NCBI GenBank assembly: GCA_973895155.1
Contig: OZ316898.1
Location: 15,902,330-15,966,329, forward strand
Reading direction: 5' to 3'
DNA: 64,000 nt
Source: Marsupella aquatica
Taxonomy: Eukaryota > Plantae > Marchantiophyta
In this document: in pieces, positions 1 through 64,000 of the stretch
Numbering within the stretch: position 1 is the stretch's first letter
How the letters are laid out: every line of letters begins with the position of its first letter
The notes under the pieces: model-generated
Told to the model about the DNA's origin: nothing
Seen by the model: the letters and a program-made list of their open reading frames with translations, nothing else
Database searches by the model: none
Made by a program: the position numbers and the translations under genes

Positions 1-308
1 ATGTGTCAAGCTGAGAGAGGTCTTAGCGGCTTACCCAAACCAGTTGGGGATCATTCCGGCGGCGGAATCCAAACATACCTAAAAGAAGACCACAAGAGGA
101 AGACAAGGGAAGGCATAGAATAGGCCAACTACGTATCTTATGACCCGATGAAGGATCTTTCCAATATATGTGTGTAAAATGTTAGTAGAGAGTTAGCAGT
201 GTCCCATGTCGCTAAGCCAAAGAACCAGCCTCGCCGAGAGCAAAACCTGCAGGAATCGGCTTGTGCAAGGGGGTTTCTTGGGTTTAGGGAGCCATGGGAC
301 GCATCACA
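1..308 (+). mobile_element. 3' terminus of a family C LTR (opposite orientation to the other copies), cut by the window edge
   Basis: Reverse complement of 30534-30860/43015-43340; ends ...gggacgcatcACA at 308; no PBS follows, so it is a 3' or solo LTR end. Confidence 0.9.
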
Positions 309-860
309 GATCCCAATGAGTACTTTGCATTGTCCACAACTTGTATCCGGGACTGGCTAGCTGGGATCCTCTTAGCCAAGGGAGGTGGAGGTCTCTTGGT
401 GGAAACCGAGGTGGAAACTAGACCTGACAAGTGGCCACCTCCCAACTGAAAGCATTTGAGCTTTCCTCGAGGAGAATGAGGTTTTACATTGCCTCCCAAT
501 GATTGCTGATCTCCTTGGACTCTCTTTGCTTGGCCGCAAGCTGCCCAAAATCTTGTCACACTTTGCCTCGGTTAGTCTTTAAATTGGCCACCCTTCAACT
601 TACAATACTTGGCCGACACTTCCAAAATTGCCTCAGCAATAGACCAAAATCCCTCCTTGTTGATGAACAACTTGGTCATGTAGTCTTGGGTTTTGTTGTA
701 TCCAAAACCCTTTGTGATAGCCGCCTTATCGCATTTGATTTGTGATACCTTGATCATCAACTTAGCACACCTTTTTTTGTAAGCAGCCTTCTTGGGGCAA
801 GAATACCAATAAGTCTCTGATAGCTTGGCTCCTACTTCCCCAAATAAGGTCCATAATCAA
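309..860 (-). pseudogene. gag remnant of element E with degenerate zinc knuckle
   Basis: ORFs 572-760 and 284-559 are in frame across a stop; LKCFQLGGGHL resembles a decayed CCHC knuckle. Confidence 0.45.
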
Positions 861-3800
861 GAGCGATAAGGATCATACTAATCTTCTCTGTTCATTGGTA
901 GATCTCATCCACTATGCAACATTTTCCCCTCCTTTGGGTTGGTCTGTACTCTTCCATGGAGAGCTCCCGCTATTGCCTTATATTTCGTGTTGCTGGATTT
1001 GGCTAAATGCACACTATCCTTCAGTTTTAGTGGTGGACCTTGCCACCCAGCGCCCTCACCAATCCCGACACCCACGTCTAAGTGCCCTCGGTGCCCAAAC
1101 GCCTCCACGGAATTCCTTGAGCAAGCAACCTAGTGCCCCTTGCACCCCCAGTGGCCCCTCCCATTCAAATCCGCACTTGCTCTCCAACGCGACCGCTACT
1201 TAACGGTCCTCACGGTCTGCACAAGCAACCAAGCGCCTCGATAAGTAACCCTTTAGGATCTAGATCTCCCAAGCCTAGCATCCTAACTCAAGCTCAACAG
1301 ACATTGGTAAATAGGTCAGCGATAGGTCCTCCCAACGCCATAAGCCAAAACCAGAACCCACGGCCACTGTTTGTCCAGAACAACTCCTTCCTTGGGCGCG
1401 GCCCGGGTTTCCCCTCGTACCTATCCATCACCAACTGACCACCCTGACCCCAAGACATGCTCATGGGCCAAATAGCGTAGCTTATCCTAAAGCTTGTCCC
1501 AAGCTTTTCCTAACACGTCGGGACCCAGTATGGCCCCGACTCTAGCAACTAACTCCCGGTTTGCACCACTGATGGTCTAGGGGCCAAGCACCCTTGGAAC
1601 TCAACCTCCATGCCTACTTGGCCTTGCCTCCCCGTGTTGTGGAGGGTAACTCACGGGTAGCACACAACCCAAGCAAAGATATTGCTATCTCTACCAGTTC
1701 GTTCCCATGGAAGAACTTAGGGTGGGACCGCAAGCGAAAGACGGATGAACAAACCTTTTAGAAACCAAACAAAACCCCACCTCTATCTTCCAAGAGGCTG
1801 GAGAGTTTTCTCCACTTCAAAACAATAGACTACAACGACAAAACAACAAGACCTAACTCTCCACAAGGACCCCCCCTCATGAGAGTGCCAAATTTACTAA
1901 AATTCTTTACACAAGGTGGCCAGGGAAAACCTGTAAGAAATCACCCTGCTAAAAGCTCACTGGAACAAACCATGTTGCTGGGGTCACATCAGCTCCTCCT
2001 ACCATCAATTGGTTTAATTGCAGAACGAAACTAGGGGCTGAGCCCATTGGTCTTGACTGCAACCCAATCTGCACCGACAGCCCTTGACCAAATCAATACT
2101 TCTTGTCACCTCCCAGCTCTGAAGATTCAGATTGTCACTCATGGGGGTATCTACTAACTCCAGCCAACAAAACAGCCAAATCAAGATAGCAAAACACACA
2201 TGGTGAGAAGGTTGCACTTTCAGATGTACTAAAGTACTCCAAACACAATGACCAAGGAGAACCTATAATCGCTTTGCCAAAAGTCCACATCTAGAAACAC
2301 CAAACAGAAGGAATTGCCAATACGCTGCCAAGGTAAATTGCCTAAACCAAGGCAAACCTGAAATCATAACATAATATTCTCTCCTCACTGAACCTCCAGA
2401 AATCAACCAGATTGGGTACAAGGTAACATCCAAGTACTCAATCCCTCTAAAGCTTAGTTCTCATGTCAACTATAGAATTGGAGTCATAGCAAAGAATGAT
2501 GCAAGAAAAAGAGATTTTATGTAACATCATAAATTTTCCTGGTACAAATGGAACCTCTGTCCAGGGTCCTTCTCCTCACTTCCCTACAACTATCAAACTT
2601 TGGGATCATATGCTTATTGATCTTAGTTTCCACCCCATGTGGGTGAAGTTTCCATTAAACAACCAGGCATCTGTCCCTCAACACAAGAAACTACAATCCT
2701 TAAATACTTTTCAGCCACTTCAATTCACTCAAATCCAAACCTCACCATGGGCTGAGTGCTTCCCTCTCTTACTAGCTCCTAATCAAGCTCCTACTCCAAT
2801 TCAATCCTGGTCCACGTGCTTCAAATCATAGGATCGAATTTCGCGTAGAAAAATTGGAAGCTGTAGATCCCCCTCCGGCATCTGATTTTTCTCTCACCAA
2901 CCAGACCTTGGTTGGTGCTCATAATTTTCCAGAAGGTGTGTCTACTTCCTTTCTACCTCCACAAAAAATATCAGCCAATTTGGTCAAGCGAATGTGGCTC
3001 CAAAAAATATTTGGTGTCGCTAATTTTTCCTACCACGAGTTTTCCGCGATTTTGGCTTCGACAACTTGTGATTCGACATTATCTCTCCAATTCAACTTGT
3101 CTTTCTAGGCCACAATTGCTTCACTTCATTTCTTGCAATTGATGACCACCTAATCCACCATATCTCATCAATCAATTGTTGATGGAGTCTTCACTTCTAC
3201 CTAACTCCATGCCTCAATCAGTCTGATCACCAACTAAGTATTTTCCTATTTCTTTCTTTACTCCTTTGATTCCTCGATCTACCTTTTCTTTCCTCTTCTT
3301 TTGACTACCCTCATCTACATGAGAGTACCATCTTTTCACTTAGGAGTACCCCTCTTTTCACTCAGGAGTACCCCCTTGGTTAACTCGCAACAAAATGGCC
3401 AAATGGCTTAGCGGCCTAGCGGTTTCGTGGCAAAACTACTAGATGCCTATTCCTTGCAATTTTTAAAAATCTAACCTGAACTCCGTTTATGCTAAAATAT
3501 TGCCAGTGCGTTTCTCTACCTATAATCTATTATCTGAAACTCAAACTTTTTGAACTAATCTAAGTCTACCAATAAAATACTTAAAGATGCTAATTTAGTA
3601 TAAAGTTGTAAAAACAGAAAACTATTCTAAGTGTCAAAGAACCAAAGTGTTAATATGCGAAACAAAAATGACCCTAACTTCCTAACGACATGTCCGTTTT
3701 GTCTGATATTTTCTTGGGTATATTTCTCTATCTAAAATCTATCTACTCATCAAAATTTCAGAGTTTTTCATCACCTACAAAGATTTGATTAAAATATCAC

Positions 3801-3964
3801 AAAAAGCTACTCTACCTTAAAACTATCACTATTAACCTCTCACTTAATCTTCTAGGTTCAAAGTTGACCAAGGCCTAAAGCCTTCAACTACACTGAAATT
3901 ACATAGAAAAAGATAACTATAAATCTTAATAAGCTCAAAAATTAACTAACAGCCCTGTGTGACA
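309..3964 (-). mobile_element. Degraded Ty3/gypsy 5' portion (element E): putative LTR ~1892-3964, PBS-like site, leader, gag remnant
   Basis: Starts TGTCACAC on minus at 3964; TGGCACTCTCATGAGGGGG at 1890-1872 resembles the family C PBS TGGCGCTAGATGGAGGGGG; gag-like frames below ~860. Inner LTR end not canonical. Confidence 0.5.
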
Positions 3965-4398
3965 CCTTTAAGGGGGCGCACATCCCCAATGCAAGCTCCC
4001 TTGGGAGACTGAACGCGGCTTGGCTGCTATTTTGGCAGGATTTGGTAAGCGAGCAAGATGACACCCGCAAACCTTGAGAACCTATGGCGCGCACCCCCAG
4101 ACCCAGTTGAGCTCAAGAGGATGTAGCCCTCCTTGAGAGCTTTCCAACACACCCAAGAAGTGGGTATCAACACCGTGCCAGGAAACAGGAAAATCCAAAC
4201 AGGAAATAGCAAAAAGGAAATAGGAAAATAATTCAACCAAAATGTCAACAATATATCCCAAAATAACATGTGCAAAGAGAATATTCCATGAATAACCCGG
4301 CTAGTCAATGGGTAAAAACTCTCGAAATCCAAAGCAATGTTCACTTTTAATCATCCAGGGTTCCAAACATAGCGATCGACTCAAACGTGAAAACATCA

Positions 4399-5930
4399 TA
4401 GTGCCAGGCGCTACCCAAAACTGAATACCGTAATGAAACACAACCATGAAACATCATAGCGCCAGGTGCTACCCAAAAATGAAAAACATAATGATACTAG
4501 TTAACAAAACTCAAGCCAAAATGATTTTTACTAAAGCGAAAACATTGTGTATACACGCTTCTACTAATGAAGCACAATACAAAATTCCAAAATGAGGAGC
4601 CTAAAGTCCACCTCCACCGATTCAAAATTATTCACCGGATCACAGATCGCATCAGCGAAACAAGTATCTTCGAGAGGCCTAAGAGTCTAACCACACAATT
4701 CTATTCAAGAATGCCGGATCAGAAAAAGACCCAAATCCGTCATTGAGCCCTACGAACTGTAGTCAACCTCATTCTAATAGAGTAATCCTCGGTGAAATAA
4801 CCCATTCACAAGCCTAACCTAACCCCAAAATGAAGCACCAAGTGCACCTCCTCCGATTCCAAACTATGAACCGGATAAGGGTCTCCTCCATGAAATGAGT
4901 AGCGCCAGGCGCTACCTAAGACCATGACCACCATGATCCTAGGATGATCCCGGATCAAACGTAGATTCACATTCGTCGTTGAGCCCTGCCTTCTTGCATT
5001 TTGGCTTCTGTCGAAAGCCAAATGTTCGAGTTGCAACGTACCGCGCACTAGGAAGCCTTCGCGAAGGGCGCGATGAAGACTCAGGAAGGTTTGTATCATA
5101 GAAATTGATACGACCAAGAAATTTGGCAGACTGAATTTCCACATCCCATAAGACATTCAATGAAGGATGTTTGGGAGTTGGATAATGAATTGAGAATCTC
5201 TCCTGAAATGGCCTCGAAGGAGAATCAGGAAGCCAAGGAATGTTCCGTTCACCCGGGCTCCTACCCTTGTCCCCAGGCAGCTGGAGACGATTCCTTATGT
5301 CGGAAGTCTCGGTCACACGGCTCTTGGTGTCTGCAATCGACCCGAAGTTGACCGTCTGATCAGTCTGCTGCTCCTTGACGTTGGCACTTCCCTCTGGGGC
5401 CACACAACGTTATCAACATTGACACCAAAATGCTCCATATCGTCAACTGACGGTTACTTTGATCGGGGTACTCAACGCTTGTAGCACAAGAAACAACCTT
5501 CAAGCGCAAAGTATACTTTCCAAACCACAAGAGCACAGTGTGAACATCTGGAATGAAACTCGTCTGGAGGGCTTACTCGAATGTATGCCCCCTCAAAGGA
5601 TCGTTGTTTTTGGATTCAACGGACATACAACCAAACCAACGCATGAGAATGGACCGACGGGGAATATCACCCCAACGGGTGCTAACGTTCATTTCACTTA
5701 ACCGAAAAAACTTCAACTGTAATACTCATTCCGAAAGGCATATTATTGGCTAACGCCTGGCGCTATCAAAAACAAAGTCATTTCCATATCATTTTCGTTC
5801 CTTGAAAATCCTGAAAACATGTTATTTGGTTAACACCAGGCGCTATACAAATACGAGTCACCCAGAGCATGTCCCCAAAAGAATTTGAATCCAAGTTTTG
5901 CAATAGTCTCTAGCATGAAGCTAGGCGCTA
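4399..5930. repeat. TAGCGCCWGGCGCTA palindrome cluster (4399, 4457, 4900, 5751, 5831; half site 5920)
   Basis: Read directly; the first two lie in a ~58-bp tandem repeat. Confidence 0.9.
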
Positions 5931-6426
5931 AAGTGAAATATTGAACTTTCATATTTCTCCAAGCTCACTTGTGAACACAATATACCAATTTGACTACAAA
6001 TATTTGTTCATGTCTGAACATTTTTATACGATGGAAATTATACAAATGGGGTTCTCATAACTGATCTACTCAGATGACTCTGTCTCACTACTATCGGATC
6101 TATCGGTTGACTCCGCCTCATCATCCACAAACTCACTCCGGCACATGTCATCCACAAATTTGTTCACCAAAAACTTCCTATCAGAACCTCTTCTAAGTCT
6201 CAGACCTTTTGTTTCCCAAGATAATGTCCGATACCTCTCTACTTTTCTGGCGGCTTTCTCAGCATAGGATGGGAGAATAAATGGTTTTTCTGGTGTAATC
6301 TCCATAGCTTCAGCGATCGTTTTCCGTATTCCACTCCGACCTGAAAGTTTCATCCATATTAAAACAAACACTAAGTTCACCAAAAATATATTGCTGAAAA
6401 CAGTCGTATATTTGGAGTGAGCTTAC

Positions 6427-7632
6427 GAGCATTACTCAGAAGACTCCTCATCCTCGGAATCATATTTTGATCCTGAGGGATTTGTTTTCTCTGACTGCCT
6501 CATCGTCTCCTAGATTGACAACTAGAATCTCTTCCTCATCAGATTCCCCAGCAACATCCGGCTCGCTCTCTTCGGAATCAAAGTTCAAAATTGATCGTAC
6601 TCTGTCCAAATTCTCTTTCCCTTTCCTTGACAATCTCTTCTCTGGAGTCAGAGTTGACTTTGGCTCCAAAAGGTCAGCTAAGGTACACTTTGAAGCCGTG
6701 ACAAACTCTGTTCGCCCTTCCACCCCAACAACAAATCTACCACAATAGTCTCCCGCCACGAATGAACTTCCTGAGCAACAGGTCTAGTCGATCACAATAT
6801 CCCCTGGACAGGAGATGATCTCTATAACAGACTGCATAAAACCAATTGTGAGCCGCCCGTTTCCACAAGCCACAAATTCTGGCATTGGATCCGACTTTAA
6901 AGATGGAAGTCCTATCAGATTTATAAAATTTGAAGGATCTTCGGAAGGAGATAATGGACGGAACTTGGGATCTTTTGGTATTGTTGATTTTCTCAAAACC
7001 CGACCGAATATATCCAACCGCAGCGTGAAGATCTACAAAACAATAGAATAGTAAGGTCATGAAACAAAAAGACGTAGATTAGCGCCTAGCGCTGGCCAAA
7101 ATGAACGATATGCAAGATTAGCGCCTGGCGCTGGCCAAAATGGATGTCATTAATTACCTGAGTGTCAGACTTAGGTTTGTACATAGGAAACCCCATGACA
7201 ACTGTATACGATGCAATACAGTCAAACTTTGCGACTGTTGGCATGCAGATATCACTTCCAAAATCTGGTCATATTCTCCAGTGTGAAGAATAGCCAGAAG
7301 TCCGTCGTCCGATAGGAAAGGGTCCATTGCGCTAAAGAAAGCCCCAGGGAGAGAGTGGTCTTGAACATTCCATTTCGGGACTTTCTTGTCAAAAAGTGAT
7401 GGCCTCAGTCTGGTAGGCAAATATAGAAATCCAGCATCGACACCAAATGCCCTAACTTTTCCACCTCTAATAACCCCCTTCGACCGAGAACCCGACTTCA
7501 CAAGATTCTTTCCCCAGGCCTCTACCTGAGAAACCCAAGATGGCTTCTCTTCCCTCTGAAACACACTATCGTAGAACTCTGCCAAGGTAGACTCCACAAA
7601 TGTGTGCCTGGTTTTATTCCCCTTGAAGTCCC
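6427..7632 (-). pseudogene. Exons 3(part)-4: beta-class amino-methyltransferase-like domain (N6_N4_Mtase fold)
   Basis: ISCPGDIVID*TCCSGSSFVAGDYCGRFVVGVE matches motif I (PGDxVLDPFxGSGTT..A...GR..IGxE); upstream VDAGFLYLPT at the motif IV position and FLSDDGLLAILH at the motif VI position. Confidence 0.75.
7080..7133. repeat. Two palindrome copies in intron 3 (39-bp tandem unit)
   Basis: TAGCGCCTAGCGCTG at 7080 and TAGCGCCTGGCGCTG at 7119. Confidence 0.9.
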
Positions 7633-8958
7633 TGTCGTATAGTGCTAAGTATCAAAAGTGACTTTTCTCACCTAAAACCAGGGTTTCGATCCCTTTAAGA
7701 ACAAATTTCAGAATGAATTGTATAACTTTTATCACTCTGAGTGATTTAGAGTCCTGAGCTCTATGCTGACTTCACTTTTCAACGAAAAAAATAAATAAAC
7801 AAACAACCAAGTAACTGAACTTCTGATTTATGAATCAAAGAAGAAATGAGTAAGGATTTAGAGACTACAAGCTGCTACTGCCACTCCTTCAGAAAGGATT
7901 TGGACTCAGTATAGACATGAAATCTGTCTCATAATTCATCAATCTCACGCTTCAAAACACAAAGATTAATGATAATGGAATTCTCAATCTGATAAACTAG
8001 AAGCTTTCTGGTTGCAAATGAATGATATGATTTAAAATGCCGTCAACATGGTTTGACGTCGGCGATGCGCCATTCAGTCAAACTCTAAACCATATTCCAG
8101 AATCAAAGCAACGGTACTGACTACTCTGAGAATCAGAATTTACTTCTCACTTATCATTAACTATTCTTGAATTGGCTAGCGAATCCTGACTCTGCAAGCA
8201 AGCCTAGCAGTGAATTCAATACGAGTTTCAGAAATCTGTAACTGAATTCAATCACCATAGGAATCTCTTGAATTCAATCTCAACTTCAATCAATACAGCT
8301 TTACTTTCATACAAAACACTCATAGCATGCCTTGTTACAATGGAAGGAGGAGGAAACTATTCAGAAGACTCAATTCTGAATACAGTATTAGGTCTATTTC
8401 TCTCTACTTCAAATGAGCACTCTACTCTGTCTTATAAATGCTGGAATCCAAAAATGGAGGAGGCAAGAACAGTCGTGCCTTTCCAAGCTTAAAACTACAC
8501 CAGGGAGAAGTACAGCATAAGTACTTCCAGGGTGGCAAAATACTACTCTACTAGTAATCTACTTCAAAAACTAAGTCTAAGTGTCGAGCGGACGTTGTTA
8601 GAAGCGTCGTGAGTAGAAGCGGACGCTGCTGAAAGCGTCTTAAGTAAAACCAACGGACGCTGCTCACAGCGTCGTGTGTTGAAGCGGACGCTTTCCAGAG
8701 CGTCGGTCGAAATCCTCATAGAGTCTTGGTGGCAGTCGGGCGCTGCTGAAAGCGTCATGAGTAAAAGAAACGGACGCTTGTCACAACGTCGGGCAAAGTA
8801 CACTAGGAATTGTCAGGAAAGCCGGAGATGTCAAATATTTCTATAAGTGTCCAGAACAAGTAAATGTTGGCCGGAGGCGTCTAAAGTGTAAGTAAATCTT
8901 GAGATATGCTAAAAATAAACAAGTTTCCAGAAAAAATTGCAGGAACACCCATACCACA
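7633..8958 (-). repeat. Element A 3' LTR (1326 bp)
   Basis: TG...CA on minus; about a dozen substitutions and one 30-bp indel versus the 5' LTR; PPT TTAAGTGGAGGGCTA at 8973-8959. Confidence 0.97.
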
Positions 8959-9035
8959 TAGCCCTCCACTTAAATTTTGCCGTGTCCCCACAAGACATGA
9001 CCGAATTGAATCAGAAGCAAGTGACATGTTCTTCA

Positions 9036-9404
9036 TTAATAATCTTCTGGCTTAATAATCCAAGTAGTGTTCAAAATCATTGACGGGAGTTGGGAGATAT
9101 CCGGATCCAGAATATAAAAATCGAGGTCATGGAATTCTTCTCCGATCTGTATTGGGATTCCTTTAACTCTCCCCCAAAGATTAATGATTCGTCCATCGAT
9201 TGATATCTGAGCAGATATGGGTTGTACTTCTTGATGAACAAATTGCTGGCACAGTCTATGGGAGAGGAAATTAATTCGAGAGCCTGGATCAATAACAAAG
9301 TGTTGAATAGCATGTCCTCCCAGCTTGATCTTGCCTTCAAAGGAATGTTGGAAAGCACGGGGTAAAGAACTCCAACAATCCATAGTAGCTTTGATGTTCC
9401 ACAT
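9036..9404 (-). CDS. Second, stand-alone retropepsin-like ORF in element A
   Basis: FVIDPGSRINFLS...GRVKGIPIQIG...LDFYIL...MILNTTWI follows the retroviral aspartic protease template. Confidence 0.65.
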   Translation of the reverse strand: MWNIKATMDCWSSLPRAFQHSFEGKIKLGGHAIQHFVIDPGSRINFLSHRLCQQFVHQEVQPISAQISIDGRIINLWGRVKGIPIQIGEEFHDLDFYILDPDISQLPSMILNTTWIIKPEDY

Positions 9405-9524
9405 GAGCAGATAAATATTAATTCGAAGGAGAAAGAAGGAAACAAATGCAGGATGCTGCAAAAGTAACGGCTTATATACATATAAATGACAACACCGTTT
9501 GATATCTCTCATAAATGGTATCCT

Positions 9525-12122
9525 TCAAATATGTGTCCTAGACAAAATACCTTGAATAATCACATCCGGATAAGAAGGAATAATAGGTAGGAACGCTAAA
9601 CACCTAAGCGACTTGAACCCTTGGGAAGTCGGTAGCATACATTGTTTTGTAATCAACTGCTCCCTTAGCTTAACAAGCTCCTTCTCATATTTAATTGGAA
9701 TAGCAAACCCATCAGGACAAACCCAAACATAGTATGGATAGGGCCATGGAATTTCCGGTACAATGGGTGGAAATGGAGCTTGAGCTCGTCGAAGCATATA
9801 CACCCAGCACCAAATTTTGAACTCCGAAAACTTATGTCGTCTGTCCTTATCAATGGGAGGAACCGCCTTCCCAGGTTCATATGTGCGAATCAAACTACGA
9901 ATCCTCGGATGGGATGTCATTGGCAAAATCTGCTGCTGCTGCAAAATGCTCTCCATCTCCAAATGTCGAAAAGCTACCCGAAAATGTTTCTTCTCCCAAC
10001 TGTGAATTGAAGCCAAGTTAGGGATAGGATTTTGAGGTGATAAATCCACTGTATGCCGAAGTCGAGGAGGTACTCTGATAATGCGAGGGTCTTCGTCTTC
10101 TTCCCCATCACTTGGTGCTCCTATCCAACAGAAAATTACATCTGGCATAGCGGAAGGGATCACTGACTCCTTAATTGGCCGAATTGGCAATGTAACAGGA
10201 GACAAAGGAGCAGAAGGTTCTGGCTCCAGTGGTTCAAAATCTTCTCTTGCAACAGCAGCTGGTTGATCTGCAGTGGGATGCATTGGTACTAAAACAGGAA
10301 GTTCTTCTTCAAAATTATCGCTAGGTAAAGAGACTTCCTGGTTAGTTCGATCTGCCAAAAGTACAGGAAGGGGTAGCTCGTCTGTCCCGATAGGTGCTTC
10401 TCCCTGTTCAAAATCCTGGGAAGATGCTTCAGGAAAGATCTATCGACTGTTAGCATGGCACAACCGTTTCCAAAGTTTTCGAGTATACGTCACTGAAAAC
10501 TCCTCCCGAATGTGTTTACCCTTGTTTGTAGCCAACGAAACTGGTGCTGAGCTGGTTGCCGAAATGGGGGTCTCGGGTACCAATATGGGTACAGATATAC
10601 CCCTATTCCCAGATACCTGATTGCGACTTGGAAAACCAGCAGAGCCTCCTTCAATCAACTCATCTTTAGGAGAAACCCATTTTACAGGTGGAAATGAAGG
10701 AGCTCCTATCTCGGCTATTGCCTCATCTAATTCTTTAGTTATATCCAAAGGAATCGATATGAATGAACCAGGTGTAGGCCAGGCAGGGGATCTTGCGACA
10801 GATTGGGGAGAAGTCATTGGATCACCTACTTCATCTATATCTACAATTGCATCCTCCGAATCAACTTTAACCAGCTTCACAATCTCTGAGCTTAATATTG
10901 CCAAAGGTTCTACTGACTCCTGGACCAGAGGGATTTCACCTATACTTGGGCTAGAACTAAGAGAGTCGGACGAATCATACTCCTGTAAAGCCTGCAAAGC
11001 ATCACTATTTGCCTCTATGGGAACCAAAACAGGGGTGGAAGTAAATCCATCATACTCGTCCTCAGCAGTAGAATGTTGAAGAGGTTCCCCTGAAAAGCCT
11101 TCTTCATCCACCCTCACCTCATCTTCAACATTCTTCCGAGAAGCAGAATTATCCTGATCAAAATCATAAATAGGCTCGGCAGCACAAGGTGAAGGCGAGA
11201 GTCGAGGTGACATAGAATGCTCCAACCCTGTTGGCATTGCTGAAGAAACATCTTCAGCAACTTGAGCCTTTCTTGGTCGGTGAAGAATCGGATCGTCACT
11301 CCCTTCAGCTGATGCTCTTGTCTCTTTCAATTTCCGAACTTCACCCACCAGTTCAGGTTCCTCACAGTCGAGTATTGCACATAGCTCTACCACTGTGGAA
11401 TTGGCTTGGACTTCTCGTACTTCAGGCATATCATTTGCTTCACCAGTAGATGCTCTCTGATTGTTGCGATAAAAATCTTTTTCCAAGGCAAGCAGACAGT
11501 CATACTTATGGTAAATGTGAGCTAAATAAGGGGCCAAGTAGGTACACCTTATTTTCCTCGTTTTCAGCTTGCTACAATTTTTTTTGACCTGAGTATGAAT
11601 TACTCGGTGCAAAACCTTCGTCCAATTGATAGATTGCGTCTGTTCTAATGAACAGATCACCGTTGCAGCGAACGAAAGAGTGATGCGCGTCTGGCTTTCT
11701 GGGTAGAAAATTGGTGCCAAAAATCAAAATAGACGCTACAGAGAATTATCTAAGCAGTCCGCCGCTAGCAATCCATTCCGCCTCTTGAAAGATCCTGGAG
11801 CAAAGAAGGATTCTACATAAACCCGAGGCTCACAATCAACCTTCTGTAAATCCTCGCCCTCCATCGGCGTCGAATAGACCTCTGCTATGAGCGCTTCAGT
11901 CCAAACACTGGGATGCGAGCGCACACCAATCCTTTCTTCAGCATCCCAGACACCTTGATCGATAAGGCTGAATTCGCAAATCTTCCAAGGAAGTTGAAGC
12001 AGCTTCTTCAAGCCCATTTTTGCCAGAGCCGTCCTCAACTGCCGCCTATGCACTGCATTCGATGGAATGTCTACGAGTATTGGTCTCATCGTCAGCTCAG
12101 TCTCCGCCATCGCGTGACTCAT
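9525..12122 (-). pseudogene. Element A extra ORF downstream of pol (PMD/plant-transposon-protein-like N-terminus)
   Basis: ORFs 11736-12122, 10440-11720, 9525-10358 are one frame; clear similarity to the element D ORF. Confidence 0.8.
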
Positions 12123-12459
12123 TAGCTCTGTAAGCTCAGTGAGAATCGTGTTCCATAGTGAACTAGATCGAAGCGCGACTGCTTACTCCTCAGCGTCCCA
12201 TTGAGCTGTTGCAATCCGCCGTCGTACAAGACGCCTAGTCATCGGCTCATAGCGTCTCATGCAACTGAACTAATACAAAAGTGGACGCTGCGCACGGCAT
12301 CCTTTGTAAACTAAGTGGACGCTTCCCCAGCGTCGAGTTACAATGGACGCTGCTCACAGCGTCTAATGTAAAAACTGAAAGTAACTTAAAAAAATTCCGA
12401 ATACTTACTAGGGAGGGTCACTAATTCTAACTAAGTACAACTACCGCCCTCCACTTAAA

Positions 12460-15400
12460 CTGCAACCTGTCCCAGGTGGGATTCTAAATGGAAGACTCAT
12501 AGTACCGTTTAATCCTAAACCCATTGATTCTAGTGTTAAGTGGGTGACCATCTAAGGTAGTCAATGAAACTGAACCATTATCCCAGATGTGTGTAACTCA
12601 GTAAGGACCAATCCAATGAGTATGAAGTTTCCCAGGAAATAGCATAGAACGAGAATCAAAGACTAATGCTAAATCACCAACATCTAACTGCACTACGCGC
12701 AGCTTCTTATCATAAGCAAGTTTACGCTGGTTCTGAATGGTGACTGTATGGTCTAATGCTAAAAGTCTAACTTCTTCTAATTTAACAATATTGGAAAACC
12801 GATGTGAGAGACTATCTGAAGGGGAGAGTCGGTTTGGTACCAAGATACGTTCCATTGGTAACGAAAATTCTATAGGAATAATACTATTCAGGCCATAAGT
12901 CAGATAGAAGGGGGTGTGAAGAGTTGTAATCTTCTCAGCGGTGCGGTAAGCCCATAATGCAGAATGGAGCTTCACATCCCAATCTGTCTTGTGAGATTCT
13001 ACCATTTTATTCAGAATCTTGCCCATAATGCCATTAGCTCTCTCGGTTAAGCCATTAGCTCGGGGGTTGTAAGGAGTAGTTTTGCGATGCTTGATAAGAT
13101 AAAGGTCAGTGATTAACTCAATAGTTGAGTTAAGAAAATGCAAACCCCTATCGCTTACCAACTCCAAAGGACAACCAAACCGGGTGATAATGTGCTCAAA
13201 GAGAAATGCAGCTGCGGTTATAGCATCATTCTTGCGAGTAGCTTTTGCCTCTACCCATTTGGTGGCATAATCAGTGGCCAGAATAATATATTTGCTTCGG
13301 CTTTTCCGAGCTGCTGGAGAAATTGGGCCAATAAAATCAATCCCCCATTTCTCAAATGGTGCCAACGGAAGGATAGGCGTAAGAGGCCATTTGGAACTAG
13401 CAGTGGGCTTCCCGATCCTTTGACAGGGATCACAGGTCTTAATAAAATTGTAAGTATCCCGATGCATAGTAGGCCACCAGTATCCAGCATCCAAAATTTT
13501 CTTAACTGTGGTATTCATAGCGTAATGCCCACCGGTCTCTCCTGAATGTAAAGCTTCAATTACTTGGGGAAGTTCCCTATCCTCTAGACAACGTCGCAAT
13601 TGTTGATTAGGACCTTGTTTAAACAAAGTGCCCCGAATAATGGTATAGGGACCCACCTTATGAGCAAAGACAGCTCGTTCTTCCGAATTAAAGCCTTCAG
13701 GAAACGTTCCATGAAGCAGCATGTGCACAATATTAAAATATCGAGAAGACTCCCCTTCAATGTGCCACAAATGCTCGTCAGGAAATTCATCGGAGAGATT
13801 ATGCTGATTCTCTGGACCAGGTAACCGAGATAGGAAGTCTGCATTCTCATGATGTTTGCCAGGTCGGACATGAACTTCATAATCAAATTCTTGGAGTAGT
13901 AAAACCCACCGGGCTACTCGTCCTGAGAGATCCACTTGGTTAACCAAATATTTTAAGGAATTATGATCAGTGTGATATCCAACAAATAGTGACGAAATTT
14001 CTTACACACAAAGACGATGGCCAAAGCTTCCCGTTCAGTGACAGAGTAGTTTTTCTCGGCTGCACTCATTTGGCGGCTGGCATAGTAAATTGGATGGTCA
14101 CGGTTTTCCACATCCTTCTGATTGAGATTAGCTCCAATGCAGAATGCAAAAGAGTCAATGAAGACATGAAACTTCTTAGTCCAATCTGGGGGTGACAAAA
14201 TAGGTGCAGAGATTAACCGATCCTTGAGCAACTAAAATGCTTGCTGCCGCTCCTCATTCCATGTATATTCCACATCACTTTTTAACAGTTGGGTTAAGGG
14301 TAAGGCAATATTAGCATGTTTATAAATGAACCGACGATAATACCCCACATGTCCCAGAAAAGCACGAAGCTGCTTTAAATCGGTCGGTGGTTGCAACTCC
14401 ACAATTACTCTAACCTTCTCCGTATCAACCTCAATGCCGTGTTGTGAAATAACATGGCCTAACAAAATTCCCTCCTTCATACCAATAAAGCACTTTTCTG
14501 GATGAAGACACAACTGAGCCTCTCTACACTTCTGAAATGTCTTCTCCAAATGGACGAGGTGTTCAGCCGCTGACCCGTAAACACAAAAGTCGTCAATAAA
14601 AATCTCCATGAAATGCCGCAAATATTCTTGAAAGATGATCATCATAATGCGCTGAAAAGTACCTGGGGCATTACACAGCCCAAAAGGCATCATGGTAAAT
14701 GCATACGTACCCCAGTCGGTGGTGAACGTAGTCTTGTCGCGATCCTCCTTCCGAATGGACACCTGGTTATAACCAGAGTACCCATCTAAAAAACTGTATA
14801 ACTCATGCAATGCGACAAGGTCAAGGACCATATCAATGAAAGGCAAGGGATAATGGTCCTTCCTAGTGGCCACATTCAACTTCCTATAATCTTGGCACAC
14901 ATGGATCTTCGTCTTCCCATCAGGTCCTGCTTTCTTGGGTACAATCACAATGGGGGATACCCATTCACTACTCAAGACGGGGTAGATGAAGCCAGCAGCG
15001 GTCAACTTATCCAACTCCTCCTTCACAAGGACAGAGTACTTGGGGTTCAACCGGTACTGCCGTTGACGGACTGGAACTGTCCCTTCCATTAAGTCTATCC
15101 GATGCTCTCCCAGATGAGGGTGGATGCCCTTCAAATCTGAATGGCTCCATGCAAAAACATCCTTGTACTGGGTCAACAACTTAATGTACAAGTCCCGCAA
15201 CTCACCCTGGATATGCTTTCCTATGTTAAGGAACTTGCCCGGCTCAATCTCAACTTTTTGACAAGCCTTAGGGTCCACTATACCATCAGTTAGGCCTGCT
15301 GGCCTAAGCTCCAAATCACCAACATCAGACTCACTGATTTCCGGAGAGGGAGGGTGCTTTACATTACCGGAGGATGTGCCATGCATTTGCTGATCTGAGA

Positions 15401-15573
15401 ATTGCTTTCTTGTATCATGACCCACTCCTTGTAAGTTGGCTTTCTTCCCTTCCGGTGGAAATTGTCAAAAGGGGCCACCAGAAGCTAATCCAGAATCCAC
15501 AACTGGATCAGATAGGTAAACCTCCAAATAGCGTACCTCCTCCAACTCAAACTCCAATGGCTCCAGAATCAGG
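12460..15573 (-). pseudogene. pol: Element A pol (RT, RNase H, integrase)
   Basis: LDGYSGYNQ, MPFGLCNAP, FIDD; RNase H EREAL; integrase H-H-C-C, WGIDF, SDRG, NGLTER, WIGPY; several stops and a frameshift. Confidence 0.95.
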
Positions 15574-18564
15574 TTAGGACCAGGAAAAGTCTGACGTATA
15601 CCCGTCGTCAGTTTGCGTCTCTCCCTTATGATCCTCAGTAGCCCAACTCACCACCACCTTTGGTTTACCAAAAGACATCTCCTGAGCTTTCCAATTTACC
15701 TGCACTTGGGCTTTATACAACCAAGGGCGCCCCAACAACACTGGAAAACTTGAAGGAACTTCCGGGCTAATTACTACATACTCCAAAGCAAAAGGCACAC
15801 CAGCAATAAGAGTCTCAACCTTGCTCAACTTCCCAACTGGTACAACTCGAGACTGGTCCGCCATGCGCAAGATCTTTGGTGTAGGGTCAAACTTTGTGAA
15901 CCCAAGATTGAACGCTGTCTGCTGGGTCATGAGGTTAACACTTGACCCACCATCCACTGGCACTCGTCTCACTACACAGCCTTGAATTTGTACCTCAAGT
16001 TCAGGCGGTCCCTTATCCTCCCACTCCAAGCGTAGCACATCCACCTCAGGTAGTTTTCGCCTTCTCCTCTTGCCCGCCAACAACCCCCTCAGTTGTCTTC
16101 TGTACACCGGGTTATCTTGCAACAGCTCACCAATGGTGATGTGAGCAAGATGGCTCTTCACGTCTTCAACAATATCATATCCCTGTTGTTTTAACATAGG
16201 CCGTTCTGGCTCCTTCTCCATTGGCCTTTGAACTGAATTTGGTGCATGATCTTTCACTAATTCCTCCAATTGGGCTTTCACTTCCGAAGAAATGTCAGGT
16301 AAAAAGTATTTGGGATCATAGCGATCATAGGCTGGGTCCTGATCCTTGGGTAGGCCTTCCTCAAATGGAGCTCGTTCCTTCGGCTTAGGTCCCTTCTTTT
16401 GGTGCTTTTCTACTGCTCGTTTCTCCTCTTTCCTCTTAGAATGAGTAGTTGCATAGGTATCCGTTAGAACTTTGTCCCGATTTTGTACTCGAGAATTAGG
16501 CATGCCCACAACTTTTGGTTTCACCAAGTGGTCTACTAACACATCAGGAACAATTCCGGCAAGTGGTTGAGCAAACGTTGAGTTGGCTGTCACTTCCACT
16601 CTGTTCACCTCCCCATGGTGAATCAATCCACAATGCTTAACCTCCTCCGAATACACCATCCTCACTTTAGCCTCTAGTCTAGTTGCCTCCTTGATAGGCT
16701 CTTGAGCAAAGCGAACCATCATTTTTGGTTTAGGCGGGTTGGGACACTCCACAGGCAAGTGGCCTTCCTTGCCACAATTGCCACATATAGGGGTGTATCC
16801 CTCTTCTCTCTTCGGATACGGACATTGCGGGGAGTAGTGGTCTGGCTGACCACAATTCCAACAGGACCCTTTCTGTCGTGGAGCTCCTCTAGGGGGGTAT
16901 CCTCCTGGAGGTCCCATAGGCGGCCTGGAAACAGGTCTGTTGAAGGCAGGTTTTGGTGGTCCCCAATTAGTCATCGGAGCAAGGGTAGGTGGAAAATACT
17001 GACCTCCTGGTGCTGCTTGTACTGCATACGCAGGCTCGTACTCGTAATCTTCTACCTCCTCCTGGCCTTCCAAGTAATTTACTGTCATACGCCAATTTGG
17101 GCACTCCGTCGGATAGTGCCCTTGCTGGTTGCACCGGGTACACCACACATTTGTCCTCCTGGTCGGTGGTGATCTCCGCACAGGTTTCACTGCAGCAATA
17201 TGTACATTCAGCTTAGATAGCTTCCCGGTTATCTCATCCATCATGCGATCCATCTTCTTCTGAGTGGAAGTTTTAGGCTCCACCTTAGAGGTTGACTTCT
17301 TCTTCCTGGAGGTGGTTTGCTCCGAATCTGAACTAGAGCTAGAGCTCTCACTAGTGCTTGAATCCATACTCTCTTCGTCTTCACTAGTGCTGTTGTCGCT
17401 ATCGTCCTCTTCCGAATCAGATTTAGACTTTGATTTTTTCTTCTTTTTCCTCTTATCTTTCTTCAAATCTTTCTTCACTCGCTTTTTCTCAGAAATTTCC
17501 GAGTCCACATACTTCTGGGCTGCCTCTTGTACGTCTTCCAAAGTGGTGCCACCTTCTCATCTCACGTAACAAGCAATCCTGGAGGGTAAACCGTTAATAA
17601 ACCAGTCCTTGATAGTAGATTTCAAGGTAGCTGGATTATATTGATCTACCAAATCCAATAATTTGTCGGCATATTTCCTTACAGACCCATGTTTCTTCAT
17701 GTGCAGATGTGACATTCGGGCAAAGGCACGCGCAGCTGCTCCTTCTTCTTTATATTTGGCCAAGAAAGCAGCCTTCAATTTCCCCCAATCCTGCTTGTCC
17801 GGGAAACGGTCATACCATTTCTGAGCACCCTTTTTCATTAGACCACCAAATAGATTGGCTTTTTCAGCGTCTTGACTCTGTCCATTGGATGCAGCTGCAG
17901 CTTCAAATTCTTTCAAATACACCTCTGCATCCTCCTTGGAAGTACCGAAGAACCGGTCGTACCTCACATTATTTCGAGCCATCGTGGTTGGAGCTAGGAG
18001 GGTAATGAAAGGGAGAGCTGATCGGGTAGCAAATGGGTTTGGGCTGCCCAAGCCTGAACTGCCGGATTGGCTGCTACTACTAGAACTGCTGCTTGTCTCA
18101 CTAGAGGACAAACCCCCGGCTTCGCTCAGTGGTTCTGGATTATCCAATTATAAAAGATCGACAGAATTATCTTGGGCCAGCGGTTTTGCAACTGTGTTAT
18201 CGGACAAACCCAAATTTCTTCCTTCAGTATGAGATAAGGCCCTCTCAGTGGCACTATCCACACCAGAGTCAATTTGGTTCACCGACCGTACTGTCTGAGG
18301 GCGGAGCTTGGTCTTTTGAGAACCAATAAGTTTTGGACCTGAACGAAGATTTACAAACAGGGGTCGGGTCGACATGGGCCTTTCCACATAGCCACTTGCC
18401 TCTTGAATAGATCTCACTTGTTTCCACACACTACCCGGTGCAGGTGCTCCTAGTGACTGGAATTCGGGTAATAATGTTCGAGGGGTCACTACTGATTTTG
18501 CGGCATCCGAATTACTGGAGGTCTTGGTAGGTTTTCTTTTATTCGGTGGATCTCCCTCAGACAT
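15574..18564 (-). pseudogene. gag: Element A gag-protease
   Basis: Three in-frame ORFs separated by stops; three CCHC knuckles; protease VPVDGGSSVNL...LLGRPWL. Confidence 0.92.
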
Positions 18565-19759
18565 CCCTCATTCTCCAAGCACGGGTGATTTTGAGACACC
18601 CGACCCGCTCCTCAGGAGTCTTTATGTAAGGAGTCATTATTTAGGTGCGACGTTATCACCCCACTCCGGGAGATATGAACCTGCTTCCTCAAAGTGACTT
18701 CCCGTAGCGTCGTTCAACATCCCTTGCATGATTCCTCCCCCTTGCTATCCCGTTCCCATAGCTAATACTTCCCTTCAGTGACCAGCCAAGATTCTAAAAC
18801 CTCGTTTTCCCTGGTGCGTCCCTCGGGTTGAGACGCGGAAAGGCACACCGGAAGCGTCGCACACGTTGGTTCATCACAGATTCCGCCGGACGCTGCTCAC
18901 AACGTCCACTGGGATTGGACGCTACTGGAAGCGTCCTGACTTGCGGAGTCTTCTGGGATGAATCGCATTTGACGCTCTTCGCAGCATCCTTCCTTATCTT
19001 GTCCTTACGGTGGCGATTACTGGAACCGGGCGTTCCCCATAATCTCCGACTTCCTACACCTTGAAATTTCTTTACCACATGGTACGCTACACTAGGCCAA
19101 TCAGGCGTCTATCTTCTTCCTAATCTTCTACACAATTCCTGGTGCATGATTCCTTCCGCTAACTCCCGAATGGAAATGACTAAATATCTCTCCTGTGTGA
19201 TCCTACCATTCAGCCTTAATATTACTAAATGCAAAATTTCATCTTTCCACCAGGTGATAGTTAACCAATGTATGCCATTCCTCCCTCTCAGGCTCAGAAC
19301 CCAAGAATTAACATAACAATTCCTCAAATTCCTAATTCTTAATGTTCCCAAAGATCGGATAGGTGGCATCGGTCACACGAACCAGGATGGTTGGACAATT
19401 TTACAAATCATACGTCCCGAGCAAAGTTATGATAACTTCACTTGTCACTCAAAGTGTCTTTGGTGTCTTCGACTGTCTCCAAAGCAACTTGACGAGCAAC
19501 AGCTCCTCTCTGTGAGGCCTTTTCTGGTGGGAGAGGGGTTTCTCCTCTTAAGTTTGGCACCACAAATTTTTCCAATACTCTTAAGAGAGCTTCCGGGGTG
19601 CTTTGGATAGAGTACGGCATCACCTCGAAATGGAAGCTCTTCATCTTTTTTAACTGCAATGATGACGCACCTTCACAATTATAGTAGAACGTGAATTCCT
19701 CTCCCGTCTAGCTCCTTCTAGCATACACTGCCTGTACGTCAATTCAATCTTAAATTCGT

Positions 19760-19777
19760 TCCCCGGCAGCAGCGCCA
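19760..19777 (-). other. Element A primer-binding site (tRNA-Asp/Athila type)
   Basis: TGGCGCTGCTGCCGGGGA just after the 5' LTR. Confidence 0.85.
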
Positions 19778-19783
19778 AAAAGA

Positions 19784-21139
19784 TGTCGTATAGTGCTAAG
19801 TATCAAAAGTGACTTTTCTCACCTAAAACCAGGGTTTCGATCCCTTTAAGAACAAATTTCAGAATGAATTGTATAACTTTTATCACTCTGAGTGATTTAG
19901 AGTCCTGAGCTCTATGCTGACTTCACTTTTCAACGAAAAAAATAAATAAACAAACAACCAAGTAACTGAACTTCTGATTTATGAATCAAAGAAGAAATGA
20001 GTAAGGATTTAGAGACTACAAGCTGCTACTGCCACTCCTTCAGAAAGGATTTGGACTCAGTATAGACATGAAATCTGTCTCATAATTCATCAATCTCACG
20101 TTTCAAAACACAAAGATTAATGATAATGGAATTCTCAATCTGATAAACTAGAAGCTTTCTGGTTGCAAATGAATGATATGATTTAAAATGCCGTCAACAT
20201 GGTTTGACATCGGCGATGCGCCATTCAGTCAAACTCTAAACCATATTCCAGAATCAAAGCAACGGTACTGACTACTCTGAGAATCAGAATTTACTTCTCA
20301 CTTATCATTAACTATTCTTGAATTGGCTAGCGAATCCTGACTCTGCAAGCAAGCCTAGCAGTGAATTCAATACGAGTTTCAGAAATCTGTAACTGAATTC
20401 AATCACCATAGGAATCTCTTGAATTCAATCTCAACTTCAATCAATACAGCTTTACTTCCATACAAAACACTCACAGCATGCCTTGTTACAATGGAAGGAG
20501 GAGGAAACTATTCAGAAGACTCAATTCTGAATACAGTATTAAGTCTATTTCTCTCTACTTCAAATGAGCACTCTACTCTGTCTTATAAATGCTGAAATCC
20601 AAAAATGGAGGAGGCAAGAACAGTCGTGCCTTTCCAAGCTTAAAACTAAACCAGGGAGAAGTACAGCATAAGTACTTCCAGGGTGGCAAAATACTACTCT
20701 ACTAGTAATCTACTTCAAAAACTAAGTCTAAGTGTCGAGCGGACGTTGTTAGAAGCGTCGTGAGTAGAAGCGGACGCTGCTGAAAGCGTCTTAAGTAAAA
20801 CCAACGGACGCTGCTCACAGCGTCAATACTAGGGTGGACGCTGCTCACAGCGTCGTGTGTTGAAGCGGACGCTTTCCAGAGCGTCGGTCGAAATCCTCAT
20901 AGAGTCTTGGTGGCAGTCGGACGCTGCTGAAAGCATCATGAGTAAAAGAAACGGACGCTTGTCACAGCATCGGGCAAAGTACACTAGGAATCGTCAGGAA
21001 AGCCGGAGATGTCAAATATTTCTATAAGTGTCCAGAACAAGTAAATGTTGGCCGGAGGCGTCTAAAGTGTAAGTAAATCTTGAGATATGCTAAAAATAAA
21101 CAAGTTTCCAGAAAAAATTGTAGGAACACCCATACCACA
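19784..21139 (-). repeat. Element A 5' LTR (1356 bp)
   Basis: Direct repeat of 7633-8958. Confidence 0.97.
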
Positions 21140-21414
21140 GTCCCCCACATTCCTCTGTAAACCAGTCGCCGCAAGCGCTTCCTTGTGAGACCCACCAGAA
21201 GTAGAAATGCGACATTTCTTCTTCTTCCTAGTGCTCGTGGCGTCCACTGGCGGAGCACTCACATCCTCCGGGGTCTCCGACCCCTCTGGCGGATCCTCAT
21301 CCTTCCCAAGACTGTTGTCATGAGAAGGCTCTGGAGTTGCAGTCAAAGCATTACCCAACACCAACCCCGCATCTGATTTCCGAGATCCTGCTAGAGAAAT
21401 TGTTACATTAATAA

Positions 21415-21429
21415 CAGCGCCTGGCGCTA
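21415..21429. repeat. Palindrome copy in intron 2
   Basis: CAGCGCCTGGCGCTA. Confidence 0.85.
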
Positions 21430-21485
21430 GCCAAATAAAACATTGACAATTACAAAGAGTTGAAGCTACAAAATTAAGAACTCAC

Positions 21486-22829
21486 TTTTTTTGGTCTCTT
21501 TTTGAGATCCACTTGGGGTTGTTTCTTGCTTGGGTTTTGCTCTTGGTTTTCGACTCCTCGCAACTTGCACGACTTGCGTCTCACAAATCCGCTGGAGCTC
21601 TATGCCGAGAGATCAATCTCGGCATCAATTCCCTGCTTCATCTCTGACAAAATGTTTCTGGGCTCCAAATTCTTTGATAACTTGTGAAAAGCATCTTTCT
21701 TTGTCTCATCAAACGGTGAATTCCACTTGTCTGTGTCAAGATACCACGGACGATGCAAAACCTCGCACTTTGCCATTTTCCTTGGGGGAAACTTTCCCTC
21801 CGGTGGGTACCTGGTGTACCCAAGAAAGTCTCTAGACGCTTCGGACCTCAAATTCACAACGGCCCATTTCTGGAAGGCACCAGGATAAGCCCAGAAATAG
21901 CTCGGGTCACTCCTCTCCATTTTCACATAGTATCGATACAAATATCTCTTGGCTCTCTTGCGGTTCACTTCACTCAAATCCTCCTTGTCAGCGTACTTGG
22001 ACTCCCAAATAGTGTTGAAAAACTTGGCCCTTACGGAATCCCCATACTTTCTAAAATCATCTACAATCAAAGCCTTCAACTTCTCAAAGGGAATCAGTTC
22101 TCCACCTACTGTTGTAAGATGTTGTTTGGTGCATGAACCCATAGCCTCCTTCAAACATGCCTCGAGGAGAGCAGTTGCTATCCCCTCAATCGTGTTCCAA
22201 ACATGCTAGGTGTGGCACCACTGCTTCATGGGGTCGTCCGATACTCCGAGCGGATGGAAAAATTGTTTCCTTAACTCGGGAGTACAATGTGCAACAAGCA
22301 ATGTACTTTGCAATTTTGGATCTAATGTCGAATTGGCAGTGAACAAGCGAGCGCTATCCATGGTGCAAAATATAGCTTCAGGGACCTTTTCACATTTGAG
22401 TCGATCTGTAAGACAATACATCTCAGTGCAAGTGTCCATGAAATCTTCAAACTCTGGGCTTAGCAAGGAAGTGAGCTTTGGAGTTTTCATGGTCCACTCC
22501 TTAGTGGCTTCCTTCATCATCTGACTGTGTCGAAGATTCGTCTCTTCGACCGACCATGGAGCGCCGGAACTGCTCGCCTGGTTCTTCATCACCTGAAATT
22601 GCTGCGAGTATGATTTGATCTTGTTTTCACACAAGATGTATACCAACGCCTCCATTGACATCTTCTTGGTAAACCACAAACCCTTTTGGGTTCCTTTCCT
22701 CGTCTTCTCAAATTTTGCATAATTTGCCTCATCAATTATGGGTTTGTAGTACTCCAGATCATGAGCCAAAATCCTCCTGATTCTGTCCGCATCCAAAATC
22801 CAAGAAGGCTCTACCACTGCCTGTCCTGT
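21486..22829 (-). pseudogene. Exon 2: central region of unknown fold
   Basis: ORFs 22206-22817 and 21600-22154 in frame across one stop; frameshift near 21600; donor GTGAGT at 21485. Confidence 0.7.
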
Positions 22830-24124
22830 TGTGATGTTGCCGGTATGGCGGGTAATGAGTGATTCGGTCTAACCGCACTTAGCACGCGCATTAGGGGTAT
22901 CGTAGGCCGTTATAATTAGCATAACAACAGTATTTAGGTAGCCATTATGAGTAGAAAATCATTAGTCAATAAGGGGAATTCATGTTCGGGCTGGCGGCGG
23001 GTCGCCATTCGGACGCCCGGGTTGCGAGCGTGTAATGGGCCCCCTTTCCCCCTCCCTCGGGTCCGTATAACAAACTCCGGGAGGCGGCCACTGACACGAG
23101 CTGACCCGGACCGGCGAAGGGGCCGGTACACTATGAGCATGAAAGGCTCGGCCTATAAGCGATGAGGAGGCATCGGGCGGTCGACGAGCTCTTAGGGTAT
23201 AAAAGGGGATCGATCCTTTGCAGTGCACCAATTCTTCAGTCCACGCGCCAGCTTTGATCTCGGCTCTCTTGCTTTTCCTTAGTAACCTGCTATCTCCTCT
23301 GAATATCGCACACGATCCTTTCCAGTTCGGCCATACGATTCTAGACTCAGTTCCTGTCTATCGGAGGGCACTTGGCCGACTCATTGAAACATGCCAACCC
23401 ACGCCGATACGAGATCGAACGCAAATACGAGAGAGCCATCCGCCTAGCAGGATGACACCACTATCTCCTTAACTTTGATTACCCGTCCCAGAGCGAGCTT
23501 TACCGACCCAAAGAAGTATCAGGGTACTTCTTCGACGGAGGCAAATACATCGGCTTCTGGGAGGCATTGCTTCGGCTTCCGGATGAGGTCTTCAATATCC
23601 CGGGCACGATTGACTTGTAGCGGCACCACTTTGACCACATCCCCGCTCGGGTCCGGGCTATCATCAACAACGAGTTCAACACTGCCCGGTCGACAAGGCC
23701 GTCTTCACTTGCTTTGGAGAACCTCCACCGACATCTACAGAACTTCATGGAAACTCTACCATCAATGACCAGTGTCGGCCAACCCGTGCCTACACCTCCT
23801 CAGCCTCAGCCGAGCTGGTCCCCGCCACCGGTCCCACCGCCTCTCCGAGTACGATCCGTGGTGAATGCAATAAATATTAGCTTCAAAGACGAGGAGCCTC
23901 ACCCTCCTCTGAATCGACGGCAGCGGGGTACGAACAACCAAGCACCACTCCAGCAAACCCGAGGGGATAACACGGTAACTCTAGCGGCCTTGGCACCAAT
24001 AGTCCCGGCAATTGCGCTACCACCACCTGACCAAGAGGATGGAGAGATGTCCCCCTCTTCTAGTCACCCGGGAAGCAGTCTCGGGGTAGGAAGAGGAAGG
24101 AGCCCGCAGCCGTATCCGGGAAGT

Positions 24125-25213
24125 TAACCTTGCATGCTTATAAGTTCTACACTAAAATCAAAATGATAATTCTAGTAACAAGGGTAGTGGGTATTAAGAA
24201 AGGTTCAGGTGAAACTAAAATATTGTTAAACCCTATTTCACCATACTTGCAGACCAACACATCACGAAAATTAGTTTTCTTACGACATATGATCCTAATA
24301 TCTCCAAGAGAAAATGAAATAGGAATATCATTCGGACTCCTATTCAGATCCATGACTTCAATAAAGGACAAAGATGATGCACTCCCACTCCTCTCGGTAC
24401 GACACCACTGGGTATATTATTGGCTCGTTAGAAACCATAACAACAGTTGCAAACTGAGCTCCAAAATGATAGGTTAGATGTTGCCTCATAGATGGTTTGT
24501 CTAAAAGATGGACTCTAATCGAAAACGGATTACGAAGGGGAAGATCAGGGATAACTCTCTCTCCTGGATTCATGATGGCTCTTCTATTCCTTTGCTATCC
24601 GGGCCAAAGGACGCCCCACCCCTATATTCCCAAAGAAACCTTATTCCCTAAGGTCCCATCTATAAATCTACCACTCATTCCTTTGCTATCCGGGCCAAAG
24701 GACGCCCCACTACTATGTTCAAGGCACAAAAGAGCTTCACAACCTTGAATGATAAACACTGCAAAATGAGGGGAGAGTGCCCCTCACCACTTTATTTATA
24801 GTGCACACCAAGAGGGCATGGATCAAGCCCAAGCACTTGGATGAAGGCCAAGTGTCAAACATCTAATACCTAAGAGTGTGCTAGTACTATTCATAGTTGG
24901 TGAAACTACTTTTAGTAGGTGGAACTACCATGCGTTGGTGGAACTACCATGCGTTGGTGGAACTACCATGCGTTGGTGGAACTACTATGCGCTGGTGGAC
25001 CTACTGTGCGTTGGTAGAACCACTATGCGTTGGTGAATATTATTGTAGTTGGTGGAACTACTCACATGCATTGGTGGAACTTCTATAGTCCGTTAATATA
25101 GCTAAAGAAGTTTAATAAAGTTTAAATTTAATAATCTAACTACTAAATTACTTATATAATCTATAGCATATTAAAACAAACAATTTTTTATAACTTAAGA
25201 GAAAATCACGACA
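24125..25213 (-). mobile_element. AT-rich LTR fragment inserted in element B
   Basis: Begins TGTCGTG on minus at 25213; TATAAATA on minus near 24795; abrupt composition change; left end lacks CA/TSD. Confidence 0.5.
24895..25085 (+). repeat. ~19-bp minisatellite (GCGTTGGTGGAACTACCAT)n, about 9 units
   Basis: Read directly. Confidence 0.9.
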
Positions 25214-26987
25214 ACGGTGGTGCAGGAGAACCACCCACCTCCAGTGGAACCAGCCCCTTCGACCGACTTACCTCAAGGGCTGGATGTGTCCACTCCTACT
25301 CCCGCACGGGTTGGAGTCTGCCCGTGCCCGAATCCAGAAGGACATAGTCTAGACCATCCGGAACTCTTTGCGCCAGACACATTTTTGAACGGATTGTTGG
25401 AAGATTTCTCGCAATAGATCTCTTGGGACACCGGGGAATACATGGCCCGGAGGGTAGCCTACTTCTTCAACCAAGAGTTGGTTGCGGCAGTAAGGGTAGG
25501 ACATGCGCAGGCAGAGACAGCGCAGAGATTAGAGCGATATTGGGTTGAGTCTGCCTACCTGAAGGACAAAGTGGCAACCCTGGAGGCTGAACTCCAGCAA
25601 CTATGACCTCAGGTAATGGCCACGGAGGACCAGGTTGCCGAGGCTAGAGCCCAAGCAGTGTTAACAATACAGGTCGGGCTCGAAAAGGACGTCGAGATCG
25701 TGCGGCTCCGGACCAAGATTGACGGTTTGGAGGGGCAAGCCGTCAGTTGGCAAAAGGATCTGGAGGAAGCTGACTCCCGGTCTCAGCGGGACACAACCAA
25801 GATTGACACTCTGAAGGCAGAGGTGGCGCGGCTTCAAGGAGAAGTCACAAAACAGGCCCAGTTGGTGGATAAGCTGACGAGTGACACCCAACAACTGGAG
25901 GAGGCATGCCAGAAAGCCGCAGAAGAGGTAGACGCGGTGAAGCGGGAGAACAAATCTCTGCTGGACCAGGTCCAGCTACTCAAGCAAGACACCGATAGGC
26001 TCAGAAGGTAGCGGGATAGCCGCTCCCACTCAGGCGGCTCTGGCAAGCGTGCCAGGCATTAGCGGTGGAGTACGATTAAAATAGAGTAGGAGTAGCTAAA
26101 TTAGGCTATAGGGACAAGCACCTGCCCTAGTTAAAGCAGCACTGCCATGCTGTACAACCTGCATAGATTAGGATCTTCTAATAAGACAAGCCGTTTTCCG
26201 GCCTGACAACCAGCTTAGTTAGGACTTTAGTTAGTGAATCTTTGGGCGCGAGGGCACTCCGTTCCTTGGCCCTTAGTATTTAGTGCGACCCTCGGTAGAG
26301 GCGAGGGGGGGATTTTTAGTCTCAGTGTTGGACATCCGCGATATGTGCGGGGAGTCCCAACCTCTGGGAGTGAAAGAGTACCAAGGGAAGGGTGTAGGAC
26401 TAAGCTCGCTAGGCGAGTGCAGAGCCGGGCTCCGTTGTAGTGTACACCCTTGGCCTCGGACCTGTTCATTCCAAAGCTTTCGGGTCAACTAAGTGTACGC
26501 ATATGTCTCCTATGTAGTAAAATCCTTTCCCATTATTTCCTTCGTGTAAATCGAGATTGTATGCTTGTGCGTATGTATATGTGTGAATCTCGTGTACAGG
26601 TGCCAACGCTTGGCCAAACGCACTACCCAAGTCATGCATGGGGTGCAGCTTGCGGGTAAGTAGTTGCGAGCCCGGGTTGAGTACCCATACCATCGAATCC
26701 GGATCAAAGGCGGACAACATGAAGGCTTAGAAGCCCGTAAGCCAGGGTCGATCCTGCTATCGACTGAGGTACATTCTGGCGGCGGAACACAAACCATACC
26801 TAAGAGGTGTCCGTATATGACAATAGGCGCACTTAGCGCTAGTTTATGTGATTTAGGTGCATTCCGTGCCTCCCTCCCTGCCCGAACCCTCATATTGACA
26901 AAGGATGTGCTTGTCTAAGCTGAAGCTCGGGCTAAGGCCTAGGCTGACAACGTAACACCTGTCCTGTGAAATTGAGGACATTAGAAA

Positions 26988-27002
26988 TAGCGCCTGGCGC
27001 TA
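26988..27002. repeat. Palindrome copy in intron 1
   Basis: Perfect TAGCGCCTGGCGCTA. Confidence 0.9.
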
Positions 27003-27092
27003 ACCTAACAATACAACCTGAAAAAAGGGAGAAATTGTTGAAGGGAAACAATCAAATTTGGGAAGAGTAGTCGGTGGTGAAAGAAAACTCAC

Positions 27093-27682
27093 TGGTTAAC
27101 AATATGCATCGTTGCCTCAATCTCGATGATTGATGCCTTGTCTCCTTTGAAAATTGTGCATTGCACGCGAGGATGATACTTAGGATTCTCTGGACTCTTG
27201 TTTGTGACTTGAGTCCACGAAAACAACCAATGATTTCCATCAAAAACATAGAACATTTTGTCCTTGAGGACGTGGAAAGTGGGGTCTGATTCACATTCTG
27301 CTTCAAACAACTGGTTCTCCATGATCCAAAGAGGATCCCAAGTGCCCCAAATTTCATCTGTACAAATCTGCGGATTACCTTGAGCGTTGGATGGCTGAAT
27401 GAAAAAGCGCATGCCAATGGACGAATTGTATCCAGATGTCCGGAATGAGTCCTTCAGCTTCTCAATCGATTGACTGTTCCTTTGAAGAGTGTGCACAACC
27501 TCCATGTGAACGAGATGACATAAAGGAATTCTTGGAGGCTCCTTTGGTAACCCATTCGCATCAACTCCAAATGACATCACGTGCTTTTCAATGACATTGA
27601 CCACCAATTTCTCAATGTCATCGACATTCTGAACGGCAAACTCACCAACATGTTCCATTTTCAATCGCCTCGGTTTGGACAA
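27093..27682 (-). pseudogene. Exon 1: ParB/sulfiredoxin-like domain
   Basis: IPLCHL...SIEKLKDSFRTSGY...MFYVFDGNH(W)LFSW; W codon TGG is one CpG transition from CGG (DGNHR). Confidence 0.65.
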
Positions 27683-28211
27683 GGAAGCTCAACTTGACTG
27701 AGAGGATACTGCGCTGTGGAACGAGTTACTCTTTGACTTGAAACACAACTAGAATATGATGACTCTGAGGATTGGGAATGGTTTGGCGACCCAGATCCCA
27801 TTTCGATATACTCTCCCAACTGCGATGCGGAGATTTTTCCCGTTCAATTTTGTTTCGTACGGGAGTTTGTTTGGGAGTTTGTACGCTTAATCATGCGGAT
27901 TCTCCTTACACGCATCCCTCAACGACACCAACGCAAATGAGAAGAATCTGCCTCAGCAGGAACAATTCCAAAGGAAGCAAAGTGCCCTAAATGTACAACG
28001 ACTGGACCTCTGGCGACATGTGAGTCGGGGGACGTTGGACACCTGGAGCGAAATGCACCGTTGATTAAATTTGGGATTGACCAATAGACCTCACAATGCA
28101 TAAAAAGGTATCTATTTAAGTTACCGTTGGCCTGCTACCTCCATAAATATTATACTCGAATTGACTAAAATGTCCGTTGAAGTTACCGTTGAAGAGCGAG
28201 TCATTATTAGA

Positions 28212-28578
28212 TAGCGCCCGATGCTATCATTGGCGTCCGTTGTGAAGGTTCCTTCAATCTATTATGAACATCATATTCATTCAAGAAATTGTAATTTAGC
28301 ATAGAAGTTTTTACTAGCGCCAGGCACTAGTAAAATATTACAGTTTAGAACCTTCAAAAATTGACTCAAAGTTTCGTTAGCGCCTGGCGCTATCATAGGG
28401 ATATGTCATTATGGTATCTTTATCCTCTCATATATAACACGGAAGATAATATTCCTTCGAGAACAGAACATTTCTTTTCGAATAGTTTACTAGCGCCGGG
28501 CGCTAATAAACATTAACCTGATAACCGTTAAAGTTACTATTTGATTATCGAGTACTCCTTTGATAGCGCCTGGCGCTA
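28212..28578. promoter_or_regulatory. Five palindrome copies in the divergent promoter region (28212, 28315, 28378, 28491, 28564)
   Basis: Read directly; regulatory role is inferred from position. Confidence 0.7.
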
Positions 28579-28805
28579 GCATTGGGAGTTACCGTTACGG
28601 ACCAGATATGCATGATACATATTTGTGCCTTGAAATTTATGTTCAAATTTTGATCAATAAGCTTTTCTTGGTAGGTGCTGACATGTGTAATTCCGTTACA
28701 AAATGACAAGCATTCATTGCTAATAGGTCACTTTGTCGTATTCGTAACGGTTTTATTCGGCACAAATGAATTTAGGTGGCCTCACATTTCTGTACGCCAT
28801 TTCCA

Positions 28806-30170
28806 ATGGATTCACGAATTGTAATTTCTCGCTGTCCGCCTGGCGACCTCGTGACAATCCTTCTCGCCGATCCTAAGAAAAATGATGAAATTTCTGAGGA
28901 ATATCTTGCCACCAAGTTTGGAATTCCTAGGGAAAGCATACAGCAAATAGTTATCTTCGGAGAGGAAGTGGTGGTTGATGTTTATTTCATTGAAGGAGTT
29001 CGGTATTGGAGGTTGTGCGATGGGGTGAAGTATGACATCGTTAGTTTGGGAAAATTTGAGGTACCATCCTCCTCAAAGGGGAAGTTGAAAGTCGATTTGA
29101 TTGACCTTTCAGATAGTATCAATGATGAAGATTTGGCGAAGCTTCATCTTCCTTAGAACAACGTGAAAATGGAGACGGTCCATGGGCGGACGACCAATTC
29201 AGTTGTGTATCGGAGGAGTACTCTTGATGCGATTCTACAATCAAAAGGCTAGAGTGAGATCTCTAGATTCATGCGAAGGAATGATTACCAATTTGAGCAA
29301 GTATCAAGCTTGCCTGGCACGTACAATGGGAATATTGTTTTTGAACTGCCTCCAGTTATTGGAGTTTTCTCAAAAGGTGAACGCCTCCGGGACATGGATC
29401 GCGGCAAGGACTGCTACTATTGGACTCGGATTGTCACGACTTCCGCAAATGTTCTCCCAAAAAAGGTGTGGGATTTTGGGAAAGTCTTTTGCACGGGTTC
29501 CTTGGAATGTCGTAACCATTCATGTCAGTTTTGGGCCGAACATAAAAGGAGGAATGCAAAGTTCTGGGCAAGAGTTCCTAAGATTTCTGGACCGCACGTA
29601 GTTGGGCAACTCATTCTTGAGGGTGGGATTGTCTGTCATTATTGTTGGGAGCGCCCATTTTGTGTTGAGTCCTGTCCAGCGATGATGTTCTACATGTACG
29701 CGTCTTCCAAATTTGATGTCGAGTCTGCTAAGCATATGTCGTGGCTTGCCATTCACATCGGAGATCATAACCATCTGAGCAAGCAAGTTTTTTCAAGAGA
29801 GGCAGAGAAAGTTGCAAAGATGCACATGGAACAAGGTTTGACTTTGAATCCACGTGCAACTGCGGCGGGTATGAAGAACACAGTCACGGGGTCTCTTTTT
29901 AAGGCAATCTGTGAGTCGTCAATTCAAGACATGATCCCAATAGAAGAGACCAAGATTTTTGAATCTCTTCAAGTCATCTCAACGCCTCAGAAATTTGTGA
30001 ACCTTCTGAGGAGTATCCGTCAAGACCAGAAAGGAAGAGGTGAATTGGAATTTCTGGTAAGCATGCAGAAGAACATTTCATTCCCATTTTTGCAAAAGTT
30101 CTTGTTGCCGGGACAAGGGTCTCGAGATGAGAGTGCACATATTTTCAAGATGTCCACTAAGGGTGAAGGC
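28806..30170 (+). pseudogene. N-terminal half of a MULE-like transposase with GCM-type (WRKY/GCM1) zinc DNA-binding domain; truncated by an LTR
   Basis: ORFs 28776-29156 and 29271- are in frame across two stops; KVFCTGSLECRNHSC...CHYC...VESC...HIGDHNH parallels GCM KKSCLGVVVC...CPNC...IPC...GEHDH; ends HIFKMSTKGEG at the insertion. DDE core not in window. Confidence 0.7.
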
Positions 30171-31454
30171 TATGGTGCGTCCCATGGCTCCCCAAACCCA
30201 AGAAACCCCCTGCGCAGGCCGATTCTCATAGGTTTCATCCTCAGCGAGGCCATTTCCGCGGCTTAGCGGCATGGGACGCTGCTAACCTCCTTCTACTACT
30301 ACTATTAACATTTTACACACATATACTGGACAGATCCTTCATCGGGTCATGAGATACGTAGCCGGCCTAATCTAGGCCTTCCCTTGTATTCCCCTCCTTT
30401 TCTTTAGGTATATTTGGATTCCGCCGCCGGAATGATCCCCAATTGGCTTGGTTAAGCCGCTAAGACCTCTCTCAGCTCGACACATCTAACTCTCACTCCC
30501 TTGCTTACTTCCCTTCATCTATTAGTTGACGTGTGTGGTGCGTCCCATGGCTCCCTAAACCCAAGAAACCCCCCAGCTCAAGCCGATTCCCGCAGGTTTC
30601 GTGCTTGGCGAGGCCGTTTCCGCGGCTTAGCGGCATGGGACGCTGCTAACTTTCTACTACTACTATTAACATTTTACACACATATACTAGACAGATCCTT
30701 CATCGGGTCATGAGATACGTAGCCGGCCTAATATAGGCCTTCCCCTGTCTTCCCCTGTCTTCCCCTCCGTCTTGTTAGGTATGTTTGGATTCCGCCACCG
30801 GAATGATCCCCAATAGGCTTGGTTAAGCCGCTAAGACCTCTCTCAGCTCGACACATCCAACTCTCACTCCCCTGCTTACTTTCCTTCCTTCTGTTGATGT
30901 GGGCACTCTTCACACAAGTTAATGCGACACACAAATAGCAAAATGACTCATTCTGACTGAGTCATACCATGCACTTGCCATACAAACAGTACATCTCATA
31001 CACAAGTTCTGCGAACTAAGCCGTGAGGCCAACTCTATTCAGCTCTTAGGCATGAGGAAACATGAATATACACAAGGGTCACTGTATGACTAACCGAGAG
31101 CTTCTCGTACTACTTGATCCCAGCCCGGCTGGTGCAAACTAAAAACTTGCTAAAGAAGAGGCCCTGAGCTCCCCGCTGCCCAGGTACTTATCCTGGTAGT
31201 GGATCCGCCATTCTTTGCATCGTAAGCCTAATCTACTTAACAGTAATCTACTTGCCCAAATCTACCTATGTACAGCAAGGCAGGAGCACAAGTGTTGCTC
31301 CTACCAGTGGGACCGCAATCCCACTAAGCTAAGTGTCAGGGCCGCTCCTGGTTCTGATCCTAATCCTAAACGTGGAGATCCGCGCCCGCCCTGCCCACTC
31401 ACGCCTCCTCCCTCCACGTCCGCCCTCCCTAAAAGGAACGGCGCCCTTGCACCG

Positions 31455-33087
31455 TCACGACACCGGTGGTGGATCCTTAATGGACGCCCCCAACGCTTCC
31501 TCCTCAGCCACTGCCGTAGGTTCATTCTCTGACAGATTACCTGCCCTTGACTGAGTCAACTCTCCATCGGCCTGACTGGGTCCACCTTCGGCTTCAGCCT
31601 CGACACCGGCCTCGGCAATACCCACGGCTTCGGCCTCAGCCACTCCCTCGGCTTCGGCCTCCCCTTCCCCTAGGGTAGTTGGATCCCTAGCCGTGATCCT
31701 GTCTGGGGTCGGTGCTGGGTCTACCTCCTTGATCACCACGGCCTGTGAAGTCGTATTACTCCTTGACCCTGAAGGTTTCCGCTTCTTCTTCGTTGGTGGC
31801 TTGGCAGCTGGTCCCTTCCCCTTCCCACTTACTTCCGGCACTGGTGCAGGTGGCGCGGCTTGTCCTTCGGCAATTACCACCCCTGGTAACTGGTTTGTCC
31901 CAACGGGAGATGGACCTGCTGCAGCTAAGCATTTAAATACTGCGGCTTGTTTCTTCAGCCGCTCTGTTTGGTTGTCGGCCCGCCGCTGTAGGTTCTCCAT
32001 CTTCCTCGTGATTTCCTCCAACTCCTCTTGGGTTTCATCCAGGTCCTTACGTGCCCCCTCCAGCTCGTTTTTGGCCTCCTCCTGCTCCCTGTGGGCTTCC
32101 TCCAATTCCTTCTTCAAGGTAGCCCTCTCCTCCTGGGTTGCTCTTAGCTCCTTGTCGAGCTCTGCAATGATGACAGACTCCATCTGGTTCATCTTGGCGT
32201 AAGTCTGTTCGAGCATCTCGTCCTTCTCCCTTAGGTCGGCCTTGAAGCTGGCCGTCAGGGACGCAAGCTCCTGCTGCAGCGCCATAATCCCTTGATAGGA
32301 TTTTCCTAACTCGACCTCCTTCTGCTCAAGGGCTCCGCGGATTTTCTCGAGCTCCCCTTTCAACGCCCATTCCTTTCTTTGGGTCTCCGCCATGGCCCGG
32401 CTGTTGGCTGTTATGTGGGCCTCCTCTGTATTCTTCAGCTCTTGCTTCCACTTCTCCCTCTCTTTGATCGTGTCGGCCAACTCTTCTTGCGTCTGAGTCA
32501 GTTTATCCTTGATATTCTGATTATCAGCCTGCGCGGTGTCCAACTGCCCCTGCATGATGTTCAGCTCATGTCGTTTAATCCGCAGTTCATCTTGGGCTTT
32601 CTTGGCCGCCCTTAGATCTTCAATCTCGGCTTCCATCCTCCTAAGCCGCCGAATGACCTCGTCCTTCTTGCTTCTCTCTAAAGCCACCGCTTCTTCCTAA
32701 ACCCTAAACCCTAAACCCTAAACCCTAAACCCTAAACCCTAATTGGTGCTTCTCCAACTGCTCCCTATGGAAAAAGGGTCCTACCTCCAACTCCTCTCCA
32801 AAGATGCCGAGCGCAAGTTCCCCACACATCTCACCATACTCCATGGCTCTATTCTTAGCGTAGGTGGAGTAAGTAGAAGTGATCGGCATCGCCCATCGTG
32901 GCCTCTGCTCCCAAGCCGTCCTGCGGATCTCTTCAATCGTGGCTAGAGGTTTGCTTCCTTTTTCGGCTAGCCGCCTGATGTCCTCCGGCCAATCTCCTCC
33001 TGGTAAATCCTTTTCCTTAGCCAGGGCGGCCTCCTCCTCCTGCTTGATTCGCTCCTGAAATTCTTGCACCGTCTGTTTTATGCCGTC
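31455..33087 (-). pseudogene. Duplicated C-terminal part of the LTR ORF
   Basis: 31492-33087 repeats 33113-34665; broken by a 43-bp telomeric insert. Confidence 0.9.
32697..32739 (+). repeat. Interstitial telomeric repeat (CCCTAAA)~6
   Basis: Absent at the equivalent position in other LTR copies. Confidence 0.97.
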
Positions 33088-33114
33088 CCTAAACCCTAAA
33101 CCCTAAACCCTAAA
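33087..33114 (+). repeat. Interstitial telomeric repeat (CCCTAAA)4 at the duplication junction
   Basis: Read directly. Confidence 0.97.
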
Positions 33115-36100
33115 CGCTTCCTCCTCAGCCACTGCCGTAGGTTCATTCTCTGACAGATTACCTGCCCTTGACTGAGTCAACTCTCCATCGGCCTGACTGG
33201 GTCCACCTTCGGCTTCAGCCTCAACACCGGCCTCGGCAATACCCACGGCTTCGGCCTCAGCCACTCCCTCGGCTTCGGCCTCCCCTTCCCCTAGGGTAGT
33301 TGGATCCCTAGCCGTGATCCTGTCTGGGGTCGGTGCTGGGTCTACCTCCTTGATCACCACGGCCTGTGAAGTCGTATTACTCCTTGACCCTGAAGGTTTC
33401 CGCTTCTTCTTCGTTGGTGGCTTGGCAGCTGGTCCCTTCCCCTTCCCACTTACTTCCGGCACTGGTGCAGGTGGCGCGGCTTGTCCTTCGGCAATTACCA
33501 CCCCTGGTAACTGGTTTGTCCCAACGGGAGATGGACCTGCTGCAGCTAAGCATTTAAATACTGCGGCTTGTTTCTTCAGCCGCTCTGTTTGGTTGTCGGC
33601 CCGCCGCTGTAGGTTCTCCATCTTCCTCGTGATTTCCTCCAACTCCTCTTGGGTTTCATCCAGGTCCTTACGTGCCCCCTCCAGCTCGTTTTTGGCCTCC
33701 TCCTGCTCCCTGTGGGCTTCCTCCAATTCCTTCTTCAAGGTAGCCCTCTCCTCCTGGGTTGCTCTTAGCTCCTTGTCGAGCTCTGCAATGATGACAGACT
33801 CCATCTGGTTCATCTTGGCGTAAGTCTGTTCGAGCATCTCGTCCTTCTCCCTTAGGTCGGCCTTGAAGCTAGCCGTCAGGGACGCAAGCTCCTGCTGCAG
33901 CGCCATAATCCCTTGATAGGATTTTCCTAACTTGACCTCCTTCTGCTCAAGGGCTCCGCGGATTTTCTCGAGCTCCCCTTTCAACGCCCATTCCTTTCTT
34001 TGGGTCTCCGCCATGGCCCGGCTGTTGGCTGTTATGTGGGCCTCCTCTGTATTCTTCAGCTCTTGCTTCCACTTCTCCCTCTCTTTGATCGTGTCGGCCA
34101 ACTCTTCCTGCGTCTGAGTCAGTTTATCCTTGATATTCTGATTATCAGCCTGCGCGGTGTCCAACTGCCCCTGCATGATGTTCAGCTCATGTTGTTTAAT
34201 CCGCAGTTCATCTTGGGCTTTCTTGGCCGCCCTTAGATCTTCAATCTCGGCTTCCATCCTCCTAAGCCGCCGAATGACCTCGTCCTTCTTGCTTCTCTCT
34301 AAAGCCACCGCTTCTTCTAATTGGTGCTTCTCCAACTGCTCCCTATGGAAAAAGGGTCCTACCTCCAACTCCTCTCCAAAGATGCCGAGCGCAAGTTCCC
34401 CACACATCTCACCATACTCCATGGCTCTATTCTTAGCGTAGGTGGAGTAAGTAGAAGTGATCGGCATCGCCCATCGTGGCCTCTGCTCCCAAGCCGTCCT
34501 GCGGATCTCTTCAATCGTGGCTAGAGGTTTGCTTCCTTTTTCGGCTAGCCGCCTGATGTCCTCCGGCCAATCTCCTCCTGGTAAATCCTTTTCCTTAGCC
34601 AGGGCAGCCTCCTCCTCCTGCTTGATTCGCTCCTGAAATTCTTGCACCGTCTGTTTTATGCCGTCAAAGCTCGGGGGAGCAACATCTGGTGGGGGAGACT
34701 CAGGGCTACTCTGCTGGTTGGGGTCCCCTCGCACTACCCTTGGAAGTGTGGGGACAAACCGGCCACAGGTCCTTACTCCTGGAACGTGATGGTCCGACCC
34801 ATAGCCGGAATTATCATGGCTGCAGTCCTCCACTGCCTCCTGTACCTCTTGGACGTCCGGCTTCTCCCTCTCCTCTTCGTCGGTAGGAGCTTTAGGCAAT
34901 TCTGCCTCAGATTCGGAGCTTGAGGTTCCCACGTACATTCGAACACCTGGCTTGGATTCCGGCCTGATTCTCTCCTTGTCTCCAGCAAAGGGGTTTTCTC
35001 TTGTGAGCCGGTGTAGGCCTACCTCTGTAGTAGTGTCCTGCATTGTTGCCGTTGCCGTTGTTGTTGCCGATGCCGATTTCTTTTCTTTCTCGAGTAGTTT
35101 CAGCAGACTCTGCATGCCTGGTTGCTGCATCGGCAAGTCTTCCTTCCTGGGCCTAAACACCTGCTCGATCGTAGGACTAACAGGTGGTTGAGGCTTCTCA
35201 GCCAACGGCCTCGGCGTTGGAGCTTCCTCGGGTGCCCTTACCTGCAGGGGAAGTACCGGGGCAAAAGTCTGACCTCTGGCATACCGGCACAACAGCGGCA
35301 TGTGATAGCCAAGCCGCGACACGCTCCCCATGCCGATTACCTGCTGCTCCTCCTTTAAGATCTTCTTCAATTGGTTGAGGAGGTACCCGTTGTAGTCCCG
35401 GCTTGGGTCTGGCCTTTCTGCCAGATAGACCTGTGCCTTGCCGATCTCTGCCCTCGGCAAGTTACAATGCATGGTCACCCGCAAGAAGTCGATCATCTCT
35501 CCTATGTGCGGGTTGGTGCAGGTGTTCCGGAAGAAGCCATTCTTCGTTGATGGCCCGGGGAACGACCGGAACTCCTTGTCAGGCAAGGTCTTCCTGGTAT
35601 CAACTTTGGTCTTATTGCCTATCGGCAAGCCAAACACTTCGGCAATTACCTTGGGAGTAAGATAGAAATCCTTCCCATATATCCTCGTGCAATTGGTCTC
35701 GGGTTCCCATGACCCCACGAATTCTAATAGGTCTGACTCCGGTACCTCCGGCTTCAGCCATGGTAATCTTACAAAGGCCTCTAAGCCGGATCCGGCCATG
35801 AAGCCTTGGTACTTCTTGGTCTGCATGGCCGTAAAGCATGCATCCTCCTCCCGTGCAAAATGTAGTTGCACCTCCACCGGTAGGGTTGCCGCCCAGCCCT
35901 TCCAGGTGTCATCCCTGGTTGGAATGGCCTTGATGGGATCGACCTCCTCCTCTTCGGCTTCTCCCTGCCTCCTGCTCTGCTGCTCGGCTGGCCTCTTTGG
36001 TGCCGCCGACCTCGTTCTTTTTGCCGGGGTGGCTTCATCGTTGACGGCCCCCTTCCTCTTCATCTCTGCTGCCGTGGAGGTTTCTCCTAGCACCGTTGCC

Positions 36101-36675
36101 TGGGTCCACCTTTTCGTGCTACCCTTTAATTCCCAGTGTATGTCGTTGCAGTTCTTGATGGCCTCTCGGATGCCGACGACGCTGTCTTTGCAAAACAGAA
36201 GATCGTCGAGTTGATTGGAAGTAGGCGTCCACAGGAACTCGTCCTTGATGAGTTCGCCTCCTAAGAAAGCCGTCTTCTGCAGCTCCCACAATCGAGCGAG
36301 CTCCTGCCGTTCTCGAGCTGCCCTTTCTGACTCCTCGTCCTCGTAAGTCTTGATGTACTCAGTTGCCCGTTCGAACAGGCATCCCCAGAAATGTGCCGCT
36401 TGATTGACGTTGCTCATACCCTCCTTAGGTCGATCGTCGGTATCTATTCTCTCCCCGAGTGCTTGCCTAAGCAGCTGACAGTAGTTGGCCTCCCGTAGTC
36501 GTCTGCCTAGTTCGTGCTCGCAAATGAGCCACCATCTCCTGCAAGCGCTCCTTACCCCTCTCCTCTGCCGGTCCTTCTTCCCGTTGATCCTTCCTAGCCG
36601 CCGACGCTTAACGCGCCCTAATCCTAATCGGGTTTTCACCCTCAGCCTTACCTCCGGCCTCTGCCCGGGTTCCAT
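33103..36675 (-). CDS. 3' LTR copy of the LTR-encoded protein (1190 aa, ends in telomeric repeat)
   Basis: Near-identical to 43936-47535. Confidence 0.88.
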   Translation of the reverse strand: MEPGQRPEVRLRVKTRLGLGRVKRRRLGRINGKKDRQRRGVRSACRRWWLICEHELGRRLREANYCQLLRQALGERIDTDDRPKEGMSNVNQAAHFWGCLFERATEYIKTYEDEESERAARERQELARLWELQKTAFLGGELIKDEFLWTPTSNQLDDLLFCKDSVVGIREAIKNCNDIHWELKGSTKRWTQATVLGETSTAAEMKRKGAVNDEATPAKRTRSAAPKRPAEQQSRRQGEAEEEEVDPIKAIPTRDDTWKGWAATLPVEVQLHFAREEDACFTAMQTKKYQGFMAGSGLEAFVRLPWLKPEVPESDLLEFVGSWEPETNCTRIYGKDFYLTPKVIAEVFGLPIGNKTKVDTRKTLPDKEFRSFPGPSTKNGFFRNTCTNPHIGEMIDFLRVTMHCNLPRAEIGKAQVYLAERPDPSRDYNGYLLNQLKKILKEEQQVIGMGSVSRLGYHMPLLCRYARGQTFAPVLPLQVRAPEEAPTPRPLAEKPQPPVSPTIEQVFRPRKEDLPMQQPGMQSLLKLLEKEKKSASATTTATATMQDTTTEVGLHRLTRENPFAGDKERIRPESKPGVRMYVGTSSSESEAELPKAPTDEEEREKPDVQEVQEAVEDCSHDNSGYGSDHHVPGVRTCGRFVPTLPRVVRGDPNQQSSPESPPPDVAPPSFDGIKQTVQEFQERIKQEEEAALAKEKDLPGGDWPEDIRRLAEKGSKPLATIEEIRRTAWEQRPRWAMPITSTYSTYAKNRAMEYGEMCGELALGIFGEELEVGPFFHREQLEKHQLEEAVALERSKKDEVIRRLRRMEAEIEDLRAAKKAQDELRIKQHELNIMQGQLDTAQADNQNIKDKLTQTQEELADTIKEREKWKQELKNTEEAHITANSRAMAETQRKEWALKGELEKIRGALEQKEVKLGKSYQGIMALQQELASLTASFKADLREKDEMLEQTYAKMNQMESVIIAELDKELRATQEERATLKKELEEAHREQEEAKNELEGARKDLDETQEELEEITRKMENLQRRADNQTERLKKQAAVFKCLAAAGPSPVGTNQLPGVVIAEGQAAPPAPVPEVSGKGKGPAAKPPTKKKRKPSGSRSNTTSQAVVIKEVDPAPTPDRITARDPTTLGEGEAEAEGVAEAEAVGIAEAGVEAEAEGGPSQADGELTQSRAGNLSENEPTAVAEEEAFRV

Positions 36676-36778
36676 GGTTGCCCCTAATTGTTTATATTTT
36701 CCTTGTTTTGTCCCTATACTAAGGTGTTCCTAGGGTGCCTTCCTGCTTTACCCACTTAACCGGCCGAGTGATTCCTGT

Positions 36779-39700
36779 CTAGGCATCACATAGCTCCCCA
36801 CTTAATTGTGAAGCGTCCTCGCGAACAACTGCATCTTCGTCCATATAGTATTTCTTGAGGCGGTCATAATGGATGCGAACTGGATATACCTCTCCCGTAA
36901 TGTTGGCCAATTGTACGGAGCCATTGGGGAACATCATGGTTACTCTAAAGGGTCCTAACCAGCGAGTGTAAAGCTTTCCTGGAAACCTACTATACCTACT
37001 GTCATAAAGTAGCACAAGATCACCGGTATGAATACTAACTACTTTTAACCTTTTATCATACTACTGCTTCATGATATTCTGTCTATATTCTACTCTCTCG
37101 GCTGAAATCATTCTCGCTTCCTCTAAAGCTTCTAACCTATATTCTCGCTCCTTTAGGCTCTCCTCCGCTGAGGCTCTTTCCTCAATTGTAACTTGAAATG
37201 TCGGTATCTCAAGTTGCATGGGTACCAGGGCTTCTTGTCCAAAGGTTAAGAAGAAGGGTGTATGACCGGTAGTGGATTTATAGGCAAGATTGTAAGCAAA
37301 AACAGCAGCAAACAATTTATCATCCCAATCGAGTTTGTTCTGAGCTACTGTCTTGTTCAATATCTTTCCTATGATTCCGTTTGCTCGTTCTGTCAACCCG
37401 TTTGCCTTTGGATGGTAGGGAGTAGTAGGCCTATGTTTAACTAAATACTGCTCATTTAAATGACTAATTATATCATTCAAAAAATGGGTTCCTCTATCAC
37501 TAACTAATTCTAGGGGTGCTCCATACCTGGTGAAGATCTGCTCATACATGAATCTAGCCGTAGTAATTGCATCATCCTTCGTTGTTGGTCTGGCCTCTAC
37601 CCATTTAGTTGCATAATCCGTAGCCAGGATTATGTACTTGTTCCGTCGAGGGTGGGTCAGTGGTTTCAGAGGTCCAATGTAATCAATACCCCACTTCTCG
37701 AATGGTGCCAGAGGTAGAATAGGGTGCAGTGGATGCCTGGTGGACGCCCTTGGTCCTCCCGCTCGTTGATAAGGATCGCATTGTTTGATAAACTGATAGA
37801 CATCTTTGTGCAAGGTGGGCCACCAGTAACCGGCATTTAATATCTTCTTAGACGTGGTTACTGGGGCAAAATGTCCTCCGGCCTCCTCTCCATGCATGGC
37901 CCGTAGGACTCGTTTTACCTCTCTCTTTTCCAAACATCTTTGAATCGTGCCGTTGATTCCATGCTTGTGCAGTATGCCTTTAATGCACTGATACTGTCTG
38001 ACCTTCCACACAAAGACTGCGGCTTGCTCTCGGCTTAATCCTGGCTGTAATCTGGAAGTGCTGAGAAATTGTAAAATCTCAGGGTACCATGTACCAGCTA
38101 TTTCCACAACGAATAGCTCCTCGTCGGGGAATCGATCATCGATGCAATCCGTGGCAGGTTTACCTGTGATCCTTGAAAAGAAGTCGACATTGGCATGTAA
38201 CTTTCCCGGCTTGATCCTCAGCTCATAGTCAAACTCCTGTAATAGCAAAATCCATCTTGCTACTCTGCCTGTAAGGTCCGGCTTATTGACTAGGTACTTC
38301 AAACTTTCATGATCAGTATGAAAGATTACCTTGTACCCTAGTAAATAATGCCTAAACTTTTTACAAGAATAAATGACTCCTAATGCTTCTCTTTCCGTGG
38401 TAGAGTAGTTCCGTTCGGCATCGGCAAGCTGACGGCTTGCGAAGTATATGGGATGGTCCCTTCCTTTCTCATCCAACTGACTTAGTACTGAGCCAATACA
38501 GAAGCCCAAGACATCTACAAAAACATGAAAATCTTTGTTCCAGTCCGGTGCTATCATGACTGGGGCCTCTACTAACATCTGCTTCAATTCTACCACCGCT
38601 GTGACTCGTTCGGGTGTGGGTTCGAAGTCTGCTCCTGCCTTGAGCATATTGGTTAATGGTAAAGCCAGCTTGGCAAAATCCTTGATGAACCGGCGATAGT
38701 AACCAATGCATCCCAAGAAGGATCTTACATCCTTTATGTTCTTAGGTTGCATGATATCTAGCCATACTGCTAGCTTACCTTTGTCAATCTCAATGCCCTT
38801 CCTTGATACCTTGTGACCTAGTAGCACCCCCTCGGTTACTGCAAAAAAACATTTATCTGGGTGTAACTTGAGACCCACCTCTCTACATCTCATGAAGGTT
38901 TTCCTGAGGTATTTAGCATGTTTCGATGCCTTCCCGAATACTGCAAAGTCATCAATGAAGATTTCCATGAACTTTCTCAAGTAATCATGAAAAATGTTCA
39001 CCATTAATCGTTGGAACATAGCTGGTGCGTTGCAGAGTCCAAACGGCATACGATTGAAGACATAGATCCCCCATTCCGTGATGAAGGCCGTCTTGATTTG
39101 GTCTTCCTGCCGAATCCTGATTTGGTTATAACCAGAGTATCCATCCATGAATGAATATAGTTCATGACTGGCTACCATGTCTAGTACCATATCAGTAAAC
39201 GGTAAAGGAAAATGGTCTTTTAATGTTGCTTCATTCAGCTTCCTGTAATCCTGACAAACCCGGATCTTGGGTTTACCATCGGGTCCAGCTTTCTTGGGAA
39301 CTATCACAATTGGAGACACCCAGTCTGAATGCAGGACTGGAGTGATGAATCCAGCTTCCACTAGTTTGTCGATTTCTGTTTTGACCAGCAGGGAATACTT
39401 CGGGTTCATCCTTCGAATTGGTTGTCGAAATGATTTGGCTCCTAACATGAGATCAATTCGATGTTCCCCTAGTGTTGGATCTACTCCCTTTAGATCTTGG
39501 TGACTCCATGCAAACACATCCTGAAATTCAATCAATAAGTCACTGATCTCTTTCTCGAGCTCAGGTGCTAGGTTTCTCCCTAAGTTCAGTTCTCTTCCCT
39601 CTCCTAAGTCGAGCTTCCGATATTGCCGTGCTTGGATCATATTAATCTGCTTCTTCAAATTCGGGTCCAGTTCGGCTTCCAGTCTCTCTAATCTCATACC

Positions 39701-40045
39701 TCCATAAACTGGGATCTCGGCTGGACTAGCCGAGTCGGTCCCTTCCTTGGTGTCCATAGATTGTCCCCTTACCGGTCTATTCGGTTTTGAATTAATGGTC
39801 GGCTCCCCTTCCTGCCTTGGCTCTGGATCGTGTCTGTCCATCTCATCCACTTCTTGCTCCTGAGAGTTAGGCCGTTGTGCTCTCTCGGCTTCTAATAGGG
39901 CCTCAATTTGTTCTGCCCTCGTAATCGGCTTGTATGCCGATCCCTTGGTATTTAATTCCTTGCCGATGATCGATGGCGTTGTGGACCCCGTCGGCTCTGC
40001 CACAACGCCTGCAGAAAATCCACTGTCCCTGCTACTGCTCCCCAC
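36779..40045 (-). CDS. pol: Element C pol (RT-RH-INT), -1 frame to gag, one premature stop at 37061
   Basis: MDGYSGYNQ, FIDD, EREAL, WGIDY, SDRG, NGLTER; WLGPF tail in frame after the stop and reading into the 3' LTR. Confidence 0.95.
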
Positions 40046-42945
40046 TTAGTCGTTTCATCCAATTGGTCTACATCCTTTACTTCCTCCGGAATTGCAGCTA
40101 AAAAGGTGGATTCTATTGTAAAGCAGTCCTCGACCTCTTCGTCTTCTTCTTCCAAGTCACCTTCCATTGGTTCTTGCCATAATCCGCTGGGGGGTACCTC
40201 TGGTCCAAAGACACCTTCTTCGGTTAGGTTAGTGAGGCATTCTAACCAACGTACTTCATCGGCTGACTCCAGTCCACTGTCGTACCCATCTACTTCCCTT
40301 ATGCTTTTCCTACGGTCATCCTTAGTGTCCCAGGATACCGTGATAGAGGGGGTCCCGAAAGTGAACTGCTTTTTACCCCAATCTTCTATTACCTCGGCTA
40401 GGTACAGCCATGGCCTACCAATCAATAGCCGGAATGACGTAGGATTTACCGGCTTCATTACTACATAGTTAATGCTAAAGAAGATACCTCCTATCTCTGT
40501 CTTGATGCCGGTTAACACTCCCGTCGGAATGACCTGATATCCATTGGCCATGTTCAACACTCTTCCAGTCATCTCCGGTGTTAGACCCCACCCTTTTGCT
40601 GTTGAATCAATCATAATACATACCCCTGATCCTCCATCGATGGGTACCCGTAGTAATAATTCTCCTTGAATCATTAATGGTAATGCTGGGGCTCCTTGAT
40701 CTTCTTCTATCATTAGTACGTCGGATCTGGTTGCTACCTTGGGTAATCTCGGCTTGCCGAGAATAGCCTTCCTTAATTGCTTCCGGAAGTACGGGCTATT
40801 TTTCAATAGTTGACCTACTGTTGCCGAGACTCTAGATTCTAGTACATCTTTAGCCAGGTCATAGGGAACAATCGGCTTCTCTTCTAGTGGTGTTTCCGTC
40901 TTGGATTCGGCCAGTTTTGCCACGCTAGTCTCCACAGCTGTTGGGTCTTCCAAAGCAAACAATGCTTTTGCTCGTTTTACATCCTTGGCAATGGCTTCGG
41001 TATTCTCCAGGGTTTCTAATTCTCTTAGTTGTTCCTTAACACTAGTCGTAACAGAGGGGTAGAACAACTTAGGATGATCTCGATTGAAGTCGCTATCTTG
41101 TGAAGGATTGGTTTCACTGGTGGGCTCATGGCTTACCTGTATTGCCGGAGCCCTCCCTTCTCCTTCTGTTGATGTTGACGAAGAGTCGATCCTTTCCTCC
41201 GTAACCTTCCCTTTATTTTTGGCCAGCCCATCCCACCTTTCCTTCCTTCTGGTAGATCGAGTAGAGACCCGGTAGCAATCATGATCTAAATCCTCCTCTG
41301 AGAAGGTTGATAGGGCTTCGGCCTCATCATCAGATGGTACGAACTCTGCCTCGGCATCCTCTTGCCATCCTAGTTCGATGTGGTTGATTTGAACTCCTCC
41401 GGGGGTAGTACCTGGCGGTAAGATCTTGATCGGCAAAAGCTTATGATTTGCGGCCAGGCCTGCCAACCAAGTAGGACATTGCCCTAGCATATGACCTTCC
41501 TGTCGGCATCCCATACATAGCTGAGCTGGTTGTCCATCACCCTGTTTGCGTGCATTCGGGCATTCTCTAGCAAAATGGCCAGGTTGACCACAATTATAGC
41601 ACGCCGCAAATCTTTGCACATTCGGCCTAGGAGGTACTGACGGGTTCTGAATAATCCGAGGATACATCTCTCCTGGATTGTTCCTTAACCCTGACCACAG
41701 AGATGCAGGTCTGTTGGATAGGTCTCGTGCTCCAGTCTCACTGATGCCGAAAACACTATCAGCGGCATCTCCCAAAAAGTACTCTACTTCTCCCTGACAT
41801 GGTCTGATCTCGGCCACATGCCGAACATGATTAGTATTAAGCTTAGGACACGCATCTTTATGGTGTCCGGTTTTATAACATAAGGCACACCATACAGAGC
41901 TATCCTCCTGTACTACCTTCTTCTTTGGTTTTACCTCTGCAATGATAGCCTTAAGTTGCTCGGTAAGGGCTACGATGTTATCTGGTGGCTTAGCCTCCAT
42001 CTTGACTTTCGTCTTCCCTCTCCTTCTGCCCTTCCTTTTCCTAGTTTTTTCTTCTTCAGAACTAGAAGATGACTCACTCTTGCTACTCCCACTATCCGAG
42101 CTTGACTTATCACTTCTAGACTTCTTGGGATGTTTCTTCTTCTTATCTTTTTTCTTATGGGGTGATCCCTCCTCTGATGAGGAACTCTCAGACTTAAGCT
42201 GTTTCTTCCGGCTTGTGATATCTGCATTAATGTATAATTGAATATCCTTAATTGCTTCGGCTAAAGTCTCCGGGTTCTCCTTCCTAATTGCAAAACTCAT
42301 CTTCTGTGGCAAAGCATTCACCAACCATTGAAGTTGCATACCTTCAGATGCATTGGTCTTTGTACGTCTTACCAGTTTCTGAAAGCGTTGCAAGAACTTC
42401 CTGAAGGATTTGTTCTCCTTGAACCGAAGTTGTCCCAACTTCAGCACTGCTAGTTCTGAAGTTCCAATGGGTCGAAACTCCTTAACAAAGAGTGTTTTGA
42501 AGATATCCCAGATGGCTTGATCTTCCACATCTAATGCTCTATACCAAGGCCTAGCCTCACCCTTGAACAGGCCGGGAAGAATCTGCATCTTGATGGCCGA
42601 TTCTCCATTTGCTGCAGCGGTTCCCTCGAAATCATCCAACCATTCGTCCGGATCCTCATCTCCTCTCCCATGAAATGCCTTGTAATGTATGCGCGACCGC
42701 TGGCTCAATCTGGTCCCTGGCCTCTCGTCTGGCCGTGCCTCTGGTTCCCCCATGTCGGTTGGAGACTCACTTCTCCTTACCGACTCTTCTTCTGGTATGT
42801 CTTCTTCGACGCCACTTCCAGTTTTGGAGCTACCAGCTCTTTCTGCCCCTCTCAGTCGCTGTGTATCATGCCACCCGGCGAGCTGCTGCAGTCGAGCTCT
42901 CTCCCGTTGAATCACTCTTTCTTCCCTCGGCGTAAGGTCAGTCAT
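39952..42945 (-). CDS. gag: Element C gag-protease (997 aa)
   Basis: Intact ORF; three CCHC knuckles; VPIDGGSGV...LIGRPWL. Confidence 0.95.
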   Translation of the reverse strand: MTDLTPREERVIQRERARLQQLAGWHDTQRLRGAERAGSSKTGSGVEEDIPEEESVRRSESPTDMGEPEARPDERPGTRLSQRSRIHYKAFHGRGDEDPDEWLDDFEGTAAANGESAIKMQILPGLFKGEARPWYRALDVEDQAIWDIFKTLFVKEFRPIGTSELAVLKLGQLRFKENKSFRKFLQRFQKLVRRTKTNASEGMQLQWLVNALPQKMSFAIRKENPETLAEAIKDIQLYINADITSRKKQLKSESSSSEEGSPHKKKDKKKKHPKKSRSDKSSSDSGSSKSESSSSSEEEKTRKRKGRRRGKTKVKMEAKPPDNIVALTEQLKAIIAEVKPKKKVVQEDSSVWCALCYKTGHHKDACPKLNTNHVRHVAEIRPCQGEVEYFLGDAADSVFGISETGARDLSNRPASLWSGLRNNPGEMYPRIIQNPSVPPRPNVQRFAACYNCGQPGHFARECPNARKQGDGQPAQLCMGCRQEGHMLGQCPTWLAGLAANHKLLPIKILPPGTTPGGVQINHIELGWQEDAEAEFVPSDDEAEALSTFSEEDLDHDCYRVSTRSTRRKERWDGLAKNKGKVTEERIDSSSTSTEGEGRAPAIQVSHEPTSETNPSQDSDFNRDHPKLFYPSVTTSVKEQLRELETLENTEAIAKDVKRAKALFALEDPTAVETSVAKLAESKTETPLEEKPIVPYDLAKDVLESRVSATVGQLLKNSPYFRKQLRKAILGKPRLPKVATRSDVLMIEEDQGAPALPLMIQGELLLRVPIDGGSGVCIMIDSTAKGWGLTPEMTGRVLNMANGYQVIPTGVLTGIKTEIGGIFFSINYVVMKPVNPTSFRLLIGRPWLYLAEVIEDWGKKQFTFGTPSITVSWDTKDDRRKSIREVDGYDSGLESADEVRWLECLTNLTEEGVFGPEVPPSGLWQEPMEGDLEEEDEEVEDCFTIESTFLAAIPEEVKDVDQLDETTKWGAVAGTVDFLQALWQSRRGPQRHRSSARN

Positions 42946-43014
42946 TACCTACGCTTCCGTTCTAACTTCATATCTCACGGCTTAAGAAATGCCCCCTCCA
43001 TCTAGCGCCAAAAA

Positions 43015-46000
43015 TGTGGTGCGTCCCATGGCTCCCTAAACCCAAGAAACCCCCCAGCTCAAGCCGATTCCCGCAGGTTTCGTGCTTGGCGAGGCCGTTT
43101 CCGCGGCTTAGCGGCATGGGACGCTGCTAACTTTCTACTACTACTATTAACATTTTACACACATATACTGGACAGATCCTTCATCGGGTCATGAGATACG
43201 TAGCCGGCCTAATATAGGCCTTCCCCTGTCTTCCCCTGTCTTCCCCTCCGTCTTGTTAGGTATGTTTGGATTCCGCCGCCGGAATGATCCCCAATAGGCT
43301 TGGTTAAGCCGCTAAGACCTCTCTCAGCTCGACACATCCAACTCTCACTCCCCTGCTTACTTTCCTTCCTTCTGTTGATGTGGGCACTCTTCACACAAGT
43401 TAATGCGACACACAAATAGCAAAATGACTCATTCTAACTGAGTCATACCATGCACTTGCCATACAAACAGTACATCTCATACACAAGTTCTGCGAACTAA
43501 GCCGTGAGGCCAACTCTATTCAGCTCTTAGGCATGAGGAAACATGAATATACACAAGGGTCACTGTATGACTAACCGAGAGCTTCTCGTACTACTTGATC
43601 CCAGCCCGGCTGGTGCAAACTAAAAACTTGCTAAAGAAGAGGCCCTGAGCTCCCCGCTGCCCAGGTACTTATCCTGGTAGTGGATCCGCCATTCTTTGCA
43701 TCGTAAGCCTAATCTACTTAACAGTAATCTACTTGCCCAAATCTACCTATGTACAGCAAGGCAGGAGCACAAGTGTTGCTCCTACCAGTGGGACCGCAAT
43801 CCCACTAAGCTAAGTGTCAGGGCCGCTCCTGGTTCTGATCCTAATCCTAAACGTGGAGATCCGCGCCCGCCCTGCCCACTCACGCCTCCTCCCTCCACGT
43901 CCGCCCTCCCTAAAAGGAACGGCGCCCTTGCACCGTCACGACACCGGTGGTGGATCCTTAATGGACGCCCCCAACGCTTCCTCCTCAGCCACTGCCGTAG
44001 GTTCATTCTCTGACAGATTACCTGCCCTTGACTGAGTCAACTCTCCATCGGCCTGACTGGGTCCACCTTTGGCTTCAGCCTCGACACCGGCCTCGGCAAT
44101 ACCCACGGCTTCGGCCTCAGCCACTCCCTCGGCTTCGGCCTCCCCTTCCCCTAGGGTAGTTGGATCCCTAGCCGTGACCCTGTCTGGGGTCGGTGCTGGG
44201 TCTACCTCCTTGATCACCACGGCCTGTGAAGTCGTATTACTCCTTGACCCTGAAGGTTTCCGCTTCTTCTTCGTTGGTGGCTCGGCAGCTGGTCCCTTCC
44301 CCTTCCCACTTACTTCCGGCACTGGTGCAGGTGGCGCGGCTTGTCCTTCGGCAATTACCACCCCTGGTAACTGGTTTGTCCCAACGGGAGATGGACCTGC
44401 TGCAGCTAAGCATTTAAATACTGCGGCTTGTTTCTTCAGCCGCTCTGTTTGGTTGTCGGCCCGCCGCTGTAGGTTCTCCATCTTCCTCGTGATTTCCTCC
44501 AACTCCTCTTGGGTTTCATCCAGGTCCTTACGTGCCCCCTCCAGCTCGTTTTTGGCCTCCTCCTGCTCCCTGTGGGCTTCCTCCAATTCCTTCTTCAAGG
44601 TAGCCCTCTCCTCCTGGGTTGCTCTTAGCTCCTTGTCGAGCTCTGCAATGATGACAGACTCCATCTGGTTCATCTTGGCGTAAGTCTGTTCGAGCATCTC
44701 GTCCTTCTCCCTTAGGTCGGCCTTGAAGCTGGCCGTCAGGGACGCAAGCTCCTGCTGCAGCGCCATAATCCCTTGATAGGATTTCCCTAACTCGACCTCC
44801 TTCTGCTCAAGGGCTCCGCGGATTTTCTCGAGCTCCCCTTTCAACGCCCATTCCTTTCTTTGGGTCTCCGCCATGGCCCGGCTGTTGGCTGTTATGTGGG
44901 CCTCCTCTGTATTCTTCAGCTCTTGCTTCCACTTCTCCCTCTCTTTGATCGTGTCGGCCAACTCTTCCTGCGTCTGAGTCAGTTTATCCTTGATATTCTG
45001 ATTATCAGCCTGCGCGGTGTCCAACTGCCCCTGCATGATGTTCAGCTCATGTCGTTTAATCCGCAGTTCATCTTGGGCTTTCTTGGCCGCCCTTAGATCT
45101 TCAATCTCGGCTTCCATCCTCCTAAGCCGCCGAATGACCTCGTCCTTCTTGCTTCTCTCTAAATCCACCGCTTCTTCTAATTGGTGCTTCTCCAACTGCT
45201 CCCTATGGAAAAAGGGTCCTACCTCCAACTCCTCTCCAAAGATGCCGAGCGCAAGTTCCCCACACATCTCACCATACTCCATGGCTCTATTCTTAGCGTA
45301 GGTGGAGTAAGTAGAAGTGATCGGCATCGCCCATCGTGGCCTCTGCTCCCAAGCCGTCCTGCGGATCTCTTCAATCGTGGCTAGAGGTTTGCTTCCTTTT
45401 TCGGCTAGCCGCCTGATGTCCTCCGGCCAATCTCCTCCTGGTAAATCCTTTTCCTTAGCCAGGGCGGCCTCCTCCTCCTGCTTGATTCGCTCCTGAAATT
45501 CCTGCACCGTCTGTTTTATGCCGTCGAAGCTCGGGGGAGCAACATCTGGTGGGGGAGACTCAGGGCTACTCTGCTGGTTGGGGTCCCCTCGCACTACCCT
45601 TGGAAGTGTGGGGACAAACCGGCCACAGGTCCTTACTCCTGGAACGTGATGGTCTGACCCATAGCCGGAATTATCATGGCTGCAGTCCTCCACTGCCTCC
45701 TCTACCTCTTGGACGTCCGGCTTCTCCCTCTCCTCTTCGTCGGTAGGAGCTTCAGGCAATTCTGCCTCAGATTTGGAGCTTGAGGTTCCCACGTACATTC
45801 GAACACCTGGCTTGGATTCCGGCCTGATTCTCTCCTTGTCTCCAGCAAAGGGGTTTTCTCTTGTGAGCCGGTGTAGGCCTACCTCTGTAGTAGTGTCCTG
45901 CATTGTTGCCGTTGCCGTTGTTGTTGCCGATGCCGATTTCTTTTCTTTCTCCAGTAGTTTCAGCAGACTCTGCATGCCTGGTTGCTGCATCGGCAAGTCT

Positions 46001-47650
46001 TCCTTCCTGGGCCTAAACACCTGCTCGATCGTAGGACTAACAGGTGGTTGAGGCTTCTCAGCCAACGGCCTCGGCGTTGGAGCTTCCTCGGGTGCCCTTA
46101 CCTGCAGGGGAAGTACCGGGGCAAAAGTCTGACCTCTGGCATACCGGCACAACAGCGGCATGTGATAGCCAAGCCGCGACACGCTCCCCATGCCGATTAC
46201 CTGCTGCTCCTCCTTTAAGATCTTCTTCAATTGGTTGAGGAGGTACCCGTTGTAGTCCCGGCTTGGGTCTGGCCTTTCTGCCAGATAGACCTGTGCCTTG
46301 CCGATCTCTGCCCTCGGCAAGTTACAATGCATGGTCACCCGCAAGAAGTCGATCATCTCTCCTATGTGCGGGTTGGTGCAGGTGTTCCGGAAGAAGCCAT
46401 TCTTCGTTGATGGCCCGGGGAACGACCGGAACTCCTTGTCAGGCAAGGTCTTCCTGGTATCAACTTTGGTCTTATTGCCTATCGGCAAGCCAAACACTTC
46501 GGCAATTACCTTGGGAGTAAGATAGAAATCCTTCCCATATATCCTCGTGCAATTGGTCTCGGGTTCCCATGACCCCACGAATTCTAATAGGTCTGACTCC
46601 GGTACCTCCGGCTTCAGCCATGGTAATCTTACAAAGGCCTCTAAGCCGGATCCGGCCATGAAGCCTTGGTACTTCTTGGTCTGCATGGCCGTAAAGCATG
46701 CATCCTCCTCCCGTGCAAAATGTAGTTGCACCTCCACCGGTAGGGTTGCCGCCCAGCCCTTCCAGGTGTCATCCCTGGTTGGAATGGCCTTGATGGGATC
46801 GACCTCCTCCTCTTCGGCTTCTCCCTGCCTCCTGCTCTGCTGCTCGGCTGGCCTCTTTGGTGCCGCCGACCTCGTTCTTTTTGCCGGGGTGGCTTCATCG
46901 TTGACGGCCCCCTTCCTCTTCATCTCTGCTGCCGTGGAGGTTTCTCCTAGCACCGTTGCCTGGGTCCACCTTTCCGTGCTACCCTTTAATTCCCAGTGTA
47001 TGTCGTTGCAGTTCTTGATGGCCTCTCGGATGCCGACGACGCTGTCTTTGCAAAACAGAAGATCGTCGAGTTGATTGGAAGTAGGCGTCCACAGGAACTC
47101 GTCCTTGATGAGTTCGCCTCCTAAGAAAGCCGTCTTCTGCAGCTCCCACAATCGAGCGAGCTCCTGCCATTCTCGAGCTGCCCTTTCTGACTCCTCGTTC
47201 TCGTAAGTCTTGATGTACTCAGTTGCCCGTTCGAACAGGCATCCCCAGAAATGTGCCGCCTGATTGACGTTGCTCATACCCTCCTTAGGTCGATCGTCGG
47301 TATCTATTCTCTCCCCGAGTGCTTGCCTAAGCAGCTGACAGTAGTTGGCCTCCCGTAGTCGTCTGCCTAGTTCGTGCTCGCAAATGAGCCACCATCTCCT
47401 GCAAGCGCTCCTTACCCCTCTCCTCTGCCGGTCCTTCTTCCCGTTGATCCTTCCTAGCCGCCGACGCTTAACGCGCCCTAACCCTAATCGGGTTTTCACC
47501 CTCAGCCTTACCTCCGGCCTCTGCCCGGGTTCCATGGTTGCCCCTAATTGTTTATATTTTCCTTGTTTTGTCCCTATACTAAGGTGTTCCTAGGGTGCCT
47601 TCCTGCTTTACCCACTTAACCGGCCGAGTGATTCCTGTCTAGGCATCACA
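43015..47650 (-). repeat. Element C 5' LTR (4636 bp)
   Basis: Bounded by PBS and TSD. Confidence 0.96.
43936..47535 (-). CDS. LTR-encoded 1199-aa protein: basic N-terminus, PMD-like domain, long coiled coil, NLS-like KKKRK
   Basis: Intact ORF; EFVGSWEPETNCTRIYGKDFYLTPKVIAEVFGLPIG resembles the PMD core LVERWRPETHTFHL..GEMTITL.DV..LLGLP. Confidence 0.88.
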   Translation of the reverse strand: MEPGQRPEVRLRVKTRLGLGRVKRRRLGRINGKKDRQRRGVRSACRRWWLICEHELGRRLREANYCQLLRQALGERIDTDDRPKEGMSNVNQAAHFWGCLFERATEYIKTYENEESERAAREWQELARLWELQKTAFLGGELIKDEFLWTPTSNQLDDLLFCKDSVVGIREAIKNCNDIHWELKGSTERWTQATVLGETSTAAEMKRKGAVNDEATPAKRTRSAAPKRPAEQQSRRQGEAEEEEVDPIKAIPTRDDTWKGWAATLPVEVQLHFAREEDACFTAMQTKKYQGFMAGSGLEAFVRLPWLKPEVPESDLLEFVGSWEPETNCTRIYGKDFYLTPKVIAEVFGLPIGNKTKVDTRKTLPDKEFRSFPGPSTKNGFFRNTCTNPHIGEMIDFLRVTMHCNLPRAEIGKAQVYLAERPDPSRDYNGYLLNQLKKILKEEQQVIGMGSVSRLGYHMPLLCRYARGQTFAPVLPLQVRAPEEAPTPRPLAEKPQPPVSPTIEQVFRPRKEDLPMQQPGMQSLLKLLEKEKKSASATTTATATMQDTTTEVGLHRLTRENPFAGDKERIRPESKPGVRMYVGTSSSKSEAELPEAPTDEEEREKPDVQEVEEAVEDCSHDNSGYGSDHHVPGVRTCGRFVPTLPRVVRGDPNQQSSPESPPPDVAPPSFDGIKQTVQEFQERIKQEEEAALAKEKDLPGGDWPEDIRRLAEKGSKPLATIEEIRRTAWEQRPRWAMPITSTYSTYAKNRAMEYGEMCGELALGIFGEELEVGPFFHREQLEKHQLEEAVDLERSKKDEVIRRLRRMEAEIEDLRAAKKAQDELRIKRHELNIMQGQLDTAQADNQNIKDKLTQTQEELADTIKEREKWKQELKNTEEAHITANSRAMAETQRKEWALKGELEKIRGALEQKEVELGKSYQGIMALQQELASLTASFKADLREKDEMLEQTYAKMNQMESVIIAELDKELRATQEERATLKKELEEAHREQEEAKNELEGARKDLDETQEELEEITRKMENLQRRADNQTERLKKQAAVFKCLAAAGPSPVGTNQLPGVVIAEGQAAPPAPVPEVSGKGKGPAAEPPTKKKRKPSGSRSNTTSQAVVIKEVDPAPTPDRVTARDPTTLGEGEAEAEGVAEAEAVGIAEAGVEAEAKGGPSQADGELTQSRAGNLSENEPTAVAEEEALGASIKDPPPVS

Positions 47651-47969
47651 ATGTGGGCACTCTTCACACAAGTTAATGCGATACACAAATAGCAAAATGA
47701 CTCCTTCTGACTGAGTTATACCATGCACTTGCCATACAAATAGTACATCTCATACACAAGTTCTGCGAACTAAGCCGTGAGGCCAACTCTATTCAGCTCT
47801 TAGGCATGAGGACACATGAATATACACAAGGGTCACTGTATAACTAACCGAGAGCTTCTCTTACTACTTGATCCCAGCCCTGCTGGTGCAACTAAAAACT
47901 TGCTAAAGAAGAGGCCCTGGACTCCCCGCTGCCCAGGTACTTATCCTGGTAGTGGATCTGCCAATTCTT

Positions 47970-48399
47970 CCTTGGAATATATTTTGTGTTTTATAAATAA
48001 ACAAGCCACAAAAACCCCGTGGCAGGGGGAAGCAAGCAGAACACGTCAAGTACAGCAACGGAAACATCAGTCCACAGGGGCAAGACACCGGAAGAACCAA
48101 AAATAGTCCATCCACTCCAATGTCAATATCGGGTGACCGATGTCACCCACCCATCACGTCGGGTGAGCCATACCACTCTCTCTACATTTAGCTATTCGCG
48201 TGCATGAAGTAATCTACTGTGTCTTCTATTTCGGGGTAGACCATGTCCAACAGCAGCAACATGGTCTGAGGCCTCCGAAAGCAAAAACCTAAAGTCAAAT
48301 CTACGCGTACCCGCTACTTGAAACATATGCTCATTCCTACCAGTCCACAGCATCCATAGCATCTGATACAGCACAAACATTTTCACTACTTTCATGGGT
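47970..48399 (-). mobile_element. 5'-truncated LINE (L1-like) 3' end
   Basis: LWMLWTGRNEHMF is the WxxWxxRNxxxF motif of L1-clade ORF2 C-termini; flanked by a 44-bp duplication. Confidence 0.7.
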
Positions 48400-49545
48400 C
48401 CGCTGCCCACGTATTTATCCTGGTAGTGGATCGGCCAATTCTTAGCAGCGTAAGCTTAATCTATCCTACCTGTAATCTACCTAACTGCAATCTACCTATG
48501 TACAGCGAGGCAGGAATACAAGTGTTGCTCCTACCAGTGGATCCCCAATCCCACTAATCTAAGTGTCAGGGCCGTCTCCTGGTCCTGATCCTCAGCCTAA
48601 ACTTGGAGATCCGAGCCCGTCCTGCCCACTCACGCCTCCTACCTCCACGTCCGCCCTTCGTAAAAGGAATGGCGCCCTTGCACCGTCACGACACCGGTGG
48701 TGGATCCTCAATGGACGGCCCCCCAACGCTTCCCCCGCAGCCACTGCCGTCGGTCCTTCCTCTGACAGATTACCTGCCCCGAACCGAGTCAACTCTTCAT
48801 CAGCCTGATTGGGTCCACCTTTGGCTTTGGCATCAGTATTGGCCACGGCCTCCCCGACTATGGTTTCCTCGGCTGGCTCTAGTGGTGGGTTTGTTTCCAC
48901 GGCTTCATCAATAGTTGTCCCGGCCTCGGCCTTGCCATCCCCACCTTCCTTGACAGGTGGATCCATTGTTGTGACCATGCTGGAGGTTGGTGTTGGGTTT
49001 ACCTCCTTGGTCACGACGGCTTGAGGAGCCGTAGTACTCCCTGACCCATAAGGTTTCCGCTTCTTCTTCTTCTTTGGTTTGGCAGCTGGCCCTGTAAGTA
49101 GTGAGTAATTCCAAAAGTATAAAGAAACTGGGAATTTTTAAAAAAATTTGAGGTATTTAAACTATGTTTACTGCTAACCGTAGAGTAAACTGCGTTCCGA
49201 CTAAACTCTGACAATTTACAAGTCGCTAAGTAAACTTCTTACGAGTTTACTAGTTTACTAGATTATGGGTTTACGAGTTGAGTCTGATTACGGGTTTACG
49301 AGTTGAGTCTAATTACGGGTTGACGAGTTACGAGTTAAGGGTTACGAGTTTGCAGTGTGCGGAGGAGCCTTACGATCGCGACGTCTTACGGCTATCTCAA
49401 CGGACCTTTCTACGGGTTGGGAGTATGCGACGAGAGCAGCTGAAGCGCAATAGAGGAACGTGCCTTGTTAAGATCTCTTCTGCCTCTATCTTATTCCACG
49501 ATCTTAGTAGCAACTCGAGCAGCAAGAACATCCGGAGAACCAGCT

Positions 49546-52500
49546 ATGGCAGACCTCGGAGCTGATGAGCAGTACCGCGTTGAATCCCTGGTGTTTCCCT
49601 GTGGTGCGTCCCATGGCTCTCTAAACCCAAGAAACCCCCCAGCACAAGCCGATTCCCGCAGGTTTCACGCTTGGCGAGGCTGTTTCCGCGGCTTAGCGGC
49701 ATGGGACGCTGCTAATCTCCTTCTACTATTACTATTAGCCTTTTACACACATATACTGGACAGATCCTTCATCGGGTCATGAGATACGTAGCCGGCCTAA
49801 TCTAGGCCTTCCCTTGTCTTCCTCTCCTTCTGGTTAGGTATGTTTGGATTCCGCCGCCGGAATGATCCCCAATAGGCTTGGTTAAGCCGCTAAGACCTCT
49901 CTCAGCTCGACACATCCAACTCTCACTCCCTTGCTTACTTTCCTTCCTTCTAGTTGATGTGGGCACTCTTCACACAAGTTAATGCGACACACAAATAGCA
50001 AAATCACTCCTTCTGACTGAGTCATACCATGCACTTGCCATACAAACAGTACATCTCATACACAAGCTCTGCGAACTAAGCCGTGAGGCCAACTCTATTC
50101 AGCTCTTAGGCATGAGGAAACATGAATATACACAAGGTCACGGTATGACTAACCGAGAGCTTCTCTTACTACTTGATCCCAGCCCGGTTGGTGCAAACTA
50201 AAAACTTGCTAAAGAAGAGGCCCTGAGCTCCCCGCTGCCCAAGTATTTATCTTGGTAGTGGATCCGCCTAATTCTTTGCAGCGTAAGCCTAACCTACCTA
50301 ACAGTAATCTACCTGCCCGAATCTACCTATGTACAGCAAGGCAGGAGCACAAGTGTTGCTCCTACCAGTGGAACCGCAATCCCACTAAGCTAAGTGTCAG
50401 GGCCGCTCCTGGTCCTGATCCTAATCCTAAACTTGGAGATCAGCGCCCGCCCTGCCCACTCACGCCTCCTACCTCCACGTCCACCCTTCCTAAAAGGAAC
50501 GGCGCCCTTGCACCATCACGACACCGGTGGTGGATCCTCAATGGACGCCCCCAATGCTTCCTCCGCAACCACTGCCGTTGGTCCGTCCTCTGACAGATTA
50601 CCTGCCTCTGACCGAGTCAACTTTTCATCGGCCTGACTGGGCCCACCCTTGGCTTCGGCATCAGCTCGGGAATCATTCTCGGCTACGGCCGCAGCCTCGG
50701 CTTCAGCCACTGTCTCCCCGGCCTGCTCAAGAGGTGGATCTGGGATACCGGCCTCATTGCTGAGTAGTTCGGCTTGGGCCGCGCCATCCCCACCTTTGGT
50801 GATAGCGGAATCTATTGCCGTGTTCATGCCGGAGATTAGTGCCGGTTTGAGTACGGCTTGAGGGGTCGAATAACCTCCGGACCCCGAAGGTTTTCGCTTC
50901 TTCTTATTCACTATCTCCACAGCCTGTTCCTTCCCCTTGCCGCCAACATCCGGCACCGGGCCGTGTGTCACGGCTGGTCCTTCGGTAATTACCACCCCTG
51001 GTAACTGGTTTGCCCCAACGGGAGATGGACCTGATGCAGCTAAGCATTTAAATACTGCGGCTTGTTTCTTCAGCCGCTCAGTTTGATTGTCGGCCCGCCG
51101 CTGTAGGTTCTCCATCTTCCTTGTGATTTCCTCCAACTCCTCCTGGGTCTCATCCAGGTCCTTACGTGCCTTCTCCAGCTCGTTTTTGGCTTCCTCCAAT
51201 TCCCTGTGGGCTTCCTCCAATTCCTTCTTGGTGGTAGCCCTCTCCTCCCGGGTTGCTCTTAGCTCCTTGTTGAGCTCCGCTACGACCTCAGACTCCATGT
51301 TATTCATCTTGGCATAAGTCTGGTCAAGCTGGGCGTCCTTCTCTCGCAGGTCGGCCTTGAAGCTGGCCGACAGGGACGCAAGCTCCTGCTGTAGCGCAAT
51401 AATCCCTTGATAGGATTTCCCTAACTCGGCCTCCTTCTGTTCAAGGGCTCCGCGGATTTTCTGGAGCTCTCCCTTCAGCGCCCTCTCCCTTCTCTGAGTC
51501 TCCGCCGTGACCCGGTTGTTGACTGCTATATGGGCCTCCTCTGCATTTCTCAGCTCCTTCTTCCATTTCTCCCTGTCCTTGATTGCGTTGGCCAATTCTC
51601 CCTGGGTCTGAGTCAGTTTATCCTTGATAATCTGATTATCAGCCTACGCGGTGTCCAACTGCCCCTGCATGATGTTCAGCTCATGCCGCTTAATCCGCAG
51701 TTCATCTTGGGCTTTCTTGGCCGCCCTTAGATCTTCAATCTCGGCTTCCATCCTCCTAAGCCGCCGGATGACCTCGTCCTTCTTGCTTCTCTCTAAAGCC
51801 ACCGCTTCTTCTAATTGGTGCTTCTCCAACTGCTCCCTATGGAAAAAGGGTCCTACCTCCAACTCCTCCCCAAAGATGCCGAGCGCAAGTTCCCCACACA
51901 TCTCACCATACTCCATGGCTCTATTCTTAGCGTAGATGGAATAAGTAGAAGTGATCGGCATCGCCCATCGCGGCCTCTGCTCCCAAGCCGTCTTGCGGAT
52001 CTCTTCAATCATGGCTAGAGGTTTGCTTCCTTTTTCGGCTAGCCGCCTGATGTCCTCCGGCCAATCTCCTCCTGGCAAATCCTTTTCCCTAGCCAGGGCT
52101 GCCTCCTCTTCCTGCCTGATTCGCTCCTGAAATTCCTGCACCGTCTGTTTTATGCCGTCAAAGCTCGGGGGAGCAACATCTGGTGGGGGAGACTCAGGGC
52201 TACTCTGCTGGTTGGGGTCCCCTCGTACTACCCTTGGAAGTGTGGGGATAAACCGGCCACAGGTCCTTACTCCTGGAACATGATGGTCCGACCCATAGCC
52301 GGAGTTATCATGGCTGCAGTCCTCCACTGCCTCCTCTATTTCTTGGACTTCCGGCTTCTCCCTCTCTTCGTCGGTAGGAGCTTCAGGCAATTCTGCCTCA
52401 AATTCAGAGCTTGAGACTCCCACGTACATTCGAACACCCGGCTTGGATTCTGGCCTGATTCTGCTTAGGTTGACCTCTGGGGCAGTGTCCTGTATTGGTG

Positions 52501-55500
52501 CTGCTGCCGAAGCCGGGTCCAGTGCCGTCTTTTCCTTCTCTAGCATTTTCAGCAGATTCTGTATGCTTGGTTGCTGCATCGGCAAGTCTTCCTGCCTTGG
52601 CCTGAACACCTGCTCGATTGTAGGACTGTCAGGTGGTTGAGGCTTCTCTGCTACCGGCCTCGGTGCTGGAGCTTCCTCGGGTGCCCTTACCTGCAGGGGA
52701 AGTACTGGGGCAAAGGTCTGACCTCTGGCATACCGGCACAACAACGGCATGTGATAGCCAAGCCGCGACACGCTCCCCATGCCGATTACCTGCTGCTCCT
52801 CCTTTAAGATCTTCTTCAATTGGTTGAGGAGGTACCCATTGTAGTCCCGGCTTGGGTCTGGCCTCTCTGCTAGATAGACCTGTGCCTTGCCGATCTCTGC
52901 CCTCGGCAAGTTACAATGCATGGTCACCCGCAAGAAGTCGATCATCTCTCCTATGTGCGGGTTGGTGCAGGTGTTCCGGAAGAAGCCATTCTTCGTTGAT
53001 GGCCCGGGGAACGACCGGAACTCCTTGTAAGGCAAGGTCTTCCTGGTATCAACTTTGGTCTTATTGCCTATCGGCAAGCCAAACACTTCGGCAATCACCT
53101 TGGGAGTAAGATAGAAATCCTTCCCATATATCCTCGTGCAATTGGTCTCGGGTTCCCATGACCCCACGAATTCTAATAGGTCTGACTCCGGTACCTCCGG
53201 CTTCAGCCATGGTAATCTTACAAAGGCCTCTAAGCCGGATCCGGCCATGAAGCCTTGGTACTTCTTGGTCTGCATGGCTGTAAAGCATGCATCCTCCTCC
53301 CATGCAAAATGTAGTTGCACCTCCGCTGGTAGGGTTGCCGCCCAGCCTTTCCAGGTGTCATCCCTGGTTGGAATGGCATTGATGGGATCGACCTCTTTGG
53401 CTTCTCCCTGCCTCCTACTCTGCTGCTCGACTGGCTTCTTTGGTGCCGCCGACCTCGTTCTTTTTGCCGGGGTGGCTTCATCATTGACGGCTCCCTCCTC
53501 TTCATCTCGGCTGCCGTGGAGGTTTCTCCTAGCACCGTTGCTTGGGTCCACCTTTCCGTGCTACCCTTCAATTCCCAGTGTATGTCGTTGCAGTTCTTGA
53601 TGGCCTCTCAAATGCCGATGATTCTGTCTTCGCAAAATAGAAGATCGTCGAGCTGATTGGAAGTAGGAGTCCACAAGAACTCGGCCTTGATGAGTTCTCC
53701 TCCTAAGAAAGCCGTCTTTTGCAGCTCCCACAATCGAGCGAGCTCCTATCGTTCTCAAGCTGCCCTTTCTGATTCTTCGTCCTCGTAAGTCTTGATGTAC
53801 TCAGTTGCCCGTTCGAACAGGCATCCCCAGAAATGTGCCGCTTGATTGACGTTGCTCATACCCTCCTTAGGTCGATCGTCGGTATCTACTCTCTCCCTGA
53901 GTGCTTGCCTAAGCAGCTGACAGTAGTTGGCCTCCCGTAGTAGTCTGCCTAGTTCGCGCTCGCAAATGAGCCACCATCTCCTGCAAGCGCTCCTTACCCC
54001 TCTCCTCTTCCGGTCCTTTCTCCCGTTGATCCTTCCTAGCCGCCGATGCTTAGCGCGCCCTAACCCTAATCTTGTTTTCACCCCCAGCGTCCTTACCTCC
54101 GGCCTTGGCCCGGGTTCCATAGTCGCCCCTAATTGTTTATATTTTCCTTGTTTTGTCCCTATACTAAGGTGTTTCTAGGGTGCACTCCTGCTTTACCCAC
54201 TTAACTGGCCGAGTGATTCCTGGCTAGGCATCACATTCCCAAGGCAGTGTTGGTCCAAATCCCACAGGCGCTCGATAGCTACGCCAATTTAAGGATGATG
54301 CTACAGCAGCTGGGGTTAGAACTCCTCTTGCATATACCATGGAATGTGGAATTAGACACATACTTGCAAGATTTTGTCAAAGGCACTACTATTTCCCCTG
54401 AATTCCATCAAACAATCCGAGCTCGACCAAGTCTGTGGACAGTAGAACAGATTTCTTTTGCCTTCGGTTGCTCATCAAAAGGATCGGCATTGTATTCCAA
54501 GAAGAAGGACTTGTCATCTCCTTACTTCTCTGGAATCAGAAACCTCGCAAATGGATGGAATCTGACTCAGTGCAATTACCCTGATCTGAGAATTCTTTTG
54601 GAATTTCTAGTACCCATTCTCCATCCGAAAAAGCCAACTATCTGCCCTGTGTCCTTGGCTAACACTATTGTAGCTGCTCACAGTCGAGTTATAAAAGTAA
54701 ATTGGGCCCTACTTTTATTTAACGTTATGAAAGATCAAGTGAGGAGCTTGAAAGCAAGGAGGACTACTTACTTACAACATTATCTCTCTCAACTCTATTA
54801 TACCTATGACTGTTTACATTTCGAGGAGAGAACAGAAAGGGGATTACTTCTGATCGAGATGGGCATTGAGGAAGAAATCGATGTGGAAGAACCAGTGGAT
54901 GCCATTTCCCTGAAATCCAATAATGAGGATATTGATATGGATATAGAAAATGTATCTGTAGGAGATCTTGAAGCTTTGCCTGAACACAACTTGGAGTTAG
55001 TCCAACACCCTCTGAATAACCAAGTGTACTCACGAGAAGTCAACATGGGAGAACAACCTGCAGCTGAAGAAGGTGAAGAGGATGAAGACCTCTTTGAGCA
55101 ACAAGAGCATATTGCGGAACCAACAATTGCTGTCATCCTAAGGACCAACTCGCCCACTCCTTCGAAAGCAGAATCAAATCAGCAACTTATTGATAAGTTG
55201 ATATCTCTTCTCAGTTGCAGTGATGATGGACTCCATGATGCTGTTAATGATTTAAGAATGGAAGCTGTCAGCTTGAAGTCACCATTCCTTGACCGGTTAA
55301 GCCCTTCAGGATGATCTCCCCCCAGGAGAATCAACACCAATGGAATATGTGACTCTCACCCTTGCTACTCAACAGGTCCCTCTTCTAAAATCAAGTGACC
55401 TTGTTCCAGTGACAGAAGATATCAGTTGTGCAGCTATCGTAGATGATCTACTAGAGATACTACAGTGTGAACCTCGACAGATAACATCTGTGGTCAACAA

Positions 55501-56615
55501 CTTAGTGCAGCAATGTCCAACTGCTACACCTTCTCTTAGTCCAAGTTCCCACCCTTACAGTCCTGATTCCAACTACGAACCCACAGAAGGACCCGCTCTA
55601 CAATCAGCCACAGTATGAGCATCCTTACGTTCGAGAGGATCTACCTGAAGATTCTGATCCACCCTCTGATTTTAATTCCATTCAATCTTATGATAACTCC
55701 TTAACACCGTCACCAAGGCAGGGATTTGAAGATGTTGATACTGCCTTAAGATCCAATCCAAACTTAGTAGCAGTTATCACCTCGTCTACTCAGACCCCCC
55801 GGAATGTTGTTATCGAGAACAAATACCCGAGACCCCCCGAATTCCAAGTACGCAGGTATGTGGAGACCTGTAAGATTATGCAGGCCAACAGACCACCGGT
55901 TGGAGAGTTCTGGAGATATTATTATATCAAGAAGACGGAGGCCAGTTATATCTTCGACCTCAGGTGTTTTGGGACTTCCAGGGTGGAGATGGCACAATTT
56001 GATGAGTTCTGGACTGACTCTCTCTACTTCCGACCTACTCTTGCTATGATGCTACTTCAAGGTGATGTAGAGGTAGAGGATCCAGATTTGGTTTTGGCAT
56101 ACTTCGGAAACTTTGCAGCCTATGCCCTGGATTTTGTGGTTTCTTTCCTGATGCAGAGTAAGAAGTCTACTGCTCTACAACATGATTACATTCCTCAAGA
56201 GCCCAAAGTTACCCTTGTTTCAACCAGTTCATTGGCTGAGAAACAAAGGATTTGGAATAATGTCACCACTCAGACCTTGACACACTTCAATCGGTACTTC
56301 AGAGATGTCAGATGGAGACTTCGACCTTTCTATTCTAGGATGATGAATAGTGATGAGTTCCTGTATCATTATCCCCAAGTATATGCTGCTACCTGCAACA
56401 ACTATGATGTGATCGGAATGTATAGAGAAGCTCTTCGTATAGATTCATGTTATTTGATGAAGAGAATGCCTTTGATGTATCCTGAGAGACAACTGAGATG
56501 CCTACCTTACTCCAGAGGATCCCCACGCCAAGCTGAGCTGATAGAGGTTACCCAGAATCGAACTATTATCCTTGTGGAGCTACTCGAACCAGAGGACATC
56601 CGACAACAAGCTTGA
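49546..56615 (+). pseudogene. Element D extra ORF (PMD/plant-transposon-protein-like), split by the solo C LTR
   Basis: MADLGADEQYRVESLVFP|KAVLVQIPQ rejoins in frame; continues through 54247-55314, 55340-55618, 55860-56615 with stops and frameshifts. Confidence 0.75.
49600..54235 (-). mobile_element. Family C solo LTR (4636 bp) with a decayed ORF (54120-50516)
   Basis: Both termini present; perfect TSD TTCCC (49595-49599/54236-54240); no PBS or PPT flanks. Confidence 0.97.
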
Positions 56616-57220
56616 AGAAGTCTTTAAATGTTTTTAGTTAGTTTTTAGAGTAGTGCATCTCATCTGATTTTTATAAAAGCGTTCTAGAGCTTTGGAAGCT
56701 GTCATACTTCTTTAGTGTATAGTCTGTACCTAGCAAAACCTCCTGGCAAAATCTCAGAGTTTTCTGACTTATAGTTAGGAAGTTAAAAATAGTTGAATTC
56801 ATCAAATCTTTACTTTACCGCGATTACGAGTTACGAGTCAATGACCTTACGAGTTTACGACTTTATGTTTTTATGAGTTTACTAGTTTACGAGTATAAGT
56901 CATTTACTAGTTACTAGTTTACGAGTTCAGACTTAGTCATTTTTCCGACTTTTCACTCACAGTTTTGTAGTTTTAAAATTTTGAGGGGTATGAAGAGGCA
57001 TGTCTCTTCGACACTGTGACCTCTCACTCGGTAGATTTTTACTATAAGATAGCTCTACCACTAGTGTAGTTTATGGTAAAGTCTAGCAATTTTTGCCTTT
57101 CCTTGGTGCTCTGCCAGTTGATCATGAATGTTAAGAGTTCGAGATCAAGCTTGACACCAGGAGAAAACTTTCCTCCTTCTTGTGGTTTAATCCTTTGAAT
57201 AAATCATGGGAAGTAAAATT

Positions 57221-59120
57221 TGTTGTAACTCATACTTGAGTTAAGTCTACCTTTGGGATAACTACCTATGTAACTACCCTAACTACTTAGGCCGTAGCCA
57301 CATGTACATATCCTACCAAGAGTAAAGATGGAACCAACTCTTTGTCTCGTTTATCCTACAACACGTTATCAGCACGACTCTACGAGGCTGAGCGGAGCAA
57401 GGCCATGAAATTTTTAAGAAGAAGGGTGAATTGAACAACGAAAAGAAGAAGACATTGATAATCTCATAAGGATCAAAGCAGGATTAAGAAAGACCGAGTA
57501 AGGCAGATCCGGGAAAGAGGACCGAAGGCAACCATTCGACAACTGTGAGCACTTTCAGAAATAATTTTTTTAACAAGGACATTGACGAATCAATGAAAGA
57601 AGCGCAACATCGTTCGAAGACGATAAGGACAACCTGAGACTGGCCATGACTGATTCACTCTAAGACCTGAAGAGGCCGAGCCATGACGGAGCTTTGTTAG
57701 AGGGGCAGAGAGAGGTATGAACGAATTTGGCGATGTATCGCTGGAAAAAGCTGAATGAACGAGAGAGAGATGGCGGAATTAAGGATTGTGATGTGATGGA
57801 TAAAGAATTGCGTCATAGCGTGCACAAAATTTGTGGATGAGAGAGTCCTATAGTGATGCGAGGTGAGGTCATGTCAATCAAGGAAAAAGGGATTGTTATC
57901 TCTGAAGGCGGAAGCGGCTAGCTAGAGAAGCCGAAGAGTTTTCATCAGATTCTACTAATTCCCTATCTCCACATCGGCATTCCTTTCATGTGCATCCACG
58001 TGCACAACGTGGGCCTGGCGATGGTGAACTGAACCTTCAAAGTTTTTCCCGCATTCCGAGGATTATGAACCGAATGGATTGTTTTCACGAACGCAAGTGA
58101 ACGCCCTGCTTGATCTGACCTAAAGGAATGACAAAATCATACGCACTGGCTGAGATTCAAAGCGCATTCCAATGAATTTTGAAGAAGGAAGAACGACAAA
58201 GGCGCTTTGATGAAAGAGAATTTTCCTTTTGAAATTGACCAGACGACCCAATCTTGAACAAGGGCCCTCACACAGAGCAAGACTTACCGACCGGGCCACC
58301 GACTACCTTGAAGTCCACCTGATTCAGAGACACACAAAACTGACTACAGAGAAGAAGGATCGGACCCAGATACAATTCGGCACACAATGATAAGGACAGG
58401 GGAGAAGGAGGCCCGAGTCATTCGAGTACGATACCGCATCCAGAATGATACAGGTGCCGTATCGATTTTGGCAATAAGGATAACAAGGCAGTGACATCGA
58501 CGGCATTTAGCATGAAATATCGAGGAGGCCCCAAAGATAAGAACCAGAATGTCACATCATAGGTAGAGAAGACGGCACAATTCACGGGACACAAACAGAC
58601 CACCACAGAGCGAAATAGTGATGCGATGTGGAGGCGTTGAAATTCGGAAATGAATATGAAGGAATGTAGCAAGAAGTGACCAGAGGGAAGGAATGAAGGA
58701 AGGAACCATGCCACAATAAGCGAGTGAAGCAGAAGATTCAGAGGATTTCCCCTTGTCGAAGGAAGGATTGGGACCAATAACAGAAGATAAGAGAGAGCGC
58801 AAACCGGAGAATTATACTGTCGACAACCATGACCAAGCGCAGATGGAGTGAAGGACGATAGATAGAGCAGAGGACCACAAAGAAAGAAGGCATACTTGAC
58901 GTTTAGAGAGCACGAAGGGAACGCCTGCAGCTGACGAACAAATCTCGCAACAAAGAACTTCAAAACTTCGAGAAAATGTCGAGAACATACCGCTAAGTGC
59001 AAACCCTCCTTAATTGCAAAATCCGTCAAATAGATTTTCGTATACAAAGAACAATGTGCACTGAACCAGGGAAACACACATACTAAGAACGGGGACGAAA
59101 TGGCATTAAAATGAAAGATA
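57221..59120 (+). mobile_element. Bianca-type Ty1/copia 5' LTR (57221-57363) plus long non-coding internal region
   Basis: 143-bp TGTTGTA...TACAACA LTR followed by CGTTATCAGCACG, the atypical priming site I associate with Bianca. Confidence 0.75.
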
Positions 59121-62100
59121 TGTTGTAGCTCATCAACAACTAACTCCTTTATTCATTCCTCTTCCAATACATATAGTCCCTTAGGCAGGTAGGGTAGTTA
59201 GGCGGTTAGTCTTAACCAACTGTGGTAGGTCTAACCTTAGTTAGGCTAGAGTTAACTCGGGTTACAACACTCCCCCTTGGGTGTAACATGGTCTTGGGAA
59301 GGAATGTTGCACCCACATTTAGTTTACTCTAGGTGGTGGGAATGTAACCTCATTAAAACCCCCCCTCCTTTCTTGTGGGGGGAAAGAGTGTTACCATTCC
59401 TTCTTAAAAATGTAATTCGTAAGTGTAATTGTGTTGTGTTAGTGGTAAATTACTTGTAAAGTCTAGTGTAGGTAATAGGAATGAAGTGTAAACGCCCTAA
59501 TGTATTTGCGGATTGTGTGGTCGATTGTTTCGTTTGTGAGTAGGGAGCTCTTCGGTTCGAGTGGGGGAAGATTCGCTTTCGATTGCTTCACGTTGTAAGT
59601 GGATTCGGAGATGGAGGTCGGGCGAATCTCCCCCTGAAGGTTGCCAGTTGAGCTTCTCACTGTCGATGGTCGAATCGATGTTGGTTCTTGTTTCTCCCAG
59701 GTTCGTTGTTGCGGCTCCTCCATGTTCTAAGTGCTTCACCGAGTGATTCTTTGTGACCTGGCGTACCTGTGATGTCGTGTCTGCATTCCGATCATTGTGT
59801 CTCGAGTTTATTGATTCGATCCGGTCTGCAGTTGAGATAGGCTTCGCATCCCTATCGAGTGTGTATGCCGGTTGTGTAGATTCGGTGGGAGTGCTTTCGT
59901 AAACATGTCTGCAGAGTTGGATTCGCTAGAGATCCACTGAACTGCGATGCTTTTGTTCTGCTGCTCGTGAGTAAAGAAAAACTTAGGTGCAATGTGTTTC
60001 GTTCTGTCTCCCTTGATGAACCCTGCTTGGATTTGATCGACACACGGTCTATTGTCTTCATAGAGTTGTGTGGGTGTGGTCAATCTCGGTATGCCTGTGT
60101 TTTCGTGTATGTGGTTGATCACATTGCGTAGCCATATGCATTCCCGGCTCGCCTCGTATAATGCGATTATTTCGGAGTGGTTTGACGAGGTTGTGGTCAA
60201 TGTTTGCTTGTTGCTCCTCCATGAGATGGCCGTATTGCCCATCAGGAACACATACCCTGTCTGTGATTTCGCATCTGCGGGGTCCGACAGGTATCCTGCA
60301 TCCGCGTACCCGGTAAGTAAGTAAGTATCATGCTTGGGGTAGAATAAGCCGAGGTCTGTCGTGCCTCTTAAGTATCTGAAGATTCTTTTAATGCCGTTCC
60401 AGTGTCTTATGGTTGGCGTTGCGCTATGGCGTGCCAGTAGGTTCACTGAGAATGCCAGATCGGGTCTTGTCTGGTTAGCGAGGAACATCAGGACCCCTAT
60501 TGCAGATAGGTATGGTTTGTCTGAGCCAAGTAGTGGCTCGTTCTCGTTCCTCTTCCGGAAAATGTCCTTGTCCATATCCAATGAGCGAATGTCCATTGGG
60601 GATTTGACTGGTTTGGACTGATGCATATTGAATTGCTTCAGTATTTTTCTTGTATAAGTAGATTGGTGCAGTAGGATTCCATTTGGCAGATGTTCGAATT
60701 GTAGGCCGAGGCAGAAAGTAGTCTGTCCCAAGTCTCGCACCTCAAATGCCTTATTCAGTAATTGGATAGTTTCCAGCATGATTCGGCTGGTCCCGAATAA
60801 GTTCAGGTCATCCACATATATTGCAATGATTATAACTTCACGTCCTTCCTGCTTGAGGAATATGCAAGGTGTGATATCTGAATTTTTAAATCCCATGGTT
60901 AACATTTCAGATTTAAATCTCTTATACCAAGTTAGGCCGCTCTGTTTCAGGCCATACATGGAGCGAAGGACTTGCACTGCAAAACGAGTTTGCTTGGTGA
61001 GCATTTGCTTTGAAGAAGCTTTTAGTGCAATTGATTTGGCTATTGTATGTAGTACTGCCTCATTGGTGTGATCGAATTTGCTTTTCTCAGTGTGATCTAG
61101 TCTCATGGGTGTCTGCTCCCCCTGGCAGTGGTGTTCCACACGTTGTATCAACTCGGGTGGTGCTTCCATGTGTATAACTGTGTCCAGGTGCCCATATAAG
61201 TATGCCGTCACTATGTCCAGTTGGTGCATGGATAAGTTGTGGTACTGTGAAAAGGTGATTAGGTAGCGGTAAGTGATGGCGTCCATCACTGGGGAGTACG
61301 TGAGGTCGTAGTCACGGCCCGGGATTTGGGTAAAGCCCTTTGCTACTAGTCGGGCCTTATGTCTGACTACTTCCCCCTGTGCATTCCGTTTCTTCACAAA
61401 GGTCCATCTGCAGCCTGTGAGGTGAATGCCTGGTGCTGCTGGAGTGATGGGGCCGAAGACATGGCGAGATATAAGGGAGTCTAGTTCTAGGTTAATTGCT
61501 TTTTCCCACTCGGGCCAGTCTGAGTGGGTTTGTGCTTCCCGGATTGTCTTTGGATCATGTGAGTCTTCGTCTATTTGTTGGGATATATGGAACGCGAATT
61601 TATCATCTATTGTTGTGTGTGTTCTGTCCCATATGTGCCCTGTGCTTCCATAATTGATAGCGATCTCGTCGTTATCTTCTGGTGTGGTGGTCTGAGGGGT
61701 TGGCAGTTCTGAATGTGGTGATGGAGCTCTTGGAGGTGCTGCTTTCCTTTGTCTGGGTTGTTTGTCTGTAGCTCCTAGGGGGCGGCCCCGCTTTGCTCGT
61801 GGTGAGGTTACAGTTGCCGGTTGGATGTCCATCTGTATGCGCGAAGGTGTGTTTGCTGCCGGTATGTGTGATCGGGTTATTTTTGCGGCATCTGCAAAAG
61901 AGTCTGGTAGGTGTTCTATCAGGTTTGTGAGGTGGAGTATTCTTTTAACTTCCGTGTCAGATTGGCTAGTTCGGGGATCCTGCCAAAATGCAGATTGGAT
62001 TTGCCAGGTGAGAGATTTGTCGCTATCTGTTTCCTGTCTTGTTTGTAGTTTTGGAAATGTAGTTTCATAGAAGTGGCAGTCGCTGAATCGGGCCTTAAAA

Positions 62101-64000
62101 ACGTCGGCTGTGGTGGGTTCCAGGTATCGAATGATGGATGTGGAATCACATCCAATGTATATTCCTGCTTGCCGCTGAGGGCCCATTTTGGTTCGTTTGG
62201 GGCCCAGTATTGGTACCATTACTTGGCAGCCAAAGGTTCGAAGGTGAGTTATGTTGGGGATGGTGCCGAGTGCCAGAGTGTGTGGTGAGCTTGAGTTGTA
62301 TGCTGACGGTCTGTAACTGAGTAGTGTGGCAGAGTGTAGGATGGCATGTCCCCATGCGGTTGTGGGGAGGTTGCTCTGCATCAGTATTGGTCTGGCAATT
62401 ATTTGGAGGCGTTTTATCAACGATTCCGCTGTCCCGTTTTGGAAGTGGACGTGGGGGACGGGGTACTGTACGTCTATGCCTGTAGCAGTGCAAAAGTCTT
62501 CAAAGGTTTTGGAGGTAAATTCCCCTGCATTGTCCACTCTGATTGTCTGGATCTGGTTATCCGGGAATTGTGCTCTTAGTTTCAAGATGTGAGCCAGTAA
62601 GCGAGGGAAAACTAGATTTCTTGTGGATAGGAGTGAGATTTGGGACCATTTAGTTGAGGCATCTATTACTGCTAGGTAAAAGCGGAATGGGCCACTAGGG
62701 GGGTCGATCGGTCCACATACATCTGCGTGGATCCGTTCCAGAAAGTTGGGGATTCTGGTTCCAGGTGGGGTTGGTGAGGGCCTTATTATCAGTTTACCTT
62801 GTGAACAGGCAAGGCATGGTCCGAGCATAGATGTGGGGTGTACTGTAGGCCGTATGCCCTTGGTCTGTTTAACGATTCTCTGGAACATGTTAAGGCCCGG
62901 GTGGCCAAGTCTCCTGTGCCAGATCTCTGTGATGGGGTTTTGTGGCTTTTGATTCTCTGGCTCGGTATGGAAGCTGTGTATGTTGGTAGTATAAAAGCCG
63001 GGGTGATGGGCTTTTAGTGTTTCCAGGATCCCATTGTTCTGTGGAGTCTTGGATGTGATATGTAGGACTTCGAGTTTGTTGGAAGTCCCAGTTTGGATAT
63101 GCAGATCATTGGCTCTTATGTCTCCAACACTTAGGAGGTTCCTGGTGGCTTTGGGTGCGTATATGGCAGAGTGTATCTTTATCACTGTGCCTTGTGGTAA
63201 TGTGACGGTTGCAGGTCCGTAGCCCTCCTCTAACTGATGTTGGCCCATTATGGTGGTGACCTTTCGCTGTGATGGGGTTATGTGGGTAAAGTATTCCTTA
63301 TTTTTCAGAATTGAATGTGAGGTCCCACTATCGACTATACATGAGTGAGGATTGTTTGGGTTCTTTGTGTGGTTCCTTATAATCATGTTGATCTCGGGAA
63401 GGATCTCAGCGGAGTCCATGAAAGTGCCATATGTTTCAGGTGCGTTTGTGTTCATGCTTTTCTTATAAAGGGCTACTAGATGTGAAGGTGCTCTGCAGTG
63501 TTTCTGAATGTGCCCTTTAGTTCCACAGCGAAAACAGAGAGGGGGGTTGGTGGTCATATCTCGTTGGTTGTGCTGGTCCTCGTTGAACTTCGTGCGATTC
63601 TGATTATTGTTCTCTCTCGTCCAGGTGTTCCACGAGCTCCTGCCGTTGTATCTCGATCTGCCTTGGCCGCGTCCTCGGTGGAAATTCCCTCTGCCGCCTC
63701 GTTGAAAGTTATTGCTTCGACCCCTATTCGGGCTGCGTCCCCTGGTGCCTGCGCGGCCTCGATAGTTTCTTGATTCTCCCCTCTGTGGTGTGGCGTAGTT
63801 GGTCTCGGGAGCTGATGTGGACGGGAGGGTCCCCGGTGGGCATTTCTGCGAATTTTGTAGTAGTAGGAGCTGGTGCTTTTCAGCCAGCAGCATATGCGCA
63901 ATTAGTTCGGAGTATTTGGTAAAGGCCATATTCCTGTATTGTGTAGAGAGGATAAGGTTTGAAGAATGAAGAGTTGACAGTGTTTTTTCGATCTGCTCTG
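59121..64000 (-). mobile_element. Young Bianca-type Ty1/copia element (3' LTR 59121-59269; 5' end outside window)
   Basis: 149-bp LTR, PPT AAGGGGGAG at 59278-59270, intact polyprotein. Confidence 0.93.
59808..64000 (-). CDS. Ty1/copia gag-pol polyprotein (partial at 5' end)
   Basis: CCHC, VDSGTSH protease, WHRRLGH GAG-pre-integrase, IHADVCGP/DNAGEF integrase, YGLKQ and YVDD RT, YADA and RTKHIAPKFF RNase H; frame open to the window edge. Confidence 0.96.
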   Translation of the reverse strand, partial: EQIEKTLSTLHSSNLILSTQYRNMAFTKYSELIAHMLLAEKHQLLLLQNSQKCPPGTLPSTSAPETNYATPQRGESRNYRGRAGTRGRSPNRGRSNNFQRGGRGNFHRGRGQGRSRYNGRSSWNTWTRENNNQNRTKFNEDQHNQRDMTTNPPLCFRCGTKGHIQKHCRAPSHLVALYKKSMNTNAPETYGTFMDSAEILPEINMIIRNHTKNPNNPHSCIVDSGTSHSILKNKEYFTHITPSQRKVTTIMGQHQLEEGYGPATVTLPQGTVIKIHSAIYAPKATRNLLSVGDIRANDLHIQTGTSNKLEVLHITSKTPQNNGILETLKAHHPGFYTTNIHSFHTEPENQKPQNPITEIWHRRLGHPGLNMFQRIVKQTKGIRPTVHPTSMLGPCLACSQGKLIIRPSPTPPGTRIPNFLERIHADVCGPIDPPSGPFRFYLAVIDASTKWSQISLLSTRNLVFPRLLAHILKLRAQFPDNQIQTIRVDNAGEFTSKTFEDFCTATGIDVQYPVPHVHFQNGTAESLIKRLQIIARPILMQSNLPTTAWGHAILHSATLLSYRPSAYNSSSPHTLALGTIPNITHLRTFGCQVMVPILGPKRTKMGPQRQAGIYIGCDSTSIIRYLEPTTADVFKARFSDCHFYETTFPKLQTRQETDSDKSLTWQIQSAFWQDPRTSQSDTEVKRILHLTNLIEHLPDSFADAAKITRSHIPAANTPSRIQMDIQPATVTSPRAKRGRPLGATDKQPRQRKAAPPRAPSPHSELPTPQTTTPEDNDEIAINYGSTGHIWDRTHTTIDDKFAFHISQQIDEDSHDPKTIREAQTHSDWPEWEKAINLELDSLISRHVFGPITPAAPGIHLTGCRWTFVKKRNAQGEVVRHKARLVAKGFTQIPGRDYDLTYSPVMDAITYRYLITFSQYHNLSMHQLDIVTAYLYGHLDTVIHMEAPPELIQRVEHHCQGEQTPMRLDHTEKSKFDHTNEAVLHTIAKSIALKASSKQMLTKQTRFAVQVLRSMYGLKQSGLTWYKRFKSEMLTMGFKNSDITPCIFLKQEGREVIIIAIYVDDLNLFGTSRIMLETIQLLNKAFEVRDLGQTTFCLGLQFEHLPNGILLHQSTYTRKILKQFNMHQSKPVKSPMDIRSLDMDKDIFRKRNENEPLLGSDKPYLSAIGVLMFLANQTRPDLAFSVNLLARHSATPTIRHWNGIKRIFRYLRGTTDLGLFYPKHDTYLLTGYADAGYLSDPADAKSQTGYVFLMGNTAISWRSNKQTLTTTSSNHSEIIALYEASRECIWLRNVINHIHENTGIPRLTTPTQLYEDNRPCVDQIQAGFIKGDRTKHIAPKFFFTHEQQNKSIAVQWISSESNSADMFTKALPPNLHNRHTHSIGMRSLSQLQTGSNQ

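Follow-up and report, generated by a model that had tools for sequence, protein, structure and literature searches.

The window analysed here is a stretch of 64,000 nt from Marsupella aquatica (GCA_973895155.1, contig OZ316898.1, 15,902,330-15,966,329 of the forward strand). It holds a Ty3/gypsy retrotransposon on the minus strand (47650-30534; element 1) with the domain order gag, protease (PR), reverse transcriptase (RT), RNase H and integrase (Pfam scan; protease motif by eye), and the 4.6-kb LTR of this element is mostly a gene. The element and a nearby solo LTR are laid out as follows.

43015..47650, minus strand: 5' LTR, 4636 bp, TG..CA (from LTR comparison and ends)
43936..47535, minus strand: ORF within the LTR, 1199 aa (start at the first ATG) or 1113 aa (start at Met87, 47277)
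43015..43935, minus strand: non-coding LTR tail, 921 bp; a TGT-rich 3'UTR-like tract, then the presumed ancestral promoter, R and U5
42993..43010, minus strand: primer binding site (PBS) TGGCGCTAGA..., starting with TGG 4 nt behind the 5' LTR
39952..42945, minus strand: gag-protease ORF, 997 aa (Retrotrans_gag, zf-CCHC; protease motif by eye)
36779..40048, minus strand: pol frame (RT, RNase H, integrase), with a stop at 37063
36791..36805, minus strand: polypurine tract (PPT) where pol ends, immediately next to the 3' LTR
30534..36790, minus strand: 3' LTR, 6257 bp, with a 1621-bp internal duplication
33103..36675, minus strand: ORF copy of the 3' LTR, 1190 aa, last residues altered
49600..54235, minus strand: solo LTR, 4636 bp, with a perfect TTCCC duplication, 7.2% diverged

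The preliminary description had set the LTR limits by PBS, PPT, TG..CA ends and target-site duplications (TSDs), and all of these could be located: read on the minus strand, the 5' LTR starts with TGTG and ends with CACA, the outer flanks of the element (ACGTG/ATGTG) match at 4 of 5 positions, and the duplication around the solo LTR is perfect. Within these limits the ORF starts 115 bp inside the 5' LTR and fills 78% of it (3600/4636 bp), as first described. The two LTRs of element 1 show 22 differences in 4636 positions; the 3' LTR is longer because of its internal duplication, which comes with filler. Its ORF matches the 5' copy over 1188 residues and has the final 11 replaced, with a second C-terminal part lying behind. 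The pol frame closes 12 nt inside the 3' LTR, and the 94 codons behind the stop at 37063, inspected by eye, run up to the LTR. The observation that the ORF is open in both LTRs (1199 and 1190 aa) while pol is stopped holds as such, but contigs from all four of four sequencing runs carry another letter at 37063, at full depth. The pol stop is a private lesion of one young copy, and the contrast is therefore uninformative by itself.

The solo LTR was said to retain the ORF. It does retain the sequence, between perfect TSDs, but the gene is broken by stops at codons 121, 124, 170, 563 and 842 and by one frameshift, so that the only solo LTR ORF in the window is a pseudogene. An older LTR remnant (48400-49093) likewise joins the ORF end to the LTR tail, and element 1 and the solo LTR are each nested within older related elements.

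Comparison of the 5' LTR copy with the solo LTR copy gave a dN/dS of 0.29 overall and 0.12 in a conserved domain, and of 0.48 and 0.22 after matching for base and methylation context; these values were reached in 0/2000 (overall) and 2/2000 (domain) context shuffles. Synonymous differences numbered 131 of 285, against 82 +/- 7.5 expected (0/2000 shuffles). We conclude that the ORF is a real gene that has been under purifying selection. Between the 5' and 3' LTRs 9 of 19 differences were synonymous (P 0.15 after context matching); this is no significant excess, and host-level selection on this copy was accordingly rejected. Contigs of the sequencing runs list 15 ORF differences, a small and selected subset, with 7 synonymous and 8 not.

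The arrangement looks family-wide. In two runs (X1 and X2) contig depth over the ORF was at the level of the LTR, ~3.5-3.8x that of the internal region, and the lowest ORF bin was deeper than the highest internal bin; depth summed over contigs does not equate to copy number. A joint from PPT to LTR tail, as a short-LTR variant would show, was not found among the joints listed (15 of 211; 15 of 33). The unjoined ends that runs X7 and X12 show where the LTR begins belong to other families.

Two parts of the encoded protein stand out.

46081..46806, minus strand: conserved domain, aa 244-485, predicted VANC21/PMD-type fold
44401..45165, minus strand: proline-free E/K/R/Q-rich stretch, aa ~790-1045, a probable coiled coil (composition; weak Pfam match to ATG16)

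The domain was modelled with pLDDT 81 and pTM 0.79 (single-sequence prediction, pLDDT 35) from an alignment of 22 matches less 4 (P0005, P0007 and P0021, unrelated repeats; P0019, short). Among 48,161 chains the model matched the VANC21-DNA structure 9lnk (Z 9.0, rmsd 4.2, 210 of 242 residues aligned), with the next match at Z 2.1; a comparison with 9lnj gave Z 9.0 and rmsd 4.3. Chance similarity between helical domains can come close to a Z of 9. Foldseek gave a TMq of 0.48 to VANC21, against at most 0.16 for the others listed, with an E-value of only 1.7. The predicted fold of residues 244-485 is that of Arabidopsis VANC21, at a sequence identity of 8-12%. Neither the domain nor its 22 relatives had a Pfam match to DUF1985, PMD, ATHILA or Transposase_32, and leads from a language-model atlas (Transposase_32 and ATHILA, 0.84-0.88) are leads only. 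A PDB sequence search and a viral fold search each returned zero matches; word-based protein searches gave nothing new (one returned 1 known protein), a metagenome scan found the domain in 0/57 candidates, and it was found in 0/20 integrase-related loci (best E 0.7). The protein has no transmembrane segment (top 19-residue hydropathy 0.82). VANC is described as resembling MAIN/PMD, with PMD-A retrotransposon-encoded, and VANC and Athila domains as having coiled coils (PMC13547354; 10.1101/2024.09.27.615353, available text).

A shared fold shows no function, and MAIN/MAIL proteins with the same fold are host regulators. The ORF product is likely a DNA- or chromatin-binding anti-silencing factor: a VANC/PMD-type domain, an acidic/proline linker, a coiled coil of 250 residues and a basic NLS-like motif together predict a nuclear oligomer. 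This oligomer would act in trans on members of the family, a step that, taken alone, we regard as evenly balanced as far as anti-silencing is concerned.

The fold may instead serve another role, such as chromatin tethering of integration complexes, a particle or RNA scaffold, or host-protein binding through the coiled coil, which is the strongest of the alternatives and has a reasonable if minority claim. It is consistent with the low identity to VANC21, with the nesting of element 1 and the solo LTR in older related elements, which would fit targeting, and with the many host contacts predicted for accessory TE proteins (PMC13547354, available text). VANC targets are often tandem repeats (PMC5735166, available text), and the non-coding parts of the element 1 LTR yielded no array of repeated target-like motifs, which speaks for another role. 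In the LTR tail no 6-9-mer exceeds 4 copies. TTAGG occurs at 9-13 per kb in LTR head and tail vs ~2 per kb in coding DNA. Clear motif clusters were found only in a second element of the window (element 2, below), which has a homologous ORF and in which palindromic GACGC/GCGTC occurs at 5.6-20.5 per kb in non-coding and 0-1.3 per kb in coding DNA, as in a VANC-type target system. These clusters, and the fact that the sole solved match is a DNA-bound anti-silencing protein, argue for the anti-silencing role.

Element 2 also suggests how the gene came to lie in an LTR.

7633..21139, minus strand: element 2, Athila-like, with 1.3-kb LTRs, a GTCCC duplication and a homologous internal ORF3
11562..12059, minus strand: ORF3 domain of element 2, homologous, stop-broken, between two PPTs (profile iE 3.6e-7)
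12446..12459, minus strand: upstream PPT of element 2, just behind the pol stop (14-nt exact match to the 3' PPT, 8961-8974)

The profile that found the ORF3 domain was built without the other ORFs of the window, and a reversed control gave no match. For Athila4 and Calypso, the linker between pol and env is described as holding an additional PPT (PMC2829016, available text). Element 1 keeps only one PPT, at the end of pol. The same junction of pol, PPT and LTR is shared by 1 of 20 integrase-related loci, a relative (L001) in which the pol stop and the same PPT region are directly followed by TGTG and which ends ~80 bp into the LTR. A PPT2-like remnant lies at 43915, 20 nt past the ORF stop; it is the same in both LTRs, but 2 more changes found in the solo LTR and in the older copy make it weak.

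From this comparison we infer that the direction was from internal ORF to LTR. The ancestor would have had the order pol-PPT1-ORF3-PPT2-LTR, as in element 2. With plus-strand priming at PPT1 and PPT2 lost, everything downstream of pol would have joined U3, and the captured region would then have been copied to both ends at each replication; an internal promoter of ORF3, situated downstream of PPT1, would have been carried along into the LTR. Our preferred reading, which we hold to be rather better supported than not, is that of a young element with an Athila-like ORF3 that was likely captured into its LTR via an upstream PPT and whose product, predicted to be VANC21-like, likely counters silencing.

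Two gene doses, and solo LTRs with a working gene, would both require a promoter within a few hundred bases of the LTR start. One candidate was found there.

47551..47556, minus strand: TATAAA at LTR position 95, the sole one in the LTR and a candidate ORF promoter; kept in the solo LTR

The LTR would then comprise two units, an ORF transcript and a genomic RNA. The former would start in the head, behind the TATAAA of position 95, probably use Met87 as its start codon and end in the tail; the latter would begin in the 0.9-kb tail. An internal promoter for the ENV ORF is described for Athila6A (PMC4977677, available text). Selection seems to begin at Met87: codons 1-87 show 2 synonymous and 10 non-synonymous changes and codons 88-230 show 15 and 12. 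The boundary was chosen after the fact, from 12 changes (p 0.014-0.04), and against a Met87 start both subfamilies lack stops in codons 1-87 and the context of the first ATG is strong. With such a promoter, expression could come from the 5' LTR, the 3' LTR and newly formed solo LTRs alike; the promoter step alone falls, in our estimate, just short of even.

Alternatively, the ORF was captured into U3 with no LTR-internal promoter and is expressed from the 3' LTR only, by spliced or read-through genomic RNA, as is the case for Athila ORF2, HIV nef and MMTV sag; the 5' and solo copies would then be silent, the element would have one gene dose and solo LTRs would leave nothing working. We consider this unlikely, if less so than the alternatives that follow. 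It has in its favour the decay of the solo copy, the mere 115 bp ahead of the first ATG with its strong context, a donor-like AGGTAATG that overlaps the gag start (42948), a TTAG/G 9 nt upstream of the first ATG, and the description of Athila ORF2 mRNA as spliced from full-length RNA (PMC7197481, available text). The donor-like site is not special, as the internal region holds 9 copies of AGGT(A/G)A, and the acceptor candidate lacks a U-rich tract; codons 1-87 have no synonymous excess, and the sole TATAAA is placed to start RNA just past the first ATG, all of which argues against it. A splice-like joint from gag leader to ORF start was not found among the joints listed (15 of 211; 15 of 33) for 8 runs, all of them contigs, which counts neither for nor against this alternative.

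A single promoter in the LTR head might also drive the genomic RNA, with the ORF as first cistron in a 4-kb R (or U5). The sole TATAAA at position 95 and the TGT-rich tract behind the ORF stop would fit, as would the failure of a second promoter candidate, the TATA-like site at 43216, which is not kept in three other copies. The LTR tail is, however, well conserved (4% divergence vs a dS of 0.19), as a second promoter would be. A head promoter for genomic RNA would also leave a U3 of ~120 bp and a terminal redundancy of 4 kb, and would need a minus-strand strong-stop DNA of 4.5 kb, a distant poly(A) site that is read through, and translation of gag from behind a 3.6-kb ORF; we regard it as improbable. 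That the repeat is no true LTR but an "ORF3 plus short LTR" duplicated by recombination or misassembly, as the nesting of the region and the rearranged 3' LTR might suggest, is very improbable given the TG..CA ends, the PPT at the inner edge and TSD at the outer edges, the 7%-diverged solo copy with identical limits and its own perfect TSD, and an ORF depth that equals the level of the LTR in both studies tallied.

Element 1 resembles the Athila clade (OTA non-chromoviruses) in its Ty3 domain order, 5-bp TSD, spaced PBS, and sense ORF after pol, and in having neither chromodomain nor additional RNase H (aRH) in gag-pro and pol, where the Pfam scan found a single RNase H. The extra PPT after pol, the internal ORF promoter and the coiled coil described in the sources cited above add to this likeness. 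Athila elements are described as having LTRs of 1-2 kb (10.64898/2026.03.20.713144, available text) and an internal extra ORF (PMC7264820; PMC6317226, available text) between pol and PPT, whereas in element 1 the LTR is 4.6 kb, pol runs to the PPT, and the ORF lies past it, in LTRs and solo LTRs. Of the Athila PBS (tRNA-Asp type; PMC2844528) element 1 shares the first 6 nt only and element 2 16/18. The ORF has no Pfam match to the ATHILA domain of Athila ORF2 (PF03078), for which the language-model lead stands at 0.84-0.87, and its product, unlike env-like proteins, has no membrane segment. One Athila "super-LTR" with priming at the upstream PPT has possibly been reported by Wright and Voytas 2002.

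The ORFs of MMTV sag and HIV nef lie in or overlap U3 and encode ~320 and 206 aa. Like them, the element 1 gene follows the last replication gene and lies inside the LTR, and is therefore duplicated at both ends; it is wholly inside the LTR, some four to six times longer, and encodes an unrelated protein of a non-infectious plant element. VANC21 belongs to VANDAL21, an Arabidopsis Mutator-like DNA transposon; it too is a transposon-encoded accessory protein with a coiled coil, but the element 1 gene sits in a retrotransposon LTR of a non-seed plant. Retrosat2, RIRE3 and RIRE8 (LTRs >3 kb) and Ogre-type elements (to ~5 kb) are of similar LTR length; their extra ORF is upstream of gag-pol (PMC3485330, available text), and the available text of PMC6317226 does not describe their long LTRs as coding. 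We found no report of a plant LTR carrying a full ORF in the largely open-access papers searched.

We suggest that every repeat likely carries a gene copy that may serve self-protection, with the solo copy here broken. A bolder proposal, which we offer as speculative, is that the LTR forms a complete anti-silencing gene unit, with its promoter, its VANC-fold ORF and its poly(A) site inside the repeat, present in two doses per insertion, that fresh solo LTRs unsilence full-length copies in trans, and that the "env-like" third ORFs of Athila-type elements are generally VANC-fold counter-silencers and not envelopes. For such ORFs the match to DNA-bound VANC21 offers a concrete hypothesis, sequence-specific counter-silencing, that could replace the doubtful "env" label. 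The two elements of one window would represent the states before and after a PPT switch, and so a way in which LTRs gain genes. Annotators seldom look for ORFs in LTRs and would take such genes, where they lie in solo LTRs, for host genes. Should the LTR copy carry a promoter of its own, the gene would survive solo-LTR formation, and the costs and benefits of this form of deletion would have to be counted differently.

Self-comparison of the window delimits a minus-strand Ty3/gypsy retrotransposon (the main element) and a third copy of its LTR:

47650-30534, minus strand: main retrotransposon
54235-49600, minus strand: third LTR copy

The 5′ LTR of the main element is 4636 bp long, starting with TGTG and ending with CACA; a PBS with a TGG start lies 4 nt behind it, a PPT adjoins the 3′ LTR, and the outer flanks are ACGTG and ATGTG. 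The third copy shares these limits, is flanked by a perfect duplication of TTCCC and lacks a PBS, and is therefore a solo LTR. All the signals by which the preliminary description had set the LTR limits (PBS, PPT, TG..CA ends and duplications) are present, and its ORF indeed lies wholly inside the 4.6-kb LTR: at 47535-43936 it encodes 1199 aa, begins 115 bp inside the LTR and occupies 78% of it. Between the LTRs, gag, protease, RT, RNase H and integrase follow one another in the order typical of Ty3. Apart from a stop at 37063, the pol frame passes through the PPT and ends 12 nt inside the 3′ LTR, so that the internal region has no room for a third ORF; the LTR-borne ORF starts about 100 nt after pol, yet on the LTR side of the PPT. 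An exact 12-nt match to this PPT lies at the gag-pro/pol frame overlap (40036-40047, minus strand), possibly a central PPT.

The two LTRs of the main element show 22 differences, and the 3′ LTR measures 6257 bp because of a 1621-bp internal duplication. This duplication is complex at 32701-33112, where a 349-bp block has 25-38 bp of filler on both sides, as expected for break repair after insertion. The ORF had been described as open in both LTRs: the 5′ copy has 1199 aa, and the 3′ copy keeps 1188 residues and ends differently. It had also been described as retained in the solo LTR; the sequence is there within the same limits, but with five stops and one frameshift. As for the contrast drawn with a stopped pol, the stop at 37063 exists, but contigs of all four public sequencing runs compared at this site differ there at full depth, and the stop is therefore private to the young main-element copy.

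The preliminary description had proposed dN/dS between copies as a check. Comparison of the ORF with the solo LTR over 1161 codons gave dN 0.056 and dS 0.19, a ratio of 0.29 (p 1e-21), with 0.12 for residues 231-480. As a context control, the same 285 substitutions were placed at random on sites of equal base and CG/CHG context; the 131 synonymous changes observed in the ORF, versus 82 ± 7.5 expected, were reached in none of 2000 trials. Context-corrected dN/dS is about 0.48 for the ORF and 0.22 for its conserved domain. The LTR-borne ORF is a gene. The synonymous excess is missing in codons 1-87 (2 synonymous and 10 non-synonymous changes, versus 15 and 12 in codons 88-230; p 0.014 with three stops left out, a post hoc contrast), so the protein may begin at Met87.

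A Pfam scan of the ORF returned only a weak coiled-coil match. Residues 230-500, used in a full HMMER scan, retrieved 22 relatives; four of the ten looked up carry an organism name, in each case the liverwort Calypogeia fissa, which makes a bryophyte host likely. An AlphaFold2 model of the conserved domain (aa 244-485), built from an alignment of 18 relatives and one window ORF, reached pLDDT 81 and pTM 0.79. The single match among 48,161 solved chains was VANC21 in complex with its target DNA (Z 9.0, rmsd 4.2, 210 of 242 residues; a second VANC21 entry also Z 9.0), the next-best chain scoring Z 2.1. Foldseek placed VANC21 second by E-value (1.7), with TMq 0.48 versus at most 0.16 for the other matches listed. 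The language-model neighbours were clusters of Transposase_32 and ATHILA; their scores stay under 0.9, and they count as leads only. Outside the domain, the LTR-borne protein consists of an acidic/proline linker, some 250 charged residues free of proline, and a KKKRK motif; it has no membrane segment. The predicted VANC21 fold coheres with published resemblances: VANC is similar to MAIN and coiled coils are present in VANC and Athila domains (PMC13547354), while PMD-C is similar to DUF1985 of VANC and PMD-A is encoded by a retrotransposon (10.1101/2024.09.27.615353). VANC demethylates its own transposons, and the sites it targets are frequently arranged as tandem repeats (PMC5735166).

In contigs of the public runs, summed depth rises at the LTR edge and remains high over the ORF. 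In the two of four runs tallied (X1, X2), median ORF/internal depth was 3.5 and 3.8, and that of the tail (the 0.9-kb non-coding LTR part behind the ORF) to internal was 4.5 and 3.9; because summed contig depth is no copy number and X1 is possibly the source sample, we read from this step no more than that, in most family copies, the ORF appears to go with the LTR. In another run, X14, depth rises to the level of the tail over the conserved domain alone; this would suit a diverged subfamily and is compatible with other layouts there. Within the window, a third member of the ORF family (54295-55314, plus strand; iE 5.2e-9) lies directly beside the solo LTR, which appears inserted in its 5′ end. 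An older LTR remnant from the same family surrounds the main element (30170-30533, 47651-47969, 48400-49093), and 1-309 (plus strand) is a further related LTR end. That elements land in repeats of their own family may be due to targeting or to the local density of such repeats.

A possible route into the LTR is suggested by a second element:

21139-7633, minus strand: element 2, with LTRs of 1.3 kb, a PBS of the Athila type and, behind pol, a broken ORF (ORF3)

Its PBS matches the Athila-type PBS in PMC2844528 at 16 of 18 nt. ORF3 was matched at iE 3.6e-7 by a profile built without it, and the reversed control of that search gave no match. A PPT flanks it on either side: the first directly follows the pol stop, the second is at the 3′ LTR, the two have 14 nt in common, and each is similar to the main-element PPT. 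An additional PPT in the linker after pol is described for Athila4 and Calypso (PMC2829016). Of 20 related loci, one (64% integrase identity) shares the pol-PPT-TGTG junction of the main element. In the main element, a possible but weak remnant of the second PPT lies behind the ORF stop. The PPT sets the start of U3, and therefore priming at the upstream PPT with loss of the downstream one would make ORF3 part of the LTR. We infer the direction, from internal region to LTR, from the commoner layout. In element 2, a palindromic GACGC..GCGTC motif is clustered (5.6-20.5 per kb) in the leader, in each of the LTRs and in the 390-bp stretch that separates ORF3 from pol; within the gag, pol and ORF3 frames it is nearly missing, at 0-1.3 per kb. 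These clusters resemble the repeated motifs of Sireviruses and are a candidate target array for the predicted VANC-fold ORF3.

The single TATAAA of the LTR, at position 95 and present in the solo LTR too, is a candidate promoter. RNA made from it would begin shortly behind the first ATG, in keeping with the missing selection before Met87. In Athila6A the corresponding ORF has an internal promoter (PMC4977677), and the element 2 motif cluster between the upstream PPT and ORF3 resembles the cluster in its LTR. We therefore tentatively favor expression from a promoter captured with the ORF into the LTR. Somewhat less probable is a spliced RNA from the 3′ LTR as the gene's only transcript, for which Athila offers a precedent (PMC7197481); a very long R containing the ORF is improbable. 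Within the first 87 codons there are also two TTAGGG units (47475-47487, minus strand) and, at about LTR positions 140 and 236, a pair of conserved donor-like GTAAGG sites. All are kept in the solo LTR and look like leader or promoter sequence.

Elsewhere in the window, a Ty1/copia polyprotein (59808-64000, minus strand), open for 1396 aa, continues past the edge, and 24896-25076 is a short tandem repeat array found by self-comparison. Five ORFs of 150-330 aa are probably transposon pieces, with no Pfam match among those scanned:

55878-56615, plus strand
29271-30266, plus strand
27089-27658, minus strand
21600-22661, minus strand
9036-10283, minus strand

OTA elements are already known to have extra ORFs, PMD and Athila ORF-1 domains among them, and LTRs as long as ~5 kb have been described as well (PMC6317226). 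In the sections cited of PMC7264820 and PMC3485330 these ORFs are described in the internal region, whereas the ORF of the main element lies inside the LTR. The literature searched, of incomplete coverage, yielded no plant family whose LTR is filled by a gene. One “super-LTR” case has reportedly been described in Athila4. We conclude that the observation is real and more specific than in the preliminary description: in an Athila-like element, a conserved gene with a predicted VANC/PMD fold has probably been taken up into the LTR. That every LTR would carry a self-contained anti-silencing gene appears unlikely. The best explanation, which we hold with modest confidence, is that a Ty3/gypsy LTR captured a third ORF by a PPT switch, and that the product of this ORF, VANC21-like by prediction, likely acts in anti-silencing.
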